The translations under genes and the position numbers were made by a program. The notes beneath the pieces are model-generated. The model did no database searches. It was not told where the DNA came from and was given only the letters and a program-made list of their open reading frames with translations. A stretch of 64,000 nt of DNA from Terriglobales bacterium. Its GTDB lineage: Bacteria; Acidobacteriota; Terriglobia; Terriglobales; Acidobacteriaceae. Below are positions 1 through 64,000 of this stretch, one piece after another. The stretch lies in the NCBI GenBank assembly GCA_035652655.1, contig DASRDJ010000381.1, positions 25,102 to 89,101 on the forward strand, written 5' to 3'. The stretch's first letter is position 1. Each line of letters begins with the position of its first letter.

Positions 1-14
1 CGGTCGCCGACACT

Positions 15-200
15 GTGATTGAGGAATTGATTCGCAAATTTCCCGACTTTCGACTTGCCTACGTCGAAGACGGCCTAACGGTGGATGAGTTTGACTCGTT
101 CGGCCCTACGCGCAGAACCTTGCGGCAGTTCATTTCCGCTTGTCACGATCTCGATGGCTTGGTTCGCGATTTCCTCTTGCCGGATCCGGACGTATTGTAG
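15..200 (+). CDS. hypothetical protein, probably the 3-prime end of a gene that starts upstream of the window
   Basis: The frame is open from nt 3 to the stop at 198-200. The GTG at 15 is only the first in-window start. No motif recognised. Confidence 0.3.
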   Translation: MIEELIRKFPDFRLAYVEDGLTVDEFDSFGPTRRTLRQFISACHDLDGLVRDFLLPDPDVL

Positions 201-260
201 ACAAGGAGTTGCCACTCACTTGAGATAAAGTCGGTTCTGTTATCTTGATGTCGACCCCGT

Positions 261-1370
261 ATGGCCCGCCCTAAGAAGAACGCTTCAGGTTCCACGCCAA
301 AAGCTGCCAGCATCTCTGACGTTGCTCGTGAGTCTGGCGTATCGATCTTCACAGTTTCGGCTGTTGTCAATAACAAGAGCCACGTTAGGAAGAATCTGCG
401 TGAGCGCGTAGAGAACGCGATTCGTAAGCTCAACTATCGTCCGAATCTCATCGCGCGAAGCCTTATTAAACAGAAGACGCAGACCATCGGCATGATCGTG
501 CCTGACATTGCGAATCCATTCTTTCCAATGGTGGTTCGTGGGGCGGAAGATGCTGCGCTAAAACAGGGCTACAACCTTCTCCTCTGCAACAGCGACGACA
601 GCCTGACTAAGGAGGAGAGCGCGATCGAGTTGTTGTTGTCAAAGAGGGTTGACGGAATTCTGCTGACCAAGGCGGTGGGCGATCTGCGGCCGGAATTACG
701 GCAGATGATTAAGGAAGTGAATATTCCATTCGTACTGGTGATGCGAACCTATCCGCAATTAACCAAGGATGCAGTTATCACGGATGACTACCAGGGAGCC
801 TACGAGGCGGTTTGTCATCTCGCTCGTGCGGGTAGACGGCGCATAGGACTGATTAGCGGTCCGCTTAAGATCAGCAATGCCAAGGAGCGATGGCGTGGTT
901 TCCGCGACGCTCTGGAGGTGAATCACCTGACCTGCGATCCGGAGCTGGTTGTCGAGGGTGACTATCGCATTGAATCAGGTTTCCGCGCCGGACATGCTCT
1001 GCTCTCCCACCGTCCCGATGGTATTTATGTGGCGAATCATTTGATGACGATCGGATTACTAAAAGCCGTGGATGAAATGGGACTAAAGTGCCCGGAAGAC
1101 TTCGGACTAGTGAGCTTTGACGACTATCCATGGCTAAGCGTTTTCCGTCCACGACTAACGACGGTGGAGTTGCCCAAACACCAGCTCGGGAGTGAGGCTA
1201 CGGAACTATTGATCCAGAGGATCTCGGGCGATCACGGCAAACCCGTTCTAAAGAAGCTTTCTCCCGAACTCCGCATTCGTGAATCCTGCGGATTCGCACA
1301 TTTTGTTGCTCGAAGTCAGCAGTCGCCGTCGCTGGACGACAAACTGCCAGACATTGTTCGCACCTCGTAG
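261..1370 (+). CDS. LacI family transcriptional regulator
   Basis: N-terminal HTH (ISDVARESGVSIFTVSAVVNNKSHVRKNLRERVENAIRKLNYRPNLIARSL) followed by a periplasmic-binding-protein-like sugar-binding core, typical of LacI/GalR. Confidence 0.95.
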   Translation: MARPKKNASGSTPKAASISDVARESGVSIFTVSAVVNNKSHVRKNLRERVENAIRKLNYRPNLIARSLIKQKTQTIGMIVPDIANPFFPMVVRGAEDAALKQGYNLLLCNSDDSLTKEESAIELLLSKRVDGILLTKAVGDLRPELRQMIKEVNIPFVLVMRTYPQLTKDAVITDDYQGAYEAVCHLARAGRRRIGLISGPLKISNAKERWRGFRDALEVNHLTCDPELVVEGDYRIESGFRAGHALLSHRPDGIYVANHLMTIGLLKAVDEMGLKCPEDFGLVSFDDYPWLSVFRPRLTTVELPKHQLGSEATELLIQRISGDHGKPVLKKLSPELRIRESCGFAHFVARSQQSPSLDDKLPDIVRTS

Positions 1371-1397
1371 CTGTGTTGGCTGAAGCCTCGGGAGAGT

Positions 1398-2774
1398 TCA
1401 GGTCTCGTTGAAATTGAAGAGCTTTGGCCGCACAGTGAACATCCGCGTGCGGTACCCGGCATAGATCACACCGACCGCCAGCCACGCGAGTCCAGCGTAT
1501 TTTGTCCAAGTCTGAAGGCCAAGCAGCAGGACGAAGCAGAATACTGCGCCAAATGCCGGGAGGAATGCGTCTGCGAAAAAGCTCCTTGAACGCGATGAAG
1601 CTGCGAACCAGAAGTGCAGTAGCGCAACCAGATTGACCGCAGTGAAAGCAAGCAACGCGCCGAAGGTGACGATCTCCGCTGCGAGTTGCCATGGCACCGT
1701 CAGCACCGCCACATAGGCCACTATGCCGACGATCAACTCGTTGTAGACAGGGTTCCCTTTCTTCAGATTGAGGTGGGCGAACCATCTCTTGGGAAGGACG
1801 TCATCGCGACCCATGCTGTAGAGCAAGCGCGCCGCCCCGACGTGCCCCGCGAGTCCGCATGCGAGGCTTGAAACCAGCAGGACAACTCCATACGCAGCGA
1901 AAAGCAATGGTCCACCCGCGACCCGAGCGACATCCATAAATGCGGTTTCCGGATTTCGCAACGTGGTGTAGTCGGGCCAGACGCGCTGGGCCAAGTAGAC
2001 TTGCAGTCCGCTGAACAGCCCTGTAAATATGCAGACCAGCAGGGCGGCGAGAAGAACGTTGCGCTTCGGATTTTTCACTTCCTCAGCCAGAATCGAGACC
2101 CCGTCGAAGCCGATGAACACCAGTGCTGCGAAAGAAGTGCCCGCTGCTAATGCTCGGAGATTGAAGGTTTCCGGATTGTAGATAGGTTTAAAGGAAAACA
2201 ATGCATCGAACGATTGATGCAGAACTACATAATGGAATCCCTGGAACAAGAAAACCGCTGTGATAAGAGCCATGAACAGCAACAACAATTCGTTCGTGCG
2301 GGCGGTGAATTTGATGCCCTGGATTGCGGCCAGCGTGATGAACCCTACGATGATTGCTGCGAGGAATGCGAACGGAAGCCTTGGAACCAGGCGCTGGATC
2401 GCGAGAACCGCGTAGAGAGCATTTTGTATCGGCTGAAAAAGATATTCTAGAAACATTGCCCACCCAAGCACGAAGCCCACATGCGGATTCAAGGCCTGGC
2501 TGATGTAGGAATAAACCGACCCGGACGACGGATACACGTTCGCCATACGCCCGAAGCTGATGGCTGTCACGGACATCGCGACCATTGCGAGCAATAGCGT
2601 AGCCACGGTATGCCCGTGCGACAGCACTTGCGCTTCGCCGAAGAGAGGAACCGCGGCAATTGGAGAAGTCAGAATGATTCCGTAATAGATGAGATCCCAG
2701 AGGCTTAATACGCGCCTTAAATGAGGCGTGTTGGTTGGGTCAGGCCGATTTCGAACCGGAGTTTGTTGCGACAT
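1398..2774 (-). CDS. APC family amino acid/polyamine permease
   Basis: 458 aa and strongly hydrophobic throughout, about 12 TM segments. The N-terminal pattern LSLWDLIYYGIILTSPIAAVPLFG is typical of APC-superfamily transporters. Confidence 0.88.
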   Translation of the reverse strand: MSQQTPVRNRPDPTNTPHLRRVLSLWDLIYYGIILTSPIAAVPLFGEAQVLSHGHTVATLLLAMVAMSVTAISFGRMANVYPSSGSVYSYISQALNPHVGFVLGWAMFLEYLFQPIQNALYAVLAIQRLVPRLPFAFLAAIIVGFITLAAIQGIKFTARTNELLLLFMALITAVFLFQGFHYVVLHQSFDALFSFKPIYNPETFNLRALAAGTSFAALVFIGFDGVSILAEEVKNPKRNVLLAALLVCIFTGLFSGLQVYLAQRVWPDYTTLRNPETAFMDVARVAGGPLLFAAYGVVLLVSSLACGLAGHVGAARLLYSMGRDDVLPKRWFAHLNLKKGNPVYNELIVGIVAYVAVLTVPWQLAAEIVTFGALLAFTAVNLVALLHFWFAASSRSRSFFADAFLPAFGAVFCFVLLLGLQTWTKYAGLAWLAVGVIYAGYRTRMFTVRPKLFNFNET

Positions 2775-2789
2775 AACGTTATTAGAGGT

Positions 2790-4643
2790 CTATAAAAAGT
2801 AGCGTTCCTTCTTCAATGCGTCTTCGTACTTGCGGCGCGCTGCCTTCACGGTGTCGCTTTCGGATACTTCGGCTACCGGAACGTCCCACCACGCTTCATA
2901 GCCCGGCACTCTAGCGTCGTATGAGGTCTGGATAACAATGACTGACGTGAGCGGTTGCTTGCTGGCGGATGACAACGCCGATCGGAGTTCCTCGCTTGTT
3001 CGTGCGCGCGCGGTCCATGCGCCCAAACTCGCAGCATTCGCCTCGAAGTCGACAGTGATGGTCTCGCCATCGTACTTACCTTCCCGGCGCTGCCGATATT
3101 CCGTCCCGAGGCCGCTGTTACCAAGACTTCTGCTGAGACCTCCAATACTAGAAAAGCCGTGGTTGTCGAGTAAAACGACGTTGATCTTGAGGCCTTCCTG
3201 CAATGCCGTGACGATCTCTTGTGCCATCATTAGGTACGAGCCGTCGCCCACCAGTACATACACCTCGCGACTCGGATTCGCCATCTTCACTCCGAGGCCT
3301 CCGGCGATCTCGTAACCCATGCAGGAGTAGCCATACTCGAGGTGGTAGCCACCTGGCACCGATGTGCGCCACAACTTGTGGAGGTCTCCCGGCAAACTGC
3401 CGGCAGCGCATATCACAACATCTGTACCTTGCGCGAAGTCATTGACGGTTGCGATGACCTCCGCTTGTGTAATTGGAGGATCCTTGCGAGCGCTTTGAAC
3501 GCGATCGACTTCCGTCTTCCACTCATCCCTCAGAGCCGCGACTGTTGCGCGATAGGCTTCGTCAATCCTGAACGTGCCAATCGCTTGCTTCAGTTCGTCC
3601 AGGGTAACGAGGGCATCTCCGACCAGCGCTGTCGCGGCATGCTTGTACGCATCAATTTCTGCGACGTTGATGTTGATGAACCGGACCGCCGAATTTTGAA
3701 AGGCGGTTTTCGACGAGGTTGTGAAATCGCTGTAACGTGTGCCAATACCGAGGACCAGATCGGCTTCCCGAGCCAGAATGTTTGCACTCGAAGATCCGGT
3801 CGCGCCGATCGCGCCAACATTTTGTGGGTGATCATGGGGCAGGCAACCTTTGCCCGCTTGGGTTTCACACACAGGGATTCCGGTCGATTCAGCGAACAGC
3901 CGAAGAGCAGCGGTCGCTTCGGAATAGAGGACTCCGCCACCAGCCACGATCAGTGGCTTTTTGGCAGTGACCAGCCACTGGCCCGCAGCGGCCAGCACCC
4001 CGCTATCGCACCTCGCACGCGGGATTGCCCACACGCGCTTGCGAAAGAATTCTTCCGGATAGTCAAAGGCTTCCGCCTGGACGTCTTGCGGCAGGCAAAG
4101 CGTCACCGCACCAGTGTCGGCCGGAGAGGTCAGAACCCGGAGAGCCTCGGGGAGAGAAGTCAGAAGTTGTTCCGGTCGACAGATCCGATCCCAATATCGA
4201 GAAACGGGCTTGAAGCAATCGTTCACGGAAATGTCTTGCGTCTCACGCGATTCCAGCTGCTGTAAAACCGGCGCCACATTTCGTTTCGCGAAAATGTCTC
4301 CGGGCAAAAGCAGGACAGGAAGCCGGTTGATTGTCGCTCCCGCCGCGCCCGTCAGCATGTTGGTCGCTCCGGGACCGATAGAACTCGTGCAGATCATTGC
4401 TCTTGTTCGAAAAGATGCTTTCGCGAACGCAGCCGCCGCATGCACCATGGCCTGTTCGTTGCGGAAAAGGTAATAAGGCATTCCCGGGTCCTGCTCGAGA
4501 GCCTGCCCGATGCCCGCAACATTCCCGTGGCCGAAGATGCCAAAACAACCTTCCAAGAATCGAAGCTGCACTCCGTCCCGTTCAACATACTGATTCTTGA
4601 GGAAGGAGATAAGGGCTTGGGCGCAGGTCAGTCTTTTGCTCAT
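2790..4643 (-). CDS. iolD: 3D-(3,5/4)-trihydroxycyclohexane-1,2-dione acylhydrolase (TPP-dependent, IolD)
   Basis: Collinear by eye with B. subtilis IolD from the N-terminus (LTCAQALISFLKNQYVERDG...FGHGNVAGIGQALEQ) to the C-terminus (WWDVPVAEVSE). TPP motif GDGSYLMMAQE...LLDNHG is present. Confidence 0.93.
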   Translation of the reverse strand: MSKRLTCAQALISFLKNQYVERDGVQLRFLEGCFGIFGHGNVAGIGQALEQDPGMPYYLFRNEQAMVHAAAAFAKASFRTRAMICTSSIGPGATNMLTGAAGATINRLPVLLLPGDIFAKRNVAPVLQQLESRETQDISVNDCFKPVSRYWDRICRPEQLLTSLPEALRVLTSPADTGAVTLCLPQDVQAEAFDYPEEFFRKRVWAIPRARCDSGVLAAAGQWLVTAKKPLIVAGGGVLYSEATAALRLFAESTGIPVCETQAGKGCLPHDHPQNVGAIGATGSSSANILAREADLVLGIGTRYSDFTTSSKTAFQNSAVRFININVAEIDAYKHAATALVGDALVTLDELKQAIGTFRIDEAYRATVAALRDEWKTEVDRVQSARKDPPITQAEVIATVNDFAQGTDVVICAAGSLPGDLHKLWRTSVPGGYHLEYGYSCMGYEIAGGLGVKMANPSREVYVLVGDGSYLMMAQEIVTALQEGLKINVVLLDNHGFSSIGGLSRSLGNSGLGTEYRQRREGKYDGETITVDFEANAASLGAWTARARTSEELRSALSSASKQPLTSVIVIQTSYDARVPGYEAWWDVPVAEVSESDTVKAARRKYEDALKKERYFL

Positions 4644-4755
4644 GTGGGTGCTCGTCTGGGGCTTTCGGGGGGGCGTCCACTCCGATCTTCCGAATTGCCG
4701 ACGACATCATATCTGCGCGGCCAAAATCAGGCGAACCCGTTGCTGTTCGTCCCTG

Positions 4756-5694
4756 CTATTCGCGTACGAGCGGTAGGCGAGGATCGGGTTTTCCCCAGTT
4801 GGAGCGGATCCAAGTATGTTGAGCATCGTCGGTCACTGCCAAATCACGCGAGGTTCCGGCTAGAAAATTGAGATAGTACGCGTCATAGCCCGGACCGGCA
4901 ACGACGGTGTGATAACCACTGCGGACCAATACCACATCGCCATCCTTGGCCTTCACAGTGCACTCGCTCTCGTGTTTGCCTCCGTAGAGATGTTGGAAGG
5001 CGAATCCGCTGGGATCAGCAATTCGGAAGTAGTAGATCTCGTCCAAGTCCACTTCGGCGGGCGGATTGTGAGTGTCGTGTTTGTGGGGTGGATAGCTCGA
5101 CCAGTTTCCGCCAGGAGTATAAACCTCGATCACGACGAGTTTGTCAGCTGGGAAGGCCGGCGAGATGATGTCCACGATCTGGCGAGATGCGTTACCTCCG
5201 CCTCGAAGCGAACTGCTGACGTTTGAGGGTTTAACCAAAACGGGGTCCAGCCGTGCTGTGGAGGGCACTCGACATTCCGCGATCTCGCACGTCGACTCAG
5301 CAATGAAAGAGGCGCCACTTTGCGCGGGTAGGTACAGCGTATAGGGAAGTCCATCAAAGACATTCTTGCGCCGGCCTATGGGCTCTTTGCCATTTCCCCA
5401 ATCGCAAAGACAGGTGCCGCCCAACAGAACCAGCGCCGCCTCTTCTTGCTCGGTCTGAACTTTAAAGATGTCACCCGGCTGTAGGCGTCGGGTCAAAAAA
5501 CTCATCCATTCCCAGTGCGCTTCCTGCCGGGGCAGGCGGACGAGATCGCCCGATTGTCCGGGAGGCAGCTTCAAGGAATGAACAACAACCGTACTGTCGG
5601 ACAAGTTGTCTCCCGCGGCCGCTCGCTCTGCTTCTCTGACAATGCTCTTAGTTCTAAGCGCTATGAATATTGCAAATGAAAGAAAGATTGTCAA
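4756..5694 (-). CDS. iolB: 5-deoxy-glucuronate isomerase (IolB)
   Basis: IolB cupin signature VIEVYTPGGNWSSYPPHKHD and a C-terminal YYLNFLAGTSR. The first ~30 codons of the ORF look like a spurious hydrophobic extension; an in-frame TTG near 5604 is an alternative start. Confidence 0.88.
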   Translation of the reverse strand: MTIFLSFAIFIALRTKSIVREAERAAAGDNLSDSTVVVHSLKLPPGQSGDLVRLPRQEAHWEWMSFLTRRLQPGDIFKVQTEQEEAALVLLGGTCLCDWGNGKEPIGRRKNVFDGLPYTLYLPAQSGASFIAESTCEIAECRVPSTARLDPVLVKPSNVSSSLRGGGNASRQIVDIISPAFPADKLVVIEVYTPGGNWSSYPPHKHDTHNPPAEVDLDEIYYFRIADPSGFAFQHLYGGKHESECTVKAKDGDVVLVRSGYHTVVAGPGYDAYYLNFLAGTSRDLAVTDDAQHTWIRSNWGKPDPRLPLVRE

Positions 5695-5892
5695 TATTCA
5701 ACTGGAACTTCGGGAGCCCATGTGCCCGTCGTTCTTGCGGCGACGAACCGCATGCCTCTTTAACTCATGCGCAATAGTCCTGTGATATGTTGTCATCCTT
5801 TGGTTTGCTTCGTCGAGATTGACCGTCTTCCTCTGGCTAAAACACCCGACGGATGACCGCAAGAATATGCGCCAGGTAAGCAAAAGTTTAAC

Positions 5893-5921
5893 TTGACCCG
5901 CTGAGCATTCACTGATATAAA
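5893..5921 (+). promoter_or_regulatory. candidate sigma70-type promoter for the TonB-dependent receptor gene
   Basis: TTGACC (5893-5898), 17-nt spacer, TATAAA (5916-5921), about 60 nt upstream of the ATG at 5981 in an AT-rich stretch. Confidence 0.45.
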
Positions 5922-5980
5922 GCCCGATTTATAATCGTTTAGAAATAGAAAAGTTGATTCGCCGAAGCTCGGGAGGGAAC

Positions 5981-8900
5981 ATGAAGCGAATTGCTGGAAC
6001 TAGCAACCGGGGGGCGCTTCGAGTGAAGCTCCATGGAGTTTTGAAAACCGTCTGCGGGCTTTCCATGGCCGCTATCGTGACTGTCCTGTGTCTGAGCCTT
6101 TGGTCCCACGCCAAAGTAGCCGCGGGAATTTCCGGGACGATCACCGATGAAAGCGGAGCTGTAGTTGGGGGTGCCACGATCCAGGTCACGGACACGGATA
6201 CCGGAATCGTGACCACCCGTCAGACGAACGCCGATGGCTTCTATGCTTTCGTCGATCTGCCTCCGGGCCACTACGATCTCGAAGTGATGCAATCTGGGTT
6301 CAATACCTTCCGACAAAAGACGATCGTGCTCGATGTGGATTCTGCCAAGGTGTTCAACATCAAGCTCAACGTCGGTCAGGTCAACGAAAAAGTGGAAGTG
6401 TCCACCGATGCTGTGCAGTTGGATACGGCGAGTACTCAACTGGGTGAAGTGATCACGGCACGCACCATTACCGCCGTGCCCTTGGTTACAAGAAGCTACA
6501 CAGATCTCCTGGCGCTGCAGCCGGGTGTTAGCCCTATTTCATCGGGCCTGGCCGGAGGCCAAGGCGGTCAATTCAGTGCGACCGGCTTTACATTCACGCC
6601 GATTTCCGGAGACTTGAATGCGGGCAACCTGTCAGTGAACGGACAGCGTGAATCGTCGAACGGTTTTCTGCTGAACGGCACGACCGTTCAAGAATTCGCA
6701 TTCTCGGGAGCGGGGATCATCCCCAATCTTGACTCCATTGCCGAGTTTCGCATCGTCACCAATAACTTTGATGCTGAGTACGGCAACTATGCCGGCGGAC
6801 AGATCAACGTCATCACCAAGTCGGGCGCAAACCGATTTCACGGAAGCGCTTTTGAGTTCTTGAGAAACCGGTCGTTTGACGCCCGAAACTATTTCGCCAA
6901 AGTTCGAGACGACCACAAGCAAAACGAATTCGGAGGTACGTTCGGCGGTCCCATCGTAAAAGACAAGCTGTTTTTCTTTGCGGACTATCAGGGGAATCGC
7001 GTCATCCTCGGCCAGGGTGGGAGCACGGGCAGCAAGACGGTACCTTCGAATGCTATGCGTGGGGGCGACTTTTCAGCAGTAGACGTAGCCAACACTCTCA
7101 CCGGGACTGTGCAGGGCCCGGCTTGGGCGCAGCAACTGTCCACGACTCTCGGATATGCCGTGACCGCAGGTGAGCCGTATTACTTCACAGGTTGTACTTC
7201 CGCCCAGTGCGTCTTTCCGGGTGCTCAGATTCCAACCACTGCGTTTACCGTACCCTCCACGAATTTATTGCAATACGTACCCCCACCGAATGCGGGGGAG
7301 TTCAGCTTCTTGGCCGTCGTTCCGCCCACCCGCCTTCGGGACGACAAAACCAGTGGACGCGTTGACTACAACTCGCACATGGGCTTGCTCAGTGCCTATT
7401 ATTTCTTTGATCAATATCGTCAGAGTGTGCCCAACGTGTTCCTCGCCGGATTCGGCAGCGACTACACGGGGCGTTCGCAAGTTGTGAACATCGGGAATTC
7501 AAAGACCCTTGGACCGTGGTCGGTGAATGAATTGCGCTTTGGTTTCACGCGCCTGAAATTCCTCATTCACAAGCCGACTGGAGGCACAGGCGTCACGCCC
7601 AGGTCTCTCGGCTTTGAAGAAGGTCCCGATACACTCGGCATCTCTCCATCGCTTCCGCAGTACGCGCACGTCCCGAACATCCATCTCAACAACGATCTGT
7701 CCTTTGGTGCCTCCGGTGGCCCCTTGGGTGTCACCGAAACTACTTACCAGATCATGGACAACTTCAGCCGCGTGATCAGCACGCACACGCTGACGTTCGG
7801 AGGGCAGTTCCGCTACAACCAGCTGACGGAGTACAACGGCGGATCGAATGGTGACTTCACCTTCAACGGCGCCGAAACGGGGAGCGATTTTGCTGATTTC
7901 CTGATCGGCGCCCCCACCAGCTATTCTCAAGGCCAGGGCTTCCCCTCCTATGGACGTTCTCGCTACTTTGGCCTTTTTGCCCAGGACAGCTGGCGCGTCA
8001 AGTCGAACATTACCCTCAACTACGGTTTGCGTTGGGATGTGAGCCGCCCCTGGTCTGAAAAGAACGGCCAACTCGAAACACTGGTGCCCGGCCTCCAATC
8101 CACCAGGTTCCCCGGGTCTCCTGTCGGTTGGGTTTTCCCGGGCGACCCGGGCATCGCCAGTACTCTCGCGCCGACGCGCTACAACAACTTTGCGCCCCGT
8201 ATCGGACTCGCCTATTCGCCCAACTTCGAAAGCGGACTTCTGCACACGCTGACAGGCGGTAGCGGCAAGACGAGCATACGTCTGGGATGGGGCAAGTTCT
8301 ACAGCACCTTCGAGGGTGCGACCAACTTCAACGAGATCGGAGACGCGCCCTTCGGAATCTTTTACGGCAGTCCCGTTCCGCCACAATTCGTGACGCCCTT
8401 CGTAGATCGCGGCACTGGCAACATCGAAGGCCAGCGATTCCCAGTCGCGTTGCCCACTACCGGCACGCCGATCAATTGGGCCAATTTCTTGCCTATCGGC
8501 ACGTCTCCCGCCTTTTACTACAAGAATGTGTTGCCGTACACGGAGGAATATCAGTTGTCGATTGAGCGGCAACTGGGCCATGCCACGCTGCTCACGGCGA
8601 GCTATGTCGGAACGCAAGGGCATCATTTGATGTCTTCACTGGAAGCGAACCCCGGCAATCCGGCCCTGTGCTTGAGTGTGAGCCAGCTGAGCCAGGTCAC
8701 CGACAACCATACCTGCGGGCCGAACGGTGAAAACGGGGTCTACCATCCCGTCACCGGAGGCACGATTAACAGTACGCGCGGTCCTTTCGGCCCCGCTTTC
8801 TCCAGCGACGGCTACTTCATCACCACTGGACAATCGAGCTACAATTCGCTGCAGTTAAGCTTGCGGGAACGCATCTCAAAGCTGGAATTTCTTGCGGGCT

Positions 8901-9568
8901 ATACGTACTCCAAATCTACCGACAACGGCTCTGGCTACGGCGAGCAACTCAATCCACTCAACCCCGGTCTTCGATCTCTTTCGGCGTTCGATCTGAGACA
9001 CAACTTCGTTCTCAGCTACGATTACCAGTTACCCTTCGATCATTTTGGAGGACCGAGTCTGTTGGTGAAAGGCTGGCGCTTGAGCGGCATCACCAGATTT
9101 GCAACCGGCTTGCCCGTCACTCTCGTGGAAACTGATGACAATTCGCTGCTCGGCACTTCTAGTGCGGGCGCGATCTCGCTTCCGGTCGATACGCCAAATT
9201 ACACTCCCGGTTCGTTAAACATCAGCGACCCTCGAAATCGACAAAAGCCGTACTTCAATACGTCGCTATTTACCCCGGAGGCACTGGGCACCCTGGGCAA
9301 TGCTCGCCGACGCTTCTTCGCCGGTCCCGGTCTCAACAACTGGGACATCGCACTCTTGAAGGACACCGCAATCAAGGAAGGCATGAACCTCGAATTCCGT
9401 GCGGAGTTATTCAACGCATTCAACCATACACAGTTTGGACAGCCCGATGGCAATATCACCGACACCCAGCAAACCGATCCTGACGGACGCATTACGGGGG
9501 GATTCGGTGCAATTACAACCGCCAATCCGCCACGAATCGTACAATTCTCGCTAAAGTTGCTCTTCTAA
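5981..9568 (+). CDS. TonB-dependent receptor with N-terminal carboxypeptidase-regulatory-like domain
   Basis: ATG at 5981 preceded by GGGAGGG. Signal peptide, then a CarboxypepD_reg-like segment (ISGTITDESGAVVGGATIQVTDTDTG...YAFVDLPPGHYDLEV). About 1,190 aa, beta-rich, ending in the outer-membrane-type ...FSLKLLF. The track ORF begins at a TTG at 5954. Confidence 0.9.
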   Translation: MKRIAGTSNRGALRVKLHGVLKTVCGLSMAAIVTVLCLSLWSHAKVAAGISGTITDESGAVVGGATIQVTDTDTGIVTTRQTNADGFYAFVDLPPGHYDLEVMQSGFNTFRQKTIVLDVDSAKVFNIKLNVGQVNEKVEVSTDAVQLDTASTQLGEVITARTITAVPLVTRSYTDLLALQPGVSPISSGLAGGQGGQFSATGFTFTPISGDLNAGNLSVNGQRESSNGFLLNGTTVQEFAFSGAGIIPNLDSIAEFRIVTNNFDAEYGNYAGGQINVITKSGANRFHGSAFEFLRNRSFDARNYFAKVRDDHKQNEFGGTFGGPIVKDKLFFFADYQGNRVILGQGGSTGSKTVPSNAMRGGDFSAVDVANTLTGTVQGPAWAQQLSTTLGYAVTAGEPYYFTGCTSAQCVFPGAQIPTTAFTVPSTNLLQYVPPPNAGEFSFLAVVPPTRLRDDKTSGRVDYNSHMGLLSAYYFFDQYRQSVPNVFLAGFGSDYTGRSQVVNIGNSKTLGPWSVNELRFGFTRLKFLIHKPTGGTGVTPRSLGFEEGPDTLGISPSLPQYAHVPNIHLNNDLSFGASGGPLGVTETTYQIMDNFSRVISTHTLTFGGQFRYNQLTEYNGGSNGDFTFNGAETGSDFADFLIGAPTSYSQGQGFPSYGRSRYFGLFAQDSWRVKSNITLNYGLRWDVSRPWSEKNGQLETLVPGLQSTRFPGSPVGWVFPGDPGIASTLAPTRYNNFAPRIGLAYSPNFESGLLHTLTGGSGKTSIRLGWGKFYSTFEGATNFNEIGDAPFGIFYGSPVPPQFVTPFVDRGTGNIEGQRFPVALPTTGTPINWANFLPIGTSPAFYYKNVLPYTEEYQLSIERQLGHATLLTASYVGTQGHHLMSSLEANPGNPALCLSVSQLSQVTDNHTCGPNGENGVYHPVTGGTINSTRGPFGPAFSSDGYFITTGQSSYNSLQLSLRERISKLEFLAGYTYSKSTDNGSGYGEQLNPLNPGLRSLSAFDLRHNFVLSYDYQLPFDHFGGPSLLVKGWRLSGITRFATGLPVTLVETDDNSLLGTSSAGAISLPVDTPNYTPGSLNISDPRNRQKPYFNTSLFTPEALGTLGNARRRFFAGPGLNNWDIALLKDTAIKEGMNLEFRAELFNAFNHTQFGQPDGNITDTQQTDPDGRITGGFGAITTANPPRIVQFSLKLLF

Positions 9569-9611
9569 AATGACCGGCTGAACTTGGGAGAAAACGTCCA
9601 TCGACTCAAAC

Positions 9612-11084
9612 ATGAATTCAAGGCGAGCATTCCTCAAACTGTCGGCCATGGGCATCGGCGCGTTCAGTGGAGGGCTCGCCACTTCCTTCTCGCCGCACGC
9701 GGCGGCGAACTCCCTTGCAGGTGCTGCTAGTGTCGATGACTCGCAACCAGCCTCAGACGTCTCGGTCTGGGTAACCAACAAGAACCAACGCTTCGCCACG
9801 GGGGAAAAGTTGCACTGGCAGCCGGCGCCAGTGTCGAATCCCTCAGACAATCCAAACCCGGAAGCCGTTCGAGTTGTCCCCACGGTTAAGTTCCAGCCGA
9901 TTCTGGGCTTCGGCGGATGCTTCTCCGATGCGTCTTGCTATGTCATCAATCAACTAAAGCCGCCTACCCGCGAACAGTTGCTCCAGGAAATGTTTAGCCC
10001 CAAGGCAATGAATTTGAATGTCAACCGCATGTGTATCGGCGCTGCCGACTCCGCGGCTACGCTTTACAGCTACGATGAAGGCGATCCAGACCCTGACCTC
10101 AAACGGTTCTCCATCGATCACGACCGCGAATACATCCTTCCGATCCTGCGCCGGGTACGCGAGATCAATCCTGAAGTCTTTTACTTTGGGTCGCCCTGGA
10201 GTCCGCCGGGCTGGATGAAATGGAACAAGTCAATGCTGGGCGGATCGATGAGCCGCCACTATCTCGCGTCCTACGCGCAATACTTCTTGAAATACCTGCA
10301 TGCATACGCCGCGGAGGGCGTACCCGTTCAGGCCATCACCATTCAAAACGAAATCGATACGGATCAACATGGCCAAATGCCCGCCTGCACATGGTCGCAG
10401 GAATGCGAAACCGAGTTTGTTACAGATTATCTTGGGCCGTTGTTTGAAAAGACCAACACGTCCGCCCAAATCTGGATTTTGGATCACAACTACGTCTATT
10501 GGGGTCGCGTGATTTCAGAACTTGATAATCCGGATTTTCGCCGCTACACGACGTCGGTTGCCTGGCACGGTTATGTGGGCGAGCCTGCCATGATGAGCAA
10601 AGTGCAGGCTGCCCACCCTGAAGCAGAGATGTATTTCACTGAAGGCAGCACCGACTACAACGATCCGCACTATCAGGATGATTGGACCAAATGGGCTAGC
10701 ACGTATACCGCCGTCCTTGGCAATTGGTGCCGAGCCGCAGTCGCCTGGAACATGGCAACGGATGAGCGTGGCAAGCCCAACATCGGGCCGTATCCTTGCG
10801 GTGGAATTCTGATCATCAATCCGAAGACCCAAGAGATTATTCGAAGCGGCCAATATTGGGCTCTGGCACATTTTTCCCGTTCCATCCGGCGGGGTGCTCG
10901 GCGGGTTGACTCACAAAGCATCGCTCCGAATCTGATGCATATCGCTTTTGAGAACCCAAGCGGCGATCGGGTGCTCATTCTTACGAACCTTGGCCCCGCA
11001 CGAAATGTCGTTATCAACTATGGCCAGAACACTGCAACGGTTTCCATGGAAGAAAATTCAATCTCAACGCTTGTCTGGCAGTAG
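9612..11084 (+). CDS. glycoside hydrolase family 30 (glucosylceramidase-like), Tat-exported
   Basis: Twin-arginine-type leader (SRRAFLKLSAMGIGAF). GH30-like motifs GFGGCFSDAS, SPWSPPGWMK and ITIQNEID. Confidence 0.87.
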   Translation: MNSRRAFLKLSAMGIGAFSGGLATSFSPHAAANSLAGAASVDDSQPASDVSVWVTNKNQRFATGEKLHWQPAPVSNPSDNPNPEAVRVVPTVKFQPILGFGGCFSDASCYVINQLKPPTREQLLQEMFSPKAMNLNVNRMCIGAADSAATLYSYDEGDPDPDLKRFSIDHDREYILPILRRVREINPEVFYFGSPWSPPGWMKWNKSMLGGSMSRHYLASYAQYFLKYLHAYAAEGVPVQAITIQNEIDTDQHGQMPACTWSQECETEFVTDYLGPLFEKTNTSAQIWILDHNYVYWGRVISELDNPDFRRYTTSVAWHGYVGEPAMMSKVQAAHPEAEMYFTEGSTDYNDPHYQDDWTKWASTYTAVLGNWCRAAVAWNMATDERGKPNIGPYPCGGILIINPKTQEIIRSGQYWALAHFSRSIRRGARRVDSQSIAPNLMHIAFENPSGDRVLILTNLGPARNVVINYGQNTATVSMEENSISTLVWQ

Positions 11085-11148
11085 AGTGCTAGTGCACGAA
11101 AGTCTTTCGAAATCCGCACGCAAATTTGCACCAAACGAGACGGAGAGA

Positions 11149-14100
11149 ATGAGTTTTCCATCGCTGATCATGCGCCGAGCGGGCATAGAGCATCAAAGCC
11201 CCTTTGTGCGAACCGGTGCGATTGCCATTTTTATACTTGTGATCGCAACGGCTCTGGCTGCGCAACAAGACGATGCAACAGCGACCGATCCTTTAAAGGA
11301 AGCTGCAAGCAAGCTTCAGTCTCTGACGCGAGTCGCGCTCACGAATTGCCGATGGCACTCCGATGTCGCCCATCCGGAAGACGTAGGTTTGGACGATTCC
11401 TCCGGATGGAAGCCCATTGAACTCGGCGCAAACTTCGAGAGTGGTGTTCAGGACATTCGCTGTACTTTCACAGTTCCGCAAACGGTCAACGGCTATGACA
11501 TCCGAGGGTCCGCGTTGAGGGCGGCCTTCGAACTCCAGGGCGACGGCATGACGATGCTGTCGGTGTATTCGAACAACGCAAGCGTCTATCGCGGGAACTC
11601 GGATGTTTTGGAGCCGATTCTTCTTACGACAGATGCCCAAGCTGGACAGCGCTTTCTGATCGCGATACGGCTGGAAGTCGGCGATCAACCGAGGAAGCTA
11701 AGCCGAAGTGAAATCCTCGTCGAGACCCCGCAAGGGCGGCCAGATCCGGAAGCGTTGCGCATTGAACTGCTCTCCCTGCAGCCGATTCTGAAGGCTTATC
11801 CCGACTCTGCGCGAGAGCGGACACTTCAGGCGGCTGTAGCCTCTATCGATTTTGCGAAACTTGCGACTGGCGACCAAACCGGCTTCGACGCCGGGCTCAC
11901 GAAGGCGCAAACCAAGTTGCTTGAACTGAATCCCTGGATTAAGCAATTCCGAATCAGAGCTGTCGGAAATTCTCACATCGACATGGCATGGTTATGGCCG
12001 TGGACGGAAACGGTCGAGGTTGTTCGCAACACCTTCCGCAGCGCTCTCGACATGATGCACGAATATCCCAGCTTCGTGTTCAGCGCCTCTTCAGCCCGTG
12101 CCTATGAGTGGATGGAAGAAAAATATCCCGCGATGTTCGATGAAATCAAACAGCGCGTGAAGGAGGGACGCTGGGAGATTGTTGGCGGAATGTGGGTGGA
12201 ACCTGACCTTAACATGCCGGGAGGGGAATCGCTTACCAGGCAAATCCTCATTGGTAAGCAATACTTCAAGAACAAGTTCGGTGTGGACGTGAGGATCGGG
12301 TGGAACCCCGATTCATTCGGATACAACTGGCAACTTCCACAGATTTATACCAAGTGCGGAATCGATTACTTTGTGACGCAGAAGTTGTTGTGGGCTCACG
12401 AATTCACGACGTTTCCCTACAAGCTTTTTTGGTGGCAATCGCCTGATGGTAGCAAGATGCTTACCTACTTCCCGCATGATTACGGAAGCATGATGGAACC
12501 CGTATCCATGGCAGAGGATGTCGCGACCTGGATGCCTTCCATCTACCATGACAGCCTGAAGAATCCCGTCATGATGTATTTGTACGGCGTCGGTGACCAT
12601 GGCGGCGGCCCAACGCGCACCATGCTGGATCAAGCTGAGAAGTTGATGTCACCGAACGTGGTGTTTCCGAAAGTGGAGTTCAGTACCGCTGCAGCCTTCT
12701 TTTCTGACCTTCAAAAGCAGAACGACTTGAAGATTCCTACGTGGGACGGCGAGCTGTATTTCCAATACCACCGGGGCGTGTTCACCACACAATCTGAGAC
12801 AAAGAGGCAGATTCGTCATACCGAAGAGACTCTGCTCGATGCTGAGAAATTCGCCTCTCTGGCTAGCCTTTTCGGCATCTCCTATCCGCGCGAGCAATTT
12901 ACGGGAGCTTGGAAAGGGCTGCTTTTCGACCAGTTCCACGACATCATGCCGGGATCGGGCATCGCAGTGAATTATCTCGATGCGAAACGAGATCTCGAAG
13001 CTGTGGGCCGGGTTGGCAGCGAGATCATGCGCCGGTCGCAAGAAGAAATTGTTGCTCGAATCAACACGCAGCAATTGGGAGAGCCCATCGTAGTTTTCAA
13101 CTCTCTCTCGTGGTCGCGCATAGAGATTGTTGAGGCCGAGGCCCAGTTGCCGATGCTTGCGGAGAATGTTGAAGTCGCAGATTCGACTGGCAAGGTTGTT
13201 CCATCGCAGGTTCTCAGCACTGATGAAGCAACTCACCGCGTGCGTTTCTTGTTTCAGGCCAGCGTTCCTGCAATGGGGTATTCCACGTTTCACCTGCGAC
13301 CGTCGAAGGCGTCTGCGCCAGTACCATTACCGTTGAAGGCCAGTTCTGAGGCTTTGGAGAACGAATCGATTCGCCTCAGAATTGACGCCAAGACCGGCTG
13401 TATCGTGAGTTTATTCGACAAGCGAGGCGGTCAGGAATCGCTGGCTCCATCTGAAACAGATACCGGTGGCCGCAAAAATATGGCCTGCGGAAATCTTCTT
13501 CAGGCTTTCGTTGACAAACCAAAAGAGTATGACGCCTGGAACATCGACGCCGATTTTGAAAAGCAGTTCTGGAACATCGACCAGGCCGACGAAGTGAAGT
13601 TGATCGAGTCCGGCCCACTGCGCGCTGTCGTGCGCGTGAAGCATCATTTCCAGAACTCGTCCTTTATTCAGGACATCACCCTTTACCGCGACGCGCAGCG
13701 TGTAGACATAAAGGCGCAGGTGGATTGGAACGAGAAACACATCCTCCTGAAAGTCGCGTTCCCCGTCAGCGTCCACAGTAAAGTTGCAACCTACGAAATC
13801 CCCTTCGGTTCGATTGAACGGCCCACCACCCGAAATACGCCGGAAGAACAGGCTCAATTCGAGGTCCCGGCTCAGCACTGGGCTGACCTGTCGGACGCAA
13901 AACACGGATTGAGCGTCCTGAACGACAGCAAATACGGATACGACGCGAAGGGGAATGTCCTGCGATTGTCCTTGTTGCGGTCTCCTACCTGGCCTGATCC
14001 CCATGCTGACGAGGGCCATCATGAATTCATGTACTCGTTATACCCGCATGCCGGCACTTGGCGAGACGCTGGTACGGTTCGTCGCGGATACGAATTGAAT

Positions 14101-14442
14101 TACAAGCTGGGGGTGACCTCCGCTAAGAATCACAGCGGCGATCTTCCGCCAGTGCACAGTTTCGTTGGTGTGAACGCAGATAACGTGGTCCTGACCGCTG
14201 TCAAAGGCTCCGAAGACAGCGACGAAATTGTTTTGAGATTTTACGAATGGGCTGGAAAAGAAACGGATGTGAAGCTTGAATTGCCGCCGGAAGTCCAGTC
14301 TGCCCGTGAGGCTAATTTGGTGGAGCAGTCGAGCGGCACTTTGACGGTTGCCGGCGGCAAGATCAGTGTGCATACGAAGCCGTACGAAATAAAAACGGTG
14401 GCCGTAACGTTTGCCAAGCCGCAGCCTGCAAGGGCTAATTGA
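11149..14442 (+). CDS. GH38 alpha-mannosidase
   Basis: GH38 metal-site motif GNSHIDMAWLWPW, GGMWVEPD, DHGGGP, and a long C-terminal beta-rich region. Start placed at ATG 11149 (MSFPSLIM..., TM/signal) because the track start at 10948 overlaps the GH30 gene. Confidence 0.92.
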   Translation: MSFPSLIMRRAGIEHQSPFVRTGAIAIFILVIATALAAQQDDATATDPLKEAASKLQSLTRVALTNCRWHSDVAHPEDVGLDDSSGWKPIELGANFESGVQDIRCTFTVPQTVNGYDIRGSALRAAFELQGDGMTMLSVYSNNASVYRGNSDVLEPILLTTDAQAGQRFLIAIRLEVGDQPRKLSRSEILVETPQGRPDPEALRIELLSLQPILKAYPDSARERTLQAAVASIDFAKLATGDQTGFDAGLTKAQTKLLELNPWIKQFRIRAVGNSHIDMAWLWPWTETVEVVRNTFRSALDMMHEYPSFVFSASSARAYEWMEEKYPAMFDEIKQRVKEGRWEIVGGMWVEPDLNMPGGESLTRQILIGKQYFKNKFGVDVRIGWNPDSFGYNWQLPQIYTKCGIDYFVTQKLLWAHEFTTFPYKLFWWQSPDGSKMLTYFPHDYGSMMEPVSMAEDVATWMPSIYHDSLKNPVMMYLYGVGDHGGGPTRTMLDQAEKLMSPNVVFPKVEFSTAAAFFSDLQKQNDLKIPTWDGELYFQYHRGVFTTQSETKRQIRHTEETLLDAEKFASLASLFGISYPREQFTGAWKGLLFDQFHDIMPGSGIAVNYLDAKRDLEAVGRVGSEIMRRSQEEIVARINTQQLGEPIVVFNSLSWSRIEIVEAEAQLPMLAENVEVADSTGKVVPSQVLSTDEATHRVRFLFQASVPAMGYSTFHLRPSKASAPVPLPLKASSEALENESIRLRIDAKTGCIVSLFDKRGGQESLAPSETDTGGRKNMACGNLLQAFVDKPKEYDAWNIDADFEKQFWNIDQADEVKLIESGPLRAVVRVKHHFQNSSFIQDITLYRDAQRVDIKAQVDWNEKHILLKVAFPVSVHSKVATYEIPFGSIERPTTRNTPEEQAQFEVPAQHWADLSDAKHGLSVLNDSKYGYDAKGNVLRLSLLRSPTWPDPHADEGHHEFMYSLYPHAGTWRDAGTVRRGYELNYKLGVTSAKNHSGDLPPVHSFVGVNADNVVLTAVKGSEDSDEIVLRFYEWAGKETDVKLELPPEVQSAREANLVEQSSGTLTVAGGKISVHTKPYEIKTVAVTFAKPQPARAN

Positions 14443-14459
14443 GATCCCTATTCAAATCG

Positions 14460-15806
14460 ATGCGGTTGATGGGCGTCGGGACACTGCTGTGCGTTGTCCC
14501 CTCGCTCGTGTGGGGCGAGATCCACAAAGATCGCATAGTGGTCCTTATTAGTCTGGACGGCTTTCCCGCATATGCCCTCGATGATCCAAGACTACCCGTT
14601 CCAACCATCCGGAAACTCGCGCGAGAAGGCGCGAGCGCGACATCGATGCAACCCATCAATCCGACAGTGACGTGGCCCAATCACACAGCTCTCGTTGCTG
14701 GGGTAAATGCGTCGGAGCACGGCGTGCTTTTTAACGGATTGTTGGTCCGCACTCCCGGCGGTGCTCAACCGTCGGTCGAACCTTGGCGCAACAAGGAACT
14801 CCTGGTGCATGCGCCTACTGTTTATGACGTGGCCTATCGGGCTGGTTTGACTACGGCACAAGTGGACTGGGTTGCCATCTACGGAGCCAAGACGATCACG
14901 TGGAAATTTCCGGAGTTACCTGATCCGGACGGACCCGTCGAACGGACCATGATCGCCGATGGCACGGTAACCGCAGACCAACTGCGGAAGTTTGAAGACA
15001 GCAGCCAAGCCTGGCAAGACGAGATCTGGACCGATGCAGCGGTCCGAATCCTCAAAGAACACAAACCCAACCTTCTGCTTTTCCATCTGCTCACGGGTGA
15101 CGACACGAACCACGAGTACGGCCCGATGAGTCATGCAAGTTTCACGGCGATGGCGTTGCTTGACTCCTACGTCAAGCGCATCGTCGACACGCTGCAAGAA
15201 GAGGGTCTGATGCGCCGAGCCACCGTGATCGTCGTCTCGGACCATGGGTTTCGCAAAATCAAACACAAACTCCACCCCAATGTGTTGCTTAGAGAGAGCG
15301 GCCTGATTACTGGCGACCTGGAACACATGCTCGGAGATGCGTGGGTAGCATCCACGGGCGGGACTGCGATGGTGTATGTAAGCGACCCGGCGAGAAAAGA
15401 AGAGTTGGTCCCGAAGCTCAGGAGGATACTCGCCAACCGTGAGGGCATAGATCGAGTTTACGAGCCGAATTCGTTCGCAGAACTAGGACTACCACTCGCG
15501 AGTGCGAGCGATCAGGGGCCAGATCTCGTGTTGTCTGCGCTCCCCGACTATTCGTTTGCTAACGAGGCGGAGGGGAGCTACGTTACGGGAATCGACGAAG
15601 GGGGAACTCACGGCTACCTGAATACGGATCCAAAGATGCAAGCGATCTTTGTGGCATTCGGCGCCGGGATCGCTTCGGGCGTACGCTTAGGCAAGATTTC
15701 CAATCTCGATGTTGCACCCACAATCGCTGCGATCCTGGGAATTGAGATGAAAATGGCAAAGGGCCATGCGCTGAAAGAGATCTTGAAGCTGAACGTTCAC
15801 GAATGA
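14460..15806 (+). CDS. alkaline-phosphatase-superfamily nucleotide pyrophosphatase/phosphodiesterase (NPP type)
   Basis: Motifs VVLISLDGFPAY, PTVTWPNHTALVAG and VVSDHGF. Signal peptide starts at ATG 14460 (MRLMGVGTLLCVVPSLVWG). Confidence 0.87.
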   Translation: MRLMGVGTLLCVVPSLVWGEIHKDRIVVLISLDGFPAYALDDPRLPVPTIRKLAREGASATSMQPINPTVTWPNHTALVAGVNASEHGVLFNGLLVRTPGGAQPSVEPWRNKELLVHAPTVYDVAYRAGLTTAQVDWVAIYGAKTITWKFPELPDPDGPVERTMIADGTVTADQLRKFEDSSQAWQDEIWTDAAVRILKEHKPNLLLFHLLTGDDTNHEYGPMSHASFTAMALLDSYVKRIVDTLQEEGLMRRATVIVVSDHGFRKIKHKLHPNVLLRESGLITGDLEHMLGDAWVASTGGTAMVYVSDPARKEELVPKLRRILANREGIDRVYEPNSFAELGLPLASASDQGPDLVLSALPDYSFANEAEGSYVTGIDEGGTHGYLNTDPKMQAIFVAFGAGIASGVRLGKISNLDVAPTIAAILGIEMKMAKGHALKEILKLNVHE

Positions 15807-15850
15807 TGACAAAGCGAATTGGAATCAAAACAGCTTCGCGATCTCGGTTC

Positions 15851-15900
15851 CCAGCATAATGCTGGCAAGTGTCCTCTTGCTAGCTGCAGTATGTGCAGCT
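15851..15900. terminator. two short hairpins between convergent genes (possible terminators)
   Basis: CCAGCA-TAA-TGCTGG at 15851-15865 and AGCTGCA-GTATG-TGCAGCT at 15882-15900. Neither has a clear U-tract. Confidence 0.25.
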
Positions 15901-15951
15901 CAGAATCCCTGACATTCACCGGCCAAGATCAACTCCGCTCCCTACCGGCGA

Positions 15952-16278
15952 TCATTTGGCTTTCGTCCTTCTAGGAGCTTTTCCAGACGACGTACCATGC
16001 GATTTCCTTACCATAATGCGCTTCGCTCGTTCCAGTTCCGCTCTTCGTGCACGACTCAATCCCTTACCCGCACGATTGATGAAGTAGGTCAGCATTCGAA
16101 GACCTGAAGCTGGTCCCTTGGGTGAGACTTTTCGAGAGCGGAGGGTGCGAGCAATCGTGGGCGCATCTTTTGTAAAAAGCCCTGCTGGCGGATGCGTCGA
16201 GTCCGTCTTGACCCGCGAGACCCAGCGCTTCAGTGACCGACTCGGTGCTCCGGGTTTGGTTTTGGACCTTACTGTCAT
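15952..16278 (-). CDS. DUF3175-like small basic protein
   Basis: 108 aa and very basic. The central MLTYFINRAGKGLSRARRAELERAK resembles DUF3175 family members as I recall them. Confidence 0.65.
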   Translation of the reverse strand: MTVRSKTKPGAPSRSLKRWVSRVKTDSTHPPAGLFTKDAPTIARTLRSRKVSPKGPASGLRMLTYFINRAGKGLSRARRAELERAKRIMVRKSHGTSSGKAPRRTKAK

Positions 16279-16536
16279 GTCAACTCCCTAGCAAAGAATC
16301 GAAGACCCGGCTCAATCACACAATCGAAACCTCCCAGTAGAATCGGGAGGAAATGACCTCGTTCGACGAGGTTTTTCAGGCGGACCTACAGGCTAATCCG
16401 TATCGACTTGGATGACCCCTCTGGTACGCTTCCCGTAGATTGCAGAGAAGTGAACTGTTCGGCTCATCCTGGGATTGACGAACCGGCGGTAGCCTTCAAC
16501 GTTGAAGTACACAACTCACGAACCCGAGGTCCGAGA

Positions 16537-17187
16537 GTGTCCGTAAAAATCTTGGTTGCTGATGACCACCCGGTGGTGCGCCAGGGGATTTGTTCCCTTC
16601 TGAAGTCGCAGCCCGGATGGGAAATTGCCGGCGAGGCTCTAGACGGCCGGCAAGCAGTTCAGTTGACGAAAGAATTGCGACCCGACATCGTAATCCTGGA
16701 TCTCGCGATGCCAACCCTCAATGGCTTGGACGCCACTCGCCAAATTCTTGATGAAAATCCGGACCAAAAAGTATTGATCCTGACGATGAGCGATTCCGAG
16801 CAACTGATCAGAGAGGTTCTTGGAGCGGGCGCTCGTGGATTTGTTCTCAAATCAGACGCGGCCAAAGACTTGATTTCGGCCGTGCAGGCCCTGGAACGTC
16901 ACCGCACATTCTTCACTTCGAGAGTGCAGGACATTCTGGACAGCTACTTTGCGCCGTCAAGTCTGGCGACGTTGCCAACCCTCACGAATCGTGAGCGAGA
17001 AGTCCTTCAACTCATCGCTGAGGGCAAGACCACAAAGGAAGTGGCCGTAATTCTTGGTTGCAGCGTCAAGACCGCAGAAACGCATCGCAGCAATTTCATG
17101 CGCAAGCTGCATTTGCATTCAGTAAGCGAAGTTGTCTTGTATGCCATCCGCAACCAAATTATTCGTGTGGATCAGCTTGCCACGTAG
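16537..17187 (+). CDS. NarL/FixJ-type response regulator (receiver plus LuxR HTH)
   Basis: Receiver KILVADDHPVVRQG...IVILDLAMPTLNG...GFVLKSD and LuxR HTH LTNREREVLQLIAEGKTTKEVAVILGCSVKTAETHRSNFMRKL. GTG at 16537 has GAGGT 6 nt upstream; the track ORF starts at 16408. Confidence 0.9.
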   Translation: MSVKILVADDHPVVRQGICSLLKSQPGWEIAGEALDGRQAVQLTKELRPDIVILDLAMPTLNGLDATRQILDENPDQKVLILTMSDSEQLIREVLGAGARGFVLKSDAAKDLISAVQALERHRTFFTSRVQDILDSYFAPSSLATLPTLTNREREVLQLIAEGKTTKEVAVILGCSVKTAETHRSNFMRKLHLHSVSEVVLYAIRNQIIRVDQLAT

Positions 17188-17223
17188 TGGTAGTGTCAAT
17201 GTTTTCGCCACGATTAGGTCGCT

Positions 17224-17269
17224 AAAAAACACCCCACGCCGGTGAGTTGGGTTGGGTCCGGCGCGGGGG
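17224..17269 (-). terminator. candidate intrinsic terminator downstream of the VOC gene
   Basis: On the minus strand, an imperfect GC-rich hairpin (CGCCGG/CCGGCG plus CCCC/GGGG, 15-nt loop) is followed by TTTTTT (plus-strand A-run 17224-17229). Confidence 0.4.
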
Positions 17270-17373
17270 TATGGGTCGTCTCGCTAAACTCACCATAGGA
17301 CATCGATGTTCCCATCGCAATACAGTAGACCGCTGAGAACCGATATATGCGGACCGCTCAGTAGTCCACCTCA

Positions 17374-17754
17374 CTACTTGGATTTCCAAAGACCTAATAC
17401 GGAGCCGGTCGGGTCTTGAATAAAGCTGAACCAACCCATGCCCGGCACTTCTGTTATGTCCTTCATGATCTTTCCACCCAGTTGCTCGGCTTTCTGAGTA
17501 GTCGCGCGGATATCGTCAACCTCAACATAAGCCAACCAGCCCGAGGGACCGCCGAGGACCTGTTTCATGATGCCCCCTCCGGTTCCGCTCCCCACTTCGA
17601 TCATGGTGTACGAGCCTGAAGGAACTGCTGGATTCGGAACGGTTTCCAGCTTCCACTGGAAGAGTTGTGAATAAAAGGACTTCGATTTTTCGGGCTCAGG
17701 TGTATTGAGTTCCACGTGAACGAATGGATTAGCCAAAGGTATCTCCTTGAACAA
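17374..17754 (-). CDS. VOC (glyoxalase/bleomycin-resistance/dioxygenase) family protein
   Basis: 126 aa. FVHVELNTPEPEKSKSFYSQLFQW...AYVEVDDI...GWFSFIQDPTGSVLGLW is a classic VOC-fold pattern. Confidence 0.9.
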   Translation of the reverse strand: MFKEIPLANPFVHVELNTPEPEKSKSFYSQLFQWKLETVPNPAVPSGSYTMIEVGSGTGGGIMKQVLGGPSGWLAYVEVDDIRATTQKAEQLGGKIMKDITEVPGMGWFSFIQDPTGSVLGLWKSK

Positions 17755-17807
17755 GTCAGGTCTGCTGAAAATAAGGGATGACGATAAGGGGCGGGATAGT
17801 TGGTAGT

Positions 17808-18017
17808 TTATGCGACGCGATGCACGGAGGTGCGACTGATCTGTAGCGGCGGCTTCGAGGCAAGTCGTACGGCGCTGGAGTGCTTACGGTCCGCTTCTGC
17901 CCAGAGATCAAGCGCTTTCTTCACGTGAGTGAGGAGTTGTTGCTTAAGCTCGGGGTCATTCTCCGCGAGCGCCGCGCGGTAGAGGTCTCCGAAATTGTCA
18001 AGACGACGGGCGTTCAT
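17808..18017 (-). CDS. small helical hypothetical protein
   Basis: Start placed at ATG 18017 (MNARRLDNFGDLYRAALAENDPELKQQLL...). Shares a DLY...E.DP.(K)L motif with the small ORFs at 21579 and 21905. Confidence 0.5.
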   Translation of the reverse strand: MNARRLDNFGDLYRAALAENDPELKQQLLTHVKKALDLWAEADRKHSSAVRLASKPPLQISRTSVHRVA

Positions 18018-18167
18018 CTCGTTCTCCGTTTTGTTTTCGCGCAACGTGGTACAGAACAATATTCGCCTTTATACACTTTTCAGCGCATGGATCGACAATC
18101 GGGTGATAACTGTAGGTTGGTGCGACTTGCGCTTTCTCTACTCTGGACTAAGCATTCGAGTGCAGAC

Positions 18168-19508
18168 ATGACAGATTCAAGTGTCTTTGACGCAATTGTG
18201 ATTGGTGGGGGTGCGGCTGGGCTCACCGCTGGAGTTGAGTTGGGGAAGGCAGGTCTCTCAGTGCTTCTCTTGGAAGCCCGCGAACGTTTGGGAGGACGGA
18301 TACTGACGACTCGCAGTTCGTCGAGCGAATTTCCAATAGAACTGGGAGCGGAGTTCATTCATGGAATCGTGCCGCAAACCTGGGACCTTCTCCTGGAAGA
18401 ACACGCAGAGATTGTGGAGGTTGAAGGGGACCTCTGGTGTTCGGATGGCCGACTGCGCCCTTGCGATTTCACTGACGATGTGGATCGCGTGCTTGAGCGA
18501 ATGGACGACGGTGTTCCCGACCAATCGTTTGCCGACTTCCTGCGGTCCTGTTGTCGGGGAGACTCGCCCGTTAAAGAACGTGCTAAGGAGAGGGCTCGGC
18601 GTTACGTGGTTGGTTTCAACGCGGCCGATCCGGAGCAAGTGGGCGTGCACTGGCTCGCAAAGGGATTGAGAGAAGAACAGGAAGTCAAGGGAGAGCGGGC
18701 TTTCCGATCAAAGAATGGTTACGCGGATTTGATCAAAAGTCTTCAGTCTCGTCTCGCAGCATCTCAAGTGACCGTGAGGACCAATGTGATCGTCACTGCC
18801 ATCAATTGGAGGGAGAGTATTGTTACGGTGTCGGCGCGGGGATCCGACGGCAACTGCTCGTATCAAGCGAAGAAGGTAGTCGTCACCGTGCCCCTACCCA
18901 TCCTGAGAACAGAGCCTGGGAAGGAAGGTGCGATTGAATTTCATCCGCCACTGCCGCTGGAGAAAAGGGAGGCGCTGCAGAAACTCCAGATGGGAAAGGT
19001 TATACGCCTGGTACTGCGATTTCGGGAGCGCTTCTGGGATTCGATTATCCCGTCGGTCGCTTCTGGCCAGAGTCTAGCTAACATGAGTTTTCTCTTTACG
19101 GAGAACGAATATTTCCCAACTTGGTGGACGACCCTCCCGTTTCGAGAGCCACAGATCACCGGATGGGCGCCTTTTCAGTGTGCTGAACGGCTGTCGGGGA
19201 AAGACAATGCATTTGTCGCTCAGTGTGGCTTACAGTCCCTGAGCCAGATACTGCAGGTGCGGTTGTCCAATCTCGAACATCTTCTCGAAGGAGCTTACTT
19301 TCACGATTGGCAGAGCGATCCGTTCTCCAGGGGTGCCTATAGTTACGGGAGAGTGGGCGCTGATGGTGCACAGGAGATGTTGGCGAAGCCATTAAAGCCC
19401 GGCCTTTACTTTGCCGGCGAAGCGACCGCCTCACCCGGGAGCAACGGGACGGTCCACGGAGCCATTGCGAGCGGTCACCGTGTCGCGAGTGAAATTCTGA
19501 GATCCTAA
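18168..19508 (+). CDS. FAD-dependent amine oxidase family oxidoreductase
   Basis: Dinucleotide-binding motif DAIVIGGGAAGLTAGVELGKAGLSVLLLEARERLGGRI and C-terminal LYFAGEATA...GTVHGAIASG. ATG at 18168 (alternative 18087). The track start at 17880 overlaps the divergent small gene. Confidence 0.88.
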   Translation: MTDSSVFDAIVIGGGAAGLTAGVELGKAGLSVLLLEARERLGGRILTTRSSSSEFPIELGAEFIHGIVPQTWDLLLEEHAEIVEVEGDLWCSDGRLRPCDFTDDVDRVLERMDDGVPDQSFADFLRSCCRGDSPVKERAKERARRYVVGFNAADPEQVGVHWLAKGLREEQEVKGERAFRSKNGYADLIKSLQSRLAASQVTVRTNVIVTAINWRESIVTVSARGSDGNCSYQAKKVVVTVPLPILRTEPGKEGAIEFHPPLPLEKREALQKLQMGKVIRLVLRFRERFWDSIIPSVASGQSLANMSFLFTENEYFPTWWTTLPFREPQITGWAPFQCAERLSGKDNAFVAQCGLQSLSQILQVRLSNLEHLLEGAYFHDWQSDPFSRGAYSYGRVGADGAQEMLAKPLKPGLYFAGEATASPGSNGTVHGAIASGHRVASEILRS

Positions 19509-19530
19509 ATTTATGAAAGAATCATGATTA

Positions 19531-19962
19531 TCAGTGCTCAGGTCTGTGCAGCGCGACTCTGACGCCCCAAAGTGCGGTTGCCACGATTAGCCACGCTATG
19601 AATGCCGAAGCGAACACTGCTCCAGTTGAGTACTCTGGCAGGAACTTCCACACCATCCATCCGAAGACTGCCAACCCGACACTGCCAAGCGCCGCTCCTT
19701 CGGCGTCAAAGCCAGCCTTTATTTTCCCAACCTCCCTTCGGTAACTCTCGGTGCCACATTTCTCCGTTTCGTGCTTTTCGATCAACGTAGCGCTTGCCGG
19801 GAAAATTGCAGGGAAGGCAAGGAAGAGGCCGCCAACCACCGGGCCGAATTCGCGAGCGACCAGACCAGCTAATACGGTGACACATCCGCCAAATACAAAT
19901 CGAATAAGGTATTCGTGCCATTTCGTCAGTTCGAGAGTCTTAAGATCAATCTGAGGACGCAT
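19531..19962 (-). CDS. DUF3147-like small membrane protein
   Basis: 143 aa, 4 predicted TM segments. YLIRFVFGGCVTVLAGLVAREFGPVVGGLFLAFPAIFPAS resembles DUF3147. Confidence 0.72.
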   Translation of the reverse strand: MRPQIDLKTLELTKWHEYLIRFVFGGCVTVLAGLVAREFGPVVGGLFLAFPAIFPASATLIEKHETEKCGTESYRREVGKIKAGFDAEGAALGSVGLAVFGWMVWKFLPEYSTGAVFASAFIAWLIVATALWGVRVALHRPEH

Positions 19963-19965
19963 GCC

Positions 19966-20307
19966 TTACCTCAAGAATACGCGCCAGAGGGCGAAAGCGA
20001 GCGCTACCCATACCGGCAGCAAGGCAGTCGTAACGATTCTTGCGCTGAGACGATAGCTCATGAGTAGCCAATGGGCGCACATTGCGTAAAGAAGGAATGC
20101 GGCGGCGCCGGCAATCATGGATCGGCCCTCCAATGCACCGTAATCGTTTCCCTGACCCATGACCGTTAAGCTCAACGTAGCAATCGCGACGGAAGGAGCA
20201 GCACTGAAAACGCCAGCGAGACTCTTAGGTCTCAATACATCGCCACAGACCGCGAAGACAGACACTACGGCGCCTCCAATGAGGAATCTGACAAGAAGCT
20301 CAGTCAT
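19966..20307 (-). CDS. DUF3147-like small membrane protein (paralog of the downstream gene)
   Basis: ATG at 20307 (MTELLVRFLIGGAVVSVFAVCGDVLRPKSLAGVFSAAPSVAIATL). Only 3 nt separate it from the next gene. Confidence 0.72.
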   Translation of the reverse strand: MTELLVRFLIGGAVVSVFAVCGDVLRPKSLAGVFSAAPSVAIATLSLTVMGQGNDYGALEGRSMIAGAAAFLLYAMCAHWLLMSYRLSARIVTTALLPVWVALAFALWRVFLR

Positions 20308-20767
20308 GGTCGAAACGTCACCCGAGAGTCGATGAAGGCGACGTGTGCAACGGTTTGTTCGCCGGCGCAAGCTGTGCCGGGCTCATATGCGAATACAGGG
20401 TGCGATGGACCGATCTGAGGTGTGGCATCGATGGGCACCAACGGTCTGGATCCCTAGAGTGAACTCCTAGAGGAAAGCTACTCATGCGCCTTATCCAAGG
20501 AAACAAGATTTTTACCGAATGGTGGAACAACTGGATGTCGCGATTGCACTCGGCCAGCAAATCGTCCGCAACTTGTCAGACCGGTCCCGACAGTGAGTTG
20601 CATCAAAAAGGGCAAGGAAGCGTCGTTGCGCTGCCACCCGCTTCATATCAGGTAGAGCGGCAGTAACCATCTGCGGCCCGAGTTTCCCCTACGGGAAGAT
20701 CCGTATTGAAGCGACATACGGGTGGTGTTAATCAAGTGATAACGCTGAAGTACCGCTTGGATATTCG

Positions 20768-21175
20768 ATGCCGATAAGGATTTTGATCGCCGATGATGAT
20801 CCAGCGATCCGCGGATTATTTCGCCGACTGCTGGAGGCCCAGCCAGGCTGGCAGGTCTGCGGCGAAGCGGTCAACGGCGTGGATGCTGTTGAGCAAGTGG
20901 CACGTAACACGCCTGATCTCGCAATCTTGGACTTAGGAATGCCACAAAAAAACGGCATCGAAGCCGCTCGGGCGATCTCGCACTTGAATCCTAAACTTCC
21001 TTTGCTCTTGATCAGCGTTCAGGAAATGTCAGAGCAGCTTGTCGAGGCAGCCATCGAAGTGGGATTCAAGGGGGCGATTACAAAGAGCAGAGGCCGGGAA
21101 ATAGTTAAAGGCGTGGACGCAATTCTTCACAACCGTTTCTTCTTTCAACGAGAGGATTGGGACACCAAGCGCTAA
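20768..21175 (+). CDS. stand-alone response regulator receiver protein
   Basis: IRILIADDDPAIRGLF...DLAILDLGMPQKNG...GAITKS, with no output domain. Confidence 0.9.
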   Translation: MPIRILIADDDPAIRGLFRRLLEAQPGWQVCGEAVNGVDAVEQVARNTPDLAILDLGMPQKNGIEAARAISHLNPKLPLLLISVQEMSEQLVEAAIEVGFKGAITKSRGREIVKGVDAILHNRFFFQREDWDTKR

Positions 21176-21196
21176 GTCAACCTTCCGCGACAAGCT

Positions 21197-21448
21197 TCAG
21201 GCTGCGAAAGAGAAGCTGTCCGACACGCGTTCTCTCAATATCTGCCTGACTTCATAGCTGTTGTTAAGCTCGGCTTCGGCCGTGCCTCCGAGCAGTTCAT
21301 GCAGTCGAAGAAGGGCTTCGCTGCCACAAGCGGCGCAATGTCCATTGAGTCCCTCGCTGATTACCTCACAATTTGCGCACAGCACCGCTTTCTTAAGCCC
21401 GACAATATTTGTATGGAGCCAGGGTTGGCAATTCATCATTTTCTTCAC
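21197..21448 (-). CDS. small zinc-ribbon-like hypothetical protein
   Basis: 83 aa with CANCEV...HCAACGS (CxxC-N11-CxxC). Confidence 0.55.
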   Translation of the reverse strand: MKKMMNCQPWLHTNIVGLKKAVLCANCEVISEGLNGHCAACGSEALLRLHELLGGTAEAELNNSYEVRQILRERVSDSFSFAA

Positions 21449-21578
21449 CTCGCCCGCAACTAATGTCTGACCCCTACGGGCATTTCGAATGCCAAAAGCT
21501 AGCTTCTTTAAACCCGCTCATCCTAAAGGGACTTGATTGCGAATCGGGGTGATGGCCAGGTCTTGCTGCTGAAAAAGA

Positions 21579-21869
21579 TTGCAGTCGACGGCTTGGCTGT
21601 CGTCGAACCGCCGTTACAAGAACAACCCGATTGAATCCACAATTTCGATTGTGCAATGTGTGTGGGCCATCGCGGGAGCGTGCGATTTGTACGACGCCGT
21701 GCTGATTCGGAGGATCTGCCGGGAGCTATCTGTTGAGAAGGACTTTTCGAAACTGCAGGAATTGTCATGTCTGCTGCAATCTCTGATTGCGGAGGATGAA
21801 GGCGAAATGCGAGTCAGGGTTCTTGAACTGGCCGCTCGTTATCCATTTCTGAGAGATGCGCTTAAATAG
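21579..21869 (+). CDS. small helical hypothetical protein (start uncertain)
   Basis: The C-terminal two thirds (CDLYDAVLIRRICRELSVEKDFSKLQELSCLLQSLIAEDEGE...) resemble the other small proteins of this islet. The N-terminal part may be non-coding. Confidence 0.4.
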   Translation: MQSTAWLSSNRRYKNNPIESTISIVQCVWAIAGACDLYDAVLIRRICRELSVEKDFSKLQELSCLLQSLIAEDEGEMRVRVLELAARYPFLRDALK

Positions 21870-21904
21870 TAATTGTTGTTCCCTCCGCCGCACCGCTCGC
21901 ACAC

Positions 21905-22249
21905 TTGGGGGCGGACGCTCCAGAGGGGATGCTACCCTTAAATTATCCTGAGGGCGAAGCTGTCCGCTCTCGACTTCCGCTCGAAATGAAGGAGCAGCAG
22001 GTGGAGCGTCCTGTTTCCGAGCCAAACAAATTCGAGTGGCAGGCTATCGTGCAGGAAGCAACCTTGGAGTTGGATCCCGAAAAGCTCCGAGCCAAGATTG
22101 CCGAGGCCGAGTCCATAATATTCCGAAGACTTCAAATTCTTGGCGAAGACGGCGGTGCGAACGCGGAAAGAAATGCCTTGCATGACGCCTCGAATACATT
22201 GCTCTCTCTGAAGAGAGAAGTTTTGAAGTTTCCAGACTGGAGGCCATGA
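21905..22249 (+). CDS. small helical hypothetical protein (start uncertain; ATG alternatives at 21929 and 21986)
   Basis: WQAIVQEATLELDPEKLRAKIAEAESIIFRRLQIL...ERNALHDASNTLLSLKRE. I recall this motif type from small acidobacterial proteins found next to receivers. Confidence 0.5.
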   Translation: MGADAPEGMLPLNYPEGEAVRSRLPLEMKEQQVERPVSEPNKFEWQAIVQEATLELDPEKLRAKIAEAESIIFRRLQILGEDGGANAERNALHDASNTLLSLKREVLKFPDWRP

Positions 22250-22256
22250 GATTCGC

Positions 22257-22628
22257 TCATGCAGTGTTCAGTAATTCCCGGGCTTTGCTGATCAGAGTTT
22301 GCATGTTTTCTGCCTTCGAAAATACCGCCGTAACTCCTGCTCCCATCGCTTCCAATTCCAATACTCTGTCGGTGTGGAGAGAGCACAAAATCACTGGCAC
22401 GTTCGGCATGATCTGGTGAAGGATCCGCGCAGCCTCCAACCCATTCATCACGGGCATAGACACGTCCAGTACGATGAGGTCGGGACAAAGCGCTTTAGCT
22501 TTTTCCACTCCGTCGCGCCCATCTACGCCCTCACCACAGACTACCCAGTCCCTGTCGAATTCGAGGATGTTACGAAAGATCTTGCGGATGGCGGGGTTAT
22601 CATCGACGACCATGATCCTTTTCGCCAC
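22257..22628 (-). CDS. stand-alone response regulator receiver protein
   Basis: KRIMVVDDNPAIRKIF...DLIVLDVSMPVMNG...AVFSKAE. GTG at 22628 has GAGGA upstream. The track ORF extends to 22727. Confidence 0.88.
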   Translation of the reverse strand: MAKRIMVVDDNPAIRKIFRNILEFDRDWVVCGEGVDGRDGVEKAKALCPDLIVLDVSMPVMNGLEAARILHQIMPNVPVILCSLHTDRVLELEAMGAGVTAVFSKAENMQTLISKARELLNTA

Positions 22629-22907
22629 GGTGCCGTAATCCTCGAATGACCGATAGGTACGTGCAATCGGGTGTAGGCTGTAACCGGCTGCGATCCCGAT
22701 ACGGCAACGGATGAAGTGGCGCCCCACCGGTAGTAGCCTGCTTCAAAGAATCTCCTTGAGTGACGGCCTCAGTGGATTACTGTATTGAATAAGGGCTTTC
22801 CTGACCCTATGTTCGGAGTTGCTCCCATTTCCTTCAAATCCCAATTTTGATCAGTTTGCGTAGCTGTCCCATCCGACGCGTTGGGACAACAAGGCTCAGG
22901 AGAGGTC

Positions 22908-23147
22908 ATGACCGAAAAAGTGAGCACGACTCGACCAGGTACGGTTCAGAAAATCATCAAATCCTCCTATTCAGGGCAGCCGGAAAAAGCCGAAATTGCC
23001 GTGCAAGGAGCGGATGACCTCTATAAAGAGATTCGCATAGAAAATGCGCTGATCGACAAGAATGGCGAAGAAGTGAGCCTTAAAAAGGGCGCGCAGGTTG
23101 AAGTGAAGATCGAAGCTGATCCGAAGGAAACTGTGCCCAAACAATGA
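22908..23147 (+). CDS. small hypothetical protein
   Basis: ATG at 22908 preceded by GGAGAGG. 79 aa, charged and beta-rich (PGTVQKIIKSSYSGQPEKAEIAVQGADDLYKEIRIEN). Confidence 0.6.
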   Translation: MTEKVSTTRPGTVQKIIKSSYSGQPEKAEIAVQGADDLYKEIRIENALIDKNGEEVSLKKGAQVEVKIEADPKETVPKQ

Positions 23148-23178
23148 ACTGGACCTTCTGGTCCATTAGGGAGAATTT

Positions 23179-23508
23179 CTATTGAGCGACGTTAGTTTGG
23201 GGCATAACCAACAAGGCAGGCTCGCTCGCTTTCTCGGTTCCCCCTCCCGCCGGCAAGCTATCCAAAGCTTGTTTTTCAACGCCGCGCTTTCCCTCGGGAC
23301 TTGCTGGGATCTCTTGAAAGCGCAATGGGCGAATGACGGGAATGGGTTTGGGAGCCTGCATTTCTGAACGACCTAACAACAAAGATGAAGATTCCGAACG
23401 CGGCGTGATTTCTGTTAAGGAAGGTGTTTTGTGTCCTGACTGCGCATGAACCGCCGAACTCGATAACATCGCAGCAGCAATAGTCAATCCTAGGGTCGCT
23501 CTACGCAT
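23179..23508 (-). CDS. secreted hypothetical protein
   Basis: Signal peptide MRRATLGLTIAAAMLSSSAVHAQ. The remainder is low complexity. Confidence 0.5.
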   Translation of the reverse strand: MRRATLGLTIAAAMLSSSAVHAQSGHKTPSLTEITPRSESSSLLLGRSEMQAPKPIPVIRPLRFQEIPASPEGKRGVEKQALDSLPAGGGTEKASEPALLVMPQTNVAQ

Positions 23509-23637
23509 AATTAAGCCTTAAATGCACATTTCCCTCATTCTCGGCCTGCAGTTGGAAGGATGTCCATACAGAGTCTCCGGTAGCTACCACAAAACAAGCC
23601 GAGGGTAGCCCCCGGGAGATCGTTTCACGTTTTAGCT

Positions 23638-26487
23638 TTAGCTGTCGTTGGCGGCTTGATTTGAGAGCAAGCTGACGGGGAAGTTTTCGAAAAGTTCTTC
23701 CAGTTTAATGTCACCGGTTTCGCGGAGTCTTATCTGTTCACCGTTAAGGGTGTTGGTCCACTGCCTTGGACTTTCCTTGGGGAATGAGACGCTGGTGTCT
23801 TTCCAGCCTCGAGCGGCCAATGAGCCGGAATCCCGCCCTCTAAGGCCAACTGTGAATCGTGGAGCAACAACCACCGCCCAGTCCCCCCGGTACCTGCGAC
23901 CGAACGCGATGACACCGTCCCGATGCGCGCCCGTCACCTGCAGGGGTAAATAAACACCCTTCAAAAGCAGCGAACCGTTGCCTTGCCTGAATTGCAACCC
24001 GCGTTGAGTCACGTGCATCTTGATTCGGCCATTTCGCCAGCAACGCAGCAAATCAGGCGGCGATTCCTCTTTGCGGTTTTGAGAGCCGAGAAGTTTTCCC
24101 AGAGTTTTGAAGTCGACGGCTTGACGGTTGTCAGGGTCGACCAGACGCAAATCCCACAATTCCGAACCCTGGTAAAAGTCTGCCACGCCGGGGGATGCGA
24201 CCTTAACCACAAGCTGTGAAAGACTGTTAAGAGCACCGTGGTAGGCAACCCTGTCGGCGAAGCGCCGCAGGTCGTTTAAAAATCTGTTATCCGGCGTATC
24301 CCGGAGGGTGTTTTCGATGAAGTCCACAAGAGCGTTTTCGTGATCGAGATTCGGAACTGTCCAGCGGGTATGGACCATTGCCTCACGTACCGCTTTGACC
24401 ATGAAATCCTGAATGCGTCGGGTATAACAGGCGCACACTGGCTCGCCGACTGGCCACGACCCAATCAGCGTCTGGTACAGGAGGGTCTCTTCGTTTCTCT
24501 CCGGAACGCGAACACCGTTCACCTCACGGCACTTCGGTTCGTTCCATTGACGCCAGTTGTTCAAGCAGCGCTTCCATTCATTCGGTATTTCTGAAAGCAC
24601 ACTGATCCTGGTTCTCACATCCTCCGCTCGTTTGGCATCATGCGTCATGGTCGCGTTCATTCCAAACGGCCACTTTTGATGCCTCTTCTGCAAGAATGCA
24701 TGAAACCCTGCCAAGGAGACATCGGCACACTGCGGGGTAGATCCGACTTCGTTCAGCGAGACCAGACGGTTGTACACATAGAGGGCGGAATCTTCCACGC
24801 CCTTAGCCGTAATCGGACCCGTGAACTGCTGCCAAGCCATCACGAAAGCGAGGCGCGACTCCCGCTGCTCTGGGAGCAAGTGAGGTCTGGGTAGCAACAG
24901 AAGCACTTCCCGCAAAAACGCGAAGCAGGCGGGATCAATTTTCGTGTTCCTCTGGTGTGCTTCCCGGAGTGCTCTTTCGATGGGCAACCTGTCTTGAGTT
25001 TTAACTTCAAAGCCACGGATGTAGGATCTGTAATGCGGGAGGCAGGCGGTAGCTTCCACGAGCGCACGCGTAAGTTCGTGACGGGGAAGCTCTCGCGCGT
25101 ATCGATCTTGAGCCGCTAAAATTCCAAGATAGCGGCCGAGCGTACGCATCTCGACTGCCAGCAGGCTGTCCATCACCTGCTTCTTCTTTCGGTACGCCAA
25201 GTCTGAGAAATTGATTCTCTCGTTGATGAAATCTGCGTAGATGCCCTCAAGCTCGGGCAGGTTTTTTGCGTCAACAAACAGGCCGTTTACGGCGTTGAGA
25301 AAATCGTAGCCTGTCGTTCCGTGCACCGGCCACTCGGTTGGCAGGCCTTCGCCTTCGGAAAGAATCTTTTCGACCACAAGATAAAGATCTCTGCCGCGGG
25401 AACCGGCTTCGGGATGCGCCCGCTCCTGCAAGCGTCTAAGATAACCAAGTGGGTCGCGCAGGCCATCGATGTGATCCACTCGCAAGCCGTTGACCATGCC
25501 TTTGCTGGCCAGTCGCAAGGCAATGGCATGAACCGCTTCAAAGGTTATGGGATCTTCAACCCGCAAGCCCACGAGATCACTGATGGTAAAGAAGCGACGG
25601 TAGTTGATCTCCTGATTCGCTGTTTGCCAGAACGCGAGCACATAGGCCTGGTCCGACAAGAGTTGGTCCAGCAGGAGAAAGGACGCGGCAACGCCCTTCC
25701 GGCCATTAAACAGCCGTACGTTTCCGTTGAGAAAACGCCTTACTTCCCCCGAGGTTGTGTAGAGCTGCCACAATCGTTCCTTCACCGCTTCGCGGTGTTG
25801 ACGTCTTTCGCCGGCCGCCTCGGTTGGTGTTCCTCCCGGTGACGGAATCTGGCGTATGGCTGCCTGAATTCCCTCGAATTCCTGCCAGGTCGGGGCATCG
25901 GTCCCGGTGATTCTTGCTAGTCGGTCCTGGCGATAGTTGAGCAGCCGATTGTAGGAACGGGTAGCAATAGGCAATGTAAAGTCGAAGTAATGCAGAAAGA
26001 ATCCTTCTCGCGTGTAGGTGAGCCGCAGCTCTCGTTCTTCGAGCGTCTGGGCATACGTCTTCCCCAAGATGGGCAGCAATACGCGATTCTCAAGAGCTCG
26101 GCTCGGAGGATGCCAGTCGACTTCAAAATGTGAAGCGAACGCCGAGCGCGGGCCGTCCTCTAACACGTCCATCCACCACGGGTTTTCACTGCTGGCTGCC
26201 ATGTGATTCGGCACGATATCCAGAATGAGTCCCATCCCATGGATTTGCAGTTCCGCTACTAAGGCGTCGAATTCTTCGTCGGTTCCGAGTTCAGGATTCA
26301 AGTGAGAAGGGTCCGCCACATCGTATCCGTGCAAGCTGCCGCGGCGTGCCTGCAGGAGGGGCGAGGCATACACATCGGTTATGCCGAGTTTGTGTAAATA
26401 AGGCACCAGGGCTTTGGCATCGTTGAATCGAAGTTGATGGCTGAACTGCAGCCTATAGGTCGAAACTGGAATCCTGAGTTCACTCAT
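23638..26487 (-). CDS. treY: malto-oligosyltrehalose synthase
   Basis: N-terminus IPVSTYRLQFSHQLRFNDAKALVPYLHKLGITDVYASPLLQARRGSLHGYDVADP and DIVPNHMA are characteristic TreY. ATG at 26487 lies 2 nt after the treZ stop. The track ORF extends to 26553. Confidence 0.93.
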   Translation of the reverse strand: MSELRIPVSTYRLQFSHQLRFNDAKALVPYLHKLGITDVYASPLLQARRGSLHGYDVADPSHLNPELGTDEEFDALVAELQIHGMGLILDIVPNHMAASSENPWWMDVLEDGPRSAFASHFEVDWHPPSRALENRVLLPILGKTYAQTLEERELRLTYTREGFFLHYFDFTLPIATRSYNRLLNYRQDRLARITGTDAPTWQEFEGIQAAIRQIPSPGGTPTEAAGERRQHREAVKERLWQLYTTSGEVRRFLNGNVRLFNGRKGVAASFLLLDQLLSDQAYVLAFWQTANQEINYRRFFTISDLVGLRVEDPITFEAVHAIALRLASKGMVNGLRVDHIDGLRDPLGYLRRLQERAHPEAGSRGRDLYLVVEKILSEGEGLPTEWPVHGTTGYDFLNAVNGLFVDAKNLPELEGIYADFINERINFSDLAYRKKKQVMDSLLAVEMRTLGRYLGILAAQDRYARELPRHELTRALVEATACLPHYRSYIRGFEVKTQDRLPIERALREAHQRNTKIDPACFAFLREVLLLLPRPHLLPEQRESRLAFVMAWQQFTGPITAKGVEDSALYVYNRLVSLNEVGSTPQCADVSLAGFHAFLQKRHQKWPFGMNATMTHDAKRAEDVRTRISVLSEIPNEWKRCLNNWRQWNEPKCREVNGVRVPERNEETLLYQTLIGSWPVGEPVCACYTRRIQDFMVKAVREAMVHTRWTVPNLDHENALVDFIENTLRDTPDNRFLNDLRRFADRVAYHGALNSLSQLVVKVASPGVADFYQGSELWDLRLVDPDNRQAVDFKTLGKLLGSQNRKEESPPDLLRCWRNGRIKMHVTQRGLQFRQGNGSLLLKGVYLPLQVTGAHRDGVIAFGRRYRGDWAVVVAPRFTVGLRGRDSGSLAARGWKDTSVSFPKESPRQWTNTLNGEQIRLRETGDIKLEELFENFPVSLLSNQAANDS

Positions 26488-28426
26488 GTTTTTGGTCGCA
26501 GAGGCCCACCGAGTCGACGTCTGCTGCCTCTTGCGCGGTGGTTCTTTCTGCAAACACGCAAAAGCTACGAGGTTGAAGTGTCAGTTTGAGTTCCGAGGAC
26601 TGGGAGATTTCAATTGGCACGTCGCTGCCGGGCCCTGCCCATCTGGTCTCAGCCGAATCTACAATCTTGTTCCAAGAACCAATCGGGGCCGGGAGTGAGT
26701 ATGGCGCTGGCTGGTCCCCGAAGTTGAAGATCATCACTGACTCCTGTCCTTTGCTGGAGCGGAGCACAGTCAGGCATTTTCCGGCGACTGAGCATTCGAT
26801 ATTCGCAGCGTCCAAACCTTCAAATGCTGAATGACCCTTGCGCAAGCGCAGGACTGCTTTGTAAAAGTCCAACAGGATCGCGTGGTTACTCTTCGTCGAG
26901 AGCGAGTGATTGAGCTTTGACCTTAGAAACGTAGAATGATTCTGCGGGTCAGGTACTTCTTGATCTCCATGGAACCCCGCAAACTCTGCTCTGCGTCCGT
27001 CACGGACGGCTTTACCCAACCCGTGGTCGGAATGGTCGGTGAAATAGAGGAACGGTGCCGTTTCGCCGTACTCCTCTCCCATGAAAAGCAATGGAATGAA
27101 GGGCGAGAGCAATACAGTTCCAGCGGAGAGCTTTTGCGCTTCGAATCCAAGCAGTTGGCTGTTTCGTTCTCCCCAGCCTCGATTCCCGACTTGATCATGG
27201 TTTTGAGAAAAAACGATCAACTGGGAACGCTTCAGATCGGTGGGCGGGGCACCGTGACGCTGCCTACGGAATGCTGAGTACTGCCCTGAATAGACGTATC
27301 CCTGCTGAAATGCGCTCTGCAGGTGAGTCAGAGATCCGAAGTCGCAGTAGTACCGCGTTCGTTCGCCTGTTTGGAGAGCATGGAGAGCATGGTGGAAATC
27401 GTCATTCCACTGGGCGTGTAGCCCGTAACCTCCGTCCTTAGGCTCTCTCACATAAGCTGGGTCATTGAGGTCAGATTCGGCAATCAAGTAAACCTGTCGT
27501 GCGCAACGGCGCGCAACATCTGCAACGGCCTTGCTTAACAATGACAAAAAGGGTCTTGCATTCCGATCAAAAATGCCGTGGATCGCATCCAAGCGAAGCG
27601 CGTCCACATGAAACTCTTCTAACCAGTAGAGGGCATTCTCCAGGAAATACCGGACGACCTGGTCACTCTGCGGGCCGTCGAAGTTGATAGCTTGGCCCCA
27701 AGGTGTCTTGTATCGATCCGTGAAGTATGGTCCGAACTCGCCCAGGAAATTTCCTTCCGGACCCAGGTGGTTGTACACGACGTCGAGCACTACCGCGAGC
27801 CCTTCGCTGTGGCAAGCATTTATGAACTTCTGCAGCCCTTGTGGCCCCCCGTAGCTGTTCTGAACAGCAAAGGGAAAAACGCCATCGTACCCCCAGTTTC
27901 TGGTCCCGGAAAACTGCGCCACCGGCATGATCTCAATTGCGGTGACGCCCAGTGCCTTCAGGTAGCCAATTCGTTCGCGCAGTTCGTCGAAAGTGCCGGA
28001 AGGGGTATAGACACCAGTGTGAAGCTCAAACAGAACATAGTCTTTCAATTCAATACCGCGCCACTCGTGGTCGTCCCAGGAAAAAGCCGACGTATCGACG
28101 ATGCTCGAGGGACCAAAAACGCCTTCGGGTTGAAAACGGGAAGCGGGATCTCCGCGCTCAGGTTTGTTGTCGAGACTGATGAAGTAGCGCGAATCGAGCC
28201 CGATGTCAGGGGCACGACCACTGAAGTATCCCTGTCCGATTGGATGGAGTTTGAACGACCGATTCTCTCGAACCAACTGCACCTCTACCTCCTCCGCAAA
28301 GGGGGCCCAGATCGTGAAGTCACAGAACCCATCACGCCATGTCGCACCCAACGGGTTGCGAGGCATGCCGGCCAGGTCCGTTGAAACGGCACTTTGATCC
28401 TGAGTCTGAGATTGGACCGTTGCCAC
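26480..28426 (-). CDS. treZ: malto-oligosyltrehalose trehalohydrolase (GH13)
   Basis: GH13 regions VVLDVVYNHLGPEGN, DALRLDAIHGI, YLIAESD and QNHDQVGNR, with an N-terminal CBM48-like segment. Confidence 0.93.
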   Translation of the reverse strand: MATVQSQTQDQSAVSTDLAGMPRNPLGATWRDGFCDFTIWAPFAEEVEVQLVRENRSFKLHPIGQGYFSGRAPDIGLDSRYFISLDNKPERGDPASRFQPEGVFGPSSIVDTSAFSWDDHEWRGIELKDYVLFELHTGVYTPSGTFDELRERIGYLKALGVTAIEIMPVAQFSGTRNWGYDGVFPFAVQNSYGGPQGLQKFINACHSEGLAVVLDVVYNHLGPEGNFLGEFGPYFTDRYKTPWGQAINFDGPQSDQVVRYFLENALYWLEEFHVDALRLDAIHGIFDRNARPFLSLLSKAVADVARRCARQVYLIAESDLNDPAYVREPKDGGYGLHAQWNDDFHHALHALQTGERTRYYCDFGSLTHLQSAFQQGYVYSGQYSAFRRQRHGAPPTDLKRSQLIVFSQNHDQVGNRGWGERNSQLLGFEAQKLSAGTVLLSPFIPLLFMGEEYGETAPFLYFTDHSDHGLGKAVRDGRRAEFAGFHGDQEVPDPQNHSTFLRSKLNHSLSTKSNHAILLDFYKAVLRLRKGHSAFEGLDAANIECSVAGKCLTVLRSSKGQESVMIFNFGDQPAPYSLPAPIGSWNKIVDSAETRWAGPGSDVPIEISQSSELKLTLQPRSFCVFAERTTAQEAADVDSVGLCDQKHE

Positions 28427-28685
28427 AGTCAGCTGAGCCTCCGCTTGATTTTGGGGTTCGTTGTGAATGCCAAATTCACAGACAAAAGTGCTTCGCTCGA
28501 AGCCGCAAGATCTGACTCACATCCACCATGGAGAGGCTCCTTCATGAGAGCGGGTGCGGCGAATATTAGGCATCCAGTCAAAACCTTAGTGATCTTCAAA
28601 CAAGTATGTATAAAACCGTAGGCGGATTGCCTGCATCCCACTTCTTTACCAAAATCATAGAGCCGATCACAGCCAGGAGAGCGAT

Positions 28686-29360
28686 ATGGCGATTGAAGCG
28701 TCTCGTCGGGCAGCCGATCCGTTTGAATTCAAATCCGCAGCTCATCTTCTTTTTATCGAGAAGGAGCGGGCCTGCAACATCGGAGAACTCGCCCGTGCTC
28801 TGCGCAGTTGTCCCGAGGAATCGATCTTTCAACACACATTCCGTACGCTGGAAGAACACCATTTCATTAAAGAAGGCTTCTCGAACGACTTTGCCCATTG
28901 GGCTTATGTCGAGTTGGGTGAGGTCGGGCTTGGAGAGAGGCTGGCAAGTCTTGATGTGCGCGAATTTACCTCGCTTGCGACCCTGCGTTCGCGCCTTACA
29001 GAAATCGTAGAGGACTACGGGGAACAAAATCCCAAATCACAGCAGCGCGAGGCGGGAGCTCCGTTCTATTTCTGTTCTTCCAGAACAATCGTTCTACCTC
29101 CGCAGCGCCAAGCGTCAACCTTGCCGGAATTTATCGAAGGCCTCCGAGCCGTCAGCCTTCACTCAATCCATTATCACTTCATCGAAGCCAGGTTGCGACG
29201 GAAGCTGGAGTCCAATGATTTCTCGATCTGGCTGAGCCGCGACCTGGGCATTTCAAAGGAGGCGAAGCGGCTAGATCAGATTGATATCTATACATCCACC
29301 CTCGAAGGCGTTCGACGAAAGATCATACAAATCCTGCACAGCGCAGTTCAGCAAGCCTAA
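28686..29360 (+). CDS. DUF5752-like protein (TreT-associated)
   Basis: AGGAGA RBS. PFEFKSAAHLLFIEKERACNIGELARALRSCPEESIFQHTFR...FSNDFAHW matches my recollection of DUF5752, which commonly sits next to TreT-type glycosyltransferases. Confidence 0.65.
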   Translation: MAIEASRRAADPFEFKSAAHLLFIEKERACNIGELARALRSCPEESIFQHTFRTLEEHHFIKEGFSNDFAHWAYVELGEVGLGERLASLDVREFTSLATLRSRLTEIVEDYGEQNPKSQQREAGAPFYFCSSRTIVLPPQRQASTLPEFIEGLRAVSLHSIHYHFIEARLRRKLESNDFSIWLSRDLGISKEAKRLDQIDIYTSTLEGVRRKIIQILHSAVQQA

Positions 29361-29383
29361 GTTATTAGCAAGGAGGGGATCGA

Positions 29384-30730
29384 ATGCACGACCCGAATCG
29401 TTTGGCTTCAGCGCAGGCGTCAGGAGCAGAAACCATGACCGAGGCGCCGACGCAGTCCGCGTCCCCTGCTGTGCCAGCACGGCGTAAACCCAAGATCTCC
29501 GATACACCACCTCCAGCTCCGCCAGCGCCCAAGCTTGCCGACTACGAACCGATCATCGGCAAGTCGCAACTCGATGAACTACGCTTTGTATCGCAGCCGT
29601 TGCAGGGCAAGCGCGTGAAGATGGTGAACTCCACTGCCGTGGGCGGTGGAGTTGCGGAGATGCTCAACCGGTTGGTGCCGCTCTTGGATGAGCTCGGAGT
29701 GAAAACGGGGTGGGAGGTCATTACTGGCGGCAATGACTTCTTTGAGGTAACCAAGGGATTTCACAACGCACTACACGGAGCAGCGTTCACTTTGACCCAG
29801 CAAGCGCGTGACGTGTTCATGTCGCATACCGAACAGAATCGGCAACGAATGAGGTTTGACGAGGATTTCGTGGTGATCCACGATCCACAGCCGGCAGGCC
29901 TGATCGAGTCCAAAAACCTGGGCCCGTCGAAATGGGTCTGGCGGTGCCATATTGACTTGTCGCACCCAAACGAAGATGTCTGGAAATTCCTGCAGCCGAT
30001 GGTAGAGCGTTATGATGCCGCAGTTTTTTCATCGCCGGCGTTTGCCCGTCAACTTGCGATTCCGCAAGCTCTCTTCTATCCGTGCATCGATCCGCTGTCG
30101 GAAAAAAATAAAGAATTGGATGACAGCTATGTGCAGGCGGTTTGCGATAACTTCGGCGTCGATCGTTCGCGGCCTATTGTGACTCAGATCTCCCGCTTTG
30201 ATCGGTTAAAGGATCCACTGGGCGTGATCCAGGCGTACAAAATGGCCAAGAAATACGTCGATTTCCAACTGGTGCTAGCGGGCGGGGGTGCTTCGGACGA
30301 TCCCGAAGGGGCCGTGGTCCTGAAGGAAGTCCAAGATGCAGCCTCTGAGGATCCCGATGTCATCATCCTCGAACTTCCTCCCTGGTCCGCGCTCGAGATT
30401 AACGCTCTCCAGCGAGCATCAACAATCGTGATCCAGAAATCGCTGAAAGAGGGATTTGGGTTGACCGTTACCGAGGCACTCTGGAAATCCAAACCCACGA
30501 TCGCGAGTGCAGTGGGCGGAATTCCGACCCAAATTATCGATAAGCATACCGGAGTGCTGGTCCATTCGGTGGAAGGCTGCGCTTATCAGATCCGCTACCT
30601 ACTCACCCATCCCGAATTCGGAGCACAGCTTGGTAAAAATGGCCGTGAGCACGTGAGAGAAAACTTTCTGATGACTACAAACGCCCGTCGGTGGGTGCTG
30701 CTATTACGCATCTTGTCGGGCTTGAAGTGA
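29384..30730 (+). CDS. treT: trehalose glycosyltransferring synthase (GT4, TreT type)
   Basis: AGGAGG RBS. Collinear by eye with archaeal TreT: VNSTAVGGGVAEMLNRLVPLL, FFEVTKGFHNALHG, VIHDPQPAGL, WVWRCHIDLS, IDPLSEKN, ITQISRFD, EGFGLTVTEALWK. Confidence 0.9.
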   Translation: MHDPNRLASAQASGAETMTEAPTQSASPAVPARRKPKISDTPPPAPPAPKLADYEPIIGKSQLDELRFVSQPLQGKRVKMVNSTAVGGGVAEMLNRLVPLLDELGVKTGWEVITGGNDFFEVTKGFHNALHGAAFTLTQQARDVFMSHTEQNRQRMRFDEDFVVIHDPQPAGLIESKNLGPSKWVWRCHIDLSHPNEDVWKFLQPMVERYDAAVFSSPAFARQLAIPQALFYPCIDPLSEKNKELDDSYVQAVCDNFGVDRSRPIVTQISRFDRLKDPLGVIQAYKMAKKYVDFQLVLAGGGASDDPEGAVVLKEVQDAASEDPDVIILELPPWSALEINALQRASTIVIQKSLKEGFGLTVTEALWKSKPTIASAVGGIPTQIIDKHTGVLVHSVEGCAYQIRYLLTHPEFGAQLGKNGREHVRENFLMTTNARRWVLLLRILSGLK

Positions 30731-31018
30731 TGTTCCAAGTTAAAGTAAGCGAAAACACGAAGGTCGTACAGAAAGCACGGTATGGATGCGAATGAAGAGT
30801 GGATAGCATAATTGCGTCCACATCCCGTACCACTGTTTAACGTTGTGGCATCCCCGCGCGGGACAAAAATATGCCGATGCCGCTGTTTCTCATCGGCGCA
30901 GACAACATTTATCACCCCAAAGTAGTCCAATCGGGTGATGCGATTTGCATGCAGTGGGTCAAGCATCGGGTAGCTATCCCTGCTTACACTGCGTTCAGAT
31001 TTCTCGATGTAAGGGTGC

Positions 31019-31681
31019 ATGATGTCACAGAGGATCGATGTCTTTCTGCTCACTGAAAACCGCCTCCTGCGTGAAGCCCTCATGCGGATCTTCGGCGAAA
31101 AATCCGACCTATCCCTTGTAGGGGCTGCGCCCTTTTCTCCCCAACTTGTCAAAGAAGTTGCCGTCACTCGCGCTCGAGTACTTTTGTCCGATGCCGGACT
31201 GAACTTGTTCACCGATTTGCAGCTAATTCCTGAGCTGCGTAAACAACTCCCGGAGTTGAGGGTTCTGCTGATCGGGATGGAGTCTGATCCTTCAACGTTT
31301 TTACGGGCGGTGCGGGCTGGAGTTCTTGGATACATCCTCAAGGATGCGTCGTCCGTGGACGTGGCTGCCGCCGTTCGCTCCGTCGCCAAAAATGAAGCGG
31401 TATGTCCCCCGACCCTTTGCCGAGTCCTTTTCGAACACGTAGCTGCTCCGCAAATGGACGCTACGTGCCTTTTGGCTCGACATCCTTTTGGGCTAACACG
31501 TCGGGAACAACAGCTCGTGGAAATGATGGGCCGAGGCTTGACCAACAAAGAGATCGCAGCCCAACTTAACCTCTCGGACCAGACTGTGAAAAACCACGTT
31601 CACCGCGTATTACAGAAGGTAGGGGCCGGCGACCGATTGGAAGCGGCTGAAATATGCCGATCAGGCGTGTACGCCGCCTGA
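31019..31681 (+). CDS. LuxR-family regulator with an atypical receiver domain
   Basis: C-terminal HTH LTRREQQLVEMMGRGLTNKEIAAQLNLSDQTVKNHVHRVLQKV. The receiver-like N-terminus has TE in place of the DD pair (VFLLTENRLL). Confidence 0.85.
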   Translation: MMSQRIDVFLLTENRLLREALMRIFGEKSDLSLVGAAPFSPQLVKEVAVTRARVLLSDAGLNLFTDLQLIPELRKQLPELRVLLIGMESDPSTFLRAVRAGVLGYILKDASSVDVAAAVRSVAKNEAVCPPTLCRVLFEHVAAPQMDATCLLARHPFGLTRREQQLVEMMGRGLTNKEIAAQLNLSDQTVKNHVHRVLQKVGAGDRLEAAEICRSGVYAA

Positions 31682-31848
31682 TTGCGCCCCGCAGTAATGC
31701 ACCTATCAGAAAGTTGCTGGCGGTTCGGGCAAGACTATTCCCGCCTCCCACAAAGGTAGTATCGCGTATCGAGATTTCTACAGTGCTTGCTCGATGGCCC
31801 CTTCTGGGGTGACTTACTACAGTGTAAAGGGACATAAAGGAGTCTACT

Positions 31849-31971
31849 GTGAAATCCACGCTCGTTGCAGTTCGAAACATCGTTGGAACCGCCGGTCTCG
31901 TGTTCGCAGCCTACGTGCTTGCGGGTTCTATGCCAGACATTCGTCGTTACATCAGAATCACAAGAATGTAG
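31849..31971 (+). CDS. 40-aa hydrophobic micro-protein (not in the ORF track)
   Basis: GTG at 31849 lies 6 nt after AAGGAG (31837-31842). Translation is VKSTLVAVRNIVGTAGLVFAAYVLAGSMPDIRRYIRITRM, one TM helix plus a basic tail. An in-frame stop lies just upstream at 31825. Confidence 0.55.
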   Translation: MKSTLVAVRNIVGTAGLVFAAYVLAGSMPDIRRYIRITRM

Positions 31972-31993
31972 AGCTCTCGGGGCGGGGGGGGCG

Positions 31994-32143
31994 ATGATTC
32001 GAAAGCTGGCGTCGGGTGGCTACCGCCTGTACTCACGCAAGAAGGATCCGAAGACCGGAAAACGCCGAAACCTAGGAACATTTCGAACGAGGAATGCCGC
32101 CGAGAAGCATGAGCGCGCGGTGCAATACTTCAAGCGATCTTAA
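31994..32143 (+). CDS. 49-aa basic mini-protein, AP2/Arm-like DNA-binding fold suspected
   Basis: MIRKLASGGYRLYSRKKDPKTGKRRNLGTFRTRNAAEKHERAVQYFKRS. The beta-beta-beta-helix pattern resembles integrase Arm/AP2 domains. The track ORF 31865..32143 contains it. Confidence 0.65.
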   Translation: MIRKLASGGYRLYSRKKDPKTGKRRNLGTFRTRNAAEKHERAVQYFKRS

Positions 32144-32211
32144 ACCCGGATTTTCATCGGGCTCGTGTCTGGAGAAGTCGCTGTTTGTCGTGCGCAACTG
32201 GCGGATCTGCC

Positions 32212-33063
32212 ATGAAAGATTGCACCGCGACCCCAAAGCCCGAGAGTCAGGTCTCCCCGACCACCTCCAAGCCTCGGCGTCTCCCAGGTGGGCAGGCCGC
32301 ACTTTTCAAAGAAGTCTTACTTCTGCTTGAGACAAGGAAGTGCTCGTACGCGGTTGCGGGAGCGTTCGCGCTTCGCCACCACACGGGAATATGTCGCTAT
32401 ACAAAAGATCTCGACATTTTTCTTACCGCCGAGACTGCCTCAGAGATTTTGCCTGTCTTCGGAAAGAGCGGCTTCCGATACGAAGTTTGTGATCCGTTTT
32501 GGCTCGCTAAGGTCCACAGGGACCGCTACTTTGTCGATTTCATTACTGGCATGAGTAACGGCGTCCTTGTGGTCGATGATTCTTGGATCGATCGTGCTTG
32601 CCCAGCAGAGATCTGTGGGGTCTCATCTAGAGTACTGGCGCCAGAGGAGACGTTGGCGTCGAAGCTCTTTGTAACTCGGCGCGAGCGTTTTGACGGTGCC
32701 GACATCGCTCATCTCATTTTCGCAGCACAAGGAAAACTGGACTGGGGGCGGATCCTGCAACTCGCAGGTGAGCATTGGGAACTCGTGCTTTGGTCTCTGC
32801 TTCTATTCAAATATGTCTATCCAGCCCATACAAAGTACGTGCCACTTACATTGTGGGACGATCTAATGGGGCGCTTGGCTGCAGACCTGAGGCGTTCCGA
32901 TTCCACGGCGCGATTTCGGGGCACTTTGATCGACGATGCGATGTTTGCGATTGATGTTGAGGAGTGGGGCTTGGACAATCTCGTGTTCGAGCAACGCGCC
33001 CGTCGTTCAAAGATTAATCCGGGCACAGGCAGCCGCCCACATTCTAAAGTGCGCCTGATTTGA
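32212..33063 (+). CDS. Pol-beta-superfamily nucleotidyltransferase-like protein
   Basis: YAVAGAFALRHHTGICRYTKDLDIFL fits the G-[SA]-x(n)-D-x-D NTase signature. ATG at 32212; the track start at 32185 is a TTG. Confidence 0.65.
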   Translation: MKDCTATPKPESQVSPTTSKPRRLPGGQAALFKEVLLLLETRKCSYAVAGAFALRHHTGICRYTKDLDIFLTAETASEILPVFGKSGFRYEVCDPFWLAKVHRDRYFVDFITGMSNGVLVVDDSWIDRACPAEICGVSSRVLAPEETLASKLFVTRRERFDGADIAHLIFAAQGKLDWGRILQLAGEHWELVLWSLLLFKYVYPAHTKYVPLTLWDDLMGRLAADLRRSDSTARFRGTLIDDAMFAIDVEEWGLDNLVFEQRARRSKINPGTGSRPHSKVRLI

Positions 33064-33066
33064 TGA

Positions 33067-33774
33067 ATGAGAGTTGCGGCCACAGCTGATCTGCATTTCT
33101 CGCCTGCCAACCAAGCCGCCCTGCGCGACCAACTGAGTAATGTGCGCGACCAGGCGGATGTCCTGGTGCTCGCTGGCGATCTCACGAATTACGGTCAACC
33201 ATCGGAAATGGAACCTCTCATCAATGCACTCGTTCGCCTGCGGGTCCCTACGATTGCAGTGCTTGGAAACCACGACTACGAGAGTGGCCAGGAACAAGAG
33301 CTCATGAAGATGATGTCAGCGGCAGGGATTAAGGTGCTGGACGGCAGTGCTTACGAACGTGACGGCGTTGGGTTTGCCGGGACGAAGGGTTTCGTCGGGG
33401 GTTTCGGTCGTGGGGTTCTGACCGCTTTTGGAGAGCCTGAGATCAAGGCTTTCGTGCATGCTTCGATCGAAGAGTCATTAAAACTCGAACGTGGATTGTC
33501 GCAATTGCGCACGCCCAAGAGAGTTGTGGTTTTGCACTATTCTCCGATTGCGGCGACCGTGCAAGGAGAAAACCCGGAGATTCTGGCCTTCATGGGAACC
33601 TCTCGACTCGCGGAAGTGATTGACCGTCACGGCGCTGATTTGGTCGTGCACGGTCACGCGCATCACGGAACATTGGAAGGCCAAACGTTGGCTGGTGTTC
33701 CTGTGCGAAACGTAGCCATCACCCTCCTTCAGACTCGTCAGCCCGCTGCCGCATTCAGAGTATTTGACGTCTGA
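33067..33774 (+). CDS. metallophosphoesterase family protein
   Basis: Calcineurin-like motifs ATADLHF, LAGDLTNYG, LGNHDY, VLHY and VHGHAHHG. Confidence 0.88.
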   Translation: MRVAATADLHFSPANQAALRDQLSNVRDQADVLVLAGDLTNYGQPSEMEPLINALVRLRVPTIAVLGNHDYESGQEQELMKMMSAAGIKVLDGSAYERDGVGFAGTKGFVGGFGRGVLTAFGEPEIKAFVHASIEESLKLERGLSQLRTPKRVVVLHYSPIAATVQGENPEILAFMGTSRLAEVIDRHGADLVVHGHAHHGTLEGQTLAGVPVRNVAITLLQTRQPAAAFRVFDV

Positions 33775-33788
33775 GAGGTGTTTGAGCC

Positions 33789-33825
33789 AAAAACAAAAAA
33801 GCGGAGCAAATTCAATCGCTCCGCT
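33789..33825 (-). terminator. intrinsic terminator of the BON-domain gene
   Basis: Minus strand reads AGCGGAGC-gattgaattt-GCTCCGCT followed by TTTTTTGTTTTT, 15 nt after the stop at 33840. Confidence 0.65.
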
Positions 33826-33839
33826 CCCTAAAGATTAAT

Positions 33840-34409
33840 CTATCGCTGGACCTGAATCTCGTTTACCACTTGCTGGACATTCGGGGTATTTTTTGCCAGT
33901 TCCTGGGCTGCTTGCCGTTGATCGGAGCTCTTTACAGAGCCCTTCAAGGTCAACACGCCGTTCTTGGCGTCGTAGCGAATGTGTTCCTTGTCCAAACCCT
34001 TGGAGATAAGAACTGCTTTGTAGTTGCTTTCGATTCCGTCGTCGACGTTCGACTCGATCTTGCGAGCGTCTCGCTCGTTACCGACCGGCTCCACACTGAT
34101 TTCGTTGGCGACAATTCTCGGACCAGCGTTCGCTTGAGCAACACTTGCAGCGCGATTCTTTGCATCCTCAGTATGTAAGGTGCCACCGAGTGTGATGGTG
34201 TTTTTTGCGTCATCCTCGGCCACGCTGACGTCCTTCAGGTCAGCTTGTTCAAGGGCCGCCTTGACGTTCGCTTTGTAGTCGGTGCTTGCCCTGTTTGTTG
34301 AAGTGCACGCAACGCCGATCGAAATGGCTGCAACCAGTGCCAGAAGTGTGATATTGCGCTTGCCGTTGAGAAGTCCAGTTTCAAAAGTCATGTACGCCCC
34401 CTTTTTCAT
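33840..34409 (-). CDS. BON domain lipoprotein (OsmY-like)
   Basis: Lipobox-like AISIGVAC. Two BON-type modules (LKDVSVAEDDAKNTITLGGTLHTEDAKNRA... and GVLTLKGSVKSSDQRQAAQELAKNTPNVQQVVNEIQV). Confidence 0.87.
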   Translation of the reverse strand: MKKGAYMTFETGLLNGKRNITLLALVAAISIGVACTSTNRASTDYKANVKAALEQADLKDVSVAEDDAKNTITLGGTLHTEDAKNRAASVAQANAGPRIVANEISVEPVGNERDARKIESNVDDGIESNYKAVLISKGLDKEHIRYDAKNGVLTLKGSVKSSDQRQAAQELAKNTPNVQQVVNEIQVQR

Positions 34410-34617
34410 AGGTCGGGAAATTCAACGCGCACACTCATGCGCATCCGAGCCTTTCCAAACGATGGTAGAAGTGGTCGAACTGGAGGTCGATCAGTCAAAC
34501 ACTCTAGTTTTCGGGGCTGGGTACCCGTGACACGTTTACAGTAATGCCGGTAGGTGAGAGGTGGAACTGCAGGACGCTCCAACTGACGTGGGGTCAACGA
34601 GCATCCCTGACGCTTCC

Positions 34618-36624
34618 TCAGGCAGGGGTTTTCACGGAGGAAATTTGAGAATCTAGCAATTTGAGTTTAGGGTCATGTCCTATCGCCGCGAAAATTTCAG
34701 ACATGATGCGCTCGTCAATTTCCGCGGACTTTTCGGCGACGACAGGATATCGAACACTCACTTCGGTTGCCGATGTCGTAAAGCGAGCGTGCGCCCTGGC
34801 TTTAAGCTCGGTACTGGGAATAGAGGTGACGCTGAGTTCCATCTGCCTGCGCTGCCCTTCAAGAGAGTCCTTGTAATCGCTAAAGGCCCGATCGATCGCT
34901 TGCTGCAGTCGCTCGCGGATTTGCCGGTAGTCACTATCAGAACTGAAACGCAAGGTCACTTCGCGCCATGCAAAAGTCGTCCCAGGTATCTGTTTGAACA
35001 ATCCGCCGGTCGCCTGGAAGACCACTGAATTCGAGAAGGCGACGATTCGTCCAGTCGGTTCCGAGTCCGCGACTCCCCCGCTCAATTCCATCAGATGAAA
35101 GCGTACCAGCCCGATGTCGACAACTTCCCCCGTGACTGAACCAACTTGTACGCGGTCTCCGATTCGGATCCCGTACTTACCGATCAAGAAGAAGTAGCCG
35201 ACAATCGAGACGATTACGTTCTGAAGCGCGACCGCCACTCCAGCGGTGATCAACCCGGCGAACGTAGCGACCGCTCCCAGTTCAGTGACGAAAGCAAAAA
35301 GGAGCACGATCCCGACACCGCACCAGAGGATGACCTTGCGCATCAGCATGAACTGATAACGCCGTCGTGTGTCATGAACGTAGCGGAAGATTGCGCGCCG
35401 CCAGAACTCACCAATCAAGAAAACCGCTCCCAGTGCGACAACCAATCCGAAAACTCTTAGCAGTAGTCCCTTCAGGCGCTCTTTAAATTCAATCGTGACC
35501 TCTCCCTGCCAATTCGTTACGCTTCTTTTGTAGAGGTCAAGAAGAATGGATTGCTTTCCCAGCGACGAAAGCAACCCTGAAACCTGTTTGAACTGGACCG
35601 TAAGTTTGTCGAGCGCTTCTTTTTCCTGCGCGAGGCCGCTTTGATCGCTGGTGTCTGCCTGTTTCGTCAGTTGGTCTCCCGCTTGTATGAGTTGCCTGAG
35701 TTGGGCAACAAGGGGTGCTCGCAATTGAGTCGAGGTTTGTTCTAGATCGCGGGTTGCTCGCAAGCTGCTGGATAGCAGGCTGCGCTTGCTGGACAGTCGG
35801 AAAAGATCCGCTGCGAGAGCCCACATACCTGTGGGTATCGCCCTAGTACCTGCTGCGTTCGTTCTGCTGGGGGAGGTCGTTTCTGCAGGTGTCACAGCTT
35901 CGCTTGCAGAAGAGCCGCTGATCGCAGACGGCACTGCGTGTGCCAGTTCGTCAATCTGCGAGCGTAAGGTGGTGCCTCCACCTTTCGACGTGCCCCCCAC
36001 AAATTCCAATATGCTGTGAAGAGCTTGCTGACGGGCTTGGAAAAGTCCGAGTTCACTCTGTAATTCTTCGAGTTGTGTCTGGAGCTGCTGTCTTTTGGCG
36101 GGTGGCGTCGTCGCCAATTTGTCCTTCAGCTCCTGCAATTCAGCTTGAGTCTGCTGTACCAGCGAATCTGCAGTCGCCGAGGTCCGGCTTAGGTTTTCAT
36201 ATCTCGATCCCATGTCGCTCGGGTTCGGAGCGGAGCCTTTTGCGTCTTTGGCCAGCTGTTGCTCTTGTTGTCGGGCAAAATCGAATGCCAACTTGACGAT
36301 TTGGTCTGCCATTCGGCGGTTGTCGGCCGAGAAGCCCAGATCACCGGGTTCGGTGGCGATTCGTTGTTCCTGTTGTGTCTGGCGATACCAATCAATCGAT
36401 TCGCCCAGGAACTGAATAACTTGAGCCGACGTCGGTTGACCCGGAGGTGGTGCCTGCGGAGTAACTTGTCCGAAGGTCTGGGGCGAAATCAGCAGACAGA
36501 AAGCTGCGGCAACCGGCAGCGACGATCGAAAGGAACCCCTGACTTTGTGGCAAACACGGCCGCGAGAAAAACTTGGGTGGAGAGTCACATCAAATACACT
36601 ATCGCCTCGAAAGATTGTGATCAA
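34618..36624 (-). CDS. mechanosensitive ion channel family protein (MscS/MscK-like)
   Basis: Signal peptide, a long Gln-rich coiled-coil periplasmic region and TM helices. MscS core is NVIVSIVGYFFLIGKYGIRIGDRVQVGSVTGEVVDIGLVRFHLMEL. The exact start is uncertain. Confidence 0.9.
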   Translation of the reverse strand: MITIFRGDSVFDVTLHPSFSRGRVCHKVRGSFRSSLPVAAAFCLLISPQTFGQVTPQAPPPGQPTSAQVIQFLGESIDWYRQTQQEQRIATEPGDLGFSADNRRMADQIVKLAFDFARQQEQQLAKDAKGSAPNPSDMGSRYENLSRTSATADSLVQQTQAELQELKDKLATTPPAKRQQLQTQLEELQSELGLFQARQQALHSILEFVGGTSKGGGTTLRSQIDELAHAVPSAISGSSASEAVTPAETTSPSRTNAAGTRAIPTGMWALAADLFRLSSKRSLLSSSLRATRDLEQTSTQLRAPLVAQLRQLIQAGDQLTKQADTSDQSGLAQEKEALDKLTVQFKQVSGLLSSLGKQSILLDLYKRSVTNWQGEVTIEFKERLKGLLLRVFGLVVALGAVFLIGEFWRRAIFRYVHDTRRRYQFMLMRKVILWCGVGIVLLFAFVTELGAVATFAGLITAGVAVALQNVIVSIVGYFFLIGKYGIRIGDRVQVGSVTGEVVDIGLVRFHLMELSGGVADSEPTGRIVAFSNSVVFQATGGLFKQIPGTTFAWREVTLRFSSDSDYRQIRERLQQAIDRAFSDYKDSLEGQRRQMELSVTSIPSTELKARAHARFTTSATEVSVRYPVVAEKSAEIDERIMSEIFAAIGHDPKLKLLDSQISSVKTPA

Positions 36625-36632
36625 CCCAACCG

Positions 36633-37571
36633 TCAGTAGAGTTTAAAGCTGACTTCGACGCTGATCTGCACTGCGACCGCGCGGCCATCTTTCGTTGCGG
36701 GATCAAACCGCCATTGTTTGACCGCTTCAATTGCCTTTTGGTCCAAACCCATTCCCAGTCCACGCTGAACGCGGATGTCTCGCGGGTTGCCATCGGCTCC
36801 GACGATCATCGAAAGCACACAGGTTCCCTCGTGCTTTGCCCGACGAGCTTCCTCGGTGTACTGAGGGTCGGGCGTTTCAATCGGTTTGGGGGCTAACACA
36901 CCTCCGCCCACACGAAACACACCACCCCCAATGCCGCCCCCGCGGCCTTCACCGATCCCGGGTCCGGTGCCCTTTCCCACGCCACCCCCAGAGCCTGATC
37001 CGATGCCGCCACCGCTGCCGGTTCCATTTGAGAATGCAGGGCTGGGCATGGCGGGAGCCGCGGGATCGCCAAGATGTGGCGCAGTTGCCGATGCGATCGC
37101 GACCTTTGGCGGGGCAACAACGGTTGGCTCGACCGCCAGCTTGGGATGTTCGTTCCGAACCACAAGGGCCGGCGGGGTAATTTGTTGCATGCTGACCTTT
37201 GGCAATCGTCCCTGAGGCGCTTGAATTTTGCTTCGATCACCCCCGCCCCCCCCGCCACCTGCTTCCTGGCGTGCTGGAGGCAACATGTAAACGTCTTTCG
37301 AGGGAGCGATCAGCGTTACGTGCTCAAGTGGTGGCTTTGCTGTTTGAACATGTTTGTCGAGTGAAGGCAGCGTCAAGACAGCCGAGATGGCGATGACATG
37401 GAGGAGAAATGAGACATAGCCACTGCGCTTCCGAGAAGCTTTTATTCCCCAGGAGCCACCCGGTATCCCCGCGCCGAAGGACGGCCCACGCGGCACGGGC
37501 CGCCGCAAGGGAGTCGGGAAAGATTTGATCGGAACCTGGAGGTAATCGTAGCGCCTTGTCAACTGCTCCAT
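36633..37571 (-). CDS. energy transducer TonB family protein
   Basis: N-terminal TM anchor, Gly-rich linker, and C-terminal TonB domain (PQYTEEARRAKHEGTCVLSMIVGADGNPRDIRVQRGLGMGLDQKAIEAVKQWRFDPA). Confidence 0.87.
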   Translation of the reverse strand: MEQLTRRYDYLQVPIKSFPTPLRRPVPRGPSFGAGIPGGSWGIKASRKRSGYVSFLLHVIAISAVLTLPSLDKHVQTAKPPLEHVTLIAPSKDVYMLPPARQEAGGGGGGGDRSKIQAPQGRLPKVSMQQITPPALVVRNEHPKLAVEPTVVAPPKVAIASATAPHLGDPAAPAMPSPAFSNGTGSGGGIGSGSGGGVGKGTGPGIGEGRGGGIGGGVFRVGGGVLAPKPIETPDPQYTEEARRAKHEGTCVLSMIVGADGNPRDIRVQRGLGMGLDQKAIEAVKQWRFDPATKDGRAVAVQISVEVSFKLY

Positions 37572-37682
37572 CGAAGTAGCCTCTTTGGGAGTGTAGGAAA
37601 GATCAGCTGAATGCTGGATAGAGTACAGACTGTAGACCCAGCTTCCAGTATCGGTAAGGTGTTGGCCGGAGGAAAGGGTTTG

Positions 37683-38783
37683 CTACCAGATGCCCTTGTC
37701 ATTGCCCGTAAATCGGAAGGACACAAATGCAGCGGTCGCAAGAATCGGAAGGATGGCTAGGCGCGCCACCGCTCGAATATTTCGGCTGCGCCCATTCTCT
37801 GCGAGTTGCAGCATGTAGAGGTTCGCCGCCTCCGGCATGAGGGGCACACGCACGAATTTGCGATCGACATATGTGCGATCAGAAACGAATTTGGTTGCCG
37901 CAGTAACCAGAGGCGGGAGAGAGACAGATCCTCCACCAAAACGCACACCATGTTCGCAGACGATGGTCAACAGCGTAGCCACGCCCGGCCACACAGAACT
38001 CTCGGACGCGAGATCTTTCAGTTTCTCGAAGTTTATGGCGTTACGTCTTACCGCGCCAAAAATGTTAACGATATCCGTCAGACGAATGTAGTAGTGGCGA
38101 TACATTCGCTGCAGCGTGGCGATGATAATCCTGTCCTCTTGGGTCGGAATCGGGAGAGTATAGTCGCCGAATCGCGCTTTCACTCGCCTCGACAACACAC
38201 CCTCGGCAAGTCTTTCCTGCTCGCCCGTTTGTCCTAGACAACCAATGTGGATTTCTACCAACTCGCCGAGCCCGGGCACAGTGAAGTTGAATTTATGGGC
38301 CAGGCGATCTCCCCAGCTCTGGGTTTGGCGAACGGCGCCGAAATCCTTTTCAAGCGCTGCGCATATCTCGTGATCGTCGCCAGACGCCAGCAGGTCTACG
38401 TCACTTCCAGTATCTGGCCAATGATCGAGCGTCTTCATGGCTAGTACTACATAACCCTTCCTGTGAAGGGAGCGCAAAATTTTGTCCAACATGGCAAGCA
38501 GGTTTTGAGAACGGTCGCGTTCTGTCTGCAGCCTCGACCGCAACACTTGGGATGCGCCCTGGCGAGCGGCAACAAAGTAAGGTTCCAGGATTTCGAGTGA
38601 GCGACGCAGCACGCGCTGGTTCGTCGACCGATCCAATAGATTTTCGACGGCCGGGGTAGGGAGGCGACGGACATGCGCGAGGGTATCTTCGAATTTCTCC
38701 TGATTGCCGCCCACTTGGGACGCCAGGAGAATTGTGCCCAGTATCTCAAGCGTCTGCTGATTCTCAGAATCACTTTTTGGCAT
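37683..38783 (-). CDS. uncharacterised nucleotidyltransferase family protein (PF14907-like)
   Basis: GYVVLAMKTLDHWPDTGSDVDLLASGDD (G-S-D-x-D NTase core). ATG at 38783 overlaps the upstream stop by 14 nt. The track ORF extends to 38837. Confidence 0.65.
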   Translation of the reverse strand: MPKSDSENQQTLEILGTILLASQVGGNQEKFEDTLAHVRRLPTPAVENLLDRSTNQRVLRRSLEILEPYFVAARQGASQVLRSRLQTERDRSQNLLAMLDKILRSLHRKGYVVLAMKTLDHWPDTGSDVDLLASGDDHEICAALEKDFGAVRQTQSWGDRLAHKFNFTVPGLGELVEIHIGCLGQTGEQERLAEGVLSRRVKARFGDYTLPIPTQEDRIIIATLQRMYRHYYIRLTDIVNIFGAVRRNAINFEKLKDLASESSVWPGVATLLTIVCEHGVRFGGGSVSLPPLVTAATKFVSDRTYVDRKFVRVPLMPEAANLYMLQLAENGRSRNIRAVARLAILPILATAAFVSFRFTGNDKGIW

Positions 38784-39768
38784 GGATGCTTTTGTCCTCG
38801 GCCTTCGGTGGAGAACGGTCGCAACGAGCGAGACCATTCTCGATGGCTGTACCTTCTTCGTAATCGTTCCAAGTTGCGATCATCACAAAAGGCATCGGGT
38901 GATCGGCGTCGTTGTTTTCCGCAAAGACCCGAAGCGTGTCTTGTAGCGTCTTGCCGCAGCGCTGGTCGATACGGCGATTAAGGCTCCAGGATGCTTTTGA
39001 GTCATCGAAGCCAGGCCAGACAGTCCCAACTGTAATCTGATCGCTTCCCTTGGAGCGCATCTTCTTGTAGAAGTTTTGCAGATAGTCTTCTCCCCATTCG
39101 CTTCCGTCGGTCGCCCACCCTTTCGGCCCGGGATGCACCCATGCGTATTGGCCGTCAAAGGCAGACGAATACTGTGGCGGAGGATTGTCCTTGTAGATAA
39201 GGAGTGGCGGGGACTCCCAATGACTCACCATGTCCCGGACTTGTTTCCAGTCCGTGTTGCCTCTTTTTGGGAAGATAAAGACTACCGGGCGGCCTTTGTA
39301 TAGAAGGTAGGCGTCCCGCCCGGACGCTTGCGGTCCGATGTATTTCGAGTATGCAGTCGAGAAGGCGTCTAGAGCATCCTCGGTCGCGTGGCCGTCGTCT
39401 TCTTCCGTTTCGTCGTACATCAGCGCTACGTGAAAGTGTTCCTGGCTCGCCATCTGCTGGATGAGGGCGTAGCTGCGATCGAGAAAGGGGTGCCGCGCGC
39501 CATACCAGTCGACAGCAAATGCGTAGATGCCAAGACCCTTCGCTTCCTGAATCTGCTTGCGAATTACCGCAGGGTCGTTGCTGTTGTAGCCGACTTGAAC
39601 ATGATCGGTGTCGCCGAACCACGGCTGAAAGGCAGCGATTACCTTGGGTTTTTGATCGCCGCGTGATAAATCTCGAAAGGTAAGGTCGCGAGAACGGTGG
39701 TCACACGAGTTCGGCGCAACCGCGACAGCGATCAGCAGCGAGAGCAAGGTATGTTGATAGAGTCTCAT
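38770..39768 (-). CDS. secreted TIM-barrel glycoside-hydrolase-like protein (GH71/GH99-like)
   Basis: Signal peptide; KGLGIYAFAVDWYG and VMIATWNDYEEGTAIENG resemble the WND(Y)xE motif of GH71/GH99-like families. Family not resolved by eye. Confidence 0.6.
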   Translation of the reverse strand: MRLYQHTLLSLLIAVAVAPNSCDHRSRDLTFRDLSRGDQKPKVIAAFQPWFGDTDHVQVGYNSNDPAVIRKQIQEAKGLGIYAFAVDWYGARHPFLDRSYALIQQMASQEHFHVALMYDETEEDDGHATEDALDAFSTAYSKYIGPQASGRDAYLLYKGRPVVFIFPKRGNTDWKQVRDMVSHWESPPLLIYKDNPPPQYSSAFDGQYAWVHPGPKGWATDGSEWGEDYLQNFYKKMRSKGSDQITVGTVWPGFDDSKASWSLNRRIDQRCGKTLQDTLRVFAENNDADHPMPFVMIATWNDYEEGTAIENGLARCDRSPPKAEDKSIHAKK

Positions 39769-39820
39769 CGGTCAAGGTTGATGAATGCATAACGCTCTTT
39801 CGAAAGAGACGATGTCGCAA

Positions 39821-40366
39821 TCAGAAAACGTTATCCCCCACTGATTGCAGATACCTTACGTACCATCGGTCGCTGCCCGGAGTCATGAGGACCAGATACT
39901 TGTGCGTCGATGTAGACGTGGAAATGAGTTTGTCGCCATCAAACACTCGAACTTCCAATTGAGCCTGATCTTCGAGTTGCATTTCCCCACCGTCCAGGGA
40001 GTAGAAGACCGCCTTAACTTTGTGTCCACCATCGGAGTACTGGGTGCGGAGTTTCGAGGTCTTTTGTTCCGCGACACGGAGCGCGAGTCGACGTTTTGCC
40101 TCGCCCACGAAATAGTCGTCCAGCAGATCGGTGCGGTTGGCATCCATGCAAACCGCGAGATCTTGCCAGGCCTGCGCATAGTCGTGCGCCACTGCCGCTC
40201 CGGTACGTTCCTCGATTGGTCGCGGCGCCAGAGAATCGGCGGAGAGAGTCACTCGTGGTAACGCGGACGCCGCGAAAACTACGACCGTCAGACAGAAAAT
40301 TGCGACACTGACGATGCCGACAAGCATCAGCAAGAACCAACCGACATGGCGAGGCCGGGCAATCAC
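39821..40366 (-). CDS. membrane-anchored hypothetical protein
   Basis: GTG at 40366 overlaps the upstream TGA (GTGA). N-terminal TM (WFLLMLVGIVSVAIFCLTVVVFAA) followed by a roughly 130-aa alpha+beta domain. Confidence 0.6.
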   Translation of the reverse strand: MIARPRHVGWFLLMLVGIVSVAIFCLTVVVFAASALPRVTLSADSLAPRPIEERTGAAVAHDYAQAWQDLAVCMDANRTDLLDDYFVGEAKRRLALRVAEQKTSKLRTQYSDGGHKVKAVFYSLDGGEMQLEDQAQLEVRVFDGDKLISTSTSTHKYLVLMTPGSDRWYVRYLQSVGDNVF

Positions 40367-41244
40367 TGTCGACCTCCCCAAGCAATTTCGTTTCCCACAA
40401 CCACTCCGCAGGCGACAGAGATTCGAGCGGGGCCTGAAACGGAGAATTGAGCGACCGCGCGATCTTTCTTGATCGGCGTATCAACGGTGCTCTTCCCGGC
40501 GCCGTCTATCTTTGTGAACGAGACGATCGTACCGTCGGGGAGCGGATTGCCTTTGCAGTCGCGAATCGGATCGGTTTGCAGAGTGATCGTTGTGCCGGCA
40601 GGAACCGCTGTCATTCGCAATCCACAGGCTTCCGATGCAACTTGCTGGATTACCCTTGGCTCAGTGGTGTCGTCAAGTTTCGCATTTACCTCAAGTGTTC
40701 CTTGGCTCGCTCGCGAGTCCATTTGAAAGGAAGCAATTCCAAGAACCGTAGGGACAGTTTTTTCGATTGGTTTCTCCCCAGCGGGTGAGATTCGAAACGT
40801 TACGTCTGCCGGTGCGAGAACCACGTTACTGTGTTGGTCAAAAGCGATGGCAGTGGCGTTCACTGCGTTGCGTGTCGAGACCGGGACCCTGGAAGGGTGG
40901 AGCAAGAAGCCCAGGCGCTTAGCTGGAGCCGGTCGCACCTCTAGATTCTTCGTTGCGCAACTCCCCCCAGCACACACCACGACTTGATAGATTCCCGACG
41001 ACGAAACATCATCGCCCGAAATCGAAGCGTCTTTGCCAAACTCGATTTCGCGTCTCAGAGCGCGGCTCGGTCCTAGAAGGTAGAGCGTACCTCTACCTTG
41101 GCCCCTAACTGAGATGGCAAATGGGCTACCGGCGGATACAGTGGCTGGGACGCGCAGAGCCGGTTCTTGCGCGCTCAAGAAGGTGGATAGAGTCGCGAGG
41201 AACAATCCGTAAGACCACCATTGGGGAGTACGCAGGGGCATCAT
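40363..41244 (-). CDS. secreted beta-rich hypothetical protein
   Basis: Signal peptide MMPLRTPQWWSYGLFLATLSTFLSAQ. ATGA overlap with the upstream gene. Confidence 0.65.
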   Translation of the reverse strand: MMPLRTPQWWSYGLFLATLSTFLSAQEPALRVPATVSAGSPFAISVRGQGRGTLYLLGPSRALRREIEFGKDASISGDDVSSSGIYQVVVCAGGSCATKNLEVRPAPAKRLGFLLHPSRVPVSTRNAVNATAIAFDQHSNVVLAPADVTFRISPAGEKPIEKTVPTVLGIASFQMDSRASQGTLEVNAKLDDTTEPRVIQQVASEACGLRMTAVPAGTTITLQTDPIRDCKGNPLPDGTIVSFTKIDGAGKSTVDTPIKKDRAVAQFSVSGPARISVACGVVVGNEIAWGGRQ

Positions 41245-42344
41245 GCACTCGGGGCAGTGTAGTGATTCACGGCAACGTGGTAGTCATGCATGCGGTTGGC
41301 GACATCTGCGGGAATGTCTACCGCGAAGGGAACCGGAGCCTGGGGTTGCAATGCCTGGTCGACGTACCCGTCCGAGACCCAAATGGCCTTGCCGCTCGTA
41401 TCGTAGAAGACCGCCAGAACCTGGGCAATGTTCACAATTTGACCGCTCTGATTGACCAATGAGCCTTTTAAGATCGATCTCCCGAGGGCATCTTTGCTGA
41501 CGGACTGGTTCTCAACCGAGATCACTGGGTCAGCGCTTGCTGGGATGAGTAAGGGGTGAGCGTCGATCCTGACACTCTTCACTTGGCTCAGTCGGGCGCC
41601 GGGAAAGTCAATTCGGTAAGGCGAGACTTGCTTGGGCAGCAAACTATGAGAGATCGCATCAAAACTGTCTTGCTGCGCAAGCACCGAACCATCTGACTTT
41701 AGAAGAGCGGCACTGATATTGAGGTACGCTGGAACCGTATCCTCGTTTTCGACTTCTCCCACGACTACAACACTGTCGGGGCGCTCCACGGCGTTCATCG
41801 AGAGGATTCGCACTTGGGGAGAATCAACGGTGGCGGTGCCCCAATCATCGGATCTTCTTCCCACAACATCCCAGCGCAGATAGTTAACAGGGAGAACGTG
41901 CAACGGAACCTTAGCGAAGTTCGGCCTGGGCCAAACGACTTTCCATGCATCTCCACTGCGCACGACCTGAAGATCCCGTACCTCCGCCAGGGAGCCGACG
42001 GCACTGGACCAGTTCAAGCGCACGCGAAGCATCGCTTGGCCAGCACTCGCATGAACTGGCCAGATGTCGAAGCTTTGAAGATTCGAGTAGGTTCGCAAGC
42101 TCCCGTCGGCGCCTGCAATCTCGCGAACGAAATCCGCCTGCTGCAAGTCATTGGAGTGGTCGAGCCCGCGGTAGGCTCGATCCCAATCACGTGCTTGAAT
42201 GCTCGCCATGAGCGCTCGGACGGCTTCGTCGGGAGTGCGGCCGCTGCGTTCAGCTTGAATTTTCAGGCCACCAGCTTGCAGCCAGCCAGCCGCCAGTAGA
42301 GCAGCAGTCAGGACCACGATCAGTATTGCGAGCCCACGTTTCAC
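41241..42344 (-). CDS. membrane-anchored hypothetical protein with a duplicated beta-sandwich-like module
   Basis: N-terminal TM and GTGA overlap with the upstream gene. Two similar modules: VVVVGEVENEDTVPAYLNISAALLKSDGSVLAQQDSF...VSPYRIDFP and ILKGSLVNQSGQIVNIAQVLAVFYDTSGKAIWVSDGY...PVPFAVDIP. Confidence 0.65.
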   Translation of the reverse strand: MKRGLAILIVVLTAALLAAGWLQAGGLKIQAERSGRTPDEAVRALMASIQARDWDRAYRGLDHSNDLQQADFVREIAGADGSLRTYSNLQSFDIWPVHASAGQAMLRVRLNWSSAVGSLAEVRDLQVVRSGDAWKVVWPRPNFAKVPLHVLPVNYLRWDVVGRRSDDWGTATVDSPQVRILSMNAVERPDSVVVVGEVENEDTVPAYLNISAALLKSDGSVLAQQDSFDAISHSLLPKQVSPYRIDFPGARLSQVKSVRIDAHPLLIPASADPVISVENQSVSKDALGRSILKGSLVNQSGQIVNIAQVLAVFYDTSGKAIWVSDGYVDQALQPQAPVPFAVDIPADVANRMHDYHVAVNHYTAPSA

Positions 42345-44095
42345 GAGCGCACCTCGTCGGCGTAGGTCCTTTCCTCTACATACGATGGCAACGTTACAAC
42401 GCGAGCTTGCTTAAATGCCTTCTCCGGCAGCAGCAATGCGAAGAGAATCGCGAGAATGCTGCTACCGATCGGCAATGTACCCCACAGCAAGCCTTCCCAA
42501 GGAGTCGGCATCGTGTCGGAAGTGACTTTACGAGCGGGAGGCACGTCGTCTTTTGACCAAGCTGTGATGGCACCTGAGTCATACGTTTCAATCTGACGCC
42601 ATCCTGCGAAGACGAGAAGTGGATTGTAGTACGGGTCGTGAACAAAAATGAATTTCAATCCATAGCGGTTGGCGTGCTGCAACATCTCTCGCAGAGAATC
42701 CATTCCCGCGGCGCCGAAGAACTTTGCGCTTGTGAGCTGAGCGGAACCATAGCGCGTCATCTCAGGCAACAGCCGAGCCGAATTGTACTCGCCGTCGACG
42801 CTGGTCGCGGTTGAGTACGTAGCGACCTTAGACATCGAGTTACCGAATCCCAAGGTCAGGTACCGGTATTGATCGTGACCGTCACGGTTGAGGAAATTCA
42901 CGACCGCATCAACGTTCAGGCCGCCGCTGGTGTGGAAGGGACTCCAATTGAGCCACCCGAGGGCTAGGGACATAGTGAATACCGCTGCCGCGGCAAGGGC
43001 GAACGCACCGACGTCGCGGAATCGCTTGACCATGTCTTCCGCGACAGCTCCCACAATAGGCAAGGCCAACAACGTCGCCCAAAGCGTGAAACGCTCAAAC
43101 GTCAAAATCTCGAAAGCTCGGCCAAAGAGCAGTCGTGGCAGAGGCGTCGTGCCACCCAGACCCAACAGGAAAGCGATCCAGAACGCGATCAGCAAGATCC
43201 TGAGCCGCGGCACTGACGCACCTTTGATAACGACGAAAGGCAGCGCAAGGATCATCGCTCCATAGGGAACGACGAAATAATTCACGCCGTGAACCCAGTT
43301 CATCAGATAGTTCAAGCGGCTCCCGTGGGGAATCGGCATCTGTTCGATCGGGTGTCGGATGATCGCTATCCAGTAGGGAAGAAGAACAATCCCAACGCCG
43401 ACAATCGTTAAGAGAACGAACACCAGCCCTCGGCCCAGAACGGCAGATCCGCTTTTCTCTTCAGATCGCGCATCGGACCAGGCAAGCCAGAGCACGGGCG
43501 CCGCGAACAGAACCGATCCAAACAAGAGTGTGACGTGGTGGGCAGAGGCTGCCGCAAGCCCGAGCACAAGCCCCTTGAGCAATGCCCGCCACGAGCCCAA
43601 ACGGGACCACTCATAAAAATAGGGAAGCGCCAACAGGTAGAGCGGGGCGGAGAGCGTTGTCGGCAGTTGGCCGGCCGAATAAACGAGAAAGGAGACTGTG
43701 CCGGCAAAGACGGAAAGAAGTGCGGCTAAACTCGCTGCCCCATCGTCAACCCAAAGCCGAGCGAAACGCCAGGTGCCGACCGCAATCAGAATCACCGCAA
43801 TCAACTGCACCAACATGAACGCTTCTGTGAGCCCGACAACGTGCGCAAGCAAGGCGATCCATTGATGAGTTAAGGGCGGATAGGTTGTCTGCGAGAATCC
43901 CGCGAACCACTTCTCATTCCACGGATTGAACCAGTGCTGCGCGTAGTGGGAGCCGAAGAAAATATGCAGATTGCAGTCGTAAGAAGTTGTGGCGGGGAGT
44001 TCCATCAGAAGCAGGGGCCCGTGAATCACGATCGCAACGAGCACAATCATCGACAACGGGATCGGCCGCTGCAGATAGCTTCTGGTTGTTGTCAA
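42341..44095 (-). CDS. polytopic membrane protein, putative GT-C-fold glycosyltransferase (COG5617/YfhO/PMT-like)
   Basis: More than 10 TM segments. First-loop pattern SYDCNLHIFFGSHYAQHWFNPWNEKWFAGFSQTTYPPLTHQW and a roughly 150-aa soluble C-terminal domain. TTG start at 44095 (alternative ATG at 44050). Confidence 0.65.
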   Translation of the reverse strand: MTTTRSYLQRPIPLSMIVLVAIVIHGPLLLMELPATTSYDCNLHIFFGSHYAQHWFNPWNEKWFAGFSQTTYPPLTHQWIALLAHVVGLTEAFMLVQLIAVILIAVGTWRFARLWVDDGAASLAALLSVFAGTVSFLVYSAGQLPTTLSAPLYLLALPYFYEWSRLGSWRALLKGLVLGLAAASAHHVTLLFGSVLFAAPVLWLAWSDARSEEKSGSAVLGRGLVFVLLTIVGVGIVLLPYWIAIIRHPIEQMPIPHGSRLNYLMNWVHGVNYFVVPYGAMILALPFVVIKGASVPRLRILLIAFWIAFLLGLGGTTPLPRLLFGRAFEILTFERFTLWATLLALPIVGAVAEDMVKRFRDVGAFALAAAAVFTMSLALGWLNWSPFHTSGGLNVDAVVNFLNRDGHDQYRYLTLGFGNSMSKVATYSTATSVDGEYNSARLLPEMTRYGSAQLTSAKFFGAAGMDSLREMLQHANRYGLKFIFVHDPYYNPLLVFAGWRQIETYDSGAITAWSKDDVPPARKVTSDTMPTPWEGLLWGTLPIGSSILAILFALLLPEKAFKQARVVTLPSYVEERTYADEVRS

Positions 44096-44288
44096 TGCCT
44101 ACGGCTCCTTGGAAAGCGGTAAAACCGATCATTGGATTCGGGAGCATCTCCGTAGGGTTGGATCAAAAACCGCTGAGACTTCGATAGATCTCCGTGATTC
44201 GCCTGATATCCGGTCCAACCGCCGCCGACAGTCCGGGCATCAGAGAGACGCTGGACGCCAATCTTCAGGAGGTTGCAAACGCGGGCCC

Positions 44289-47200
44289 TTGGTTTACCTG
44301 CCTCACAAGTCGCGGAGATTTGTGTGCCTTGCGATGCTTCTATTCATCGGCGGCACAACTTCGCTGTGGGCGCAGACTTTCGAGGTCGGGTCTCCGGACA
44401 ATAGCCAACCCAATCACCAGCATCAAAAAGCACAACCACATCAACCATCGTCCGACTCAGGAATGGGCTGGGGATCGAGTATTGAGGTAGCACGAGAAGC
44501 ACGCGCCGCGCGCGAAGCCTTGCAACGAAATGAGAACAGGTCGGCAGCCGCGCACGCTGCACGTGCTGCCAAGGCCGCACCGCAGAATCCTGATCTCTGG
44601 TTCCTCTATGCGTACGCGGCCCGATTGGCGGGAGACTATCAAGCCTCGGTTAATGCATACACTCGAGGCTTGCAGGCGCGCCCTTCATCGATAGAGGGCC
44701 TTTCCGGTCTCGCGCAAACCTACGCGAAGATGGGGCGCTCAAAAGAAGCAGAGGAAATGCTTAAGCGCGTTCTTGCCGCGAATCCCTCGAGCGACGCCGA
44801 TCTGCGGCTGGCGGGTGAGTTGACGCTCAACACTGATCCGAAGTTGGCTCTGGCTTACCTAAGCCGAGCCGATGCCATCCGCCCCTCGGCCAGAACCGAG
44901 CTGTTGATGGCACGTGCTTACCAGCGCGCTGGAGACCAGAATAAAGCCAAGGAGCTACTTGAGCGCGCCCGCAACCGCGCGCCACGTGATTCAGAGGTGG
45001 TGCGGTCCGTAGCCGCCTACTACCGAGACACAGGTCAGTATGACCTGGCGATCAGTACTCTAAAAAGCCTGCCGTCCGAAGCGCCCTCTTATCTGTCTGA
45101 ACTGGGCTACACATATGAACTCTCAGGCAAACGCGCTGAAGCTGCCGATATATTTCTAAAAGCAGCGAACGCCGCGCCCAGTGAAGTCGAACTACAGCTG
45201 ACGGCTGCGCAGGCCCAGGTAAACGCAAAGCGTGCGAGTCGCGCCGAACCCTTGCTGCAGCGAGTTGAGGCTTCAGCTCCGAGCCATTATCGCCTTCACG
45301 CAATCCGCGGTTCGATCGCCCGCAGCGCTCATGACAATGGCATCGCCATTCGCGAATACCAGACGGCTGTGAGCGCGATGCCAGCGTCGGTGCCCGAAGG
45401 TATGTTGTATCCGATCGCTCTGCGCTTGGAACTTGCTCAGTTATATCGCGAAGCGGGGCGGGCCGAGGAATCGGACAGCCAAGCGGAGACTGCCCGGTCA
45501 GCGCTCAGCCAGTTAGATATTCAAGGGCAGGAGAGGCCGGAGTTTCTTCGATTAAAAGCCGCGAGTGCCATCGATTCCGGTGACTATGCGGAAGCAGAAG
45601 CTGATTTTCACGAGGCACTCCAGTTGCAACCTTCGAACGTGAATGTGCTGCTGAACTACGGCAATCTTCTGCGAAGCACAAAGAGGGGTGCAGATGCCGC
45701 GAAGATGTACGTGAAGGTGCTGGATGTCGACCCCCAGAATGCTCCAGCTCTCGAGTCCCTAGGGTATCTGGCGCGAGAATCGGGCGACCCACAAGCTGCC
45801 GCTGAATACTTCAACAAGCTGAACCGCGTGGATCCCAATGACTACGTGGGCTACCTTGCAATGGGTGACCTGGCAACGGACACGCGGGATTTCAAAGCGG
45901 CACAGGCTAATTACGAGCATGCCTACGCCTTGGCCAAGGACAATCCTCTGATCATTGCGCGGGCGATGAACGCAGCGCTCGAAGATCATCAAATACCAAC
46001 CGCGAAGTACTGGCTAGACCGCGCAAGCGAAACGCAGAGGACGAACCCGGAGGTCATGCGTGAGCATGAACGCTATCTGACTATCACGGGGAACTATCAG
46101 GAGTCCGCAAAACTGGGATACCAGGTAATTCAGAAATTGCCGCGTGATCCGGAAGCACCCGTTTATTTGGCTTACGATCTGCTTTTCATGAATCGTTATG
46201 ACGAAGCGATGGAGATTGTTCGTCGTTTCCAGCCAGTTCTTCCCAAGGATAAGGACCTGCCGCTGATCGCAGGATACGTGCTTGCCCACGAAGGTCAGAA
46301 ACAAGAGGCCGTCAAGGCATTTTCGCGGGCCCTTCAGAACGATCCCAACATGGCGACTGGCTACATGAACCGGGGCTACGTGTGGAACGACATGCGTATG
46401 GCGACCAACGCAGAACAGGACTTTCGCAAGGCGCTGATTTTGCGCCCTGACTATGGTGAAGCGCATTTAGGATTGGCATACTCACTGTTGCAGTTGCGCC
46501 GGCCGCAAGCGGCCCTCAAGGAAGCCGATCTGGCCGAGAAATCACTCGGCGAATCGGGAACAATTCATCTTGCCAGAGCTGAAGCCTACCGGCAGAGATC
46601 GATGTTCGAGAAGGCGGAAGGTGAATATCAGCAGGCCCTCAAGACGCAGACCGGTGATGCCAACATCTACATGGCGCTTGCCGAAACCCAAGTTCGGCTC
46701 CGCGACTATCAGGCGTCCATCACTTCTCTTCAAAAAGCACTCACGATCTCTCCCAACAACCACCTGGCTAGCGCTCAAATGGCAACGTCGTACGCCACAC
46801 TCGGCAATGCACCGAGTGCTCTTCAGGCAGTTGGAAAGGCTGAAAGCGGCGAAGGGAACACTGACTACCGTACCCTACTTGCCACCGCGGGAGCGCTGCA
46901 AATTCTGGGGCAGCGCGATCAGGCGATGGAGCGCTATTCGCGTGCGCTGGACCTCTCAAATGCCGATCGCCTGCACGTCAGACTGGCTTTGGGAAGATTT
47001 TTCGCTCAACAGCACAAGGCTGCAGACGCCCAACAGCAAGTGTCTCTGGGGTTCGCGGAAGCTCGTGTTTCGGATCCAGACATCGTCACGGCTGAGGATT
47101 ATCTGGAGGCCGCCGACATCCTGATGTCGATCAACCAGTTTCCGCTCGCGCAGCAGTTGTTCGCGCGTGCACAGTCCCTGGGAGCCGAGGACGTCACGGT

Positions 47201-48494
47201 TGCGGTGGGGATCGCGAATGCGTCTCTAGCGATGGGCAATACGAGTGACGCTGAGGCAGCACTTGCCAGCGTTCAATCGACCGATGATATTGAGGCCAAG
47301 CAAAACTACGCGTACCTCGTTGCCCGTGGAAACGTCTACCGTCAGCGTGGTGACAGCTATCATGCGCTCTCGGCTTTCGCCCAGGCAAACGAGATTGATC
47401 CAGAAGATCCGTCCGCGCGCAATGCGGAGTTTGAACTTTCGGAGGACGAAGGGCGCCAGATTACACAGAACCTCGCAGTGGGGTCCCAATTTCACGTAGC
47501 GCCAATCTTTGAAGACACTAATATTTATCAGCTGGATGCACGGCTTCGTGGGTTCCAAAACGGCGGCCTTCTGTTGCCTCCTCCTCGCCATTCCGTCGAA
47601 ACATTTGCAGACGCGCGCTATCACCTGCATATTGGCGGTCTGCCAACCATCAGTGGTTTTGTCGGAGAGCGCAACGCAAACGGAACCATTTCGATTCCGA
47701 GCCAGCTTCTGATTCAGAAAAGGAATACGCTCGACACGATCTTCAACTTCGGCGTAACGCCCGTTTTGCGATTGGGGAATCTGAGGTTCAGTGTGACACC
47801 AGGACTTCAGTTCACACTTCGAAGAGACACGCTCGCTCCGGTCGACATGAATCAGAATCTGTTCCGGCAATTTTTGTACGTCTCCAGCAGTCCGATCGGA
47901 AATTGGCTTTCATTTTCAGGTAACGTCATTCGCGAAGCGGGGCCATTCACGCAACAGACGCTACACTCCAGAGACTTTTCTGGAACGCTGGAATTTCGGT
48001 TAGGGAGGCCTTGGGGGAAGACCGCGTTCTTGACGGGCTACACAGGACGCGATCTGCTCTTCCGTCCCTCCATCCACGAATACTTCACCACCAGCACGTA
48101 CGCGGGGGTGGAACGGCGTTTCGGAGAAAGCCTCAGAGTCACAGCCATTGGCGAATATCTTCGAGCTTGGAGAGTCGAAGGCACTGAATTTGCCATCGCA
48201 CAGACAATTCGTCCCAACTTTACGGTGGACGCCAAAATAAACAAGCACTGGTCGATCAATGCAGGAGGCCTATGGTCTAGAGGCGAAGGCTTTCACTCGT
48301 ACGATAGCGTCGACAGCCGCTTCCTGGTGTCGTACGTTCGCGAGACGCGCGCGAAACGGACGGATGGCGTGCAAAGCGCCTCGGTTTCTTACCCGATGCG
48401 GTTTTCCTTCGGTGTTCAGCAGCAGACTTTCTACGATTTTCCAGGGCACAGCCACACCTCCATCGTCCCGGTAGTTTCTTTTACGTTGTTCTAA
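44289..48494 (+). CDS. giant TPR-repeat protein with C-terminal outer-membrane beta-barrel-like domain (BcsC/PgaA/PelB-like architecture)
   Basis: A TTG at 44289 gives the leader MVYLPHKSRRFVCLAMLLFIGGTTSLWAQ (alternative ATG at 44334; track start 44109). About 950 aa of TPR-like repeats, then about 430 aa with an alternating beta pattern ending ...VPVVSFTLF. Confidence 0.8.
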   Translation: MVYLPHKSRRFVCLAMLLFIGGTTSLWAQTFEVGSPDNSQPNHQHQKAQPHQPSSDSGMGWGSSIEVAREARAAREALQRNENRSAAAHAARAAKAAPQNPDLWFLYAYAARLAGDYQASVNAYTRGLQARPSSIEGLSGLAQTYAKMGRSKEAEEMLKRVLAANPSSDADLRLAGELTLNTDPKLALAYLSRADAIRPSARTELLMARAYQRAGDQNKAKELLERARNRAPRDSEVVRSVAAYYRDTGQYDLAISTLKSLPSEAPSYLSELGYTYELSGKRAEAADIFLKAANAAPSEVELQLTAAQAQVNAKRASRAEPLLQRVEASAPSHYRLHAIRGSIARSAHDNGIAIREYQTAVSAMPASVPEGMLYPIALRLELAQLYREAGRAEESDSQAETARSALSQLDIQGQERPEFLRLKAASAIDSGDYAEAEADFHEALQLQPSNVNVLLNYGNLLRSTKRGADAAKMYVKVLDVDPQNAPALESLGYLARESGDPQAAAEYFNKLNRVDPNDYVGYLAMGDLATDTRDFKAAQANYEHAYALAKDNPLIIARAMNAALEDHQIPTAKYWLDRASETQRTNPEVMREHERYLTITGNYQESAKLGYQVIQKLPRDPEAPVYLAYDLLFMNRYDEAMEIVRRFQPVLPKDKDLPLIAGYVLAHEGQKQEAVKAFSRALQNDPNMATGYMNRGYVWNDMRMATNAEQDFRKALILRPDYGEAHLGLAYSLLQLRRPQAALKEADLAEKSLGESGTIHLARAEAYRQRSMFEKAEGEYQQALKTQTGDANIYMALAETQVRLRDYQASITSLQKALTISPNNHLASAQMATSYATLGNAPSALQAVGKAESGEGNTDYRTLLATAGALQILGQRDQAMERYSRALDLSNADRLHVRLALGRFFAQQHKAADAQQQVSLGFAEARVSDPDIVTAEDYLEAADILMSINQFPLAQQLFARAQSLGAEDVTVAVGIANASLAMGNTSDAEAALASVQSTDDIEAKQNYAYLVARGNVYRQRGDSYHALSAFAQANEIDPEDPSARNAEFELSEDEGRQITQNLAVGSQFHVAPIFEDTNIYQLDARLRGFQNGGLLLPPPRHSVETFADARYHLHIGGLPTISGFVGERNANGTISIPSQLLIQKRNTLDTIFNFGVTPVLRLGNLRFSVTPGLQFTLRRDTLAPVDMNQNLFRQFLYVSSSPIGNWLSFSGNVIREAGPFTQQTLHSRDFSGTLEFRLGRPWGKTAFLTGYTGRDLLFRPSIHEYFTTSTYAGVERRFGESLRVTAIGEYLRAWRVEGTEFAIAQTIRPNFTVDAKINKHWSINAGGLWSRGEGFHSYDSVDSRFLVSYVRETRAKRTDGVQSASVSYPMRFSFGVQQQTFYDFPGHSHTSIVPVVSFTLF

Positions 48495-48561
48495 GAACGC
48501 TCACGCAGCCGAAGCTGGAGCGAAGAAAGTTAAGTAAAGCATTATCGACTCGACGGGCCCG

Positions 48562-50583
48562 ATGGAACAAGTCGCCAACACAACGATCAGCAACCTGGTT
48601 TCTCCTCCTGAGCCTGATCGAAGCACATTGAGAAGCCGCATGCTGCGTGGCAGCGCCATTCTGCTATTCAGTACGGGACTCGTCAGCGCCACGAACCTGC
48701 TTTACAACATTGCAATTGCACGCGGACTTGGTGCGGCCGGTTTCGGGCATGCGACGGCGATCTACACCCTGCTGATGTTGCTTTCGGCGGTTACTCTGGC
48801 CTACCAGTTAGTCTGCTCCAAACTTGTGGCCAAGTCCCCGAACCTGGAAGGCAAAGCCGCAATCTACAAAGACCTTCTCCGGCGATCCTGGCAAACGGGG
48901 CTTCTACTGGGGACTCTCATTGCGATTGGGAGTCGGGGAATCGCCGCTTATTTACACCTGCCATCGGCACACGACATCGTTCTCCTGGGTGTTGGAACTG
49001 CCATCTACGTGCCTCTCGGCGTGCGGCGAGGAATGGTCTTGGGATTGTACGACTTTACCCGCCTTGCCGTTAACTTCGTTGTCGAAGCGATCGTAAAGAT
49101 CGTCGGCGCAGTAGTTTTACTTCACTATGGTTTCGGTGTTAGCGGAGTGATTGCAGCCGTTGTGGGATCCATCGCGGTCGCATATCTGGCCGCTGTTCCT
49201 GGGGTCTCCCTCAATACCATTGCAAATCACCAGAGCCGAGCCTCTTTTCGGGAAGGAATGCAGGCGATTGTGTTCTTTTGCGGTCAGGTAATCATCAGCA
49301 ATCTGGATATCCTTTTCGTTAAACATTACTTCATCGCTGATGTTGCGGGGCAATATGCCGCAGTCGCCCTGGTGGGGCGAGTTGTTTACATGTTTTCGTG
49401 GTCGGTCATCAGCAGCATGTTCCCGGTTTCAGCAGCGTCCACCAAGCGCACGTCAAGTCGCACAGTTCTGAAGACCGCGCTCTGGGTGGTGGCCAGCATG
49501 ACAGCAATGTTCACGCTAGCGGCCTGGATTGCCCCTGCGTCCTTATGGCGCGCCGTGTTAGGCGCGAACTTTCTGAATGCGAGCCACGTGTCCTTCTCGT
49601 CGTTATTGGCTTCGTACAGTGCGATGACCAGCATCTACTCGCTGGCCGTTGTTCTGTTGGCGTACGAGATGTCTCGCAAGATTGCCAACGCAACCTGGGT
49701 CCAATTGGCTTTCAGCGCCCTGCTGCCGGCTGGAATCGCGTTATTCCATGACTCGCTGCAGCAAGTGATCATGGTTCAGTTGCTGCTCATGCTGGGGCTC
49801 TTGCTGGCGGTGAGCCTCCCATTCATTCCGGAGATCGTCTCTGAAGAAAACGATTCATTCTTTGCAGGGACTCTTCCGGGATTCTCGAAAGTACGACGTG
49901 CTCACGAATCTGAGGTGATTGCTGAATTCTTGCGAGCAGAGTTTTACCAGCCGGAATTCGATCGTTACCGCGAAGAGTTCAGCAGCGTGGTCGCGAATGC
50001 GGACCTCATGGACGCGCGTCAGAATGCGATTCGAAAAGCCCTGTTGTTTCGACGTCGAGGAAGGCTGTGGCGTGAATTGCCTGATGATACGCAATGGTGG
50101 GAGATCGAGCTTCAGCCGGCGGATCTGCCCAGAATACGCGCATTTCCGCGGAAGCAATGGCGCAGGTTCGCTGAGGGTGATTTCTATCTAACACGTATGG
50201 TGGCTCGAATCAGAACGACGGTGGAGTCGCGGGAACGCGATTGGTTTTCTGAGAAAGTTCGTTCGGTGGCTGCAGATCTGCAAGGCAACCGAGTGCCTAA
50301 TGCGGTTCTACTCATTGGCGTGGATGAACGCAGCCCCCTGACCATTATCGAGGGCAACCATCGGATGGCGGCCGCGATGTTGGTAACACCCGAAACCGTC
50401 AGTCACCAGTTTCGCTTCTACTGCGGTCTCTCGCCGAGGATGACACGATGTTGTTGGTATCAGACCGACGTTCGCAGCTTGACGCGGTATGCCAGCAACA
50501 TTGTTCGCTATCTGTTCCACGACAGGGATTTCTTTATTGAAAGGCGGTTGCGCAACAAGGCTGGTGAACCTTCAGGGGATTGA
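48562..50583 (+). CDS. MOP/PST-family polysaccharide transporter (Wzx/PelG-like) fused to a C-terminal soluble domain
   Basis: The first ~420 aa are multi-TM (LLFSTGLVSATNLLYNIAIARGLGAAGFG...). The last ~250 aa are soluble and Arg/Trp-rich, with LTIIEGNHRMAAAMLV. Confidence 0.85.
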   Translation: MEQVANTTISNLVSPPEPDRSTLRSRMLRGSAILLFSTGLVSATNLLYNIAIARGLGAAGFGHATAIYTLLMLLSAVTLAYQLVCSKLVAKSPNLEGKAAIYKDLLRRSWQTGLLLGTLIAIGSRGIAAYLHLPSAHDIVLLGVGTAIYVPLGVRRGMVLGLYDFTRLAVNFVVEAIVKIVGAVVLLHYGFGVSGVIAAVVGSIAVAYLAAVPGVSLNTIANHQSRASFREGMQAIVFFCGQVIISNLDILFVKHYFIADVAGQYAAVALVGRVVYMFSWSVISSMFPVSAASTKRTSSRTVLKTALWVVASMTAMFTLAAWIAPASLWRAVLGANFLNASHVSFSSLLASYSAMTSIYSLAVVLLAYEMSRKIANATWVQLAFSALLPAGIALFHDSLQQVIMVQLLLMLGLLLAVSLPFIPEIVSEENDSFFAGTLPGFSKVRRAHESEVIAEFLRAEFYQPEFDRYREEFSSVVANADLMDARQNAIRKALLFRRRGRLWRELPDDTQWWEIELQPADLPRIRAFPRKQWRRFAEGDFYLTRMVARIRTTVESRERDWFSEKVRSVAADLQGNRVPNAVLLIGVDERSPLTIIEGNHRMAAAMLVTPETVSHQFRFYCGLSPRMTRCCWYQTDVRSLTRYASNIVRYLFHDRDFFIERRLRNKAGEPSGD

Positions 50584-50601
50584 AAATGTTCGCGGGCAAG
50601 G

Positions 50602-51468
50602 TTACTGCTGCGCGGAGCCCGGCTCTATCCTCGTGGCTTCATATTTCGTTCCGTCGAACTCAGCGTGGACAACGACGTCCGCCCCCTGCTTGAGGCGGAG
50701 CCTCTCATTTGGCGGAAGGGAGCGAAGGCCGACTTCAAAGGAATTTTCTCCAGACTGCTCGTAAAGGGTGAGATGCGAATCGCGAAGATCAATTACCGCG
50801 ATGCGCCCCGTGAATACGAAGGCACTGCCGGGTCGTGCCATAACGTTGATCTTCTCAGCGACGCTGGGTCCGTCAGAAACTCCCTGAAAATTTATCTGGA
50901 CGAGTGACCCTGCGACCAGTTGGGACGCGTTCATCCCTTGATCCCCAGAGCGAATTTCGGTCCGCGGCGTCACGCGCAAATTCAGGGGCTGCGCGGAGAT
51001 GATATCGCGCACTTTGAGTAGTCTGCGATCGGGGTCGTAACTTAGAACCTGTCCCTCGGTTTCTCCCAAAATCGAACCAGCGCCTTCAATGTGGAGCGTC
51101 TTGGCGAAAACTCTTCCGTCTTTCTGGATCGAGTCCACATAGACGCGCGTTCCGGTACGTACCTCCCGAAGTTCAGCAAGGGCGGCACCGCGCATGACTC
51201 TTGTGCGTACGTCGAAGTCGATAGTGAAGTCGCCTCCTCCGAACGCACGCAGGACGATCCGGTCATGGATAGGGTCAACCTTCCGCACAGTTCCGCCGAT
51301 CAGGCTTGCCGGGGCTGCTGCCGGTAGAGGCGCAACGTCAGGCAAGTCTGAGCGTTTTGAATTCACGACCTCAATCCCCGTCGTCGCCGGGGCCGTGGTT
51401 ATTTGCGGTGTGGCAGGGGGTATACACCCCACCAAAATCGCGAGAGACACGCTCAGCTTGAGACACAT
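50602..51468 (-). CDS. lipoprotein with three-fold internal repeat (DUF5666-like?)
   Basis: ATG at 51468 gives MCLKLSVSLAILVGC (lipobox). Three similar ~80-aa modules each end in a G..V.V...DG...A..I pattern. The track ORF extends to 51546. Confidence 0.6.
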   Translation of the reverse strand: MCLKLSVSLAILVGCIPPATPQITTAPATTGIEVVNSKRSDLPDVAPLPAAAPASLIGGTVRKVDPIHDRIVLRAFGGGDFTIDFDVRTRVMRGAALAELREVRTGTRVYVDSIQKDGRVFAKTLHIEGAGSILGETEGQVLSYDPDRRLLKVRDIISAQPLNLRVTPRTEIRSGDQGMNASQLVAGSLVQINFQGVSDGPSVAEKINVMARPGSAFVFTGRIAVIDLRDSHLTLYEQSGENSFEVGLRSLPPNERLRLKQGADVVVHAEFDGTKYEATRIEPGSAQQ

Positions 51469-51570
51469 TCGGGGTTCGGATGCTGGGATCAGGCTCAAGG
51501 GTTGGCCTGAAAAAGCGAATGTTTCAACCAAACTGTGGCCGACCAAAAAGCATCGAAGCTGCGGTTATCT

Positions 51571-52878
51571 ATGGATGCTGCCAACACATCGAGATGGCTT
51601 TTGCGAGTCGGTATCACTGCTCTCCTGGTAGGAATGGCGTCGCGCGTGAGTGCAGGAGACTTCAGGATCAGCATTCCGAAACACAGTCGGCTGACGCCCG
51701 TGCAACAGCTGAATCGCGAAGGCGTAAAGGATGCCAAGAAGGGCCGTCTTGCCAAGGCGAAGGAAAGATTTGTCAAAGCTTACCTGTTGGACCCGAATGA
51801 TCCGTTCACGCTGAATAACCTCGGCTACGTGGCCGAATTGGAAGGCGATGTCGACCGAGCCTTGCGATACTACCAGCTCGCAGCTGGAGTACAGACCGAA
51901 GCCGTGATCGACGAAGCCACGATCTCAGGGCTGAAAGGGCAACCTGTAGTTGCAGCGTTCCAATCTTCGAAAACTTCCGCCTATCAAACCAACAAGGCAA
52001 ATTTCCAGGCGATGGCGCTGATCGAAAAAGGGCGAATCTTTGAGGCAGAGCTGGCCTTGAAACGCGCTGTTCAAGCCGATCCCCAGAATCCATTTCTGCT
52101 TGACAGTCTCGGCTACGTGATGGAATCGGAAGGTGACCTGAAGGCAGCTCTCCAATATTACACAGCAGCCGAGGCACTCCATTCCGATGAGCGTGTATTT
52201 TTAACTCCTGTAAAGAAATGGCGCGGGAAACCGATCAGTGAAGTTGCCGGCCGTAGTGCGAGCGCGGTCCGAGATGCCCAGGCGAAAGGCGAGGACACGG
52301 AGACCCGCGTTTCACGGTTGAACCTCCAGGGAGTGTCAGCTCTCAATCACGCTAATGCCGCTGACGCCCAGAAGTACTTTGCCGATGCTTACCAGCTCGA
52401 TCCCTCAAATTCCTTCACGCTTAATAATATCGGCTACATCGATGAACTGGCTGGGGACCGGGAAAGCGCACAGATGTATTACGACGCGGCCCGCACAGCT
52501 CAACAATCGAGTGAGCGAGTGACGTATTCGACTCGCTCCGAAGCGGAAGGGCGGCGGATTGGATCGCTGGCGCAGACCAATGAAGGCGACGTGGACGCAA
52601 CCTTGAAGGCGATCCAGCAAAGGAAGAGACAGGCCAAACAGCCAATTCGATTGATGGTTCGCGGCGGAAACGCCATCGAGCCAGTCGGCGACTCCAAGCC
52701 GCAGGCGCCGATCAGCGTACCAACCCCAGCGTTGCCACCGGCCAGATTGCCCGAACGCGACGTTGCACCCGAGAGCGCCGTACCGCAGGTTGATCAAACG
52801 AGTTCGCCATCTGCTCCGCCTTCAACATCTCAACCTGCACCGGCGCAGCAACCGCCCTCCCCCCAGGCGGATCAGTGA
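51571..52878 (+). CDS. secreted TPR-repeat protein
   Basis: Signal peptide from ATG 51571. Three repeats of LNNLGYV.E.EGD...A..YY..A and a Pro/Gln/Ser-rich tail. Confidence 0.8.
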   Translation: MDAANTSRWLLRVGITALLVGMASRVSAGDFRISIPKHSRLTPVQQLNREGVKDAKKGRLAKAKERFVKAYLLDPNDPFTLNNLGYVAELEGDVDRALRYYQLAAGVQTEAVIDEATISGLKGQPVVAAFQSSKTSAYQTNKANFQAMALIEKGRIFEAELALKRAVQADPQNPFLLDSLGYVMESEGDLKAALQYYTAAEALHSDERVFLTPVKKWRGKPISEVAGRSASAVRDAQAKGEDTETRVSRLNLQGVSALNHANAADAQKYFADAYQLDPSNSFTLNNIGYIDELAGDRESAQMYYDAARTAQQSSERVTYSTRSEAEGRRIGSLAQTNEGDVDATLKAIQQRKRQAKQPIRLMVRGGNAIEPVGDSKPQAPISVPTPALPPARLPERDVAPESAVPQVDQTSSPSAPPSTSQPAPAQQPPSPQADQ

Positions 52879-52940
52879 AGCACTGGCCCCGTGCCGCAAG
52901 CTCTGCTCGTCGTTATGAGACCGTATCAAGGAGTCGTGTC

Positions 52941-54464
52941 ATGAGCAATAAGCGCCTGTTCCCGAGACTGTTGACTCTGTTTCCTCTCGGAGTCTTGGTG
53001 TCTTTCATGATTGGATGCCAAGGATTGGCAAAGGCACCGGCAGGTGGAACGACCAGCGGGAATAGTCTGCAAACATCAGTCAACCACATCATTTTCCTCG
53101 CACAGGAAAATCGATCCTTCGATCACTATTTTGGGGCCATGAGGCAGTATTGGGCTGATTACGGTTACGCTGACCAGGCTTTCAATGGTCTGCCGCAGTT
53201 TCCCAGCTCCTCTCCATCGGGGCCTGCGCCAACAAATCCGGGTTGTGATCCAGCCTTCGCATTTCCCGGTAGCGATTGCACCATCGATGCGCAAGGTCCC
53301 ACCGTGACCTCGTATCACTTGAAGACACAGTGCGTGGAGAATCCCAGTCCGTCATGGAATGAAAGCCACGTCGACTTAAGCTTCAGCGATCCCACCAGGG
53401 CGCCCTCAGGCAGCAACTCAGCATCTTTTTTGAATGGATTTGTCTATACGGCCGCACACGATGCACGCACGATTCAGCCTCCCTTCAATGATGTCACTGG
53501 CCAAAGGAGCATGGGCTACTACGACGGCAGCGATCTGAACTACTACTACTTCATGGCCTCAAACTTCGCGACCTCTGATTCGTGGTTCTCGCCTGTGATG
53601 ACTCGAACTCCTCCCAACCGGATGTACCTTATTGCGGGAACCTCGCAAGGCCACGCGTACGAACTGCGTGCCAACAGTACGCTGCTCACCGCCCCAATCA
53701 TTTTCCAGCGCCTGCAAGAGAAAGGCATTACGTGGAAGATATATGTCCATCCAGGTGCGAACGGATGTTCCACGGCCACGTGTCTTTATCAGCTAAGCTA
53801 TATTCAGAACTTCACCTACGGACCAACCATCCTGAGCCAGTTTCCGCAAAATATTGTTCCCGATTCACAATTCCTCACTGATGCACAGAATGGAACTCTT
53901 CCACAAGTAGCGATGATCGAGCCTCCGTCGGAAGTGGGGCTGGATGAGCACCCGGCGGACTACGATGCCAATCCACCCTGCTGCAGCGTGCAGGCGGGGG
54001 CCAACTACGTATCATCTCTCGTGGGCGCGCTTATGAGTGGTCCGTCCTGGAAGGATTCAATCTTTGTATTGACGTTCGACGAGTTTGGCGGCTTCTATGA
54101 CCACGTACCGCCACAGCCAGCCGTCAGTCCCGATGGGATCAAACCCAACGATTTGCTACCCGGGGATGTTTGCACTTCGGTGACTGGTCCGACTTGTGAC
54201 TTTACCTTCACTGGCTATCGTATTCCGATGATCGTGATTTCACCCTTCACGAAGAAGCACTATGTGTCGCATACAACGGCCGACAACACTGCGATTCTCA
54301 GGCTGATCGAAAAGCGGTTCAGCATCGACCCTTTGAGCAACCGGGATGCCGCGCAAATGGATATGACGGAATTCTTTGAATTCGGCAATCCGGCTTGGGT
54401 GACACCCCCGTCGCCGCCGGCGCAGACTATGAGTGGTCCGTGTTATCTGGATTCACTTCCTTGA
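52941..54464 (+). CDS. phosphoesterase family protein (phospholipase C / AcpA acid phosphatase family), lipoprotein
   Basis: AAGGAG RBS and lipobox FMIGC. Hallmark IIFLAQENRSFDHYFG, plus FDEFGGFYDHVPP and GYRIPMIVISPF. Confidence 0.87.
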   Translation: MSNKRLFPRLLTLFPLGVLVSFMIGCQGLAKAPAGGTTSGNSLQTSVNHIIFLAQENRSFDHYFGAMRQYWADYGYADQAFNGLPQFPSSSPSGPAPTNPGCDPAFAFPGSDCTIDAQGPTVTSYHLKTQCVENPSPSWNESHVDLSFSDPTRAPSGSNSASFLNGFVYTAAHDARTIQPPFNDVTGQRSMGYYDGSDLNYYYFMASNFATSDSWFSPVMTRTPPNRMYLIAGTSQGHAYELRANSTLLTAPIIFQRLQEKGITWKIYVHPGANGCSTATCLYQLSYIQNFTYGPTILSQFPQNIVPDSQFLTDAQNGTLPQVAMIEPPSEVGLDEHPADYDANPPCCSVQAGANYVSSLVGALMSGPSWKDSIFVLTFDEFGGFYDHVPPQPAVSPDGIKPNDLLPGDVCTSVTGPTCDFTFTGYRIPMIVISPFTKKHYVSHTTADNTAILRLIEKRFSIDPLSNRDAAQMDMTEFFEFGNPAWVTPPSPPAQTMSGPCYLDSLP

Positions 54465-54525
54465 ATTGCGGGCGTAGCAGGAAAATACGGGCAAAACGAA
54501 TGAAGAAGGAGAGCGGCCCGCCAAC

Positions 54526-55779
54526 TTAACGGCTTCGTGCGCTCAGGTCCTTTTCGATTTGCCGCATCATCCAGCGCCTTCCAGGTATGCCATTGCGGGC
54601 GCGACGCAGGCGCGAGTAGCTCTTGAGCATGCGGACGCGCTGGTGCATGTCGAATGAGCGAGTGTATTCGCGAATGATTTGCGGCATGCTCATCTGTAGA
54701 GCCGCGCTGAAATTGCCCTGAGCCATGACTCGCAGTCGTTCAGGATTACGAAACATCGCAACCAGCTGGTCGGCCATGCTATCGACACTATTCGCCGAGA
54801 AGAATTCCATGGAGACCTGCTCTTGCTGGGCCAACTCTACGAAGTCTTCGATGTCCGGCGCCAGGATCGGCAATCCATATTGACATGCAAGGTGAGCCAC
54901 ACCGCTTGATCCGGCTGAAGATGTATAAGGCAGCACAGTCAGGCTCGCCGTACGAAACAAATCTGCCAGGTCGTTTTCCGGGACGTAGCCCAAGAAACGT
55001 ATCCGCCGATTGTGTCGGACATCTCTCGCGACGCTATGAACATAGCCCGGGGTCTTTGGATGGTCGCCTCCTGCAATCACCAACTCCGAGGGCGGCAATT
55101 GCGGCACTACTCGTTCGTACGCGGCGACCAGCGCCTCAAGCCGCTTATAGGTGCCCCATTTGCCGAACGCGAGGATCCGATGGATAGGGTCCCCGCGCAA
55201 CGCAAAGTTCGGTGGTTCTGGCCGGCTGGCAAAGATTCCGTGATGTCGGATGTTGACCCGACCGCGCTGATACTTCTCACGCAGTGTCTTGTGATACGCG
55301 GGTAGCAAAACCGACACAGAGTTCGCAGACAACAGGAAATGCGTAGCCACGCGGCCAGCTAGTTTATACAGCACCGGCGATTTCACGCCCGCGTCAGACA
55401 GGTTCACCGTTTCAAACAACTGGTGCAACGTGACATGGGTGTAGCACGAGCAGAGCCGGGTCAGCGCAGGCGTGGTGAGGCCGAAGAAAGCCGGGAGAGG
55501 TTTCCCCCCAAAACTGGCGAAGCCCAAGTTGTACCAGACGACGTCTGGCTTCAGACGGTTAATCGTGCGAAGCAAAGAGACGGGATTCCCCAGACGATTG
55601 AATCCCCAGCATCGGATTACGGAGAATCCCGGAATTTCTTCGCCCGGTTCCGCCAGATCATCTCCAAGGACCGTCAACTCCAGCCCCGGGTGCTGGCGGA
55701 GTTGTTCAGCGATATGGAATCCATACTCGTTTAAACCGTGCCTGCTGGGAGGGAAGGCCGTGACCAGGGCGATTTTCAT
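54526..55779 (-). CDS. glycosyltransferase family 4
   Basis: MKIALVTAFPPSRHGLNEYG... and a C-terminal GT-B pattern (LTVLPYTSSAGSSGVAHLACQYGLPILA). ATGA overlap with the upstream GT2 gene. Confidence 0.87.
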   Translation of the reverse strand: MKIALVTAFPPSRHGLNEYGFHIAEQLRQHPGLELTVLGDDLAEPGEEIPGFSVIRCWGFNRLGNPVSLLRTINRLKPDVVWYNLGFASFGGKPLPAFFGLTTPALTRLCSCYTHVTLHQLFETVNLSDAGVKSPVLYKLAGRVATHFLLSANSVSVLLPAYHKTLREKYQRGRVNIRHHGIFASRPEPPNFALRGDPIHRILAFGKWGTYKRLEALVAAYERVVPQLPPSELVIAGGDHPKTPGYVHSVARDVRHNRRIRFLGYVPENDLADLFRTASLTVLPYTSSAGSSGVAHLACQYGLPILAPDIEDFVELAQQEQVSMEFFSANSVDSMADQLVAMFRNPERLRVMAQGNFSAALQMSMPQIIREYTRSFDMHQRVRMLKSYSRLRRARNGIPGRRWMMRQIEKDLSARSR

Positions 55780-56510
55780 TGAGGGCTCGGTTTCAAGATC
55801 AGATCGCGGGATAACTTGCCGAGAAGTTGAAGGAAATGAAGTGCCACTGCAGTACCAGCTTTGCTTTTGCCGGCGTGTCGTAAGCCGAACTGAAAGGGAA
55901 TTTCCTTCGCGGATTGAATGCGTCCGCGCACCAGAATTTCTAACAGCAGCTTGAAACCCTTGCTCTCGAATTCGAGCCCGTCAATGGCATCTCTGCGAAC
56001 GATAAAAAAGCCGGACATCGGATCCTTAACACGAATCCCCTTTCGTTGAAAGGGAAGAGTCGCCAAAGTACTCATACGTGAGATCGCAACGCGAATCGGA
56101 TTCCACCCCTTGACACCATCCTTAGCGGCATACCGGCTTGCGATTGCGATGTCACTGCCGTCTGCCATCGCTCCAAGCAAGCCAGGCAGAAGGCTCGGTG
56201 GATGCTGAAGATCTGCATCGATCACTCCGAGCAGGTTTGCGTCGGTGTGGACCCAGCCATGGATTACGGCGCCGGCCAGTCCCTTTTCTTCCTTTCTTGA
56301 CAGAAGTCTTACGTGGGGATCTCTTTGCGCGTAGTTGAGGACGATGTCGGCAGTTGTATCGGTGCTGTTATCGTCGACGACGACGATCTCGTAGGGGAGA
56401 CCGAGTGGCCGCAGGCTGTCGCTCACTTCGTTGAGAAGACGCTCAATATTTCCCGCTTCATTCAATGTCGGTACCACCAGCGCAAGCTTTTCGTTCATAT
56501 CACTGCTCAT
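55776..56510 (-). CDS. GT2 polyprenyl-phosphate hexose synthase (DPM1/Ppm1/GtrB-like)
   Basis: LALVVPTLNEAGNI, YEIVVVDDNSTD, GVIDADLQHPP and FKLLLEIL...EIPFQF..R..GKSK are typical of the dolichol/polyprenol-phosphate mannose (or glucose) synthase family. Confidence 0.88.
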   Translation of the reverse strand: MSSDMNEKLALVVPTLNEAGNIERLLNEVSDSLRPLGLPYEIVVVDDNSTDTTADIVLNYAQRDPHVRLLSRKEEKGLAGAVIHGWVHTDANLLGVIDADLQHPPSLLPGLLGAMADGSDIAIASRYAAKDGVKGWNPIRVAISRMSTLATLPFQRKGIRVKDPMSGFFIVRRDAIDGLEFESKGFKLLLEILVRGRIQSAKEIPFQFGLRHAGKSKAGTAVALHFLQLLGKLSRDLILKPSPQ

Positions 56511-56615
56511 CGTCGAGTAACTCCAACTTCGAGGTACGCTTGAGATGATGACAACCTTTCCTTAAGTTGTTCTGTCTTTGAAGTTCCGTACAGGTTAAGA
56601 AAAAACTACGGTGAA

Positions 56616-57314
56616 CTACTGAGCGATGCTTGATTCTGGCGATTGATTGACGCTGTTATCGCACGATCGAACGGATTGATCTACAGCGCTTTCGAGAATC
56701 CGTCGGTGCACCTCGTCGATTGAACCTGGAGAAATGATTTGCATACGGGGCACGAAACTTCTCAGCGCCAAAAATTCCTGCCGATACTCATGAAGAAAGG
56801 CTAGCGGATATTCGCGCTTGCGCTGAAAGGCGTCGTGTGGCGATGCATCCAACACGAATGCCACATCCGGAGACGGAGCGAGCGTAAAGACTGCCTTGAT
56901 GTATGTGCGCGCTAGCCAATTACGAGACTTTATGTGGACGAGCTGATCGTAACTCCACCGGTCCAGAATGATGAAGTGCGCACCCGATCGCATCTGCCGC
57001 CCTACGACAACGCGAAGATGGAACGCGTCGAGAAGATAAAATGCCGATCGGATGAGCGTCAGATACCAGGCACGAACGTTTTTGTCATTCCGAAGATCAG
57101 CTCCTTCAGACCGGTTGCTATTAGCGAGCAGGCGCAAACTCACTCCAGCTCGAAATCGCGAAAGGATGGCGGCATCGTCCCAGAACGCTACCTGCGCGAC
57201 TTTCCAGCCGCGCGAGGAAAGAGCATCGCGCAAAGCGCCTATCTGCGTGCTCTTGCCGGCGCCGTCGATGCCCGAGAAAGAAATTAGTCGTCCCGCTTGA
57301 GTCGAATTCATCAA
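56616..57314 (-). CDS. P-loop kinase, thymidylate-kinase-like
   Basis: LISFSGIDGAGKSTQIGAL Walker A in the dTMP-kinase context, plus an ILDRW (DR-type) motif. Confidence 0.72.
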   Translation of the reverse strand: MMNSTQAGRLISFSGIDGAGKSTQIGALRDALSSRGWKVAQVAFWDDAAILSRFRAGVSLRLLANSNRSEGADLRNDKNVRAWYLTLIRSAFYLLDAFHLRVVVGRQMRSGAHFIILDRWSYDQLVHIKSRNWLARTYIKAVFTLAPSPDVAFVLDASPHDAFQRKREYPLAFLHEYRQEFLALRSFVPRMQIISPGSIDEVHRRILESAVDQSVRSCDNSVNQSPESSIAQ

Positions 57315-57326
57315 TCTGGGATAGTC

Positions 57327-57836
57327 CTAGGGCGCGCCCGGTGGTTTTGAGGGGCTCCCTTTTGACAATGCAAAAGCGGAGCCGACTGCAACACAGGCTC
57401 CGGCCACCAAGCCAACTTTTATCAATAGTGACCGCCGCTGGCGTTGCTTAGCGGGAGCGATCGCGGCGCCTACCGTTCGGGAGGCAGGCGCGCCTCTCAC
57501 AGTGGGAGCCTTTGCGCCAGCTGCCCCCGAAGGCACCGAACCAGAGTTTTGCGGTTGTGTTGAAGAGCTCTCTGCGCTCTGCTGATTTGACTGCGCAGGC
57601 GTTGGAGCATCCGGTAGTTCACCACCAACCGGAGAGGTTGAAGAATCGCTATTCGCTGCACTCGGGTTGGGTGCAGCAGTTGTGGTTGTTTCATTGGAAG
57701 AAGCCTGCGTCGTCGGCTGAGACGAATCTGTGGATGGTTGTTGACTCTGAGGGAGCGGCTCAGCGGAAACTGCAAGAGTTGTCGACAACAGGAAAACCAA
57801 CAACAGATTGGGAACGCGGCCAAGTCTGGTTGTCAT
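57327..57836 (-). CDS. Ser/Thr/Pro/Gln-rich (mucin-like) type I membrane protein
   Basis: Signal peptide (LLLVFLLSTTLAVSAEP), about 110 aa of S/T/P/Q/A low complexity, a C-terminal TM (LLIKVGLVAGACVAVGSAFAL) and a short tail. Confidence 0.6.
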   Translation of the reverse strand: MTTRLGRVPNLLLVFLLSTTLAVSAEPLPQSQQPSTDSSQPTTQASSNETTTTAAPNPSAANSDSSTSPVGGELPDAPTPAQSNQQSAESSSTQPQNSGSVPSGAAGAKAPTVRGAPASRTVGAAIAPAKQRQRRSLLIKVGLVAGACVAVGSAFALSKGSPSKPPGAP

Positions 57837-57857
57837 TTATTGATCCTTTACGTTGCT

Positions 57858-58232
57858 CTACGCTGCAATCTGTGTCGTCCCCATATCTGAGATGGGCGAC
57901 ATCGCAGACAACGGATGGTCGCTCATCGCTTCCGAAACGGACAGGAAAAGGTCGAGCACAGATGTAAGCTGAGTCAGTTCCAAAATGACGGCTGTCTCCG
58001 GGTTTGCCGCCACGGATACCCGGCCGTCGACATGCTCCACTTCTTCCACGCACTCAAGAAGGAGGTCGATCGTGTCTGCCTTCATCCCCCCGCACGAAGT
58101 CAGATCGACAATCAGACGCGGACGGTAGGATTCCCCTACGAGTTCTTTGACTTCATCCAGGAAAAGCCCGCGGTGCAATTTGCTCTGCCGCTCAGGCAAC
58201 TGCTTCACGATTGTGGGTCCCTTGCCTGTCAT
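57858..58232 (-). CDS. STAS domain protein (anti-sigma-factor-antagonist-like)
   Basis: RLIVDLTSCGGMKADTIDLLLECVEEVEHVDGRVSVAANPETAVILELTQLTSVLDLFLSVSEA follows the STAS/SpoIIAA pattern. Confidence 0.78.
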   Translation of the reverse strand: MTGKGPTIVKQLPERQSKLHRGLFLDEVKELVGESYRPRLIVDLTSCGGMKADTIDLLLECVEEVEHVDGRVSVAANPETAVILELTQLTSVLDLFLSVSEAMSDHPLSAMSPISDMGTTQIAA

Positions 58233-59098
58233 ACACGGTTCCCCCGGTTGTTATCACTTCTTCTCGCTGACAGGTCGACACCGCCGAGATCCACCGTCAC
58301 TTTGCGATCGAGGTGCTCAAAACGTGTCCCATCCACGACGGCGTTCCGAACATTCAACCCTGGCGCAATGTAAGTGTTGGGCAGGATGCTCGCGCATTCG
58401 AGCGAAGTGCCCAGATCGATCTCACAGTTCTCTTCTACCGACGAATATCCGCTGACAGTCACACCGGCGTTCAGCCTGGAATTCGCCCCGACATAACAAG
58501 GTCCTCGAAACTTTACGGAAGGATGAACGACGGCGGTTGGATCAATCCACACGTTGTCGGATGTCGGCAGGCCAGATGGGCGGATGTCACAGCGGCCTTC
58601 CAGGGCGTCTTGCACTAACTTGCGGTACGCGACGGTCGAGGACAAACGTGTGACGTATCCCATGAAGTCATAGCGGGACGGGCGCGGCTTCTCGCCAATC
58701 GTTGAGGGCAGTTCGCGCAACACTGCTCGGCGGTCGAGGAGGCTGATACCCAAGGGACCTTCCGGATCGAAAACTCGCGTGATCGTATGGCGTCCGCCTT
58801 GGTGGAACTGAACCAGATCGGTGAGATCGACTTCGGCATAAGAACCCATGACAATCACGAGGATCTGGTCGATGCCCTCTTTTGCCCAATCAACCATCTT
58901 TTGAACTCGGTCCGGCACCGATACGCCACGATCGACTACCGAGACCATATTCACTTGCAGACTGCGTACGCGGTCGACCCAACGCTCAAGTACAGTCTTG
59001 CCTACAACGGGCCATGCGGAACACCAAGACCTGGCTTCTTCGTTTCCAACTGCGTGCAACGTTGCGCCCTGCGTCACGACTAATGCCCCCAGTTCCAC
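58229..59098 (-). CDS. NDP-sugar pyrophosphorylase-like protein with left-handed beta-helix C-terminus (degenerate active-site signature)
   Basis: Hexapeptide-repeat C-terminus (IDPTAVVHPSVKFRGPCYVGANSRLNAGVTVSGYSSVEENCEI...). The N-terminal signature reads VVTQGATLH instead of the canonical G-x-G-T-R. 4-nt overlap with the STAS gene. Confidence 0.68.
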   Translation of the reverse strand: MELGALVVTQGATLHAVGNEEARSWCSAWPVVGKTVLERWVDRVRSLQVNMVSVVDRGVSVPDRVQKMVDWAKEGIDQILVIVMGSYAEVDLTDLVQFHQGGRHTITRVFDPEGPLGISLLDRRAVLRELPSTIGEKPRPSRYDFMGYVTRLSSTVAYRKLVQDALEGRCDIRPSGLPTSDNVWIDPTAVVHPSVKFRGPCYVGANSRLNAGVTVSGYSSVEENCEIDLGTSLECASILPNTYIAPGLNVRNAVVDGTRFEHLDRKVTVDLGGVDLSARRSDNNRGNRV

Positions 59099-59116
59099 GG
59101 ACTCCCCTCCCCGGTT

Positions 59117-59848
59117 TTACGCGCTTGACCTGGCCGATCCTTCGTGGCCCAAAACAAAGTTCAAGCTCAAATCCACACTTGGTGTGGTTTTCGAAAAGCG
59201 AACTGCAGAAGCAGCAGGCTGCGCTTTTGAAGACTTGCGCATTTGCCTCGTGAAATGACGACGCGAAACGAGACACTCGCGAATTTTTTGCTTAGCCTTG
59301 TGCAACTGTGATTTTGAGTTTCCAACCGAGCAGCGAAGGAGCTTGGCGATTTCGCGATGCCCGTATCCTCCAATCTCATGCAGCTCAAAAATCGTGCGAT
59401 ACCCTGAGGGGAGTGCTTCCAGTGCGCGTGCCAGCGCAATGCGATCCAGCGAGTGATGCAGGCGATCATCCTTTCGCCCGATCTCCCGATGGCAAATTTC
59501 ATGGTCCAGCGGCGCGCCTTCGAGTGTCGCTTTCGAAGACGAGTAACGGCGGAAGTGCATGAGAGCGGTATTAACCGCCACCCGGTGAAGCCAGGTGGAG
59601 AGAGCAGACTCCCCCCGAAAAGTCGAAAGCTTTCGGAAAGCCTGAATGAAGGCTTCTTGAGTGAGGTCGTCAGCGTCTGCGGGATTGTTCGTCATGCGAA
59701 GACAGACGGCATATACACGGCCGCGATGCAACTGAAAAAGAGTTGCGAAAGCCTCCGCCTCGCCGTTCAGTGCCCGTTGAACGAGTGAGGGTTCGGACTC
59801 ACAACCTGTAGCTCGATCCGAGGATTTGCTGCTGTCAGCGATTCTCAC
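59117..59848 (-). CDS. ECF-type sigma-70 family RNA polymerase sigma factor
   Basis: Region 2 DADDLTQEAFIQAFRKLSTFRGESALSTWLHRVAVNTALMHFRR and region 4 YRTIFELHEIGGYGHREIAKLLRCSVGNSKSQLHKAK, plus a C-terminal extension of about 50 aa. Confidence 0.9.
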   Translation of the reverse strand: MRIADSSKSSDRATGCESEPSLVQRALNGEAEAFATLFQLHRGRVYAVCLRMTNNPADADDLTQEAFIQAFRKLSTFRGESALSTWLHRVAVNTALMHFRRYSSSKATLEGAPLDHEICHREIGRKDDRLHHSLDRIALARALEALPSGYRTIFELHEIGGYGHREIAKLLRCSVGNSKSQLHKAKQKIRECLVSRRHFTRQMRKSSKAQPAASAVRFSKTTPSVDLSLNFVLGHEGSARSSA

Positions 59849-60361
59849 GTATTACATCTCCGTGAACGTACCCTACTTCGTCTTCGCTTTGAGCATCTAT
59901 CGGGCTGGCGCCGTATACGCGTAGATGCTTTCCTGTAAGTGGTTTACGTCAAAGCATCCCAGGGGAGATGTACACGTGAAGAGCCTGAAAGCTACAGCAC
60001 TTTCCGGATGGTGAGAAATTTCGTGGAGTCTAATATCGCGCGTGGTGAACCTCTAATGACCCTTCCAGAGACCTTTCCTTTACGGGCGCGAGCCAGTCAC
60101 GTCACTGGTAGACGGCTCGCGTCTCCCGCCTCTCTCTGGATTTAAGGGGCTACTACCGGAGTAGCAGAGTGTTTTCCGAAGGTTTTAGAACCTTCGTGTA
60201 CGTCGATGGTGCGGCGTAACCTTGAGCTTTTCCTGAATCCCCGCCTAGAATCGCGAAAATCCTAAAAGACCGCAACCGTTTGCTCGCCTTCGCTCCGCTC
60301 AAGCAAAGACAGCCTGCGTTGTAGATTTGCTTCGCCCAAGAAGCCGACTGAGGTTTGTTCG

Positions 60362-61945
60362 ATGAAGATGACCGCGATTTTCTTGGTGCTGGGAACGACC
60401 TTCCCCGCGCTTGCGCAAGTTTCTGTGACCGCACCCGCCAATAACAGTCAAGTTGCAACCAGCGTCCAATTTGTCGCTTCAGCTCGCACAGCCTGCGCGA
60501 AGGGTGTTTCTGGCATGGGAATTTATACGGCTCCCAATGTGCTTGCCTATGTGGTCGCCGGTTCCTCTCTCAATACCGAACTCGTACTGGCTCCGGGTAC
60601 CTACCAAACAGTCGTGCAAGAGTGGGACAACTGTGGTGGCGTGGCCAAGGCGAACATCTCGATCGTCGTAAAAGACAACGCGCCCGAAGTTCAGGTGTTG
60701 GCTCCTTCCAACAATGCCACCGTTGCGACGCAGGTCCAGTACACCGCAACCGCCAGGACATCGTGCGCCAACGGTGTTTCGGCGATGGGCGTCTACACCG
60801 CGCCCGGAGTGCTCGCACACGTTGTACAAGGTTCCAGCCTCAACAAAGTCTTAAGCTTGAGTCCAGGCACGTATCAAACAGTGGTTCAGGAGTGGGATAA
60901 CTGCGGTGGCTCGGCATCGACGCCTGTCACGATCAAGGTAGCGGGGGTTTCCTCTGGCGGAAGTGTGCAGGTGTCGGCACCGACAAATAACGCGAACGTT
61001 GCTTCCACCGTGCAATATGTCGCGTCCGCGACGTCGTCGTGCGGCGCGGGAGTAGCTGCCATGGGAATTTACACGGCGCCAGGAGTCCTTGCGTACAAAG
61101 TGAATGGGGGCAAATTGAACACCCTCCTGACCCTGAATCCCGGGACATATCACACCGTTGTGCAGGAGTGGGATCATTGCGGAGGCTCCGCAACCACGCC
61201 GGTTGTGGTCAACGTGGGTGGTGGCGGGACCGTCGGAAAGACCACTCAGTTTTCGAACCTCCAGCAGATGTCAGGTTGGACGGGATATGCTCTTCTGCCA
61301 CCGCTCTATAACATCTGCGACTCTTGCCGCCCGAGCGGTCCGCAAACGACTTGGTCAATGACTCAAGGGATCTCCTCGCCTTCACTATCGGGAAAGGCGG
61401 CTCGGATGGACATCGGGGGGCAAACCGTCTACTCCGACGGACTTTGGAACAACCATTTGGTCGGTGACTTCTCATCACGCGGATTGCCCGACAATGACCG
61501 TTCCATTGTCCCCGCGGTTCACAATTTCACCTACGATGTTTACTTCTACCTCGACGACGTAAGCGTTTCCCAAGCGTTGGAATTCGATATCAATCAGTTC
61601 GTCAACGGACAATCGTTCATCTGGGGACACGAATGTCGAGTTGCTGGGGGCCACGAGTGGGATATTTGGGATAACCCTGGGCAGAAATGGCGCGCAACCG
61701 GAATTCCGTGCAATCCGGTCAGCAATTCGTGGAACCATTTGGTCCTGCAGGCGCAAAGAACCTCGGACAACCACTTGCTGTTCAAGTCGATCACTCTCAA
61801 CGGCCAGACCGGCACCCTGAACTATTACGAGAAGCCCACCCCGACCAACTGGTATGGCATCACCATCAACTATCAACAGGACGGGAACTACAAGCAACAG
61901 CCCTACTCTGTCTGGCTCGACAAACTGACGTTTACATATTGGTAA
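60362..61945 (+). CDS. secreted protein with three tandem Ig-like repeats and a roughly 240-aa C-terminal domain
   Basis: Signal peptide MKMTAIFLVLGTTFPALAQ, then three ~85-92-aa repeats, each containing ...C...G(V/I)YTAP..LA..V.G..LN..L.L.PGTY.TVVQEWD.CGG. Confidence 0.8.
   Translation: MKMTAIFLVLGTTFPALAQVSVTAPANNSQVATSVQFVASARTACAKGVSGMGIYTAPNVLAYVVAGSSLNTELVLAPGTYQTVVQEWDNCGGVAKANISIVVKDNAPEVQVLAPSNNATVATQVQYTATARTSCANGVSAMGVYTAPGVLAHVVQGSSLNKVLSLSPGTYQTVVQEWDNCGGSASTPVTIKVAGVSSGGSVQVSAPTNNANVASTVQYVASATSSCGAGVAAMGIYTAPGVLAYKVNGGKLNTLLTLNPGTYHTVVQEWDHCGGSATTPVVVNVGGGGTVGKTTQFSNLQQMSGWTGYALLPPLYNICDSCRPSGPQTTWSMTQGISSPSLSGKAARMDIGGQTVYSDGLWNNHLVGDFSSRGLPDNDRSIVPAVHNFTYDVYFYLDDVSVSQALEFDINQFVNGQSFIWGHECRVAGGHEWDIWDNPGQKWRATGIPCNPVSNSWNHLVLQAQRTSDNHLLFKSITLNGQTGTLNYYEKPTPTNWYGITINYQQDGNYKQQPYSVWLDKLTFTYW
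60419..61216 (+). repeat. three tandem coding repeats of roughly 270 bp inside the CDS
   Basis: Repeat units start at 60419, 60689 and 60965. Roughly 60-65 percent amino-acid identity by eye, with conserved Cys positions. Confidence 0.85.
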
Positions 61946-62178
61946 AGATAACCGCTGTTTCCACCTACGAAGTGGTGCCGAGAACTCGACACGGACCGGC
62001 GAAAACTAGTCCTCAAAATTGAATCTGGACCTCAGAAAAACCAGGCTTCTAGGCCATTCACCTTAATTTAACGATGGCGGTCTAGGTGTTTCATTCGAGG
62101 CCCATCCGTAATCTACGGTATTAGCAAAATATCAACTACTGTTTTCCCTGCAGGCTTCCACTCCCTTCAAGGACGTAG

Positions 62179-62946
62179 TTGATGAAGCGCTTCTTGGTGC
62201 TGTTGCCGCTCGTTGTGTCGATGATGGGCTGCGGTATGAATTCCGTGAATCGCGCCGCGCCTGACCTTCAGCCTGTAGCCAAATCAACCTCAATAAAGAC
62301 TTATGACATGCTCGCCTGGATGACGATGCAATCCGATCTCAGCAGTGGGCATCACATGGCCGGTTCTGCGAACCCTCTGTATACCAGCCGAGTTGCGAAC
62401 CGGCTCTATTGGACCAAGACTGCCGCCGGCTTCCCTTGGGATATCCAACTCTTTGATAGCAAATACGTTTATCTTTGGGTGACCGAACTCGATTGGCAGA
62501 ATCCGCGCACTTTCAAGGTATTCCATAGCCCCACACTGGGGAAGTACAACCTGCCTCTGGTGCCGAGGCTCGCCACCGCCGGCTATCCAGGTTCGACGGT
62601 GAAGATCAGTGACTCCAGGTATGAGATCCATAGCGACTGCAATACTTTCACGACAAAGAATCTTGGCCACGTCATCAACGAAGTGTGGGGGCCGTACAAA
62701 GAAAGTCTCGGTGGACAACTTCCCAATGATCTCGAAACCCTGGTGATCAGCTACCGATACAGCTGCGACGCAAACTATTCAAATTGCGCGAACAAAGAGG
62801 AATTTCACGTGGCCAAACCTTACGGCTTGGTGAAGTGGCAGCATCAGAGCCTGGGGGCGGACGGGGCCTATAAGACTCCCGACAACGTCACTTATTTCAA
62901 CAGGATAGTATCGGGGCAGACTTCGCCGGTCACGTCCTGCTTCTAA
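62179..62946 (+). CDS. lipoprotein, function unknown
   Basis: Lipobox LVVSMMGC. 255 aa and Trp/Tyr-rich. No motif recognised. Confidence 0.7.
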   Translation: MMKRFLVLLPLVVSMMGCGMNSVNRAAPDLQPVAKSTSIKTYDMLAWMTMQSDLSSGHHMAGSANPLYTSRVANRLYWTKTAAGFPWDIQLFDSKYVYLWVTELDWQNPRTFKVFHSPTLGKYNLPLVPRLATAGYPGSTVKISDSRYEIHSDCNTFTTKNLGHVINEVWGPYKESLGGQLPNDLETLVISYRYSCDANYSNCANKEEFHVAKPYGLVKWQHQSLGADGAYKTPDNVTYFNRIVSGQTSPVTSCF

Positions 62947-62982
62947 ACGACAGATTCGTCAAAATCGCGAAACGCAACGCTC

Positions 62983-63008
62983 GGGGAACGGTCGACCGAC
63001 CGTTCTCC
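62983..63008 (+). terminator. hairpin downstream of the lipoprotein gene (possible terminator)
   Basis: GAACGGTC-gacc-GACCGTTC with flanking G/C pairs, 37 nt after the stop. The following T-tract is weak (TCCTTCATC). Confidence 0.35.
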
Positions 63009-63104
63009 TTCATCATACGGTATTTTCTGTAGGGCAGCTTCTTGCTCTGGGTGCTGAACAACCTTGAGGTGCTGAGTTCCATCCACTGTTCGGGAAGGAA
63101 CTCG

Positions 63105-64000
63105 ATGATGAGTCTGGAATCCGCGAACGGAGTGCTCCAAAAGGTGGGATCGGCGAGGCTGATGGCAAGGTCGCTGAAAGTGGCCGGCCTCATTCTCGCA
63201 ATCTCCTGCACCTTGCTGTCTAGCGAGGCTGTGGCTCAAATTCACGAAATTCAACAGCCCACTTCGACCGCAAATCCGGCAAACGACACTCAGCCACCTC
63301 AGCATCTTAGTCCCTCCGCGAGTCAACCCTCTGTAAAAACCGAAGAGGCTTCCCCTCAAAACAGTGGCGCGGCTCAAAGCGGAGAGTCGGCAGTTCAGGG
63401 AGATGCCGGCCAGTTTGTTTTTCGGAAGCAGGTTGAGGAAGTCGTTCTTCACGCTACGGTAGTGGACCAGCAAAACAACCTCGTGCCTGATCTCGGCAGA
63501 AGTGGTTTTCAGGTCTACGAGGATGGAAAACTTCAGCAGATCACATCCTTTCACCAGGAGCACATTCCGGTGGCGCTCGGAATTCTCATCGACAATTCAG
63601 GGTCGATGTTGCCAAAGCGTGCAGCTGTGAATCACGCAGCACTGAACCTGATTCACTCTACAAATCCCCAGGACGAGATATTCGTCGTTAATTTCGGCGA
63701 GGAATACTACCTCGATCAGGATTTTACAAACGATGAGAACAGGCTTAAGGCTGCGCTGGAACATATTGAGACTCGCGGCAGCACTGCTTTGTATGACGCC
63801 GTGGTGGCCTCAGCGGCACACATGAGGCAGGAAACAAACCTGCAGAAACGCGCTCTCCTGGTTGTCACCGACGGCGGCGACAATGCAAGTCAGGAGACAC
63901 TGGAAGAGGCGGTGCAGGCGCTGCAGCAAAAAGACGGCCCTGTGGTCTACGTCATCGCATTGACCACTCCGGCCAAACGCACTACGTCGACTATGCGTGC
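63105..64000 (+). CDS. VWA domain protein (VWFA-related acidobacterial type), 3-prime truncated by the window edge
   Basis: Open to nt 64000, which is why it is absent from the track. ATG at 63105 after GGAAGGA (alternative ATG at 63162 gives the signal MARSLKVAGLILAISCTLLSSEAVAQ). VWA MIDAS region is LGILIDNSGSM...GSTALYDAV...LLVVTDGGDNAS. Confidence 0.85.
   Translation, partial: MMSLESANGVLQKVGSARLMARSLKVAGLILAISCTLLSSEAVAQIHEIQQPTSTANPANDTQPPQHLSPSASQPSVKTEEASPQNSGAAQSGESAVQGDAGQFVFRKQVEEVVLHATVVDQQNNLVPDLGRSGFQVYEDGKLQQITSFHQEHIPVALGILIDNSGSMLPKRAAVNHAALNLIHSTNPQDEIFVVNFGEEYYLDQDFTNDENRLKAALEHIETRGSTALYDAVVASAAHMRQETNLQKRALLVVTDGGDNASQETLEEAVQALQQKDGPVVYVIALTTPAKRTTSTMR

Follow-up and report, generated by a model that had tools for sequence, protein, structure and literature searches.

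The question raised by this locus is whether two divergent sets of envelope-related genes in a soil acidobacterium, which lack the parts of canonical polysaccharide pathways, form a single module and, if so, what that module makes. A first-pass annotation, made from sequence alone, placed eight ORFs at 37683–50583 of the window, i.e., the whole 64-kb stretch of DNA that was analysed, and read them as a divergent envelope-glycan locus. That observation is confirmed, and the interpretation is supported, with the function still inferred. About a dozen genes constitute a conserved, uncharacterised module; their content and conservation are shown.

Gene content and extent of the locus

All eight ORFs are present at the coordinates first assigned. 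They are real genes rather than chance ORFs, because their orthologues keep the same order in 63–80 of 80 species-level Terriglobales genomes. The limits first given to the locus were too narrow, and that part of the annotation failed. The locus is larger: a GT4, a GT2, a DUF5666 protein, a second TPR protein, and a PLC-like phosphoesterase are module companions lying beyond those limits. The features are as follows.

37683..38837, minus strand: PF14907 nucleotidyltransferase (Pfam; GS...D.D motif)
38770..39768, minus strand: GH99-like periplasmic glycosidase (Pfam GH99/GH71, PDB profile match)
39821..40381, minus strand: p186, single-pass anchored periplasmic domain (TM; GH5 fusion in Flavobacteriaceae)
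40363..41244, minus strand: p293, secreted, signal peptide (Flavobacterial counterpart Ig-like)
41241..42344, minus strand: p367, predicted GT-C periplasmic partner domain, membrane-anchored (fusions, FxLYD)
42341..44095, minus strand: predicted GT-C-fold polytopic glycosyltransferase, 584 aa (TM helices, Foldseek, conserved Asp)
44289..48494, plus strand: TPR + 16-strand beta-barrel protein (Pfam TPR, AF2 barrel model)
48562..50583, plus strand: PST/MOP-type flippase-like protein with 230-aa C-terminal domain (weak PF01943)
50602..51546, minus strand: DUF5666 lipoprotein-like protein (adjoins PST gene; co-conserved in Terriglobales, 61/80 loci)
51535..52878, plus strand: second TPR protein, secreted, 447 aa (co-conserved in Terriglobales, 61/80 loci)
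52875..54464, plus strand: PLC/AcpA-family phosphoesterase, lipoprotein-like (PF04185, E 1e-66)
54526..55779, minus strand: GT4 glycosyltransferase, cytoplasmic (Pfam; fusion and orthologues)
55776..56510, minus strand: soluble GT2, DPM1 family catalytic domain (PDB 5mlz match)

Conservation in two phyla

Synteny, gene fusions, and cross-phylum conservation are shown. Among 80 Terriglobales species loci, the GT-C gene is found in 80, p367 in 79, the TPR-barrel gene in 78, p293 in 76, the PST-like gene in 73, the glycosidase and p186 in 72 each, and the nucleotidyltransferase in 63. The phosphoesterase is recurrent but variable in position, occurring at three different places in 34 of the 80. 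The proposal that the divergent units are co-conserved held, as they are syntenic in 80/80 loci. The synteny is strict down to 63% GT-C identity, and rearranged loci still hold all parts together. The GT-C gene is the most conserved (median identity across Terriglobales, 68%) and anchors the module. Three kinds of fusion join the parts: GT-C::p367, GT-C::GT4, and p186::GH5.

As for other phyla, a module of equivalent architecture is found in Bacteroidota. In Cellulophaga algicola and other marine Flavobacteriaceae it comprises a REC-GT2, a GT-C::p367 fusion, an Ig-like protein, a p186::GH5 fusion, a GT4, a PST-like protein, and a TPR protein with a beta-rich C-terminus. Across 80 such loci, the REC-GT2 is present in 74, p186 in 70, GH5 in 65, GT4 in 62, and PST in 56; a p293 counterpart occurs in 71–76 of these 80 distant loci, and the TPR protein in 35 of the 45 with room for one. 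The GT4 and PST orthologues are readily matched (E 5e-71 and E 1e-34, respectively, the latter passing PF13440), the Flavobacterial GT2 is weakly similar to that of the window (E 5e-5), and no alignment of the Flavobacterial barrel region to the acidobacterial barrel was obtained. The glycosidase is GH99-like in Acidobacteriota versus GH5 in Flavobacteriaceae; because the glycosidases differ, the polymers may differ between the phyla. No Flavobacterial locus has the PF14907 nucleotidyltransferase, and comparison with these loci marks it and the C-terminal domain of the PST-like protein as Terriglobales-specific extras.

These data bear on the simplest rival explanation, that the divergent units, together with the distant GT4 and GT2, are just neighbours without a common function. 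In its favor, direct functional data are lacking, and scanning for promoters and terminators gave no useful information. It is contradicted by the comparative data, i.e., strict synteny over 80 species, intact rearranged loci, three kinds of fusion, and a module in a second phylum, and is all but ruled out.

Predicted roles of the module proteins

Fold assignments are among the shown results; catalytic roles are inferred. The 584-aa protein, with at least 10 hydrophobic or TM helices, is predicted to be a GT-C-fold glycosyltransferase, at low confidence as far as the model goes (pLDDT 55; Foldseek TM-scores 0.3–0.38). It matches PF10131 weakly, and PF10131 and PMT_2 matches are found among its relatives; PF10131 is a member of the GT-C/PMT clan (PMC7801869). 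The best 21 Foldseek PDB matches of the model are all GT-C enzymes (AftA, STT3/PglB/AglB, ALG9, ArnT, AftD), and PimE is also a fold neighbor. The first periplasmic loop contains Asp40, which at least 90% of relatives share, even at identities as low as 27%. The p367 and GT-C genes have 4 nt in common, and among the best 150 cluster representatives, 52 are GT-C::p367 fusions. The C-terminus of p367 is a FxLYD-type beta domain. The window's p367, p293, and p186 are anchored or secreted and have no Pfam family. The p293 counterpart in Flavobacteria carries an Ig-like Big_1/Invasin_D3 domain.

The TM helix of p186 spans residues 17–35, and in Flavobacteriaceae the p186 counterpart lies N-terminal to a GH5-family glycosidase in a fused protein; p186 likely, by inference, tethers the glycosidase or serves as its adaptor. 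The window's glycosidase scores 33.7 bits against Pfam GH99 (cut-off 33) and also matches GH71, and its orthologue profile finds BtGH99 in the PDB (4acy, E 2e-9). Its invariant motif NDYEEGT aligns with NEWHEGT of BtGH99, pairing D302 with E329 and E305 with E332, and both catalytic acid positions of GH99 are retained. We infer a periplasmic, endo-alpha-mannosidase-like activity; the enzyme is probably a lipoprotein. The nucleotidyltransferase scores 37.2 bits against PF14907 (cut-off 31.2), with the GS...D.D motif intact; its true start is likely ATG 38783.

The TPR-barrel ORF, at 44109–48494 on the plus strand, encodes 1461 aa. The true start is most likely TTG 44289, 194 nt from the GT-C start, which yields 1401 aa and a good signal peptide. 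After the signal peptide come TPRs (Pfam) over about 1,050 aa and then a C-terminal barrel (about 47470–48494). The AF2 model of the last 386 residues (pLDDT 87.7, pTM 0.82) shows two TPR helices and 16 beta strands, the last residue being Phe. Its Foldseek matches are generic outer-membrane barrels, BcsC and AlgE among them. Pfam and NCBIfam searches gave no match to BcsC or PgaA barrel family models, and the barrel has no PDB sequence match. An outer-membrane export function is inferred.

The PST-like gene starts 67 nt past the TPR-barrel gene. Its membrane domain (aa 1–430) matches PF01943 at 25.4 bits, under the cut-off. The 230-aa cytoplasmic C-terminal domain (49882–50583) has an invariant GNHR..A motif and no Pfam or PDB match.

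The GT2 lacks a TM helix and is soluble. It matches Pyrococcus DPMS (PDB 5mlz, E 4.5e-48), then ArnC and GtrB; its best NCBIfam matches are PgfS, ArnC, and AglJ. It is thus inferred from sequence to be like a polyprenyl-phosphate-mannose synthase, the donor sugar also being inferred. Its gene overlaps that of the GT4 by 4 nt, and the two adjoin in 4/4 loci where the region is visible. The GT4 matches PimA/PimB' weakly; along its full length it is 47% identical to the C-terminal half of a GT-C::GT4 fusion (P0242), a singleton that may be a gene-calling artefact. The GT2 and GT4 belong to the module because the pair lies inside the locus in some genomes (L024 and L026; it adjoins the locus in L009 and L028) and one relative has the fusion.

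Two further rivals are raised by these assignments. In the first, the GT-C would be a PMT-like or OST-like enzyme acting on secreted or surface proteins with polyprenol-linked donors, and the TPR barrel a Slam-like translocon for the modified proteins. In its favor are STT3, PglB, and AglB as fold neighbors, the PMT_2 matches in relatives, a DPMS-like GT2 with the AglD/AglR/AglS precedent, and weak TPR_Slam matches in both the acidobacterial and the Flavobacterial TPR proteins. Against it, an endo-glycosidase, which such pathways normally do not need, is conserved in both phyla and p186-fused in one; the GT-C lacks a WWDxG-type OST motif and the TPR-barrel protein a match to DUF560 (the Slam barrel); and the 16-strand barrel and long TPR solenoid look like polysaccharide porins. 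We consider protein glycosylation unlikely. In the second, a GtrA/GtrB/GtrII or ArnC/ArnT-type triad modifies LPS core, O-antigen, or lipid A with sugar, the other genes being linked by chance. A GT2 of the GtrB/ArnC/DPM1 kind, a flippase-like protein, and a GT-C make up the exact triad, and ArnT is among the GT-C fold neighbors. But the GT4, glycosidase, p293, p186, p367, and TPR outer-membrane protein are conserved alongside in two phyla and fusion-linked, and known Gtr and Arn systems have no outer-membrane porin. This reading is very improbable.

The first-pass calls of a GT-C protein and of a DPM1-like donor synthase at 55776–56510 held and are strengthened, by fold neighbors and the conserved Asp (within the limits of a low-confidence model) and by the DPMS match, respectively; that of a beta-barrel C-terminus with terminal Phe held in a confident 16-strand model. 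The absences it reported also held within the 64-kb window, where Pfam scans of the large ORFs revealed no membrane GT2 processive synthase, no c-di-GMP receptor (PilZ or GGDEF), and no Wzy, Wza/Wzc, or ABC exporter. The window likewise has no co-polymerase, no initiating phosphoglycosyl transferase, and, by Rfam, no riboswitch. These missing canonical parts are shown. Three findings would have refuted the first reading: a match to a characterised EPS or glycosylation cluster, lack of co-conservation, or no predicted barrel. All were checked and none was fulfilled: in particular, the locus matched no characterised EPS or glycosylation cluster, no NCBIfam or Pfam system model, and no PDB sequence relative, and the literature searched held no paper describing the module.

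Known systems and a proposed pathway

Like the synthase-dependent Bcs, Pga, and Alg systems (BcsC, PgaA, AlgK/AlgE), the locus encodes a periplasmic TPR solenoid fused to a C-terminal 16-strand barrel, as in BcsC (PMC8892547), with a periplasmic glycosidase nearby and extra TPR scaffold proteins; unlike them, its sole membrane transferase is a GT-C. Wzx/Wzy pathways share a PST/Wzx-like protein and a lipid-linked intermediate, which would be polymerised at the periplasmic face, but the GT-C fold neighbors are of ArnT/STT3/ALG type rather than Wzy/WaaL. Mycobacterial PIM/lipomannan/LAM synthesis resembles the locus in its cytoplasmic GT4 steps (PimA/PimB'), a DPM1-family synthase (Ppm1), and extracytoplasmic GT-C elongation (PimE/MptA/MptB/MptC). 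It differs in that the locus hosts are Gram-negative-type diderms with a TPR porin, PST-like protein, and endo-glycosidase, that no evidence of a phosphatidylinositol anchor is found at the locus, and that the GT-C is PF10131-like, not GT87 or GT83. Archaeal AglD/AglR/AglS, bacterial GtrA/B/II and ArnC/ArnT, and the eukaryotic ER pathway (DPM1, RFT1, ALG3/9/12, GH99 MANEA) each bring together a GT2 that makes a polyprenyl-phosphate sugar, a flippase, which is Wzx/RFT1-like in archaea and the ER, and a far-side GT-C (PMC3871713); GH99 enzymes are known elsewhere for processing N-glycans and mannan. What these pathways modify is a protein, LPS, or lipid A, and none has an outer-membrane exporter, whereas the locus joins the set to export machinery and a glycosidase of the polymer-secretion type.

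Pel (PelA–G) is a closer analogue than the first-pass annotation implied. PelF belongs to GT4, and PelG resembles PST proteins; the roles of PelA and PelB have been described (PMC8892547). A Pel-like, synthase-dependent reading is possible but less probable than the one put forward below. In it, the GT4 would be the polymerase (like PelF) and the PST-like protein the inner-membrane exporter (like PelG), with the glycosidase standing in for PelA and the TPR barrel for PelB; the GT-C and DPM1-like GT2 would merely add mannose to the passing polymer in the periplasm. Four component classes are common to Pel (cytoplasmic GT4, PST/MOP-like inner-membrane protein, periplasmic glycosidase, TPR-barrel porin), the GT-C::GT4 fusion would suit a membrane complex, and the receiver domain of the Flavobacteriaceae GT2 suggests a signalling input in place of c-di-GMP. 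Against this reading, no locus part matches the PelF, PelG, PelA, or PelB families (Pfam, NCBIfam), and PelC, PelD, and PelE counterparts are absent. The locus also adds the GT-C, p367, p293, p186, and DPM1-like GT2, and the GT-C and p367 genes are the most conserved and universal, which is unusual for a decorating enzyme.

The reading that we put forward instead is that a single module uses a polyprenol carrier to assemble a glycan of the envelope or the cell exterior, which it then exports through the outer membrane. No experimental data stand behind it; catalytic roles, order of steps, donor sugar, and product are all inferred, and it could as readily prove wrong as right. In the cytoplasm, the soluble GT2 would load mannose, or another hexose, onto polyprenyl phosphate, and the GT4 would use a nucleotide sugar to make a lipid-linked primer or oligosaccharide. 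Lipid-linked material would then cross to the periplasmic side via the PST/MOP-type protein, although the substrate flipped is in doubt because the usual cargo of MOP flippases is diphosphate-linked oligosaccharides. AglD, AglR, and AglS offer a known case in which a GT2 works with a Wzx-like flippase and a transferase that uses Dol-P-Man (PMC3871713). In the periplasm, the GT-C with p367 is proposed to elongate or polymerise the glycan from a polyprenyl-phosphate sugar, by analogy with mycobacterial lipomannan synthesis and the ALG steps of the ER lumen. Membrane-tethered p186 and the GH99-like endo-glycosidase would trim or free chains, Ig-like p293 and TPR scaffolds would guide the polymer, and the 16-strand TPR barrel would be its exit across the outer membrane; exopolysaccharide secretion machines characteristically include a periplasmic hydrolase and a TPR scaffold (PMC8892547). 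Lineage-specific steps in Terriglobales may involve the PF14907 nucleotidyltransferase, the PLC-like phosphoesterase, and the extra domain of the PST-like protein. The Terriglobales polymer is likely, again by inference, rich in alpha-mannose. If this reading is true, the module is a combination of parts that matches no described polysaccharide pathway.

Gene Layout and Conservation in Terriglobales

The locus and the genes that adjoin it comprise the following features.

42341..44095 (-): GT-C, a 584-aa polytopic protein, followed on the same strand by the anchored or secreted proteins p367, p293, and p186
38770..39768 (-): glycosidase
37683..38837 (-): NTase, a PF14907 protein
44289..48494 (+): TPR-barrel protein
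48562..50583 (+): PST-like transporter
50602..51546 (-): DUF5666 lipoprotein
51535..52878 (+): second TPR protein
52875..54464 (+): PLC-like phosphoesterase (PLC/AcpA family, PF04185, lipoprotein-like)
54526..55779 (-): GT4 glycosyltransferase
55776..56510 (-): GT2 glycosyltransferase

The first-pass annotation had placed a divergent 13-kb glycan locus at 37683–50583, and its ORF coordinates held. The minus-strand unit, running from 44095 to 37683, is densely packed. Overlaps of 4 nt join GT-C to p367 and p367 to p293, p293 shares 19 nt with p186, and 52 nt separate p186 from the glycosidase gene. The glycosidase and NTase ORFs as listed overlap by 68 nt (38770–38837). Orthologue alignments begin at NTase residues 16–49, so the NTase start is probably the ATG at 38783 (Met19). 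The plus-strand TPR ORF as called has 1461 aa. Its start is likely the TTG at 44289, as orthologue alignments run from residues 61–74, GGAGG lies upstream, and a good signal peptide follows. A start at this TTG gives a TPR protein of 1401 aa and a divergent intergenic region of 194 nt. The PST-like gene lies 67 nt past the TPR-barrel gene, and GT4 and GT2 overlap by 4 nt. Promoter and terminator scans gave signal at or near the shuffled background. An Rfam search found no match and no riboswitch, the c-di-GMP riboswitch included.

A scan of one genome per species yielded at least 577 GT-C relatives, and the best 80 loci were analyzed. All 80 are from Acidobacteriota, mostly labelled Terriglobales or Acidobacteriaceae, at 63–95% identity. 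When the window proteins were compared to these loci by tblastn, the same set of genes recurred in an unchanged order. Many of the missing matches fall at contig ends.

Window proteins matched by tblastn in the best 80 acidobacterial loci
Protein; loci with a match
GT-C; 80/80
p367; 79/80
TPR barrel; 78/80
p293; 76/80
PST-like; 73/80
Glycosidase; 72/80
p186; 72/80
NTase; 63/80

The DUF5666 lipoprotein and the second TPR protein adjoin the PST-like gene in 61 of the 80 loci. The PLC-like gene accompanies the locus in 34 of 80 genomes, in three positions: it adjoins the second TPR gene, follows the NTase gene immediately, or lies at the far edge. Loci L008, L011, and L013, among others, also have it, at about 16.6 kb. 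This recurrence suggests a functional tie; the enzyme could, for instance, cleave the glycan off a phospholipid or polyprenol anchor. Conservation does not extend to the TonB and MscS genes on the flanks.

The locus also takes in GT4 and GT2. The pair is found within it in L024 and L026, between the PST-like and TPR-barrel genes, and adjoins the second TPR gene in L009 and L028. In a further 19 loci, GT4 is truncated by the 10-kb fetch limit. One GT-C relative, P0242, is a single 1007-aa protein, the first half of which is 53% identical to GT-C and the second half 47% identical to the window GT4 (full length, E 5e-124). P0242 is a singleton and may be a gene-calling artefact; at the least, it shows GT-C/GT4 adjacency.

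In the window, GT2 and GT4 end a compact seven-gene minus-strand run (54526–59848) that begins with an ECF sigma factor gene (59117–59848), followed by genes for a hexapeptide-repeat protein, a STAS-like protein, a 169-aa orphan, and a P-loop dTMP-kinase-like protein. The 169-aa ORF has no Pfam match even at E 10. Only a few loci reach into this region, and in those the dTMP-kinase-like gene is not conserved beside GT2 and GT4. Two other clusters lie in the window. The segment 5954–15806 is a glycan-utilisation cluster encoding a 1204-aa outer-membrane protein (CarboxypepD_reg plus OMP_b-brl_4), GH30, a GH38 alpha-mannosidase, and a type I phosphodiesterase, with LacI, KduI/IolB, and TPP-enzyme genes upstream. 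The segment 23638–30730 encodes two large alpha-amylase-family proteins, a DUF5752 protein, and a TreT-like trehalose synthase (GT4), and likely serves alpha-glucan or trehalose metabolism.

Proteins of Putative Glycan Synthesis, Trimming, and Export

Members of the GT-C superfamily are polytopic membrane proteins with 8–13 TM helices and an extracytoplasmic catalytic face. GT-C conforms to this pattern, with at least 10 hydrophobic helices and a 150-aa loop domain ahead of the last TM. Its structural model, built on a shallow alignment of 74–100% identity, is poor overall (pLDDT 55, pTM 0.63), with the helices reasonably confident. When this pLDDT-55 model was compared to the PDB with Foldseek, the 21 best matches were all GT-C enzymes (probability 0.95–1.00, TM-scores 0.27–0.38), among them AftA (E 2.3e-4), STT3, PglB, AglB, ALG9, ArnT, and AftD. 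An acidic residue of the first extracytoplasmic loop, Asp40, lies ten residues past the first helix. All of 26 orthologues have it, as do at least 90% of 23 relatives with identities as low as 27%. Against PF10131 (PTPS_related), the window protein reaches 15.7 bits, short of the 26.4 cut-off. PF10131 is matched by 7 of 34 relatives and PMT_2 by 3 of 34, and one relative, P0320, passes the PF10131 cut-off at 31.2 bits. PF10131 is grouped with the GT-C/PMT clan (PMC7801869). The window protein fits the GT-C fold, on the evidence of sequence and a low-confidence model, and its putative use of a polyprenyl-phosphate-linked donor is inferred from that class.

A Terriglobales MAG encodes a hypothetical protein 100% identical to GT-C. 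The misleading name "pterin synthase-related" raised the possibility of a link to the bacterial structural-colour pterin gene cluster; it was rejected, as the papers on that cluster do not mention the family.

Among the proteins encoded downstream, p367 carries an FxLYD domain at its C-terminal end (Pfam/NCBIfam). No Pfam or NCBIfam family was found for p293 or p186, and p293 has no Pfam match even at E 10. For GT-C, p367, and the NTase, neither single sequences nor orthologue profiles brought up a useful match in the PDB. The NTase (384 aa) scores 37.2 bits against PF14907 (cut-off 31.2), and G143, D145, and D147 of its pol-beta-type GS...D.D motif are invariant in 24 orthologues.

GT2 aligns over aa 6–229 with the Pyrococcus dolichol-phosphate-mannose synthase 5mlz (E 4.5e-48, 167 bits), ahead of ArnC and GtrB by about 100 bits. 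The protein is soluble, with 244 aa and no TM helix. The catalytic subunits of human DPM1 and mycobacterial Ppm1 likewise lack a TM anchor. The catalytic domain is a homologue of DPM1/polyprenyl-phosphate-mannose synthase. Sequence does not reveal sugar specificity, so that GDP-mannose as donor, like polyprenyl phosphate as acceptor, is inferred.

The glycosidase (332 aa) barely passes the Pfam GH99 cut-off (33.7 bits against 33), and GH71 scores nearly as well. A profile of 28 orthologues found the Bacteroides GH99 endo-alpha-mannosidase, BtGH99, in the PDB (E 2e-9). The invariant NDYEEGT of the glycosidase aligns with NEWHEGT, pairing Asp302 with E329 and Glu305 with E332. Thus both catalytic carboxylate positions are acidic in the glycosidase, and Asp302 and Glu305 are invariant. 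We consider the protein a borderline, divergent GH99 member. Its N-terminus resembles a lipoprotein signal.

In the TPR-barrel protein, TPR Pfam matches span about aa 140–1100. The last 386 residues were modelled (AF2, on an alignment of 40 homologues) as a pair of TPR helices, then 16 beta strands that end in a terminal Phe (pLDDT 87.7, pTM 0.82). The proposal that this C-terminus is a beta-barrel therefore held, as a 16-strand barrel was confidently modelled. Foldseek returned only outer-membrane barrels, with BcsC and AlgE amid many generic porins (TM-scores 0.3–0.47). By sequence, the barrel belongs to neither the BCSC_C nor the PgaA models: it has no Pfam match even at E 10 and none in a PDB sequence search, and NCBIfam PgaA and BcsC matches are confined to the TPR region, far under their cut-offs. 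The BcsC barrel also has 16 strands (PMC8892547). In architecture, the protein thus matches TPR porins of the BcsC/PgaA/PelB type, a TPR array joined to a predicted C-terminal barrel, but the barrel falls outside any known family.

The PST-like protein scores 25.4 bits against PF01943, under the 28.2 cut-off. In Terriglobales only, it carries a cytoplasmic C-terminal domain of 230 aa (residues 441–673, window 49882–50583) with invariant G-N-H-R..A and C-C-W motifs. This domain has no Pfam (E 10) or PDB match. The GNHR..A motif is reminiscent of ParB/sulfiredoxin-type nucleotide-binding domains, a tentative resemblance that we do not claim as identity.

A Counterpart in Flavobacteriaceae

A search of 1.84 billion cluster representatives with GT-C found only 826 relatives, many of about 1,000 aa. 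GT-C::p367 fusions account for 52 of the 150 best representatives. A metagenome scan seeded with these fusions recovered 80 marine and aquatic loci. The named homologues are from Flavobacteriaceae (Cellulophaga, Maribacter, and Saonia, for example), and all are annotated as hypothetical. An exact-sequence cluster look-up of distant representatives returned no names or taxa. The module of these loci was defined with profiles of the Terriglobales proteins and reciprocal searches. Its gene order is also found in Cellulophaga algicola DSM 14237, around Celal_3052, the GT-C::p367 gene of that strain (CP002453.1, about 3,499,002–3,502,091).

The Flavobacterial module, in gene order
Position; product; loci
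1; receiver-domain::GT2 fusion; 74/80
2; GT-C::p367 fusion; 80/80
3; p293-like protein with an Ig-like domain; 76/80
4; p186-like domain fused to a GH5-family glycosidase; 70/80 and 65/80
5; GT4 (E 5e-71 to the window GT4); 62/80
6; PST-like protein without the extra domain (E 1e-34); 56/80
7; 685-aa protein with signal peptide, TPRs, and beta-rich C-terminus; 35/45 loci with room

The Flavobacterial PST-like orthologue exceeds the PF13440 cut-off of 23, at 31.5 bits. Because the Flavobacteriaceae glycosidase differs in family yet is fused to p186, conservation is inferred to lie in the role, that of an endo-glycosidase tethered to the membrane, and not in the family. Five Terriglobales features were not found in the 80 Flavobacterial-type loci: the PLC-like protein, the NTase, DUF5666, the second TPR protein, and the C-terminal domain of the PST-like protein. 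In profile–profile comparison of the TPR outer-membrane proteins of the two groups, only the TPR part aligned (probability 91%) and the barrels did not; barrel homology between the phyla is thus unproven.

In Flavobacteriaceae, GT2 is fused to a response-regulator receiver domain, and histidine kinase and LytTR regulator genes adjoin the module (these features lie at L158 8701–9840 and 21164–22216, and at L161 8567–9706 and 21392–23090). The receiver domain and these neighbours suggest that the first committed step is controlled by phosphorylation. In L158, carotenoid genes for phytoene synthase and phytoene desaturase, and a gene for a MerR/B12-binding light-regulator-like protein (5073–8286) adjoin the module, a linkage that is probably coincidental, as the neighbours in C. 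algicola differ.

A Possible Polyprenol-Linked Route

The first-pass annotation had held that the locus lacks the canonical parts of synthase, c-di-GMP, Wzy/Wza/Wzc, and ABC systems. This claim held in the ORFs scanned. Among the large ORFs of the 64-kb window, Pfam searches detected neither a membrane GT2 synthase nor PilZ, GGDEF, an ABC exporter, Wzy, Wzc, Wza/OPX, or an initiating phosphoglycosyl transferase. Synthase-dependent systems use a membrane processive GT2 and a c-di-GMP receptor, whereas the only GT2 of the locus is soluble and DPM1-like. The export half is similar, as a TPR scaffold, a porin, and a periplasmic hydrolase are hallmarks of synthase-dependent secretion (PMC8892547). 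The Wzx/Wzy pathway differs in the four parts unmatched in the window (Wzy, Wzc, Wza/OPX, initiating transferase). A Wzx-class assignment of the PST-like protein has a sub-threshold score in the window and an above-threshold one in the Flavobacterial orthologue. In function, the locus comes nearest to lipomannan synthesis in mycobacteria and to the AglD/AglR/AglS step of archaea (PMC3871713 for Agl). Among the family models, solved structures, and literature searched, none describes the module or a GT-C plus TPR-porin system, and the Celal locus tags are absent from papers in that literature. Each part is of a known kind; the combination is undescribed.

Taken together, the parts are consistent with a pathway that runs through polyprenol-linked intermediates and transfers sugars in both the cytoplasm and the periplasm. 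This is our leading reading, at about even odds, with the catalytic roles, order, donor, and product all inferred. The proposed steps are as follows. The DPM1-like GT2 would supply polyprenyl-phosphate-mannose, and GT4 would make a lipid-linked primer that the PST-like protein would flip. GT-C with p367 would then elongate the glycan in the periplasm, p186 and the glycosidase would trim it, and the TPR barrel would export it. In Terriglobales, an alpha-mannose-rich product is suggested because the DPMS-like GT2 and the GH99-like enzyme point there. The argument is weakest at this point.

A Pel-like arrangement is the chief alternative: GT4 would polymerise the glycan and GT-C would merely decorate it. 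The likeness of the locus to the Pel system is limited to component class. Neither GT4 nor the PST-like, glycosidase, and TPR proteins have a PelF, PelG, PelA, or PelB family among their Pfam/NCBIfam matches, and PelC, PelD, and PelE have no counterpart. Protein glycosylation or LPS modification is less likely, since an endo-glycosidase and a long TPR porin are not normally required for either.

A bolder form of the polyprenol-linked reading, which we put forward only tentatively, is that the module represents an unrecognised class of envelope-glycan pathway in diderms, common to soil Acidobacteriota and marine Bacteroidota. In it, GT-C would use polyprenyl-phosphate-mannose to polymerise the glycan on the periplasmic side, much as happens in the ER lumen and in the making of lipomannan, and the product would pass straight to a TPR beta-barrel porin. 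If true, the route would be separate from the Wzx/Wzy, ABC-transporter, synthase-dependent, and extracellular sucrase pathways. We see a substantial chance that the pathway class is distinct.

Few soil bacteria are as abundant as the Terriglobales, whose extracellular polymers aid soil aggregation, desiccation tolerance, and carbon storage. The genes behind the extracellular polymers of Terriglobales are largely unknown. The module is widespread: one scan matched at least 577 species-level genomes, and related metagenomic proteins number in the thousands. It is wholly annotated as hypothetical. Its counterpart in cultured type strains, such as C. algicola DSM 14237, opens the hypothesis to genetics. 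If the model is true, Gram-negative-type bacteria would have a new route for making and exporting polysaccharide, and a function would be assigned to the orphan PF10131-like GT-C family and to four proteins without a family.
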